The translations under genes and the position numbers were made by a program. The notes beneath the pieces are model-generated. The model saw nothing but the letters and a program-made list of their open reading frames with translations. It was not told the origin of the DNA and made no database searches. Source: Candidatus Lokiarchaeum ossiferum (lineage in GTDB: Archaea; Asgardarchaeota; Lokiarchaeia; Sigyniarchaeales; Promethearchaeaceae). From it: a DNA stretch of 32,000 bases. Below are positions 1 to 32,000 of this stretch, piece by piece; positions within the stretch are counted from its first letter, which is position 1, and the number at the start of each line of letters is the position of its first letter. The stretch is from assembly GCA_025839675.1 (NCBI GenBank), contig CP104013.1, positions 3,930,001 to 3,962,000 on the forward strand, given 5' to 3'.

Positions 1-1
1 T

Positions 2-550
2 TTTGCCACCAAAGATCAAGAAATCGCGGATGAGGAATGGCCAATTGCCAGAACTGGGATGGCTGCTTTGGGGAAGTGTTATGATGAGTTGATTTCCACA
101 GTAAAATCACAAAATATTATTCCAATAATTGAGATGCTTCCTGCCCAAATTTATGGAAATGGGGGGATGTTTCAGAAGATACTCTCCATGGCAAAAAAAG
201 GAAAATTGGTAATTCTTGGTGATGGAAATAACTATTTACCACGCATTCATGTGGAAGATTGCGCGGATGCATATGTGCGGGTAATTGAACAAAGACCGAT
301 AGGCAAGAAATTCATAATTTGTGATGATCAGCCAGTCACCGTCAAGAATTTTATGACTTATCTTGGACAACATTATGGAGTACATCGATATGTGAGAATT
401 CCCAAATTTATCTTGCGGATAGCGATGGGGAAATACATTTATCACACGTTGATTATGGGTGGGAAGGTTTCAAATCAACGATTGAAGCAAGAAATCGGTT
501 GGAAACCACGCTATCCAAGTTATAAGGAAGGAATTGATTCGCTGTTATAA
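2..550 (+). CDS. NAD-dependent epimerase/dehydratase family protein (extended SDR), C-terminal part; 5' end lies upstream of the window
   Basis: The frame of ORF 59..550 stays open back to nt 2 (FATKDQEIADEEWPIARTG precedes the first Met). PRIHVEDCADAYV and the C-terminal GWKPRYPSYKEGI are typical of the substrate-binding half of extended-SDR epimerases/dehydratases. The Rossmann part is not in the window, so specificity is unknown. Confidence 0.6.
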   Translation, partial: FATKDQEIADEEWPIARTGMAALGKCYDELISTVKSQNIIPIIEMLPAQIYGNGGMFQKILSMAKKGKLVILGDGNNYLPRIHVEDCADAYVRVIEQRPIGKKFIICDDQPVTVKNFMTYLGQHYGVHRYVRIPKFILRIAMGKYIYHTLIMGGKVSNQRLKQEIGWKPRYPSYKEGIDSLL

Positions 551-723
551 AAATATCTCGAGAATAGCGAAGATTGGAATAGTAGATTATATTTTGCCAA
601 ATTTTATTTTTAGGGAGTCAATAATGGAGATATTCCCAATTTGATTATAAAAAAAGTAGAAGTATAATTGAATAAAAGACGAAATTTATCAAATTTAAGA
701 TGTAAATTCGTTTGCATCTTCAT

Positions 724-1707
724 TTAGCGATAAACTACACTTGAAATGCGATTTACATTTGTGATTAAAGTATTTAGCATAGGTTCATCTAAGGATTGTG
801 CACCATCACATAATGCTTCATCGGGTGTTGCGGTTGCTTCTATAATAACTCCATCTGCACCCACAGCAATAGCTGCTTGTGCAAGGGGTGTAACTAAAGG
901 CCGTAATCCCGTTCCATGGGATGGATCTACTATGACTGGGAGATGGGAAACCTGTTTTAGATAGGCTACGGCATTCAAATCTAAAGTGTTTCGAAAAGCG
1001 TTCTCAAAAGTTCGAATTCCTCGTTCACAGAGTATAACATTTTGGTTGCCCCCTGCTAAAATATACTCGGAGGCTAATAAGAACTCATCAACAGTGGATG
1101 ATAATCCTCTTTTGAGCAATATAGGTTTTCTAATTTTTCCACAAGCATCTAAGAGCATATAGTTTTGCATATTTCGTGATCCAATTTGTAAAATATCGGC
1201 ATATTTCGCTACTAATGGAACATCTTCTGCTGTCATTACCTCAGTTACAACAGGTAATCCAACTTCTTTTCCAGCTTCTTGCAAATATTTCAATCCTTCT
1301 TCTTCAAGTCCTCTGAAAGAATGGGGGCTTGTTCGGGGTTTAAATGCACCTCCTCGTAGAATGTGGGCGCCTGCAGCTTTCACAAATCGTGCGGCGCTTT
1401 TGATTTGCAGTTCTGTTTCAATCGCACATGGTCCTGCTATTATCGTAATAGATGAACCTCCAATCCGCGTATTTCCAATAGCGATTACAGTGTCTTCTAG
1501 CTTGAATTCTCGGGATGATAAGTGATGTTTTGATTTAATATCCTTGATTTCCTCGATAATTGGTGAATTTTCGGTCAATTTTTTGGAAACTAAATATCGA
1601 TCATCACCCCAATTAATGATTTTCACTCCTGCTTGACCTCCTCCGAGCTTTTGAATGAATTCGTCTACATCCTTTCGATTCGCATTGCGTTTTATTTTGA
1701 TTAACAT
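724..1707 (-). CDS. aroF: 3-deoxy-7-phosphoheptulonate (DAHP) synthase, type I-beta, with N-terminal ferredoxin-like regulatory domain
   Basis: 327 aa. Core motifs are [60 protein letters not shown] and VDPSH. The N-terminal ~65 aa (GDDRYLV ... [13 protein letters not shown]) resemble the FL domain of the Thermotoga-type enzyme. It is the last gene of the trp gene string, 38 nt after trpG. Confidence 0.88.
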
Positions 1708-1745
1708 GTTTCTCTTTTCCTAAGTTTAGTTTTTTTTTTTCCTGA

Positions 1746-2396
1746 TTACATTTTTAAAAAATTGGCAAGAATTAGAATTCCATTTGGTTTCATCATAATT
1801 GATTCGGGATGAAATTGAACTCCATAAATTGGAAATTCTTTATGTTTTATTGCCATAATTGCTCCATCGTCTGCCATTGCTGCGATTTTCAAATTTTCCG
1901 GTAATAAATCCGCTTTTGTAACTAACGAGTGATAACGGACCACCGAGCAAGGATTTGGAATATCTGCAAAAATTCCTTCTCCATCATGAAAAATTTTTGA
2001 CATTTTTCCATGCATGGGACCCATTTTTGCCCGTCCCACATATTCTTCTTCCTTATCCTTCCCAAAGGCTTCAGTTATCGCCTGATGGCCTAAACACACT
2101 CCCAAGATCGGAATTTTGCTTCCGAACTTCTGAATTATGGGAATAATGTTTCCGGTATCATATTTTGGATGGCCTGGACCAGGGCTTATAATAATTTTAT
2201 CCGGATTACATTGATCAATTTCATCACACGTGATAGAATTGGGGACAATTCGGACTTTTGCATCGGAGATGGTACATATATAATTTACGATGTTGTAAAT
2301 GAAGGAATCTTGATTATTGATAAACAAGACAGTTTGTTCCCCACCAATGAAAGGGGCATTATTTTCGATTGTATGTGCTATTTCTACCATTTTCAT
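1746..2396 (-). CDS. trpG: anthranilate synthase component II (glutamine amidotransferase)
   Basis: 216 aa. Class-I GATase triad context is GVCLGHQAI plus YGVQFHPES. The N-terminal VLFINNQDSFIYNIVNY is typical of TrpG/PabA. It lies 10 nt downstream of trpE. Confidence 0.9.
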   Translation of the reverse strand: MKMVEIAHTIENNAPFIGGEQTVLFINNQDSFIYNIVNYICTISDAKVRIVPNSITCDEIDQCNPDKIIISPGPGHPKYDTGNIIPIIQKFGSKIPILGVCLGHQAITEAFGKDKEEEYVGRAKMGPMHGKMSKIFHDGEGIFADIPNPCSVVRYHSLVTKADLLPENLKIAAMADDGAIMAIKHKEFPIYGVQFHPESIMMKPNGILILANFLKM

Positions 2397-2406
2397 CCTT
2401 CCTCTG

Positions 2407-3936
2407 TTAACTCATGGATTCCACAAAATTGATGGTGGCTGTGACCCCTCTGAGTTTGTTCTTGGTTTCTAAGAATTCTTCGTCTGGATCGGAATCGGCT
2501 ACAATTCCGCCTCCCGCTTGAGCGACGTAAGTTTTGTTTTTGTTGAAGATGGTTCGAATGCTTATGGCCATATCCATGTCACCTGTAAAGTTCACATAGC
2601 CTGCACATCCTGCATAGGGACCTCGATCTTCGCGTTCCAACTTATGGATTATTTCCATGGCCTTTCGTTTTGGGGCACCCGAAACCGTCCCTGCAGGAAA
2701 CATAGATTTTAAAATACTGAAAGGATCTAAATTTGAAGTGGATCTAACTCGCGAGATGAGATGCATAATATTTGGAAATTTTTTTAATTCGAGTAATTTA
2801 TAGGTGTCAATTGAACCTGGAATACTGACTTTAGCTAAGTCATTTCTTGCTAGATCAACTAACATGATATGTTCGGCAACTTCTTTCTCGCTATGAAGTA
2901 ATTCATTGGCCATCCGTATTTCATCGTCCACACTTCTTCCTCGCCTTCTGGTTCCTGCAATTGGAACAGTTTCGAGATGGCGTTGATTTTTCGTGATTAA
3001 AGCTTCTGGACTACTTCCAATAATGCGTACATCACCGTTGTGAGCACCTTCAAAATTCATGTAGTACATGTATGGAGAAGGATTTAAAATTCGCAAAGCT
3101 TGATAGACATCAATGGGTAAAACATCACTTTCAGCCATCATTTTCCGGGATAAAACTGCCTGAATAATATCTCCGGCATATATGTGTTCCTTAGTTTCTT
3201 CAATAATATTTCTCCATTGTTCTGGAGACGTATTTGTTTTGAAACTTGAATTTTGAGATAGTATAGCAGCACGATCTATTGATGTAGGTATGGAAAAAGG
3301 AGTGTGATTCGATCGTCTAAACTTTTCAAAAAGTGTGGATACGGTGGGATCGGTCTCATTTGCTCCAATGGTGTTATTAACTTCATAGATGGTTTGAGTT
3401 GTATGCGAATAGGCTAGAACTTTAGTAAACATCCCCATGATAATATCTGGAAACATTGCTTGCATCGCATCTGAGGATTCATACCCAACATAGGGCGAAA
3501 CGACATCATACCCAATATAGCCCAATAAGCCTCCTGAAAAGATTTTTTGGGGAAATAATTCTGGCATGGCGGAGTTTGAGATGGGAAAAATGTCTTTAAG
3601 TCTGTCAATTCCAGGTAAAGTAACTGGAACTTCATCTTGAAATGATTGTACTCCATTTAGATCTGAAAATTTATGATCGGTGCACATATCAATCATTTTT
3701 TCCCCCTTCTCTGTTTGAATATCATAAATTTTTAGATTATTGTTAAGAACCTTAACCATGAAATCTGGTTGTAACCCAATAAAGCTAAAATGCATTTCTT
3801 GGGAATTCAGATCAATAGATTCTAGCAAAGCATGGTTTTTTGAGTCAATTTGACTGGTTAAATAACGATAAAACCCAAAGATATCCTTTGTGTTCCCAAT
3901 TTTTTGTATGTTTAAGTTTAGTTCCATTTCTTTCAC
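2407..3936 (-). CDS. trpE: anthranilate synthase component I
   Basis: 509 aa. Chorismate-binding family motifs are NPSPYMYY, IGSSPE, TVSGAPKRKAMEII, REDRGPYAGCAGY and ISIRT...AQAGGGIVADSDP. The start overlaps the trpA stop by 4 nt. Confidence 0.92.
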   Translation of the reverse strand: MKEMELNLNIQKIGNTKDIFGFYRYLTSQIDSKNHALLESIDLNSQEMHFSFIGLQPDFMVKVLNNNLKIYDIQTEKGEKMIDMCTDHKFSDLNGVQSFQDEVPVTLPGIDRLKDIFPISNSAMPELFPQKIFSGGLLGYIGYDVVSPYVGYESSDAMQAMFPDIIMGMFTKVLAYSHTTQTIYEVNNTIGANETDPTVSTLFEKFRRSNHTPFSIPTSIDRAAILSQNSSFKTNTSPEQWRNIIEETKEHIYAGDIIQAVLSRKMMAESDVLPIDVYQALRILNPSPYMYYMNFEGAHNGDVRIIGSSPEALITKNQRHLETVPIAGTRRRGRSVDDEIRMANELLHSEKEVAEHIMLVDLARNDLAKVSIPGSIDTYKLLELKKFPNIMHLISRVRSTSNLDPFSILKSMFPAGTVSGAPKRKAMEIIHKLEREDRGPYAGCAGYVNFTGDMDMAISIRTIFNKNKTYVAQAGGGIVADSDPDEEFLETKNKLRGVTATINFVESMS

Positions 3937-4757
3937 ACTCTAAGCGCCTTAGTTGCATTCTTCATCTGTTGGGCAAATACCTCTATTTGCTCAAACATAG
4001 CTATTGGATTATCGAGATTTTTTTCAATTTGGTTAATTAAAGCCGACCCTACAATCACTCCATCTGCACCCATTTGAATGATTTCTTGAATATGAGCTGG
4101 TTTAGAAATCCCAAAACCTACGAAGACTGGGATTTTACGATCAGTTCCTAATTTGGATATAATTCGTCTAATTGTAGATGATGTTTCATTAAGAATTGTT
4201 TCTCGTGCACCTGTAATTCCTTTTACTGCAACCAAATAAATAAACCCTTGGGCTTTTCCAATTATATTGCTCAATCGTTCGGTATGGGTGGTAGGGGTGA
4301 CTAAAAATATGATGTCTATTTCTACTTCTCGAGCTTCCTCAAGCAATTCTTGAGATTCTTCCACTGGGATATCTGCAGCAATTATTCCATTAATACCACT
4401 TTGGGCGAATTTATCCAGTGTTTGTTTTCGATGGGGTTCAACACCCAAGATATTACCATAAGTGAGTAAAATTAATGGTTTGTTAGTAAGTTTTCTTACT
4501 TCCTGGATGAGATGAAAACAATTGGAATAATTACTCCCACTTTGTAAGGCTCGATGGTTTGCAGAAAGAATTGTGGGGCCATCGGCGATAGGATCACTAA
4601 AGGGGATCCCTAATTCAATGAAATCAGAATAGGGTTCGATTGTTTGAATTAGTTTTAAAAAGACTTCTGGATTAGGATCTCCTAACACTAAAAAGGGAAT
4701 AAAAGCAACCTCTTGGGCCGCTTTAACTTGTTGATATCGGGCTAAGATTTCATTCAT
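3933..4757 (-). CDS. trpA: tryptophan synthase alpha chain
   Basis: 274 aa. It has the canonical ELGIPFSDPIADGPTI motif, FVGFGIS and GADGVIVGSA. The start overlaps the stop of the upstream fused gene by 8 nt. Confidence 0.92.
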   Translation of the reverse strand: MNEILARYQQVKAAQEVAFIPFLVLGDPNPEVFLKLIQTIEPYSDFIELGIPFSDPIADGPTILSANHRALQSGSNYSNCFHLIQEVRKLTNKPLILLTYGNILGVEPHRKQTLDKFAQSGINGIIAADIPVEESQELLEEAREVEIDIIFLVTPTTHTERLSNIIGKAQGFIYLVAVKGITGARETILNETSSTIRRIISKLGTDRKIPVFVGFGISKPAHIQEIIQMGADGVIVGSALINQIEKNLDNPIAMFEQIEVFAQQMKNATKALRV

Positions 4758-7521
4758 GTGAAGTTTTCTCCATATTTTGCATTAATGTTTCAATATCTTT
4801 CCCTCCATGACCACTCAAATTTATCACGAGTATTTCATTAGGTGTCATTTTTTCTGCGATTTGTAATCCAAAGGCAATGGCATGGCTTGATTCAAGGGCA
4901 GGAATGATTCCTTCGGTATGAGTTAAGGTCAGGCACGCATCTATCGCTTCTGTATCTGTGATGTAACTCAATTTCAAGCGATTGATTGCTTTTAAATAAC
5001 ATAGCTCTGGACCAACTCCAGGATAATCTAATCCTGCCGAAATTGAATATGATTCTTGAATATTTCGGTTTTCATCTTGGATGAGCAATTGACGCGCTCC
5101 ATGAAGAATTCCATCCGTTCCTTTTTGCAAGGCTAAGGCATGATGATCGGTTTGGGATCCCTTTCCGGCAGCTTCTACCCCCCAAAGTTCCACTTCTTCT
5201 TTGTCAATAAATTCATAAAAAGCTCCCATTGCATTAGATCCTCCTCCCACACAAGCGACTATTTTATCGGGCAAGCGTCCCTCAAAAAATTTAATTTGGG
5301 AATGAATTTCTTCCCCAATCACTTTTTGGAAATCTCTTACCATCATGGGGTAAGGATGTGGTCCTACAACGCTTCCCATAAGGTAATGTGTGTCCCCCAA
5401 ATTTGCAATCCAGTACTGCAATCCGGCATTCACCGCATCTTTCAACGTTTGAGTGCCTGATGTAACTGGGATGACCGTTGCTCCTAGCATTTTCATGCGA
5501 GATACATTATATTTTTGGCGTTGCATATCTATAGCTCCCATAAATATGGTTGTTTTCATGCCAAAATATGCTCCTGCAATAGATGTTGCAAATCCGTGCT
5601 GTCCTGCTCCAGTTTCTGCCACCAATTTTGTTTTGCCCATTTTTTTTGCAAGAAGTGCTTGCCCCATCACATTATTCAGCTTATGAGCCCCCCCATGCAA
5701 AAGATCTTCTCGCTTTAAATAAATTTTACAACCGAATTTCTTGCTGAGATTTTTAGAAAAAGAAAGTGGAGTGGGTCTTCCCATATAATTTGACCGTATC
5801 TGGTTTAGTTCTTTGATAAATGCAGGATCTTCTTTATATCTGCAATATTCTCGCTCAAGTTCATTGATGGCCGGAATTAATGTTTCTGGAACAAATTTTC
5901 CCCCGAATCTACCAAATTTGCCATGCCGATCGGGAAATTGCGTTTTATAACTTGAAAAACAACATTTTTCTTTGGTTTTTTGTCGTTGAGTTTTAGTGAA
6001 TTCTTCCATAAAATTTGCTACCCGTTGTTTATTTTTTTTTCCATCCATTTCCAAAGCACTGCTGATATCTATTCCAAAAGGATCTAATGTGGTTAAAATT
6101 GTCCCAATGTTATTCGTTCCAATGCCTCCCGCTACAATAAAACGTCTATTTGGAATTTGTTTTAAAATCTGTTGGGTTCGTTCTAAGTCCAAAATTTTTC
6201 CTCTTCCATTACTTGAATCTAACAAAATTGCAAATATCTCCGAAGGTAGACTTCTGATTTCATTAAAAACTTCACTAAGCGCTGAATTTTTTATATTCAT
6301 TGGATGAATCATTTTTCTTAATAGATAAAGTGGAAAATCCTTTAGTTGCAATGCATTTTTGGAGATGTGAATCTGTAAAAAATCAGGTTTCACAATACTG
6401 TCAATCTTCTTAATTTCTTTGAGATTTTTATCTTTCAATACCAATACTTTGAGTTTGTTTTCTGGTATATTTGCATGAATTTCTATAGTTTCATCTATCT
6501 TGAGATTTCGTTTACTGGAAGGAATATCCAGAATTGTTCCGAAAGCGGATATTGATGGATATTTAATTTTACCTAAGATATGATAATCTGTCATTCCACA
6601 TATTTTTAGAAAAGTATGGTTGTTTCCAGTTAATTCTTCCATTTTCTCCGTAATACTCCCACTCATTATCGCTGTTCCAACTAATGCGGCAAAAATACCT
6701 AGGGATTCCATTTTAAGGACATGATTTCGCAAATTAATTCCACTTTCGGTTATGATCGGTTGAGATTCCCCAAATATTTTCCTAACCTTTAAAACTAAAT
6801 TAAAAGTGTGCTTCAAATCGGTGGTCAAATCCTTTAAATTTCGATTGTTAATCCCAATGACAAAAGGCTCGCGAGCAAACTGGAGGGGTCTAATTTTTTC
6901 TAAGTCTTTCTCATCATGGATCTCAACTAATGGTTCTAATCCAACTTCATGCATGAGATAAAACATTTCCACAGGATCACAAATAGATGTGATCAATAAT
7001 GCATTACTGGCTCCACATTGTTTTCCCAATTCTAATTGTGCTTTTGAGATGTTAAAATCCTTTAAGATAATTGGGATTGTTCGAGGGGTATTTTCAGCCA
7101 CCAAAGATAAATTTCCAAAACTTCCTTTGAATTTTCTCGGCTCAACTAATACACTTATGGCTATTGCTCCCCCAGCTATCATTTCTTTTGTCATTTTTCG
7201 GATGTTTTTGACTGTTGGAAAGAGAATTTTTTCTTGAATTGAAGCTTCAGGAATATGTTCTTGGAACTCATTTAAAGGGAGTAAGCTGCCTCGTGACGGG
7301 GAAGCTGGTTTTAATTCGGTGATTAATCCCAAATTTTGGCGATTTCTTAAAATATTTGCAAGTGTGAAACGATCTCTTTTATTGGATCCACTTAGTTTAG
7401 AGTCTATAGCTGGATTCTCCAAGATAGTTCGTATAGTTGGAATATCTTGCTTTCTAGACTCGGCTATCTCCATTAATATGCTCATTTTTTTTTTCAAAGT
7501 CCTTTTATTGGATAACTTCAT
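4750..7521 (-). CDS. trpCFB: trifunctional fusion: indole-3-glycerol-phosphate synthase (TrpC) / phosphoribosylanthranilate isomerase (TrpF) / tryptophan synthase beta chain (TrpB)
   Basis: One uninterrupted 923-aa ORF. The IGPS part (about aa 13-300, nt ~6622-7485) has ITELKPASPSRG, FVIGINNRNL and ITESGI. The PRAI part (about aa 303-510, nt ~5992-6615) has FLKICGMT, LLDSSNGRGKILD, IVAGGIG and GIDISSALE. A Lys/Gln-rich linker follows. The TrpB part (about aa 525-923, nt ~4753-5949) has FGRFGGKFVPETL, the PLP-Lys context LHGGAHKLNN, ETGAGQHG, GGGSNAMG and LSGHGGKD. An alternative start at Met13 (nt 7485) would remove the 17-nt overlap with trpD. Confidence 0.85.
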   Translation of the reverse strand: MKLSNKRTLKKKMSILMEIAESRKQDIPTIRTILENPAIDSKLSGSNKRDRFTLANILRNRQNLGLITELKPASPSRGSLLPLNEFQEHIPEASIQEKILFPTVKNIRKMTKEMIAGGAIAISVLVEPRKFKGSFGNLSLVAENTPRTIPIILKDFNISKAQLELGKQCGASNALLITSICDPVEMFYLMHEVGLEPLVEIHDEKDLEKIRPLQFAREPFVIGINNRNLKDLTTDLKHTFNLVLKVRKIFGESQPIITESGINLRNHVLKMESLGIFAALVGTAIMSGSITEKMEELTGNNHTFLKICGMTDYHILGKIKYPSISAFGTILDIPSSKRNLKIDETIEIHANIPENKLKVLVLKDKNLKEIKKIDSIVKPDFLQIHISKNALQLKDFPLYLLRKMIHPMNIKNSALSEVFNEIRSLPSEIFAILLDSSNGRGKILDLERTQQILKQIPNRRFIVAGGIGTNNIGTILTTLDPFGIDISSALEMDGKKNKQRVANFMEEFTKTQRQKTKEKCCFSSYKTQFPDRHGKFGRFGGKFVPETLIPAINELEREYCRYKEDPAFIKELNQIRSNYMGRPTPLSFSKNLSKKFGCKIYLKREDLLHGGAHKLNNVMGQALLAKKMGKTKLVAETGAGQHGFATSIAGAYFGMKTTIFMGAIDMQRQKYNVSRMKMLGATVIPVTSGTQTLKDAVNAGLQYWIANLGDTHYLMGSVVGPHPYPMMVRDFQKVIGEEIHSQIKFFEGRLPDKIVACVGGGSNAMGAFYEFIDKEEVELWGVEAAGKGSQTDHHALALQKGTDGILHGARQLLIQDENRNIQESYSISAGLDYPGVGPELCYLKAINRLKLSYITDTEAIDACLTLTHTEGIIPALESSHAIAFGLQIAEKMTPNEILVINLSGHGGKDIETLMQNMEKTSHE

Positions 7522-8557
7522 TAAATTTCAAGATGCTTCCTTGTGTTTCTCTGACAAGTTCTTCTAGCTTCTTCAATGCTTTTCCTGTAGTAAGTGCTTC
7601 CTTTACTTTCTCGTAGGCTGTGTCATATGTCATATCTCCATATGCACTGAGAACTGCAAAAGCTGCATTGATGAGAACGATTTCGCGTTTAATCCCCAAA
7701 TCTTCATTTTTTAAGATTTTAACTGCAATTTCCAAGTTTTTCTCAATCGTGCCTCCAGATAACTCTGACATATAAAATGAATTGACTCCGAAATCCGATG
7801 GTTTCAATGAATAGTACTCAATTTCACCTTCTTTTACCTCACCGACATGTACTTCTGAATACGGGATGATTTCATCAATACCTGGTTCTGAATTGATAAT
7901 ATAGACATGATTTGCTCCAAGTTTATTCATCACTTCAGCTAAGGGTTGAATGAGTTCCTTATTGAATACACCAAGAACATGAGATTTTGCATTAGCTGGA
8001 TTAGTAAGAGGTCCTAAAATGTTAAATACTGTTCTCATTTTAAGAGATCTTCTTACCGGCATCACATATTTCATAGCAGGATGAAACTTTGGGGCAAACA
8101 TAAATCCGATCCCAATTTTTTCAATGATGCTCTTAACTTCTTCTGGTTCTAAATTGATCTTCACCCCAAAAGCTTCTAAAAGATCTGCAGAGCCGCATTT
8201 AGATGAAATTGATCGATTTCCGTGTTTAGCGATGTGAACTCCTGCACCCGCTGCAACAATTGCAGCAAGTGTAGATATGTTGAATGTATTTGCATTGTCC
8301 CCTCCTGTTCCACAAGTGTCTACTAACGGCTCGGTGGTATTTGGAGTGATCTGGGATGCATATTCTCGCATAATTTCTGCAGCTCCTGCAATTATTTCTG
8401 AGGTTTCTCCTCTAATACATAAGGCTGTGAGAAAACTTGCAATTTCGGAATCACTTGTATGTCCTTGCATGATTTCTCGGATGATCTGTTGGGTATCATA
8501 GCGTGAAAGTTCATTTCCTTCAACTAAATTTATAATTCCTGATTGTATACTTGACAT
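7505..8557 (-). CDS. trpD: anthranilate phosphoribosyltransferase
   Basis: 350 aa. It has the canonical DTCGTGGDNANTFNISTLAA, HGNRSISSKCGSADLLE and NILGPLTNPA motifs. It is the first gene of the minus-strand trp string. Confidence 0.92.
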   Translation of the reverse strand: MSSIQSGIINLVEGNELSRYDTQQIIREIMQGHTSDSEIASFLTALCIRGETSEIIAGAAEIMREYASQITPNTTEPLVDTCGTGGDNANTFNISTLAAIVAAGAGVHIAKHGNRSISSKCGSADLLEAFGVKINLEPEEVKSIIEKIGIGFMFAPKFHPAMKYVMPVRRSLKMRTVFNILGPLTNPANAKSHVLGVFNKELIQPLAEVMNKLGANHVYIINSEPGIDEIIPYSEVHVGEVKEGEIEYYSLKPSDFGVNSFYMSELSGGTIEKNLEIAVKILKNEDLGIKREIVLINAAFAVLSAYGDMTYDTAYEKVKEALTTGKALKKLEELVRETQGSILKFNEVIQ

Positions 8558-9091
8558 TTTGATTCGTTCTCATTATTTTGATGATGTAAAGTTCTTTAAT
8601 TTGGTTCAAATTTCTGGTTTATGGAGTAAATTAGCAATTTCCCAAGCTTATGTAAAATTTGAAGTTAAACGAATCCCATCTTAAAAGACATGTTAGTAAT
8701 TCATTTTTATCCCCCTATTCTCAAAATTCACTTCGATATATCTCTAACATTTACCAAAATATAACTATCATGAAATATTCTGATGGAATTGGGAAAATAT
8801 GAATGAAATTACCTCATTCATTAATATTGGAACGCTCTAACTAGCAAATCTTTTCTTGAGATTTTGATGCTAATTAGAGCTTATGCCAAGGCCAAGCCTT
8901 GTTATCTAAAGATAAGCTGATGTCAACAATTTTACCGGAACTCATTGTAGTTGTGCACATAGTTATCTTCTACCCATAAAAATTTGAGTAAGTCATTATT
9001 CTTTTCTTCCTTTTTAAAATTAAGTAGTCCCAAGTGGAATAGGATCATCCCAAATCGTAAATTTGTTAAATTTTGCATCATTAGAATTATC

Positions 9092-10321
9092 ATGAAGATT
9101 CAACAATTGGATCAAAGTTTTGAGAACCGATTTGCTGGATTGCTCAAACGGAATTTTGGACAAGATACTACATCTGCTATGTATAAATACTTTTTTGGAA
9201 TGCCCGAATATTGGTCTAACATCTACGGTTGGGTTGATGGCGCCGATTTAGTCTCTATTTGGAATCAAGTACCTATTGATTTGATGATACGGAAGAAGAA
9301 AGTTAAAGCTTATTTTATAGAAGATGCAATAACCGTTCCTAATTATCGCAATCGAGGTTTAATCAAACAATTATTTTTGGCGAATTGTCACAAAGCTAAA
9401 GAAGAAAAGATTGATTTTATTGCACTCACTCCTTTTAAACATAAATACTATCACGATTTTGGATTTTCATCAGCATTCAATAGGTTTCGATTAAAAATAT
9501 CTTTGGATTTACTATCAAAAACTTCTTCCTCTGATAAGTATTATGTTAAAATTGGCAATTTAGGAGAAGATGAGCAAATACGAACCGATTTCTATGGGAT
9601 GTTGGCGGAATTCTGGAGTAATTCTAATTACAATGAGAGAATGTATACGAATTGGGGGAGTGAAAAATATCTCGAGTTTGTGAAAGATCTAAGGGTTGCA
9701 CTAGCTTATAACTCCACAACCAACCATCCTAAAGGTTTTCTTATATATAAACTCAAAAATCGTGTGTTGAACATTGCTAGTTTTAGGTATACTTCCCTAG
9801 GTGCTTTTGATGCATTGAGGAATCTCATTTCGTCCTATTACGATCAAGCGGCTTCTATTCATTGCACATCTTTGCCTGAAGATTTTCCAATTGATCGTTT
9901 CATTCACTCTTATTGGAATGGTGGGGATGAAGCAATATTCAGCTATCAACCTAGTAAAATGCTACGTGTAGTTTCACCTAAATCTGTTTTTGAAAAGTTT
10001 TTAGATATTGCACCGCAGAAACCTCTTAAAATATTGCTAAATGATTCTCTCTTACCTGAAAACAGTGGAGTATATACATTAACTGAGAAGAAAACCGTTC
10101 AGTTTGAAATCGAAGCAATTCATGATCTTGAAATTACAATTCATGGTCTCGCACAAATGATTACTGGCAGATTCTCGGCAAGTGATTTATACCTTTCTGG
10201 TGAAATAATTTTTCCAGGGAATACCGAAGTTTCCACCTTATTTAGTGAGATTCCAGAGATCATTTTGGAATTAGATCGTCTCTACCCAAAAATAGTGACC
10301 TTTTATCCAGAATATGATTAA
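9092..10321 (+). CDS. Eis-like GNAT family N-acetyltransferase (GNAT plus C-terminal SCP2-like region)
   Basis: The acetyl-CoA-binding motif TVPNYRNRGLIKQLF closely resembles the Eis/COG4552 family motif. The ~409-aa length fits the GNAT-GNAT-SCP2 architecture. I prefer the ATG at 9092 (MKIQQLD...) over the TTG at 8984 in the ORF track, whose 36 extra residues look like non-coding read-through. T10 follows the stop. Confidence 0.6.
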   Translation: MKIQQLDQSFENRFAGLLKRNFGQDTTSAMYKYFFGMPEYWSNIYGWVDGADLVSIWNQVPIDLMIRKKKVKAYFIEDAITVPNYRNRGLIKQLFLANCHKAKEEKIDFIALTPFKHKYYHDFGFSSAFNRFRLKISLDLLSKTSSSDKYYVKIGNLGEDEQIRTDFYGMLAEFWSNSNYNERMYTNWGSEKYLEFVKDLRVALAYNSTTNHPKGFLIYKLKNRVLNIASFRYTSLGAFDALRNLISSYYDQAASIHCTSLPEDFPIDRFIHSYWNGGDEAIFSYQPSKMLRVVSPKSVFEKFLDIAPQKPLKILLNDSLLPENSGVYTLTEKKTVQFEIEAIHDLEITIHGLAQMITGRFSASDLYLSGEIIFPGNTEVSTLFSEIPEIILELDRLYPKIVTFYPEYD

Positions 10322-10329
10322 TTTTTTTT

Positions 10330-10704
10330 TTATTCTGCATCTTTACGAAGATATTCCTTAGCTTCATCCATCGTATTAGCCAGTGTTATTTTCCGATTCG
10401 AAAATTTTATTACCACTTGATATAAAACTTTTTTTATGCCGGTGATCCCTAATACCACACTTTGTTTGACGAATGGTTTGTTATGGGCAGTAAATTCTTT
10501 CATCATTTGAGTCACTTCTTTATTTGCTTTCATGTCGGTTACATCAGATATTACGGAGAGTGAATGGTGTGGTTGGGCTGCGATTACTTTCTTCGCATCG
10601 TTAATCAATGCAGAAACTTCGGTGGAATTGCACCCCGCAAAATCTAAGTGCAATATTTTTTTTTCATGATGAGTAATAAATTTAATTTCCCCCATTTTTA
10701 TCAA
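10330..10704 (-). CDS. hypothetical protein, STAS/SpoIIAA-like fold suspected
   Basis: 124 aa and soluble. The alternating beta/alpha pattern (ILHLDFAGC ... SVISDVTDMKAN ... SVVLGITG ... DEAKEYL) resembles STAS-type small domains. The call rests on pattern only. Confidence 0.35.
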   Translation of the reverse strand: MIKMGEIKFITHHEKKILHLDFAGCNSTEVSALINDAKKVIAAQPHHSLSVISDVTDMKANKEVTQMMKEFTAHNKPFVKQSVVLGITGIKKVLYQVVIKFSNRKITLANTMDEAKEYLRKDAE

Positions 10705-10776
10705 TGATGGATTAATGAGAAAGAAGAAATAGTTTTAGTTTTAGAATGTTACTAATTCCGCAAATTTGTGGAACCC

Positions 10777-11448
10777 TTAAGCAATTGAAGAAAAAATGAT
10801 GATGTAGTGAAGACCTATTCCGAGGGAAACCAAAATATGGAATATTTCGTGAAAATATGTAGGTTTCATAGAAATAAAGAAGAAGGAGCCTACTGAAATA
10901 CTGATACCTGCAAGAATTAGCAAAATAAGCATTACAAGAGGCATGTTTTGTAAAAACTGCTTTATTGGTAATAAGGAAGACCATCCCATGATCAAGTAGA
11001 AACTTGTTATTTTCCATCGCTTTATATGAACGAATTTCACTTTTACGATTGTTCCGACTGCCACCATAAGCCATTGAAAACCTACTGTTATATTGTACCA
11101 TAATCCATTTAGAAAGAGGTAGGATAATGGGGTGTATGCCCCCGCAATTGCAAAAAAGATTGCAATCTCATCAATTTGAGTGAACCAATTATGGTGCTGT
11201 TCATTTTTTTTACGGGAATGCCAAAGTGCGCTTGCAAAGAAAACAAACATGATTGAAACGCAATATATCCAAGAAATTCGCTGTGCTTCCGTATTATCCG
11301 ACGTTTTAAAAATTAGGCCAATTAATCCAATCAACGTTAAAATTCCCGAAATGAGATGGGAATAACAATTGAATTTTTCCTTAGGATTAACAATTTTTGC
11401 CGATAGCGCAAATTTTGTTTGCAATTGTTCCGCAAGAGCTAAGGCCAT
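10777..11448 (-). CDS. hemolysin III / PAQR family membrane protein
   Basis: 223 aa with about 7 predicted TM segments. The N-terminal NCYSHLISG, the central ALWHS and the C-terminal FHEIFHILV (HxxxH-type) match the hemolysin-III/PAQR signature. Confidence 0.7.
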   Translation of the reverse strand: MALALAEQLQTKFALSAKIVNPKEKFNCYSHLISGILTLIGLIGLIFKTSDNTEAQRISWIYCVSIMFVFFASALWHSRKKNEQHHNWFTQIDEIAIFFAIAGAYTPLSYLFLNGLWYNITVGFQWLMVAVGTIVKVKFVHIKRWKITSFYLIMGWSSLLPIKQFLQNMPLVMLILLILAGISISVGSFFFISMKPTYFHEIFHILVSLGIGLHYIIIFSSIA

Positions 11449-11734
11449 AGGTTACAAAACTAAATTAATGGATATTTACCTAGATCATTGTAAAAATTCT
11501 GAAAATACTCGACAAACTTTTCTCTTTTTTGTTGGCTTTTTGGGAGGATTAGGATAGAATGGTACAAATGGTTGAAGTTGTTTTATAAGATGATTAGAAA
11601 AATTTAGGAAAAAATTCCAACGAATATTGTCAGTTTAGACATGTTTAATTTTGTATAGACTGCTCTTTATTCAAAAGTATTCATGATTATTCCTTTTCCT
11701 AAAGTGAAAAATAGGAAAATGAAAAACCGACAAT

Positions 11735-12493
11735 TTAATGATGCAACTCTTCCAATGAAATTTGAATTGGATCATTTTCTAAATATGCATCTTTGTCGAT
11801 ATTTAGTTCATCTACATAAAATATCTTCCCGTAGATTATCGAATTCTCCCCAATATTCACATTTTGCCCCTGGATATCTCCCTCTACTTTGATATCATCA
11901 ATAATGATGTCTTTTTGGGCAGCTAAATTTCCATAGATTCGTGATTTTCTATTGAAAAAGGATTTTACATCCTCCGTTCGGGATATTGTGATGTTTTTGC
12001 CAACAATGTTCCCATAGATTGAGGCTCGCCCTTTAATTGTTAAATTATCTTGTGATGTAAAATTCCCATTGATCTTCGCAGATCCTGCGAACATTGCTTT
12101 TTCAGTAACAAAAACATCTGCTTTGCATTTAAATGCGCCTTCTGCATTTAATTCTCCATTTATTGTGACATTTGAGTTGATTTTACCCATTCCGCCAAAA
12201 TTAACATTATTTGTGACCTTTAAAGAATCATTACATTTGAATAATCCGTCTACTTGTAAATCTCCCCTTACCTCCAATTTTCCCTTTGCACTAAGTAACC
12301 CGTTAGCGTGTAGAGAGTCGCACTTGAAATCTCCTTGAATTTTTCCAAAACCATTAATATTTATGTCGTAAGGCATCTCTCCTGCAGGAATTTTAGCCAT
12401 ACCATTAAATTGCATGGGTTTACTGCTTAATTCTACTTTGAAACCATCATCATTTTCCATTTTTTCTACCTCCTTGAATAAACTATGTTTCAT
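11735..12493 (-). CDS. bactofilin-like polymer-forming (beta-helix repeat) protein
   Basis: 252 aa. A long run of degenerate Gly/Asn-punctuated repeats (GDFKCDSLHANG.., GKLEVRGDLQVDG.., AKINGNFTS.., IYGNIVGKNITI.., VEGDIQGQNVNIG.., IIYGKI) is characteristic of the bactofilin/CcmA (DUF583) right-handed beta-helix. Confidence 0.5.
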   Translation of the reverse strand: MKHSLFKEVEKMENDDGFKVELSSKPMQFNGMAKIPAGEMPYDININGFGKIQGDFKCDSLHANGLLSAKGKLEVRGDLQVDGLFKCNDSLKVTNNVNFGGMGKINSNVTINGELNAEGAFKCKADVFVTEKAMFAGSAKINGNFTSQDNLTIKGRASIYGNIVGKNITISRTEDVKSFFNRKSRIYGNLAAQKDIIIDDIKVEGDIQGQNVNIGENSIIYGKIFYVDELNIDKDAYLENDPIQISLEELHH

Positions 12494-12634
12494 GGGACTT
12501 AAAAAATATTAGAAGTTCAAAAATAATCTTTTGACAAAAAATGGCCTCCATGATAAATTTCGGCCTCTGAAGGGTTTAGGTATCTATCAAGTTTTAATTA
12601 TATTATAACACAACTCTTTGGAGTCATAAGAAAT

Positions 12635-12904
12635 ATGAGCTATTACAGTATTGAATTATCAGCCCAAACCTTTTGGGCAAACTTCGCCGGAATGCACATT
12701 CTTTATCAAGTTGCTATTATTGCTATTGCCACATTCTTAATTGTCATGAGTTTAACATTTGTCTATAATATGGTTGCTCTCGCATTCACATACACGAAAG
12801 ATGTCTTGAAAATGATATATGAATTCTTGGAAAAAGGAGTGAGACAACTCTCCCAAGCTATTGAGAAATTATTTGCACGTAATTCTGAATCTGTACAAGC
12901 ATAA
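12635..12904 (+). CDS. small hypothetical membrane protein
   Basis: 89 aa with one or two hydrophobic helices (ILYQVAIIAIATFLIVMSLTFVYNMVALAF) and a charged helical tail. GGAG lies ~14 nt upstream of the ATG, with an A/T-rich TATA-like tract (ttaattatattataa) further upstream. T10 follows the stop directly. Confidence 0.4.
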   Translation: MSYYSIELSAQTFWANFAGMHILYQVAIIAIATFLIVMSLTFVYNMVALAFTYTKDVLKMIYEFLEKGVRQLSQAIEKLFARNSESVQA

Positions 12905-12964
12905 GTTCTTTTTTTTTTACAAATCTATCTACACAAATATATCAGCCTTCTTTGCAAAAACATG

Positions 12965-13025
12965 AAAAAAAACCTTAGCCAGGGGGCATGAAGCCCCCAT
13001 TATGGACTAAGGTCTATATTTTTTT
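12965..13025. terminator. GC-rich compound hairpin flanked by A8 and T7 (possible bidirectional terminator or IS-end structure)
   Basis: A8 (12965-12972) comes first. The outer stem is accttag(cc) 12972-12980 paired with (gg)a-ctaaggt 13004-13013. The inner stem is gggggc 12982-12987 / gccccc 12993-12998 with loop atgaa. T7 (13019-13025) follows. It sits between the small + strand ORF and the 3' end of the minus-strand transposase. Confidence 0.4.
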
Positions 13026-13043
13026 AACCTTTACACGTTTTAC

Positions 13044-14442
13044 TCACTTCGTATCCTTATCATTCAGATCCTTTTTATTCACCTTGTCAATCATCTGTGT
13101 AAAGCCCCGTGTCAATAGAAAACGACTTTTCGAATTGAGGTGTTCATGATGGTTTACAAAGAACCGTCCTATATCCTTTCGCAATGCACGCACTTGTGCG
13201 GATTGCAGTAAAGTGCCTGTTCGTGCTTTCCGTCGCAGTAGTTTTTGCATCTTTTGTTGAGTTTGCTCATAGTGAGGGTCATACTGAATGTTTTTCACTA
13301 GGATGTTGTACACGATTCGACTTAATTTAAAAGCCACCTTCATGCATGCCTTTTTGAACGGCAACTTACGTGAATGGTACTGTTTAGTAGCAAATTCATC
13401 AAGATCTGTTCCAGAAGCTTTTCCGTTAATTATTAAATTTGCAATCTGGACCAATGATCTCCAGAAGGTGGGCATTTGTGTATCTATTCACATGTCCCTT
13501 ATTAATGCTACTTCCACTTTCTTTTATCTCTGGAACAACGCCACAAAACTTTGCGAATGCTCGCCAATCTCTGAAACGACGAAAATCTCCAACTTCAGTT
13601 AAAATTTGCAGGGCCGATACGGGACCCATGCATGGAATTGTAAGTAATGCTTGATAATTGGTTGTGAATTCGGCATCCGAGAGAATAAATTGCTCTGTCT
13701 GCAACAAGTATTGGGCAGCATGGCGTTCTACTTCGAGAAATTGCTGCAATAATTGTGCTAAATTAAATGTACTCTCCCGTGTCAGAGAAACGGATGCAAA
13801 AGGTGCAAAATCATCGCTATGCTTTTGCAATATCAAGATCGGCATTCCCTCTTCAATCATGTGCAAAAGAAGGGCTTGGAATGCATTTTGGAAGACCCCT
13901 CCATGGTGGATCCAATAGTCAAGGATTTGTAAGGACCATTCCTTGCCCAAATCGAATTTGTGCATGAAGTGAATGCTGCAAAGCACACGGTGGATCCGGT
14001 TTTTAAAGCGAGTTGAATCTTGTCGGCTTCGAGTGTAACTCCGAAGACAATCCCGGAGATGAAAGAATTGAGGATCGCCAACGTGGCTGGGGCGGAGTAA
14101 TTTATCATAAAAAGATGGCTCTGCCATACGTTGAGCATCTGCTTTGTCATGTTTGTTTCCCAAATCTGTTAAACGACGATGGACTAAAAGGGGGTTCATT
14201 GCGATAATTTTCTCTTTTTCTTGTGGGAAGGCTCGTTCTAGCGCATGATACACTGGGCGATGATAGATCCCTGTGCATTCCATTAGATAGTGGGAAATTG
14301 GACAGTACTTTTTCAGAAAGTTCATCATTTCTTGAAGACCTGTTGGGACATTGCGGAAGGAATGCTGTTTTACCACAATAATTTCATTTTGTGCCGTTTG
14401 GGCACAGATACAGACAACAACTGTGTCTCGATGCACATCCAT
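13044..14442 (-). pseudogene. IS110-family (DEDD/RuvC-like plus Tnp domain) transposase, interrupted by a frameshift
   Basis: ORF 13426..14442 starts MDVHRDTVVVCI (the IS110 N-terminal DEDD motif). It contains LLTIPCMGPVSALQILTEVGDFRRF and VVPEIKESGSS, then ends 12 codons after ...NRYTNAH. ORF 13044..13475 continues in another frame with FWRSLVQIANLII, the expected GN..LR..L..A continuation. Joining NAH to FWRSL requires skipping one nt near 13464-13470. A GGAG RBS lies 8 nt before the ATG. Confidence 0.75.
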
Positions 14443-14800
14443 TCCAACTCCAAAGCGAATTATCTGTTCTATAAAAGTTGAATTCGAAGAGAGGTGCAGA
14501 GATCCACGGGATTTACACTTTTTTTTTTGTGTAACCTAAAAGTTTTTGAGGGATTTTGACTCATGCTAGATCACCGAATTCAGCGTCTACTGAATTCGTG
14601 TATTAAGGCATGTTGTTGTAGCAACGTGCCTTATTTCTTCTTTTATCCCCAATTATGATGAGAATTAAAGGATTTTCTATCGGTGACACAGTTCTGCCAC
14701 TCCTTATGATGGTTCTGCCTGTTGCGGTCTGTTCCCGCCTTTTTCACCAAAGTGAAAAAAATCCCAAAAGGAACTGCACCATGTGCTGTAAGGCGTGACA
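13044..14800 (-). mobile_element. IS110-family insertion sequence (minimum extent; true ends not determined)
   Basis: It contains the IS110-type DEDD transposase reading frames plus a >300-nt non-coding region upstream. Hand counts of a few 60-nt lines gave about 38-47% GC here, against about 22% in a 60-nt line of the 1183-aa gene (23001-23060). No terminal inverted repeats were seen, which is usual for IS110. Confidence 0.7.
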
Positions 14801-14804
14801 ATAT

Positions 14805-15044
14805 TTAATTGAATAGCCAATTCAAAATCTTGGATGCAAATGATTGATCTACTTCAACATTCCATCCATTATATTGATTAACTAAAGTCCATGAAAGATG
14901 ATTGACCTCAACACTTCCTGATCCACCTCGAAGGGAATCAAGGAGCATTACGCACAGAGATGACAAACTTTTTTTTGATATGAGCGGTGATAGGATCACA
15001 AAAATTAACAATTGTTCTCCAGAACCTTCAGGATTGGCAGACAT
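14805..15044 (-). CDS. hypothetical small protein (orphan ORF next to the IS; may be spurious or a gene remnant)
   Basis: 79 aa with no recognisable motif. A TATA-like ttatatat (plus-strand 15081-15088, atatataa) lies ~40 nt upstream of its ATG. The ORF ends about where the GC-richer IS-associated sequence begins. Confidence 0.25.
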   Translation of the reverse strand: MSANPEGSGEQLLIFVILSPLISKKSLSSLCVMLLDSLRGGSGSVEVNHLSWTLVNQYNGWNVEVDQSFASKILNWLFN

Positions 15045-15292
15045 GAGATGTCAACCGTAATTAGATTTTTGTCGGCAACATATATAAGTTTTCATCTTAA
15101 GCAGACAGTAGAAACATCCTTGGGGGATGGATGTCTATGCATGCCTTTGATCCTAACAATTCCTTTTGTATTTTCCACGAAAGATTAATTTTATGGCAAA
15201 AGAAAAGGGAAAAATCAAATCGTAAAATAACAATCTCAATTTAAACGCGTTGTAGGAGTGAGGAAAAAAGGTTAAAAAAATAAACAATTAAA

Positions 15293-16129
15293 TTAAATTT
15301 TTAGAGATTTAAAGCACCACTCTTTATCATGGCATTCTTCAACAATCATGGAATAAAGATCTTGGAAGAAACGGGTAGCGGGCCCTCCATCAATTATTGC
15401 ATGATCCATGGCAATTGTCGCTCCCAACATTTCCCGCTCCACAATTTCACCATTTATTTTACGGAGTCTTGTCCCAATCGCTCCAACTCCCATTGATAGA
15501 GTGTGTGGGGTAATGTGTATCATAAATCCTAAATCATTTCCAAACATTCCGACGGAGGTAACACCAACCGTGCCCATGATCTTCTTTTTTATTTCCGGAT
15601 TCGAAAAAATCCGATGAACTACCATCTTACGAATAAATCGCGGGAGTTTTGGAAAAAGTTTTACAATTTTCTTTCCCTTCCCTTTTTCACTGGAGAGAGA
15701 CACTTTTTTCACTTTTTGAGCGGCTCGTATTTCCTCATGAATTTCTCGAAGTGTTTTTTTATGTGCATTTCTCACCGTATAGCTAACAGGTTTTTTTATT
15801 CCATCTACTTCTTTTTCGATATTCGTCATTACATCCACTTCATCAAAGGTATAAAATTTTGATTTTCTTTTCCGAATTGTATTAACTGGAAACTTATGTT
15901 TCTCGACAACTCGAGCAAATGTGTTGATAAGAAATGCGGTGAAGCTCACAGATTCTCCTGTTTCTTCTTTATGACGTTGTAAAGTTTCACGTGCTCGAGT
16001 CACATCAAATTCGGAAAAGGCCCAAATCAGATTTTTTTTCTTTGAATAGGTCGTGTAATCGTCAATAGACTGTGCCATTCGGCTAATTTTTTTTACGGTA
16101 AATTTATGTTCTTGTTCCATATAAGTCAC
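15293..16129 (-). CDS. stand-alone 2-oxoacid dehydrogenase E2-type (CAT-like) acyltransferase catalytic domain protein
   Basis: 278 aa. GTVGVTSVGMFG matches the GGTFTISN.G.FG segment of E2 cores. MDHAIIDGGPATRF matches the catalytic DHR..DG His motif. No lipoyl or E1/E3-binding domain is present. The track start is a GTG. The ATG at 16120, preceded by GGTGA with a 5-nt spacer, is the more likely start. Confidence 0.7.
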   Translation of the reverse strand: MTYMEQEHKFTVKKISRMAQSIDDYTTYSKKKNLIWAFSEFDVTRARETLQRHKEETGESVSFTAFLINTFARVVEKHKFPVNTIRKRKSKFYTFDEVDVMTNIEKEVDGIKKPVSYTVRNAHKKTLREIHEEIRAAQKVKKVSLSSEKGKGKKIVKLFPKLPRFIRKMVVHRIFSNPEIKKKIMGTVGVTSVGMFGNDLGFMIHITPHTLSMGVGAIGTRLRKINGEIVEREMLGATIAMDHAIIDGGPATRFFQDLYSMIVEECHDKEWCFKSLKI

Positions 16130-16138
16130 CAGATTATC

Positions 16139-16957
16139 TTAATCCATCAAATAGCGTTTTCGCATGGTGTTTTCTACCATTTTATGGGGTAGATGTTTAA
16201 GTAAAAAGGTTTTTAGTTTAGCTCCATGACCAATTGAATAATAGGCATGGGGATTTTTGAGATGGATGATTTTATTGATGAGATGTGCCATTTCTTTGGG
16301 TTTTACTGCTTTTGAGAGATTTTCATCCCGTCTTTGCTTTTGATGCTGTGCATTTTTGAAATAGGGAGAATTTTCAGATAAGAACAATTCTTGAGGGATT
16401 GTAGTGTCAACTTCAAAGGGTGCAATATCTACAACTTGAATTCCAAAATTGTTCAGTTCATGCCGTAATCCTTGCGTCATGGATCGCATGGCTGCTTTAG
16501 CAGCACCATAAAAGCTTGAAAATGGAACTGGGGTAACTCCTGCCATAGAACTAATGTTTATAATCAAGCCCGATCTTTGTTGTCGCATTTGAGGGAGAAA
16601 TTGCTTGATAACTTGAACATGTCCAATAACATTGATCTCGAAATACTTGCGAATATTTTCCACAGGAACATCCTCAATCGCACCTACTTGGGAACTACCC
16701 GCATTATTGATAAGAATATCAATATTTCCGGCATATTTCGCCAAATCTTGAATGCTTCCATCATCTGTGATGTCCAATGGCAGATAGCTAACTCCTGGTA
16801 TTCTATTTTCTTTCAAGATTTTTTCTGGATTTCGTGATGTTCCTATGACCGTAAAACCCTTAGAAGCTAACAATCGTGCTGTTTCATAACCCATCCCTCT
16901 TGAAATCCCAGTTATTAAAACTACTTTTCGCGAATCTTCTTGTTTCTTTCCATTCAT
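16139..16957 (-). CDS. short-chain dehydrogenase/reductase (classical SDR)
   Basis: 272 aa. It has the cofactor motif VLITGISRGMG, NNAG and the catalytic YGAAKAA (YxxxK). It lies 9 nt upstream of the E2-like gene on the same strand. Confidence 0.85.
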   Translation of the reverse strand: MNGKKQEDSRKVVLITGISRGMGYETARLLASKGFTVIGTSRNPEKILKENRIPGVSYLPLDITDDGSIQDLAKYAGNIDILINNAGSSQVGAIEDVPVENIRKYFEINVIGHVQVIKQFLPQMRQQRSGLIINISSMAGVTPVPFSSFYGAAKAAMRSMTQGLRHELNNFGIQVVDIAPFEVDTTIPQELFLSENSPYFKNAQHQKQRRDENLSKAVKPKEMAHLINKIIHLKNPHAYYSIGHGAKLKTFLLKHLPHKMVENTMRKRYLMD

Positions 16958-17226
16958 TATGCTAAACCTATCGTTAGCGATAAATCGCTTTAGTTAGATG
17001 ACTATTTAATTAAACCCCTAAAACCATTTAATTGTTCCTTCCCGACCAATAAATGATTTTTAAGCTTTATTTTTGATCATTTTTTTATAGTTGGAGAGAC
17101 ACTACATTATATACGGTTGTGAGTTATCACAAACATAAAGTATATTGATGCGACCAAAACCAAGTTTAACTCCATTAGTGGGGATCAATATAGAGATACG
17201 ATAACTGTTTAAAAGAGGGAAATCAG

Positions 17227-18261
17227 ATGCAAAAGAGGGTTGGAATACCGCGCGCTTTATTATTTCACAAATATCGGGATTTATGGGTCACATTTTTCAC
17301 AGAATTAGGTGTTAAAGTCATAATTTCACCCAAAACCTCTAAAACAATCAAAGCATTGGGTGTGGGTAATGCAACTGATGAAGATTGCTATAGCACCAAG
17401 CTCTACCATGGTCATGCATTATGGTTAAAGGATAAGGTTGATTATTTGTTTGTGCCTCGTTTTGGGTCTGCTCATAAAAAACATGTCGGTTGTCCCAAAT
17501 TTCAAGGATTAGCAGATGTTCTCCGCTTTATGTACCCGGATCTTCCTGAAATAATTCGTCCTTACTATTCTGAAGCTAAGGCAGGCCATGGAAAGTTACG
17601 CTATCTTCAAATTTGTTTCAGCATAGGCTTTCGTTTCACTTCTAATCCTTTTAGAATTATTCGGGCGATTAGAAAATCTCTTAAAGCTCAACGAGATCAT
17701 TTAGCAAACTTAATTCTTTCTGAAAACAAATATTATCAGTGGGAACGTTCTGAATTATATGTAAACATTCCTCCAAAAAAACAAGAAGATGAATCTCCAA
17801 TTAAACTTGCTCTGGCGGCTCATTCTTATGTACTTAATGATGATTATGCATCTGTAGAAATTCGGAAAAAACTAAGGGATTATGGAATTGATATAATTAC
17901 TTCTGAGCAAGTTCCTCGCTCTTTAATCGAAGAACAATTAAAGAAGTTAGATTACAATATGTATTTCGATTATGAACGTGAGATTTTAGGCACTATTCTT
18001 CATTTTATTGATAAAAAAACGGTCGATGGAATCATTCATATTCAAATTTTTCCTTGCGGACCCGATTCAATTGTTGGAGAATTAGCTTCCCGTTTTTCAA
18101 AACGAGATCCAGAAGTCCCCTTGCTTCAACTTGTGTTTGATGAACTCACAGGCGAAGCAGGGGTTAATACCCGTTTAGAAGCTTTTGTTGATTTACTTCG
18201 TCGCAAACATCAAAAACAAATTGACGAAAAACAAATATGGAGGCCAATTCTATCCCAATAA
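17227..18261 (+). CDS. acyl-CoA dehydratase activase-related protein (DUF2229-like), paralogue A
   Basis: 344 aa. The N-terminal VGIPRALLFHKY, DEDCYSTKLYHGH, VGCPKFQG and IFPCGPDS match my memory of the uncharacterised domain that is usually fused to tandem BcrAD/BadFG activase domains. The C-terminal LLQLVFDELTGEAGVNTRLEAFVDLL is shared with the next ORF. An AGAGGG RBS precedes the ATG. Confidence 0.6.
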   Translation: MQKRVGIPRALLFHKYRDLWVTFFTELGVKVIISPKTSKTIKALGVGNATDEDCYSTKLYHGHALWLKDKVDYLFVPRFGSAHKKHVGCPKFQGLADVLRFMYPDLPEIIRPYYSEAKAGHGKLRYLQICFSIGFRFTSNPFRIIRAIRKSLKAQRDHLANLILSENKYYQWERSELYVNIPPKKQEDESPIKLALAAHSYVLNDDYASVEIRKKLRDYGIDIITSEQVPRSLIEEQLKKLDYNMYFDYEREILGTILHFIDKKTVDGIIHIQIFPCGPDSIVGELASRFSKRDPEVPLLQLVFDELTGEAGVNTRLEAFVDLLRRKHQKQIDEKQIWRPILSQ

Positions 18262-19394
18262 CATTTCCTCACTTTGGATCTTTAGTTTATGTATTTGAAC
18301 GTTTATTTCATGAATTGAATCGCTATGATCTCATCATTCCCAATAAACCGAGCAAAAAAACCGCTGAACTTGGTGCGCGCCATGCTCCCGAATTTGTATG
18401 TACTCCATTCAAACTTACATTGGGTACATTTATTGAATCACTCGAACGGGGGGCAGATGAGCTTGCAATGGGGGGATGTCATGCGTATTGTAGGTTTGGA
18501 TATTATTGGCCGGTACAAAAATTGATTCTTGAAGATTTAGGGTATAGCGATTTTAGATTCGTTCCTGTTGATTATGAAAGTCCAATCGAAATTTTCCGCA
18601 CTCTTAAAAATGAATTTGGTCGAGATTGTAATTTTTCGCAAGTAGTTAGGGCTGTGAGAGCTTCTTATATTGCTAATCGTTTGACGGATATAACAGATAA
18701 TCAAGTTTTTCATTATCGGGCATTAGAATTAGAAAAAGGCTTAACCGATAAAATTGCCAAGAAAATATTCAGAAGAATTGTAGATACGCCCAAAATTCGA
18801 GATATGAAAAAATTGCAGAAAGAAATTCCTAAAATCTTTAAACGGGAAGTTGAAATAGATCATAGTATTGACCCAATTAAAGTGGGTATTGTTGGTGAGA
18901 TATATGTTGTATTAGAACCTGCCCTCAATGTTGAACTTCACCGTCGCTTGAATGAATTAGGGGTAGTTGTAGAACATTCAAACTCACTCCGACGATTTAT
19001 TGACATCCCTTACAAGTTAAATCCCTTTAGACATATGCCCATCGATTATGAACAAAAAGCTGCTCGACCCTATGTGGCCCATCGTCTGGGGGGGGAAACT
19101 CAAGAATCCATCGGTTCCACAATTTTATTGAAGAAAAAAGGGTGGGATGGAATGGTTCACCTTTATCCGTTTACGTGTATGCCCGAAATAATCTCTCGCA
19201 GTATTTTACCCGCAGTAAGTCGGGATCATGATATGCCTGTTCTTTCTTTAGTTGTAGATGAACAAACTGGAGAAGCAGGATTTCAAACTCGCTTGGAAGC
19301 TTTTATTGACTTACTTGCAAGGAAAAAGTTGAAAAAAGCACCCCAAAATCCACACAAAAAGAAATATGAGGTTCCAATAACCCAACAAATTTAA
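18237..19394 (+). CDS. acyl-CoA dehydratase activase-related protein (DUF2229-like), paralogue B
   Basis: 385 aa. It has EFVCTPFKLTLG, GGCHAYCRFGYYW, YPFTCMPEI and the C-terminal VLSLVVDEQTGEAGFQTRLEAFIDLL, paralogous to ORF A. It overlaps ORF A by 25 nt, which implies coupled translation. Confidence 0.6.
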   Translation: MEANSIPITFPHFGSLVYVFERLFHELNRYDLIIPNKPSKKTAELGARHAPEFVCTPFKLTLGTFIESLERGADELAMGGCHAYCRFGYYWPVQKLILEDLGYSDFRFVPVDYESPIEIFRTLKNEFGRDCNFSQVVRAVRASYIANRLTDITDNQVFHYRALELEKGLTDKIAKKIFRRIVDTPKIRDMKKLQKEIPKIFKREVEIDHSIDPIKVGIVGEIYVVLEPALNVELHRRLNELGVVVEHSNSLRRFIDIPYKLNPFRHMPIDYEQKAARPYVAHRLGGETQESIGSTILLKKKGWDGMVHLYPFTCMPEIISRSILPAVSRDHDMPVLSLVVDEQTGEAGFQTRLEAFIDLLARKKLKKAPQNPHKKKYEVPITQQI

Positions 19395-19407
19395 AAGGTA
19401 TTTCAAT

Positions 19408-20442
19408 ATGACAATAAATGGAAAAAAATTCTATTTGGGTGTTGATGTTGGTTCTATTAGCACCAATGTTGCAGTAATTAATGAAAAAAGAGAAGTAATT
19501 GGGTCGGTTTATATTCGTACCGATGGAAAACCAATTAATGCGGTACAAAAAGGAATTGTAATAATGCGAGATAAGCTTGGTGAAGATTTACCGATCAGTG
19601 GTGCAGGGACTACTGGTAGTGCCAGACAACTGACAGGAATAATAATTGGTGCTGATATTGTCAAGAATGAAATAACTGCTCATTCTCTTGCTGCATTAGA
19701 AATTCGTCCAGATGTTCAGACTGTCCTTGAAATTGGTGGTCAGGACAGTAAAATCATTATTCTTCGGGATGGAGTCGCGATTGATTTTGCAATGAATTCC
19801 GTATGTGCCGCTGGTACTGGGTCTTTTTTAGATCAACAAGCACGGAGGTTAAAAGTTCCTATTGAAGATTTTGGCGATTTAGCTCTAAAATCATCCAATT
19901 CCGTGACCATAGCGGGGAGATGTACTGTGTTTGCTGAATCGGATATGATCCATAAGCAACAATTGGGTTATCCCGAAAAGGATATAATACGAGGATTATG
20001 TGATGCTCTTGTTAGGAATTATTTGAATAATGTTGGCAAAGGTAAAGTCATCCGGCCTCCTATTATGTTTCAAGGTGGTGTTGCTGCTAATAAGGGTATT
20101 AGGCGGGCATTTGAACAAAGTCTTGGGCACAAAGTTCATGTTCCAGAACATTATGATGTCATGGGGGCGATTGGCGCAGCAATTCTAGCTCAAGAAGAAA
20201 TAGAAAAACGTCCACGACCATCCAAGTTTTATGGGTGGGATATTCCCGAAATGACTTTCGAAACTACGGGATTTGAATGCGCTGATTGTCCTAATGTATG
20301 TGAAATTGTGGAAATTCGGAAGAATTCTGAGTTGGTTGCACGATGGGGATCAAAATGCGGGAAGTGGGATGATTTAGCCGTTTCGCATGAACCTGATGTT
20401 GAATCAAAAACACTAATGGAACCAATGATCAATCAGTTTTAA
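19408..20442 (+). CDS. BcrAD/BadFG-type ATPase (2-hydroxyacyl-CoA dehydratase/benzoyl-CoA reductase 'activase' family) with C-terminal Cys4 extension
   Basis: 344 aa with an ASKHA-fold. Motifs are LGVDVGSISTN, LEIGGQDSK and FQGGVAAN. Both cluster-bridging Cys contexts are present (NSVCAAGTGSF at C133, AGRCTVFAESD at C172). There is an extra C-terminal CADCPNVC...C motif. It lies 13 nt after paralogue B. Confidence 0.85.
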   Translation: MTINGKKFYLGVDVGSISTNVAVINEKREVIGSVYIRTDGKPINAVQKGIVIMRDKLGEDLPISGAGTTGSARQLTGIIIGADIVKNEITAHSLAALEIRPDVQTVLEIGGQDSKIIILRDGVAIDFAMNSVCAAGTGSFLDQQARRLKVPIEDFGDLALKSSNSVTIAGRCTVFAESDMIHKQQLGYPEKDIIRGLCDALVRNYLNNVGKGKVIRPPIMFQGGVAANKGIRRAFEQSLGHKVHVPEHYDVMGAIGAAILAQEEIEKRPRPSKFYGWDIPEMTFETTGFECADCPNVCEIVEIRKNSELVARWGSKCGKWDDLAVSHEPDVESKTLMEPMINQF

Positions 20443-20490
20443 GAAAAATGTGAACTTTTTTATTCTTCCCCTATTTTTATATCACCATAA

Positions 20491-21324
20491 ATGTCTTCTT
20501 GGAATGTAATACAAAATCACATCAGTTTTCACGCTGTTTACAATTCGTCTATATTAGATGCATTAAAATTTGCTAATCAATCTGGATTTAAGGGAATTCA
20601 AATTGCGGTTGAGGTTCCCCATTTATCTTTCGAACAAGTAAGCGATGAGGATTGCTTCCAAATTCGAAATTATGCAAAAAAACATGATCTCTATATTACT
20701 TTGCATGCTCCCGATGATGTGGTTTCACTTTTTGTCATTAATCCTGCTCTTCAACAAGGAATATTTGCTTATTATACTGCTTTATTTGATTTTGCAGAGA
20801 AAATTGGTGCTTGTTTGATAACGATACATTTAGGAAAAATGACAACTTTTCCCACAGATACAATTCCTGAACTAAAATATCCTGAGGAAGATCTCTTGAT
20901 TTATTGGGAAGCGTTAGAGAATAATTTGGGAGAAATTGTTAAATCGGCTCGCAATCGATTTATTCTCTGTGTTGAAAACTATTATTTTAATCCGTTTATA
21001 TTAGAAGTTTTAGAGCCTTTAATTCAAGATGAAGAAATTTTCTTGTGTTGGGATATCGCCAAAACTTTTACTCGAAGTGGGGAAAAAATTGCTGAGATTG
21101 AAGCCTTTTTTCTTGATAATCTCTCTCAAATTCGTCAAGTTCACTTACATGACATTCACAATTATCGAAGTCATCGATCAATAGGCGAAGGCATTATTGA
21201 TTTTGCCTATTTTATAAAGTTATTAAAAGATGTTACCATTGAAGATTATTGTATAGAGGTGCGTCCTCACTCAAGGGCTGTTGATTCCTACAAAAAGTTA
21301 GAAAAAATTATCCAAAATCATTAA
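20491..21324 (+). CDS. xylose-isomerase-like TIM-barrel protein (sugar phosphate isomerase/epimerase, AP endonuclease 2 superfamily)
   Basis: 277 aa with a beta/alpha pattern. The expected metal-ligand contexts are ITLHAP, LITIHLG, CVENYY (Glu), CWDIAK (Asp), VHLHD (His) and IGEGIIDF (Glu). It lies 48 nt after the activase on the same strand. Confidence 0.65.
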   Translation: MSSWNVIQNHISFHAVYNSSILDALKFANQSGFKGIQIAVEVPHLSFEQVSDEDCFQIRNYAKKHDLYITLHAPDDVVSLFVINPALQQGIFAYYTALFDFAEKIGACLITIHLGKMTTFPTDTIPELKYPEEDLLIYWEALENNLGEIVKSARNRFILCVENYYFNPFILEVLEPLIQDEEIFLCWDIAKTFTRSGEKIAEIEAFFLDNLSQIRQVHLHDIHNYRSHRSIGEGIIDFAYFIKLLKDVTIEDYCIEVRPHSRAVDSYKKLEKIIQNH

Positions 21325-21336
21325 AAAAGGTGAACC

Positions 21337-22530
21337 TTATTGCAATTCCTTTTCTTTTTTGTCTTTCTTTGAATCTGGGATAGATTTCCTCGGATTTTTT
21401 CCCGTTAATTCCGTATCTAGTTTTTTTACTTTCATTTGATGCTCTAAATCTTGTTTTACTCTTTTTAATGCTTCCAATTCCAATTGATCTTGCTCACGTT
21501 GGAATTTTTCTTTTTCTAATGCATTTAATTCGACATTTTCACTTGATCTATCAGGTTTATCAAATTCTTTAAGGGTTGCTACGTAAGTTTCATGTTCTTT
21601 TTCTGGAATATAATTTAATTGATCAATAAGAAAATCTTGATCGTGCTGAGAAATGGGTAATTCTTTAATGGCGTGGATTAGCGGTTGGATATTTTTTGAC
21701 TGAGTGTTCACATTTTCCAATTCTTCTAAATACTTTCCTTGTTGTTTTTCGGTTAAATAAATGAATGATTTTGCGATTAAGGTTCGTTCTTCCGATGACA
21801 TATCAATCGAGAGCAGCTTTTCTCGAATTTCTGGCGCTAAAACAGTAAAAACTTCGCGTTTTTCATCAACAAGCATGTTTTTTTCTGCTTGGAGGGGGAG
21901 AGTTTTTTCTTGAGAATCATCTAATTTGCTATCTGCATCTTCTGGAATTATTCTTTCTCCGGTGAAAGGATTAAATTTTGCATTTTGACTTCCCGCTGGT
22001 AAAATTCGTTTTCCAGTATAAGGGTCAAATTTAGCGTTAATTTGAGTCTGTGGGATGTTCGATGAAGTTGATGAAATCAATTGGTTTTTTTTAGGAACTG
22101 GGCTGGAAATAAATGGTTTTTTTACTTTATTTGATACATTTGTGAACCATTTTTTGATAGCGGTCCATTTAATTTTAAACCAGTTTTTGAAATTTGTCCA
22201 TCCTTCTTTCCAATCCTTGACAAAATCATCCCAATCTTTCTGCCATTTTGCCATTGTCGCTGTCCAAGAATCATCTTTCGGAGTCTGAGTTTTTGATTTT
22301 TCTTTATGTTTTTTTCCGTTTTGTTTGGATGCTATTGGTTTAATTCGTTCTATACCTTTCATTCCTTCTATTTTAAAACCACATGTTTCACAATAAATCG
22401 AAGCGCCACGCAACATCATATTGCTTAATTCTTCTGATATTATTGTATGACAATCAGGACACATTGAGATTTTTTTTGTGGGTGGTTTCTGAGGTGTTTT
22501 CATAGGAATTTCAGTTTCTCTAGTTTTCAT
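21337..22530 (-). CDS. zinc-ribbon protein with Trp-rich amphipathic segment, tandem FxPxTG repeats and Glu/Lys-rich coiled-coil tail
   Basis: 397 aa. It has CPDC...(19 aa)...CETC (nt 22381-22461). Eight Trp fall within 40 residues (aa 89-128). AKFDPYTGKRILP and AKFNPFTGERIIP form a repeat pair. The C-terminal ~120 aa are E/K/Q-rich. Confidence 0.55.
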   Translation of the reverse strand: MKTRETEIPMKTPQKPPTKKISMCPDCHTIISEELSNMMLRGASIYCETCGFKIEGMKGIERIKPIASKQNGKKHKEKSKTQTPKDDSWTATMAKWQKDWDDFVKDWKEGWTNFKNWFKIKWTAIKKWFTNVSNKVKKPFISSPVPKKNQLISSTSSNIPQTQINAKFDPYTGKRILPAGSQNAKFNPFTGERIIPEDADSKLDDSQEKTLPLQAEKNMLVDEKREVFTVLAPEIREKLLSIDMSSEERTLIAKSFIYLTEKQQGKYLEELENVNTQSKNIQPLIHAIKELPISQHDQDFLIDQLNYIPEKEHETYVATLKEFDKPDRSSENVELNALEKEKFQREQDQLELEALKRVKQDLEHQMKVKKLDTELTGKNPRKSIPDSKKDKKEKELQ

Positions 22531-22586
22531 TGTACTAATGAACTTCGAAATATATCAAAATTTGGGAAACCAATCATTGTCGTATT

Positions 22587-25500
22587 TCAAGTTTGTTGAA
22601 GAAGTTTTTTTCCAGTGATATCTTCAATTCTCTGAATGAGATCAGATATAAATGGGTTAGTTTTTATCCCTATATCTAAATTCTGCACAATACTTACTGC
22701 TTCATCATATTGCTTTAAAGTGAGATGTGCCACTAATAGATTATGGTAAAGACGGGAATAATTGGGGTTACTTGATTCACATTTAAGCGCTCGATTGTAA
22801 GCTTTAATTGCATCTTCATATTTTTCTTGGATTGCTAAACAGTTTCCATAGATAATCCATGGAGAAATAAGATTTGGATTAAATTCAATTATTGACTTTG
22901 CCTCGATTTTGGCAGTCTCAATTTTTGCTTTATTTTCTTTTCTACGAATAGAATAGTATAAAGCTTCGAGATTGGATAATTTTTCCACAAAATCTTTGTA
23001 AAATTCCAATTTTTTATTAAATTCTGGGTAATTTTGGCCATCAAAAATATCAAGTAAAGATTTAAACAGAATTTTTTTATTGGTATTTAGTATTTTTTGA
23101 TTCTGAAATATTTCTTCTGAAAGTGCGATCAAATCTGATATTATTTTCTCTGAATTGGCCGCAAAATGGATGAGAATGTTAGTTAGAAATTGGTTGAAGG
23201 GAATTGTAATTTTTTCGCTTTTGATTGGTTCTTTTATCATCAAATACAATATTAATTTCTGAATATTTTGGAATATTTGGAGAATATTTGCATCAATATG
23301 GTCCTTTTTAATAAATAATTCCAAATCTTGCTTGGAAAGAAATTGTGTTTGCTTTAGGGGTAAATGCGCTTTTGTTTGGAAATATTGATCATATTTTTGA
23401 ATTGTTTTTCCCAGTATTGAGACCATATTGCCCATCATTTGCACGCGAGCATCAAATCGACTAATTTCTTGATTGCTCATTTCATAGATCGACAGAAATT
23501 TCTCTAAAATGTTGGAGATAATATGAGGTGAGAATAATATGATTGAATCTTTAATATCAGTTAGTGTTTTAGCAAATCTTGTTGCTTTTCCCTCCTCGAT
23601 TATCACGTAAGATGAATTTTGGAATGTTAGTTCTGCGATTCGCTTGATCTCTAAAAAATCTTGGGATGTGATTTTAATACGTTCAATATCTTCTTGAATA
23701 ATATTAAAAACAGACAGAAAAATTCTAAATTCATCACTATTTTTATAGGGTTGGGCCAAAAAACGTTTAATTTCCTCTAAAAAATAATCCAAGTTGTTTT
23801 CATATACTGAAAGAGGGATTTCGACATATTTTTTCTGCATTCGCTGATAATTACCTTCATCACAAGCCCAAATGAAATCTTTTATAGATAAGATATTATA
23901 CATATTCTCTAAATCATGTTCGAATCCTGCATATTCAACCCATTGTTTTATTAATGTTTTATGGATGGCAAAATCATATTCTGGTAATTCTCCCCTGAGA
24001 TACCAATTATTTAGAAAAGACCTGATTTCTTTTTGAATTGGAAGCAAGAAATTTGGATGAATATTTGTCTCATGGGTTTGATTAAGCGTATCAATCCACA
24101 CCTTGATTTGGAGCATTATTTCCGCGGCACTTTTAAGCAAATCAGGACTTGTTTTTAAGATATTTGCACTTTTATTGAATATTCTGATATATATAGAACA
24201 AAAATCTAATGTTATTTCAACATCTTTGTATATTTTTGTTAAATACTCAAAAACTTGAATTCCTACTTGGGGTAATTTTTTATGAAACATGATTAAGGGT
24301 GCTTGTTCTCCGATATTTCGGACAATCTTGTAAAAATCCCTTTTTGTGATATAACGTTCATCTATTGTTTTGAGTGTGGTTAAATATGTAACTAGTTTGT
24401 TATCTAGATAAGCAATAAAATCTAAATCTAGAGACAAGAATGTGAAATCTTTTTTAATCAGTTCTACAAGCGTTTTTCGATCTTTTTCAGAGATGTCCTT
24501 ATCATAGAGATGAATGGAACTAATAAAATCCCGTAAAAAGTTAATATAATTATTATTTGTTATGGATTTGTGTTTCTCTGTACCTTTAAACTGATAAATT
24601 TCTAATAATACCTCTAACAGCAAAGATAAAATATTAAAGGAGCTAAATTTCGGGTGGTTTTTTAGGTAGCTTGTTAGGTAAGTAACAACTGAAGAATAAT
24701 CTCCTCTGTTTAACATAATTGCAACTTTACTGGTGATTGCAACGATTTGGGGTTTTTCAAGAATTTTGATTAGTTCTTCCGATAAATCCCAATTAGAGAA
24801 GAGATATTCTACTGAACTAATAATAATATCGCTGTCCGCATAATATGAATCAAATAAATAAACGACAGTATGCACCAATAAACTTTGATTTTCCTCAAAA
24901 AGCTGGTATTGTAAAACCGACTTTAAGATGGATGAAACAGCTTGAATATTATCTACTGAAAATTGTTCTTTTAAATAGAGAATATAATTTCGTTCCATTT
25001 TTCTTTGGATTTTCGCAATTAGAGAGGGATCTGTGGATAGTGAAAATAGATCCCGTAAAACATTTAAACGTTGGCTGATTGAAGCCATTCCTTCAATTCT
25101 TTCTAATGAAATTTGAATATATTTAGCAAGATCATTTGGATCCTTAACCCACGCAGCTTTTTTCTTTGTTAGTAAGAGAATTCCAGTTTCTATTCTGGCA
25201 AGAATTTTATTGACAAAAGATTTACAATCTTCTTCATTTTTTAGATTATACTTAATATGTTTATCTTTTGATACAGTATCAGAGAACAAACCTTCATCTA
25301 ATGAAAATAGTGGAGTCAGAGGAGATTTTTCCGAGTTATTTTCTGCTTGTTTATCGGTAAAAATAACTAAATTTCCAAGTTCTAAATTTTCTTTCACTTG
25401 CACTCCAATTCGAACACCGAAATCATCAAGTACTGTGACTTTTGAAGTTGATGCAATTTCTTCTGAAAGTAATTGATGTTCATCCAAGAATTGGACCCAT

Positions 25501-26138
25501 TTAACCAGAAATAATGCTTCTTTGTAAAAAATAATGCCAATATGATTGATGGAAAACATTTTTTGTAGGGTATCATCCAAAGCATCAATAAATTGAATTA
25601 TTTTTTCATATCGTTTATATTGCTTTAAGTCTTGCAAAACATTGGATTTTCGTAATTTTGTTTGAAGTTTATCAATACTTGTTTGTCCTTGAGCGGTGTA
25701 AAATTTTCCGTTTATAAAAAGCGTATTTGAATCAAGTAACGCTTGTTTCATTTGATTTAAAGATAAAGAGTTTGGATCTTCTTCAATTGAGATTTCTATT
25801 CCTTCTTGAAAGATAATTATATTTTCTTGTAGAATTAAATTAACATAATCTCTATCCGATCGAAATAACGTTTCAAAAGCCCATTGTTCTTTAATATCTT
25901 CTTCATTTTCAGAAAATTGAGCCAATAAAAGCTCATAGGTTTCAGCTTCTATTTTTGTATAAGACAATTTTTTGAGAAACGACAATATCTCATGAATTTC
26001 TTTGTGTTTGATATGCTGTAAAAGTTTCTTTTGATTTTCATCCATCCGGGCCCCATATCGTTCCAATGCTTCATTTGTCCAATGAATTAATTCAACATAT
26101 CTCCGACTGACAAGATAATCTAATATTTTTAAAAGCAC
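22587..26138 (-). CDS. large (1183 aa) predominantly helical hypothetical protein with C-terminal TPR repeats
   Basis: It is a long uninterrupted ORF with a GTG start 2 nt after the HIT gene stop. The C-terminal ~100 aa contain clear TPR units (PWIIYGNCLAIQEKYEDAIKAYNRALKCESSNP; NYSRLYHNLLVAHLTLKQYDEAVSIVQNL). I saw no P-loop, nuclease or protease motif. Confidence 0.6.
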   Translation of the reverse strand: MLLKILDYLVSRRYVELIHWTNEALERYGARMDENQKKLLQHIKHKEIHEILSFLKKLSYTKIEAETYELLLAQFSENEEDIKEQWAFETLFRSDRDYVNLILQENIIIFQEGIEISIEEDPNSLSLNQMKQALLDSNTLFINGKFYTAQGQTSIDKLQTKLRKSNVLQDLKQYKRYEKIIQFIDALDDTLQKMFSINHIGIIFYKEALFLVKWVQFLDEHQLLSEEIASTSKVTVLDDFGVRIGVQVKENLELGNLVIFTDKQAENNSEKSPLTPLFSLDEGLFSDTVSKDKHIKYNLKNEEDCKSFVNKILARIETGILLLTKKKAAWVKDPNDLAKYIQISLERIEGMASISQRLNVLRDLFSLSTDPSLIAKIQRKMERNYILYLKEQFSVDNIQAVSSILKSVLQYQLFEENQSLLVHTVVYLFDSYYADSDIIISSVEYLFSNWDLSEELIKILEKPQIVAITSKVAIMLNRGDYSSVVTYLTSYLKNHPKFSSFNILSLLLEVLLEIYQFKGTEKHKSITNNNYINFLRDFISSIHLYDKDISEKDRKTLVELIKKDFTFLSLDLDFIAYLDNKLVTYLTTLKTIDERYITKRDFYKIVRNIGEQAPLIMFHKKLPQVGIQVFEYLTKIYKDVEITLDFCSIYIRIFNKSANILKTSPDLLKSAAEIMLQIKVWIDTLNQTHETNIHPNFLLPIQKEIRSFLNNWYLRGELPEYDFAIHKTLIKQWVEYAGFEHDLENMYNILSIKDFIWACDEGNYQRMQKKYVEIPLSVYENNLDYFLEEIKRFLAQPYKNSDEFRIFLSVFNIIQEDIERIKITSQDFLEIKRIAELTFQNSSYVIIEEGKATRFAKTLTDIKDSIILFSPHIISNILEKFLSIYEMSNQEISRFDARVQMMGNMVSILGKTIQKYDQYFQTKAHLPLKQTQFLSKQDLELFIKKDHIDANILQIFQNIQKLILYLMIKEPIKSEKITIPFNQFLTNILIHFAANSEKIISDLIALSEEIFQNQKILNTNKKILFKSLLDIFDGQNYPEFNKKLEFYKDFVEKLSNLEALYYSIRRKENKAKIETAKIEAKSIIEFNPNLISPWIIYGNCLAIQEKYEDAIKAYNRALKCESSNPNYSRLYHNLLVAHLTLKQYDEAVSIVQNLDIGIKTNPFISDLIQRIEDITGKKLLQQT

Positions 26139-26140
26139 TA

Positions 26141-26695
26141 TTATTTCACATCTGGAGAGAGAATAAAGTCTGGAATTCGGGCTTGAATTTTAGCCATAAC
26201 TTGAGTCGCTTCTTCTACAACAATTCTTCCATTACCAATAATATCAATAAATCCGAGTTCTTGGTCATAACGAGGAACTACATGTACATGAATATGTTTA
26301 ATGCTGGCTCCTGCAAAATTTCCTTGATTATACCCCACATTGAATCCTGAAGGGGAAAAAATGGCTCGTAACATTTTTTGACAATAGATAACAACTTCAA
26401 AAATTCGTTCTCGTTCTATTTTAGTTAGATCCTCGAATTTCTCTACATGTCGAGTTGGAATAACCATTAAATGTCCAGGATTATACGGATACAAATTTAG
26501 GGATATAAATAATAATTCTTCTTGATAAACTTTCAATGCTGTCACACGCGAGTCATTCTCTCTTACAGCACATAAAATGCATTCAACTTTCTTGCTCTGA
26601 TCTTTAACATAATCCAGTTTTCCAATCGCATGTAAATGATTTGAAAAAAGCACTTTTTCCCGTTCTTCTTGCGACATCTTGCATCCTTCTGACAA
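26141..26695 (-). CDS. HIT (histidine triad) family nucleotide hydrolase/transferase, Ap4A-phosphorylase-like branch
   Basis: 184 aa. It has the histidine triad KHIHVHVVPRY, the CILC zinc motif, and LNLYPYNPGHLMVIPTRH, typical of the ATP adenylyltransferase/Ap4A phosphorylase-like HIT subgroup. Confidence 0.8.
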   Translation of the reverse strand: MSEGCKMSQEEREKVLFSNHLHAIGKLDYVKDQSKKVECILCAVRENDSRVTALKVYQEELLFISLNLYPYNPGHLMVIPTRHVEKFEDLTKIERERIFEVVIYCQKMLRAIFSPSGFNVGYNQGNFAGASIKHIHVHVVPRYDQELGFIDIIGNGRIVVEEATQVMAKIQARIPDFILSPDVK

Positions 26696-26707
26696 CTTTT
26701 TCTTTAT

Positions 26708-27232
26708 TTAAGTAAACATTGAATTAGAAAAACCCATATCTCCAACATCTTTTATCGATTTGTTTTTTGGAATAACGCCTGACATCATTTCATTCACAGT
26801 CATATTCATTAAGACCGCTGCATTGAAAACTTTCCGAATGGCAATATAGAATGCATTTTCTGTGAGACCATCGGGGAAAATGTTTTCGAGAATGATATAT
26901 CGGGCATTTTTTGGATCGAGATTGTAGAGGAGATTTTGTGTAAGCATGTACTTCTTAAACATCATGAAGAAATTCATTATACCGTTCACATTTTTCTTTG
27001 TAATGGCTTCCACATGTTGTTTTGCAATTTGAGTGGCAATTTGGATCGAAATTGCTTTAGTTTCTTTTGGTTTGATAATCATAATTCGCATAGGCTTAGG
27101 GGAACGGGGGGGGTAGTTTAGTTCATATCCAAATTCTAATTTTGGATTTTCTGGGACTTTCTTCCCAAGAATACCCTCGTCTATTGCATAATCTCGGATT
27201 TTTTCTTCAAGGGCAGATCGGTTCGTTGGCAT
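26708..27232 (-). CDS. hypothetical protein (resembles archaeal DUF2299 / YbjN-like family)
   Basis: 174 aa and soluble. The pattern EEKIRDYAIDEGILGKKVPENPKLEFGYELNYP ... MRIMIIKPKETKAISIQ matches my recollection of DUF2299. This is unverified. Confidence 0.35.
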   Translation of the reverse strand: MPTNRSALEEKIRDYAIDEGILGKKVPENPKLEFGYELNYPPRSPKPMRIMIIKPKETKAISIQIATQIAKQHVEAITKKNVNGIMNFFMMFKKYMLTQNLLYNLDPKNARYIILENIFPDGLTENAFYIAIRKVFNAAVLMNMTVNEMMSGVIPKNKSIKDVGDMGFSNSMFT

Positions 27233-27328
27233 GTACTTAAAAAAGAAGTAAAGAAAAATAAGCCTTTTCCATTTTTTAGTTAGAATAGGAAAATAAGGCT
27301 TTTATTCTTCAAAAAAAATGAACATCAT

Positions 27329-28162
27329 ATGACCGAAGAAGAAATAATAGTCGAAAATGATCAAAACGAAGAAACTCGAATTCAATTAAAAATCAAATCT
27401 AAAATCGCTTATATAACAATCAACACAAAAATGAATACCATTAATATAGATGTTGCGAAATTGCTTGTGAAACGACTACGAGAAGCAGAAGAAAATCCAA
27501 AAGTTAGTTGTGTGGTCTTGAAATCAGAAGGGGAATCGGTTTTTTCAGCAGGTTTTGATCTTGCCTTATTTGCAAATGGATTAAACCAAGAAGTTGTGGA
27601 TAATATTTTAAGCCATGGAAGAGAGATTTCACGAACAATTTTCTTTATGAAGAAGCCCGTTATTGCTCAAATCCAAGGGAAAACCATCGGTTTGGGATGT
27701 ATTATTGCATTATCTTGCGATTTTCGTTTTGTGGCCAATAAACCCGATATTTTTTTCCAACTTCCTGAAATCGATTTGAAGATTTTTCCCGCAACAGGCC
27801 CTACTGCGATGTCACTGCATGTTTTAGGACCCGTTCACGCTAAAGAAATGCTTTTAACTGGAAAAAAAGTTCCCCTCGAACAATTTGATAGATGGGGTGG
27901 AGTTACCGAACTTGTTGAGCCAGAATTATTGGGTAAAACAGTGAAAAAATTTGCTCGATCTTTAACACAAAAACCAACAGAATTATTGCATTTGGTCAAA
28001 CCTGCTATTAATATTATGGCATACAATAAGGCAAAGGATTGGTATGATATGGAAAATGAAATGGCTCGTCATTATTTTGATGGATTCTTCGAAAATCCGC
28101 GAGATGAAATTGATGCTTTTATTGACAAAATGTGGAAAAAATATGGCTTCGGCCGGCCCTAA
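27329..28162 (+). CDS. enoyl-CoA hydratase/isomerase (crotonase) family protein
   Basis: 277 aa. It has VFSAGFDL, the oxyanion-hole region GKTIGLGCIIALSCDFRF and LPEIDLKIFPATG. The Glu in AKEMLLTG is at the position of the second catalytic Glu. Confidence 0.8.
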   Translation: MTEEEIIVENDQNEETRIQLKIKSKIAYITINTKMNTINIDVAKLLVKRLREAEENPKVSCVVLKSEGESVFSAGFDLALFANGLNQEVVDNILSHGREISRTIFFMKKPVIAQIQGKTIGLGCIIALSCDFRFVANKPDIFFQLPEIDLKIFPATGPTAMSLHVLGPVHAKEMLLTGKKVPLEQFDRWGGVTELVEPELLGKTVKKFARSLTQKPTELLHLVKPAINIMAYNKAKDWYDMENEMARHYFDGFFENPRDEIDAFIDKMWKKYGFGRP

Positions 28163-28203
28163 GTTTCCAAATTTTTTTATCTTTTCCAATTTTTATCTTT
28201 CTT

Positions 28204-28818
28204 ATGAAATTAGTGCTTGGCTCTTCGAGCAGAGATCGAAAGAAATGTTTTGAACGAGCAAATTTATCATTTGAAATTATTCCAAGTAATTTTGACGAGT
28301 CTATGATTATAAATGATGATCCAATTGTTTTAGTAAAAGATCTTGCATTGAAGAAGGCTCGTAATGTTCTTCAACTATGGAATGATCACTATTCAAAAAA
28401 TAAAGAACCTGCTATTATAATAGGAGCCGACACGATGGTTTTTTATGATGGAAAACTAATTGGAAAACCAAAGGATAAGCAAGATGCTTTTAGGATCATT
28501 TCAAATCTTTCTGGCCAATATCACGACATTTATACTGGAGTAGCAATCATACAGTCTGAAACGTTGCAACAAGAAGTGTTTGTTGATCATTCACGCATTC
28601 ATTTTCAACAACTTGAACCTTCTGAAATTTGGGACTATCTTAATCTAAAAGATGAGTTCACTGGTAGAGCGGGTGCATATTCACTACGAGATCGGGCCAG
28701 TTTATTTATTGATGAGATTCAAGGCTCCCCTACTAATGTTATAGGACTACCTATGGCGAAATTACGGCGAATATTGAAAAACTTTGGTGTTAATTTGTTA
28801 AACTATAACACCGAATGA
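28204..28818 (+). CDS. maf: Maf-like nucleoside triphosphate pyrophosphatase
   Basis: MKLVLGSSSRDRKKCFERANLSFEIIPSNFDES, IIGADTMV, IGKPKD, GRAGAYS and SPTNVIGLP are canonical Maf motifs. I chose the ATG at 28204 rather than the track start at 28132, which overlaps the crotonase gene and adds a hydrophobic non-Maf leader. Confidence 0.85.
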   Translation: MKLVLGSSSRDRKKCFERANLSFEIIPSNFDESMIINDDPIVLVKDLALKKARNVLQLWNDHYSKNKEPAIIIGADTMVFYDGKLIGKPKDKQDAFRIISNLSGQYHDIYTGVAIIQSETLQQEVFVDHSRIHFQQLEPSEIWDYLNLKDEFTGRAGAYSLRDRASLFIDEIQGSPTNVIGLPMAKLRRILKNFGVNLLNYNTE

Positions 28819-28858
28819 TTTATTTTCCCTTTGGCAAATTTTTATCTAGGGAAAAACA

Positions 28859-29215
28859 ATGGGAAGAAGAAAATCTCAGTCGAAAGAGCGATGGGATGTT
28901 GCTCGAATTCTTGCTTTAATCGGCGCCTTATTAGCTTTAGCGGGCTTTGCTATTGGAATTTATACTTCCGCTAGCAATCAAGCATGGTTGGATGTTTTAT
29001 ACCAATTAATTGGAATTGTGATATCAATTTTAGTGCTAATTCAAGTTGAAATCGTGAAAACAAAATTGGATGTTCCTTTTAAGTGGTGGATGTTATTAAT
29101 TTTTGTCTGTGTTCAAGCAGCCATGGCTGGAATTACGGTTTACATGAATCTTGCAGGATTGGGGGTTCTCCTTGAAGTGGTAGCGGTGATCCTTCTATTG
29201 ATTAATGCCCTTTGA
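28859..29215 (+). CDS. small hypothetical integral membrane protein
   Basis: 118 aa with a basic N-terminus and 3-4 hydrophobic helices. T9 follows the stop directly. Confidence 0.5.
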   Translation: MGRRKSQSKERWDVARILALIGALLALAGFAIGIYTSASNQAWLDVLYQLIGIVISILVLIQVEIVKTKLDVPFKWWMLLIFVCVQAAMAGITVYMNLAGLGVLLEVVAVILLLINAL

Positions 29216-29273
29216 ACTTTTTTTTCTTTAAAACTTCAATATACTTTCTTAATTGCACAAAGACATTATTATA

Positions 29274-29498
29274 TTAGAATATGTAAAAACTCTGGCAAAT
29301 GAATTTCAATTCTTCACTTTTGCACCTGCTTGAACAACTATTTTCCAACTGAATTTTAACTTTTCCGCACATATGGCATTCGATCTCAACAAAAATTGGA
29401 AAAATTTTCAAAATATTCGAAAAATAAGGACATTGTTGACATTTGGTCAACATACCATATAGATTTTTATCTATCGGGAATGATTCAGATAACACCAT
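29274..29498 (-). CDS. possible small zinc-ribbon protein
   Basis: 74 aa. CQQC and CHMC pairs are separated by 21 residues. It is the only ORF in an otherwise empty 422-nt gap. No other support. Confidence 0.25.
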   Translation of the reverse strand: MVLSESFPIDKNLYGMLTKCQQCPYFSNILKIFPIFVEIECHMCGKVKIQLENSCSSRCKSEELKFICQSFYIF

Positions 29499-29637
29499 AT
29501 AATGTTATGATGATTTTATAGATATTTTAATGGTCATTTTTACAATAAAACCAGAAAACTATCAGAATGGTGATTGGAATTTTTCTGATCTTTTCGATTC
29601 ATATCGATACATTCAATTTTTTTTAATTCAACACATA

Positions 29638-30330
29638 TTAATTTCGCTGTAAATGCCCTCGAATAAAATTTCTTACTGAATCTTTTCCCTTAATTATTCC
29701 AAAATGTCCTTCACATAAGATATCTGCTTCTAAAGCAAGAATCTTCTTCATGGAAATTTTCCAATCTTGAATATTGGAATTAAATTCTGGTAAAAATGGA
29801 CCATGGATGTCTTGTCCAAACAATATTTTAGTGTTATTGCCTTCATTCAAAACAATTGATATGGATCCTGGAGTATGTCCCGGAGTATGAAATACTTCAA
29901 ATGATTTTACACCCAATTTCAATTTTTCTTTATCATTTCGAATAACATGAGAGATTTTTACAGGAATATATCCTTCACCATACCAATTTGCTGCGGTTAG
30001 ATTTTCGGTATTGGGCGCTCCTTGAATTGCTGGGGCATCCCAATCATGAGCATGGATTTTCATTTTTGGAAAGATTTCTTTTAATTGGTGTGCAGCCCCA
30101 GCATGATCATAGTGGCAATGGGTCAAAATTAAATCAGAAATTTCATTATTTGCTAAAGGAGTTTTCTGAATGTTCTCCAGCAAAATAGATGCATTTTTCG
30201 TTCCGGCATCTATTAAACATATTTGATTCGAATCAATTTTGATCGCATACACACAGCAATCTCCGCTTCCAGAAATATCATCGGATCCTATAAGATAAAC
30301 ATCCTTTGAAACTTTAATCGGATCTTTCAT
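29638..30330 (-). CDS. MBL-fold metallo-hydrolase
   Basis: 230 aa. It has the metal motif LTHCHYDHAG (HxHxDH), a later HTPGHTPGS and a C-terminal CEGH. Confidence 0.85.
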   Translation of the reverse strand: MKDPIKVSKDVYLIGSDDISGSGDCCVYAIKIDSNQICLIDAGTKNASILLENIQKTPLANNEISDLILTHCHYDHAGAAHQLKEIFPKMKIHAHDWDAPAIQGAPNTENLTAANWYGEGYIPVKISHVIRNDKEKLKLGVKSFEVFHTPGHTPGSISIVLNEGNNTKILFGQDIHGPFLPEFNSNIQDWKISMKKILALEADILCEGHFGIIKGKDSVRNFIRGHLQRN

Positions 30331-30462
30331 ACAAATATAAAAGACAACAATTCTAAAGAATTTTGATCAAATTTCAATAAACTCTTAGAAAACAAAATTT
30401 TTTCAGTTAGGTGTTTATTTATATGATTAGACTAATATTTATCAAAACAACGACGAACTCCT

Positions 30463-31323
30463 ATGGCATTAAATTCTAAAAAAAATAAAAATTATGCATT
30501 ACACTCGGATTTTGAGGATGAAAGTGAACGTGTAATGTTAACAATGAGTGATTCTACCGAACTTCTCATTCTAAGAACTTATGCTCCCGTTGCTTCTCGT
30601 AATGGTTTTACTATTCTTATGATTGCCGGATGGGGTAGTATCGTGCCTGGATGGAATGGTTTCCTAGATGAAGCGCGAGATGATTTTGATCTGGTCTATC
30701 TTGAAACTCGTGAAAAAGCATCTAGCACTCTAACAAAAAATTCCGTTCGGGGAAGTATTGAGCGTTTATCTTCAGATTTGCAAGAAGTTATTGAATTATT
30801 GAAACTGGATCAGAAGAGTTTAATATTATTTGGTTCATGTATGGGGGCAAATATCATTGCCGATGGTTTGGTTCAAGAAAAATTTGATGCCCACAAAAGT
30901 ATTTTGCTTGGACCTCAGCCCAAATGGCCTATACCAAAAATATCAAAGGTTCTTCTTCCATTATTACCTAAACGCTCTTTGACTTTAATAAAACCATTTT
31001 TAAAATACTGGGTTGTTCATACACAATGTGATACTGAGGAAACTGCAGCTAAATATGCCCGAGTGCTTGATGAAGCAAGTAGTAAGAAGTGGCATCATGT
31101 CGGAAAACCCATCGCCTTCGATGATTATACGGAAATGTATTCGAAAGTGTCAAAACCTGTAGTTATTGTTGTTGAGGAAGGGGACAAAACCCATATTCCT
31201 GAGGATACCCTCGCAATCGCAAACTCAATTAAAAATTCTGAGATAGTATATATGGAAAGTAATAAAGTTGCCCACTCGGAAAGGATGGTAGTTAAAATCC
31301 GGGAAATACTTAATCTTCCATAA
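30463..31323 (+). CDS. alpha/beta-hydrolase fold protein with Cys in the nucleophile elbow (dienelactone-hydrolase-like chemistry possible)
   Basis: 286 aa. The order of elements fits the fold. The elbow is LFGSCMGAN (G-S-C-M-G, Cys codon 30838-30840). A candidate catalytic His lies near the C-terminus (NKVAHSE). Confidence 0.6.
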   Translation: MALNSKKNKNYALHSDFEDESERVMLTMSDSTELLILRTYAPVASRNGFTILMIAGWGSIVPGWNGFLDEARDDFDLVYLETREKASSTLTKNSVRGSIERLSSDLQEVIELLKLDQKSLILFGSCMGANIIADGLVQEKFDAHKSILLGPQPKWPIPKISKVLLPLLPKRSLTLIKPFLKYWVVHTQCDTEETAAKYARVLDEASSKKWHHVGKPIAFDDYTEMYSKVSKPVVIVVEEGDKTHIPEDTLAIANSIKNSEIVYMESNKVAHSERMVVKIREILNLP

Positions 31324-31564
31324 ATAACAAACTCAATTTTTAATATTTTTTGAGTAATAGGTTTTTTTCCACTTTTTCAAGATTTTTATTTATAGAAAAA
31401 TTTAATTGTCAAATGATCATCTATTTAAATAGGGAACTATTGTTTATTTGGGATTTCTTCCAATTCGATAGTTTCTTCATAGGATGCATTTCTACCTAGT
31501 AGATAGGAAGAGTATATGTAGACTACATCTTAAATTTTAATATAATCGAGGCTTATCCAAACTC

Positions 31565-32000
31565 ATGCAAGAATTGCAGCTTTCAACAAAAATTCTCTTT
31601 GAAGATGAATGTGAAAAACAATACGTTGTAATGGATGATGGTACGCAATTACTTGCAATGCGTTCAATTGCTCCAAAAGAAACTCGAAATGGGCATACCC
31701 TTTTAATGGTCCCTGGATGGGGGACTTTACCGCTTTCTTGGAAAGGATTTATTGAAGAAGCACGAAAAGATTTTGATTTTATTTATTTTGAGACTCGAGA
31801 AAAAGCTTCAAGTATTTTACCAAAAAAAGCGGAACGCGGTGGCATTCAACGTTTGTCGACAGATCTCGCCATTGCAATAGAACAATTAGATCTAGATCAA
31901 GATAAACTCATCCTTGTTGGAAGTTGTATGGGTGCTAATCTCATTGCTGATGGTTTAGCTTATGATAAATATGCTCCTAAAGAATCGTTTTTAATTGGCC
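31565..32000 (+). CDS. alpha/beta-hydrolase paralogue of 30463..31323 (3' end beyond the window)
   Basis: This ORF is not in the supplied track. My translation from the ATG at 31565 gives MQELQLSTKILFEDECEKQYVVMDDGTQLLAMRSIAPKETRNGHTLLMVPGWG...FETREKASS...LILVGSCMGANLIADGL. It is open to the window end and collinear with the upstream gene, roughly half the residues identical by eye, with the same GSCMG elbow (Cys codon 31925-31927). Confidence 0.7.
   Translation, partial: MQELQLSTKILFEDECEKQYVVMDDGTQLLAMRSIAPKETRNGHTLLMVPGWGTLPLSWKGFIEEARKDFDFIYFETREKASSILPKKAERGGIQRLSTDLAIAIEQLDLDQDKLILVGSCMGANLIADGLAYDKYAPKESFLIG

Follow-up and report, generated by a model that had tools for sequence, protein, structure and literature searches.

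A split, three-gene relative of the fused PlsA/Ger-type proteins in Candidatus Lokiarchaeum ossiferum: a candidate ATP-driven reductase

Introduction

In the 32,000-nucleotide stretch of the Candidatus Lokiarchaeum ossiferum genome analysed here (the window), four co-directional genes, A to D, raise the question of what enzyme they encode, on which substrate it would act, and whether all four belong to it. A sequence-only reading had proposed an uncharacterised ATP-driven low-potential redox system, made up of an activase, two DUF2229-like paralogues and a TIM-barrel enzyme.

Results

The ORF coordinates, with start and stop codons checked, confirm the described arrangement: A and B overlap by 25 nt, and gaps of 13 and 48 nt separate B from C and C from D, respectively (Table 1). 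Gene A is 100% identical to NEF87_003335 of Ca. L. ossiferum, and the divergent region upstream of it is the presumed promoter region of the A-B-C trio.

Table 1. Features of the locus (positions in the window)
Feature	Position	Strand	Description
Intergenic region	16958-17226		269 bp, A/T-rich, divergent, between SDR gene (-) and gene A (+)
Gene A	17227-18261	+	344 aa; stand-alone Red1-type subunit: DUF2229 N-terminal part and HGD-D-like C-terminal part
Invariant Cys of A	C54 17386-17388; C89 17491-17493; C277 18055-18057	+	DEDCYS; VGCPKF; FPCGPD
Conserved C-terminal block of A	18136-18207	+	FDELTGEAGVNTRLEAFVDLLRRK
Gene B	18237-19394	+	385 aa; stand-alone Red2-type (PlsR-position) subunit, paralogue of A
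Conserved Cys of B	C55 18399-18401; C85 18489-18491; C314 19176-19178	+	FVCTPF; second Cys of GGCHAYCRFG; FTCMPE
Conserved C-terminal block of B	19254-19325	+	VDEQTGEAGFQTRLEAFIDLLARK
Gene C	19408-20442	+	344 aa; HgdC-type activase
ASKHA ATPase core of C	19435-20190	+	aa 10-261
Cluster Cys of C	C133 19804-19806; C172 19921-19923	+	aligned with Cys127 and Cys166 of HgdC (1HUX)
4-Cys C-terminal module of C	20278-20358	+	C291, C294, C298, C317
T6 run	20456-20461		13 nt past the stop codon of C
Gene D	20491-21324	+	277 aa; xylose-isomerase-like TIM barrel, 'sugar phosphate isomerase/epimerase family'

Gene C encodes, as had been recognised, an HgdC-type activase. It matches BcrAD_BadFG in Pfam (161.9 bits, 2.9e-47), TIGR00241 in NCBIfam (183 bits) and HgdC itself (1HUX, 2.8e-38), and both of its cysteines that align with Cys127 and Cys166 of HgdC, which we take to be the ligands of the bridging [4Fe-4S] cluster, are kept in 66/66 stand-alone activases and also in the fused proteins described below. 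Its C-terminal module of four cysteines (F-x-C-x2-C-P-N-x-C-E...G-S-[KR]-C-x-K) has no Pfam match, is modelled as three short beta strands (pLDDT 63-86), and probably binds a metal or an Fe-S cluster, or serves in docking. In terms of the Act1/Act2/Red1/Red2 domain scheme (PMC12838417), the module is invariant in all 66 stand-alone activases and in 50/50 Act2 domains, and absent from Act1.

The paralogy of A and B is borne out by BLASTP (34% identity over 158 aa of the C-terminal halves, E=7e-20). The C-terminal block that they have in common is present as well, its true positions lying about 15 nt off the approximate coordinates first given; in A, this block constitutes an HGD-D-like signature common to B and to DCCP/HAD proteins. 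The Pfam match to DUF2229 scores 145.9 bits (1.8e-42) for A and 29.4 bits, exactly at the cut-off, for B. With respect to the cysteine contexts that had been singled out as conserved-looking, three in each subunit are indeed conserved: C54, C89 and C277 of A are kept in 85/85 loci and 40/40 fused proteins, and C55 of B is kept in 83/84 loci and C85 and C314 in 84/84, this triad also being invariant among the fused proteins. The first Cys of GGCHAYC (C81 of B), on the other hand, is variable (9/24 Asgard, 0/60 bacteria), and C130 of A and C131 of B are not conserved among the related loci. C314 of B aligns with the Cys of 'KFCDPE' in HadC. The AF2 model of A+B (pLDDT 79, pTM 0.81) has HadBC, BzdNO, DCCP and MbdON as best PDB folds, each with probability 1.0.

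The suggestion that A and B correspond to the domains that stand behind tandem activases in very large proteins is well founded. A C+C+A+B chimera aligns end to end with fused BBD proteins of ~1400 aa (97-100% coverage, ~34% identity, 717-765 bits), and A, B and C are, by alignment, collinear with the Red1, Red2 and Act2 regions of these proteins: A maps over its full length to Red1 (27-32% identity), B has its best match in Red2 (25-27%), and C maps to Act2 (~51%). Natural A+B fusions were also found. The view that such proteins have no assigned substrate is outdated, as the BBD architecture has been published as plasmalogen synthase (PlsA/PlsR) and glycerol ester reductase (Ger) (PMC13159169, PMC8788747, PMC12838417). 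A and B were compared with fused BBD proteins, and their likeness to the characterised PlsA, PlsR and Ger rests on that published architecture. Of the fused proteins' invariant positions, 38/75 are kept in A and 34/72 in B; the remaining half or so are replaced in the Asgard proteins by residues that are invariant there, some of which adjoin Cys ligands. A rough NJ tree places the Asgard, the bacterial stand-alone and the fused proteins in separate clades. Among fused proteins, the chimera is closest to those of Desulfobacterota and anammox Planctomycetota, taxa with reported Ger-type proteins.

The split operon is not rare: a relative is encoded in at least 594 stretches of species-representative genomes of Asgard archaea and anaerobic bacteria, and the genes keep the order A-B-C across a range that extends from Asgard archaea to Bacillota. 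Promethearchaeum syntrophicum MK-D1 also carries the trio. The separate A, B and ATPase polypeptides that had been emphasised are real, but the split form is not confined to this genome and characterises a large family. In 85 related loci, A and B are adjacent in nearly all, and C then follows B in 70. In three Promethearchaeum loci the gene directly upstream is that of an SCP2 lipid carrier, and two loci have CarS nearby; other Asgard neighbours include aldehyde:ferredoxin oxidoreductase (L001 and L007), Fe-ADH (three loci), acyl-CoA synthetase, Pyr_redox_2 (four loci) and amidohydrolase (three loci). No glycerolipid gene is a consistent neighbour, and no family is found in more than 4 of the 22 Asgard loci.

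Discussion

The trio belongs to the DUF2229 branch of the 2-hydroxyacyl-CoA dehydratase/benzoyl-CoA reductase radical-enzyme superfamily. As best explanation, we tentatively favour that A-B-C is a three-polypeptide, deeply diverged ATP-driven reductase of the PlsA/PlsR/Ger family, with the ester carbonyl of a lipid as putative substrate. This reading is supported by the collinearity of C+C+A+B with the fused BBD proteins and their published architecture, the invariant Cys triads and cluster cysteines, the retention of about half of the fused-invariant positions, the fold of the A+B model, the natural A+B fusions, the A-B(-C) adjacency, and the SCP2 and CarS neighbours; glycerolipid esters are the substrates of every experimentally characterised family member in the cited literature (PMC13159169, PMC8788747, PMC12838417, PMC13274423). 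It is weakened by the replacement of the other half or so of these positions, the separate clades, the absence of a consistent glycerolipid neighbour, and the activase-less PlsA homologues of Bacillota discussed below. [quoted passage not shown] The trio encodes, on separate polypeptides, all parts of the large bacterial enzymes that convert ester-linked membrane lipids to ether lipids at the expense of ATP.

ATP-driven injection of low-potential electrons, as originally put forward, remains a reasonable mechanism. A homodimer of C would be reduced by ferredoxin, and the binding and hydrolysis of ATP by C would drive the injection of an electron of very low potential into a heterodimer of A and B, each subunit of which would hold one [4Fe-4S] cluster on three Cys. 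This A/B pair would then reduce a carbonyl carbon to a ketyl-type radical, after which the C-O oxygen would be lost. Less certain is that the carbonyl would be that of the ester of a lipid-bound acyl chain, which would be converted to an alk-1-enyl or alkyl ether, as by PlsA/PlsR and Ger.

The same machinery, in which a C dimer and ATP feed the Fe-S clusters of A/B, may also constitute a paralogous enzyme for a carbonyl substrate other than a membrane diacylglycerolipid, and we consider this a serious possibility. Within the fermentative metabolism of Asgard archaea, which centres on amino acids and aldehydes, such an enzyme may act on an acyl ester or thioester, either soluble or bound to a carrier, or carry out a reductive cleavage that yields an aldehyde. 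The presence of the trio in MK-D1, with its reported lack of ester-lipid synthesis, the separate clade with its own invariant residues, and the Asgard neighbours listed above, from aldehyde:ferredoxin oxidoreductase to amidohydrolase, all point in this direction. In addition, Bacillota have both fused PlsA/Ger and activase-less PlsA homologues, the latter described as having an unclear role (PMC13274423), which suggests non-redundant functions. However, the DUF2229 branch has no known member that acts on a non-lipid substrate, none of these neighbours is found at more than 4 of 22 loci, the SCP2 gene of the Promethearchaeum loci suggests a hydrophobic ligand, and the trio shares with the lipid enzymes every cluster ligand and half of the invariant positions.

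It is very improbable that A and B form an ordinary HgdAB/HadBC-type dehydratase or class I benzoyl-CoA reductase pair serving amino-acid or aromatic fermentation, as the sequence-only reading had already judged. The superfamily fold and the HgdC-like activase would agree with such a pair, and Asgard archaea ferment amino acids (PMC7015854), but the HGD-D match in Pfam is below the cut-off of 28.4 bits (26.5 for A, 22.8 for B) and confined to the C-terminal 60-120 residues, neither protein matches an Hgd or Bcr subunit family in NCBIfam, identity to the solved HAD, BCR and DCCP chains, among them HadBC, BzdNO and MbdON, is 11-16%, and over their full length A and B are most closely related to DUF2229 proteins.

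A four-gene system, in which the A/B reductase acts on a hydroxylated or sugar-like substrate that D (AP_endonuc_2 in Pfam, 78.2 bits, 1.1e-21) prepares or consumes, is very improbable, being already contradicted by synteny. D lies downstream of C on the same strand here and in a congener that is 87% identical (L005), but it is absent next to the trio from the other 84 of the 85 related loci, limiting the linkage to the genus Lokiarchaeum, whereas the A-B-activase linkage and the cysteines are conserved. The D orthologues in MK-D1 and in another Promethearchaeota contig (L091) head a TPR-HIT-DUF2299(-ECH) block, which also stands downstream of D here; in MK-D1, this D-headed block is ~3.8 Mb away from the trio. 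Moreover, the stop codon of C is followed by a T6 run, and an A/T-rich stretch precedes D. Judging from this gene order, D is an unrelated neighbour outside the A-B-C system, and because the TIM-barrel coupling is not conserved, the hint at a sugar-like or hydroxylated substrate is without basis.

Least probable of all is a DCCP-like small-molecule reductase with C acting as DCCP-R: DCCP gives the best PDB sequence matches (7yyl_C and 6eno; E=0.005, or 8.7e-6 with the family profile) and the top fold matches include the DCCP:DCCP-R complex, but the sequence match spans only the last ~72 residues, there are three invariant Cys per subunit versus the approximately six that the [8Fe-9S] cluster of DCCP needs in one subunit, and DCCP is homodimeric, whereas two diverged paralogues are always paired here.

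Comparison with known systems

DCCP/DCCP-R of Carboxydothermus hydrogenoformans, whose sequence match falls on the C-terminal block of A, has a similar pairing of reductase and ATPase. Class I BCRs (BcrABCD, BzdNOPQ, MbdONPQ) have the same A/B superfamily fold (8s02, 9g87, 9gai), and C matches MbdQ with 134.8 bits, but there is no equivalog-level NCBIfam match to them and they have two different ATPase subunits versus one here. HgdAB/HgdC and HadBC/HadI follow the same logic of a homodimeric ASKHA ATPase with a bridging [4Fe-4S] cluster and a heterodimer of paralogous Fe-S subunits, and HadBC (3o3m) is the best structural match of A+B (E=1.7e-7, target-normalised TM 0.54-0.56). They differ in that A and B have a DUF2229 N-terminal region, identity is 12-15% with a partial HGD-D match, and C has the additional 4-Cys tail.

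Ger (Thermotoga maritima Tmari_0479; Desulfatibacillum alkenivorans SHJ90043) has the BBD(H/D) architecture of two PF01869, PF09989 and PF06050, corresponding to C, A and B, an architecture that the literature assigns to both Ger and PlsA (PMC13159169); the proteins are split here and there is a single activation domain. 'Ger homologs' have been reported in Lokiarchaeota and Heimdallarchaeota, their architecture being absent from the main text (PMC13159169), and Ger and PlsA are considered in the field to be indistinguishable by sequence (PMC13274423).

PlsA/PlsR (CPE1194/1195 of Clostridium perfringens; a single gene in Enterococcus, Lactococcus and Bifidobacterium) has the same set of activase, DUF2229-type Red1 and Red2. 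This member of the BCR/HAD family is oxygen-sensitive and depends on Cys-ligated Fe-S (PMC12838417, PMC8788747). The order in PlsA is Act1-Act2-Red1(-Red2), compared with three separate genes in the order Red1-Red2-Act here, the single activase being of the Act2 type with the 4-Cys tail. The trio also differs from PlsA/PlsR in its separate clade, its identity of about 27-32% and 25-27% to fused Red1 and Red2, respectively, and its archaeal host, whose relative MK-D1 reportedly is without ester lipids. In C. perfringens, Red2 is already a separate polypeptide, PlsR, like B here.

Gene layout and family membership

Protein A is 100% identical to NEF87_003335 of Ca. Lokiarchaeum ossiferum, encoded on a 6.03-Mb contig. 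Genes A and B overlap by 25 nt, and gaps of 13 and 48 nt separate B from C and C from D, respectively. Searches against Pfam matched A to DUF2229 (PF09989) with 145.9 bits over model positions 1-217 of 218, B to the same model with 29.4 bits, which is exactly the cut-off, C to BcrAD_BadFG with 161.9 bits, and D to AP_endonuc_2 with 78.2 bits. A and B share 34% identity over their C-terminal ~158 residues (E=7e-20), and C aligns with the activator HgdC (1HUX; 2.8e-38), C133 and C172 being placed opposite HgdC Cys127 and Cys166, which are the bridging-cluster ligands. The ORF calls, the Pfam matches, the A-B comparison and the 1HUX alignment thus confirm what a sequence-only reading of this region had noticed, namely four co-directional genes that include two paralogs and an HgdC-type activase.

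The same reading proposed that A and B correspond to domains located behind tandem activases in very large proteins, and this is borne out by the following analysis. The alignment of a C+C+A+B chimera with ~1400-aa proteins, which are annotated as 'acyl-CoA dehydratase activase', runs from one end to the other (97-100% coverage, ~34% identity, 717-765 bits); these proteins are from Scalindua, Desulfobacterota, Zixibacteria, Chloroflexota and others. When the regions of these fused proteins (activase domains Act1 and Act2, followed by Red1 and Red2) are considered separately, A matches Red1 over its full length with 27-32% identity and Red2 weakly, B matches Red2 with 25-27% identity and Red1 weakly, and C is closest to Act2 (~51%, including its C-terminal extension), its match to Act1 (~48%) being restricted to the ATPase core. 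It follows from this one-to-one correspondence that the A/B duplication is older than the difference between the split and fused forms. The additional claim that the large fused proteins have no assigned substrate has been overtaken, because their architecture has since been published for Ger/PlsA. Ger has the architecture 'BBDHDDH', in which two PF01869 domains are combined with PF09989 and with short PF06050/PF09989 segments, and the Ger proteins of Thermotoga maritima and Desulfatibacillum alkenivorans convert sn-1 esters into alkyl ethers upon anaerobic expression in E. coli (PMC13159169). It is therefore very probable that the trio formed by A, B and C belongs to the PlsA/PlsR/Ger family of DUF2229-type lipid ester reductases, whose characterised members include Q8XL48/Q8XL47, AGL49404 and SHJ90043; the evidence for this assignment is the architecture, together with homology to fused proteins of that architecture that are themselves uncharacterised. 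The pair of activation domains ('BB', PF01869) fused N-terminally to the reduction domain is reported to be conserved in all alkyl-ether producers (PMC13159169). This fused pair is absent from the trio, in which a single activase gene follows A and B and encodes a polypeptide of its own; a homodimer of C could substitute for the tandem activation domains.

Positions of the features in the window and in related loci (L numbers)
Feature	Sequence	Positions	Strand or orientation	Remarks
A	window	17227-18261	co-directional with B, C, D	344 aa; ORF call
B	window	18237-19394	co-directional with A, C, D	385 aa; ORF call
C	window	19408-20442	co-directional with A, B, D	344 aa; ORF call
4-Cys tail of C (C291, C294, C298, C317; residues 291-317)	window	20278-20358		conservation count
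D	window	20491-21324	co-directional with A, B, C	277 aa; ORF call
TPR	window	22587-26138		downstream of D
HIT	window	26141-26695		downstream of D
DUF2299	window	26708-27232		downstream of D
ECH	window	27329-28162		downstream of D
Lactamase_B	window	29638-30330		downstream of D
TIM barrel-TPR-HIT-DUF2299 block	window; L089 (MK-D1); L091	20491-30330; 6001-12831; 6001-12843		
trp-operon fusion ORF	window	4750-7521	-	923 aa; IGPS (TrpC) + PRAI (TrpF) + PALP (TrpB-like)
IS110-family transposase	window	13426-14442	-	DEDD_Tnp_IS110 + Transposase_20; between bactofilin gene and acyltransferase/SDR pair
SDR + E2-like acyltransferase pair	window	15293-16957	-	divergent from trio
397-aa ORF	window	21337-22530	-	no Pfam match
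Expanded trio	L003	6751-12173		gene order B'-A-B-B''-C
Repeated A-B pair with broken C	L017	7980-13786		gene order A-B-(broken C)-A-B
Decayed activase-tail remnant	L014	10088-10243		after A-B; in-frame stop, one Cys lost
spoVA-linked bacterial trios (examples among L026-L088)	L080; L032; L037	91-1389; 4348-5370; 15243-16592		
ADH/SCP2/AFOR neighbourhoods	L001; L009; L016; L007	3663-7771; 1123-2778; 251-1910; 3864-6189		

Distribution and conservation of the trio

An exhaustive search retrieved 2448 cluster representatives with E<=1e-3, of which 369 reached E<=1e-30; each of the top 150 is either a stand-alone protein of ~330 aa or an A+B fusion of ~700 aa. Scanning one genome per species with a single peptide pattern, for which the query represented the stand-alone family only, revealed at least 594 stretches encoding a relative; among the best 80 of these, 17 are from Asgard genomes, with 55-61% identity except for one with 43%, and the other 63 are from anaerobic bacteria of the Bacillota, Actinomycetota and Atribacterota (35-42% identity). 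Across 85 loci, B follows A almost everywhere and the order A-B-C is intact in 70, the exceptions being mostly contig ends; an adjacent C is missing at seven loci. A rough neighbour-joining tree, which carries no support values, places the Asgard, the bacterial stand-alone and the fused Red1 sequences in a clade each, and the deep branches that connect these three clades are short. Horizontal transfer from the sampled Bacillota was also considered and set aside; in this tree the Asgard clade is separate and un-nested.

Loci labelled Heimdallarchaeota or Zixibacteria show paralog expansion and decay (L003, L017 and L014 in the table). In many Bacillota, the trio is flanked by the spoVA operon and a lysA-type decarboxylase gene, all in the same orientation, downstream of spoIIAA-spoIIAB-sigF, and spoVA genes (SpoVAC/AD/AE and a GerA-family SpoVAF-like gene) are immediately upstream of it in 19 bacterial loci. 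Considering this location, the Bacillota trio may be expressed together with forespore genes.

Invariant cysteines and proposed mechanism

All 85 stand-alone homologs and all 40 fused Red1 domains have the three cysteines C54, C89 and C277 of A. B has its three invariant cysteines (C55, C85 and C314) at the equivalent positions, conserved in 83-84 of 84 homologs and in 50/50 Red2 domains, and the third one of each protein aligns with the cysteine of the DCCP motif 'QFCQP' or the HadC motif 'KFCDPE'. Of the cysteine pair in the B motif 'GGCHAYCRFG', which the sequence-only reading had listed, the second is conserved and the first is not. The bridging-cluster cysteines of C (C133 and C172) are invariant in both stand-alone and fused proteins. 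In addition, C ends in a tail with four cysteines, F-x-C-x2-C-P-N-x-C-E...G-S-[KR]-C-x-K, that is invariant in all 66 stand-alone activases and all 50 Act2 domains, is absent from Act1, and had no match in a Pfam search. The tail directly precedes Red1 in the fused proteins, and when C+A+B was modelled as one chain with AF2 (pLDDT 78, pTM 0.74), it was predicted as three short beta strands of moderate confidence. It may constitute an extra metal site, an Fe-S site or a docking element, and plausibly it would dock on A/B or relay electrons to A/B.

By analogy with HgdC/HAD, a ferredoxin-reduced homodimer of C would use the energy of ATP to transfer an electron of low potential to a heterodimer of A and B, each subunit of which would contain one 3-Cys [4Fe-4S] cluster. 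The chemistry proposed in the literature for the fused enzymes involves two sequential electron reductions, protonation and ester dehydration.

Gene D and other features of the window

The sequence-only reading had coupled the TIM barrel protein D to the trio, and had taken this as a hint of a hydroxylated or sugar-like substrate. The sole related locus in which D, the divergent SDR gene and the upstream E2-like acyltransferase gene also adjoin the trio is L005, from a congener with 87% identity. The D family ('sugar phosphate isomerase/epimerase') has an ortholog in Promethearchaeum syntrophicum MK-D1, where it is followed by genes for a metallo-beta-lactamase, a 1173-aa TPR protein, HIT, DUF2299 and an enoyl-CoA hydratase; this block matches the genes downstream of D in the window and is situated ~3.8 Mb from the MK-D1 trio. 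Another Promethearchaeota contig (L091) also has the order D-x-TPR-HIT-DUF2299. Since its linkage to the trio is not conserved and its orthologs are found in a block of their own, D is outside the trio system and the idea of a sugar-like substrate loses its sole support. A T6 run is located 13 nt past the end of C, and the sequence from there to D is A/T-rich, which would be compatible with separate transcription of D. In the databases, D had no match in a PDB sequence search, and NCBIfam returned just a sub-threshold match to CbiR (37 bits; cut-off 105). It can be noted that the arrangement TIM barrel-(variable gene)-~1180-aa TPR-HIT-DUF2299-enoyl-CoA hydratase is conserved in Lokiarchaeum, Promethearchaeum and a third Promethearchaeota contig.

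The upstream pair encodes a classical 272-aa SDR, whose best NCBIfam matches (PRK06179/PRK06182) are both below the cut-off, and a 278-aa protein consisting solely of the catalytic domain of 2-oxoacid dehydrogenase E2 acyltransferases. The possibility that the pair and the trio form a conserved lipid island was rejected because they are neighbours only in L005. No gene corresponding to the IS110 transposase was called at the equivalent place in L005, which suggests a recent insertion. The TrpC-TrpF-PALP fusion is also present in L005. The 397-aa ORF begins with a CxxC...CxxC motif resembling a zinc ribbon and includes long Lys/Glu-rich low-complexity regions; in both L005 and L091, its place is taken by a ~380-392-aa gene lacking a Pfam match. 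Nothing relevant emerged when the window was scanned for Rfam families, tRNAs and repeats, and PADLOC found no defence-system match for A-D.

Possible substrates

For the trio, we consider its family, its collinearity with the fused proteins, its cluster ligands and the conservation of its operon to be shown; the substrate is the weak point of its functional reading. We tentatively place first, at somewhat less than an even chance, the reading that the trio is a PlsA/Ger-like enzyme converting lipid esters into ethers. This view is supported by the fact that the characterised relatives named in the literature all act on glycerolipid esters, by an SCP2 lipid-carrier gene that immediately precedes the trio, in the same orientation, in three Promethearchaeum loci, and by the ester-lipid capacity ascribed to some Lokiarchaea (PMC12993045). 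An alternative that we consider almost as probable is that the same machinery acts on another carbonyl substrate. Three observations count against lipid esters: MK-D1 reportedly has no genes for ester-lipid synthesis and contains isoprenoid lipids only (PMC7015854); of the positions that do not vary among the fused proteins, A keeps only 38/75 and B only 34/72, the remaining ones being occupied by other residues that are invariant within Asgard, some of them beside the Cys ligands; and the Asgard neighbours of the trio are mixed (AFOR, Fe-ADH, Pyr_redox_2, amidohydrolase and ABC transporter), none being present in more than 4/22 loci. Slightly less probable still is the broader proposal that the trio represents an old enzyme found throughout Asgard archaea and different from the bacterial PlsA/Ger, dedicated either to making or remodelling ether lipids or to an undescribed non-lipid ATP-driven carbonyl reduction.

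In Promethearchaeum genomes, A is immediately preceded by genes for an Fe-dependent alcohol dehydrogenase and SCP2 that have the same orientation, and an aldehyde:ferredoxin oxidoreductase gene is near the trio in MK-D1 and in one Heimdall locus. There may thus be an aldehyde/alcohol or hydrophobic-ligand theme among the Asgard neighbours.

Implications

A 2022 study mentions 'Ger homologs' in Lokiarchaeota, including MK-D1, and in Heimdallarchaeota, and its main text does not describe their architecture; these homologs could correspond to the stand-alone activase matching both Act domains under the thresholds of that study. In the literature searched, we found no description of a conserved three-gene A-B-C operon, of a single Act2-type activase with a 4-Cys tail, or of a dedicated activase adjoining 'activase-less' homologs, and searching it for COG3580/COG3581 and 'dehydratase activase-related protein' gave nothing useful. 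If the trio makes ether or vinyl-ether lipids, L. ossiferum and MK-D1 would gain a bacterial/eukaryote-style plasmalogen-like route, which bears on the 'lipid divide' problem in eukaryogenesis; non-isoprenoid alk(en)yl ethers, derived for example from scavenged ester lipids, would then exist in the closest archaeal relatives of eukaryotes. Any other function of the trio would be a new activity for a family that is widespread in species-representative genomes. The role of the activase-less members in Bacillota was still called unclear in 2026 (PMC13274423), and either option for an Asgard-wide enzyme, if true, would explain these 'activase-less PlsA homologues of unclear role'. Being split into three proteins of ~340-385 aa instead of one of ~1400 aa, the system is more tractable for biochemical and structural studies of the PlsA/Ger type, and both the two Asgard archaea in culture and straightforward expression in a heterologous host make it open to testing.

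Comparison with known systems

An AF2 model of A+B, for which the fused proteins were used as a naturally paired alignment, has a pLDDT of 79 and a pTM of 0.81. Its best folds in the PDB are HadBC, BzdNO, DCCP and MbdON, and the top 20 Foldseek matches belong exclusively to these families, all with probability 1.0, target-normalised TM values of 0.41-0.56 and 11-16% identity; no solved structure of the PlsA/Ger type was among the PDB search matches. The earlier impression that A and B are unlike HgdAB or BcrBC has held up. With respect to the 2-hydroxyacyl-CoA dehydratases HgdAB/HadBC, the HGD-D (PF06050) matches of A (26.5 bits, residues 201-323) and B (22.8 bits, residues 297-359) are below the cut-off of 28.4. 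As to the class I benzoyl-CoA reductases, A and B have no matches to the Bcr subunits in NCBIfam, and C reaches 62-102 bits against benz_CoA_red_A/D and bzdQ, whose cut-offs are 313-578. C does resemble the HgdC activators in having two cysteines at the positions that bridge the [4Fe-4S] cluster. The [8Fe-9S] cluster of DCCP involves about six conserved cysteines in one subunit, whereas A and B have three invariant cysteines each; moreover, the sequence match to DCCP is confined to ~72 C-terminal residues, and DCCP is homodimeric whereas the pairing of A with B is obligate in ~85 loci. Based on the fold matches and their low identity, we therefore conclude that A and B belong to the HAD/BCR/DCCP superfamily without being ordinary members of its characterised families.
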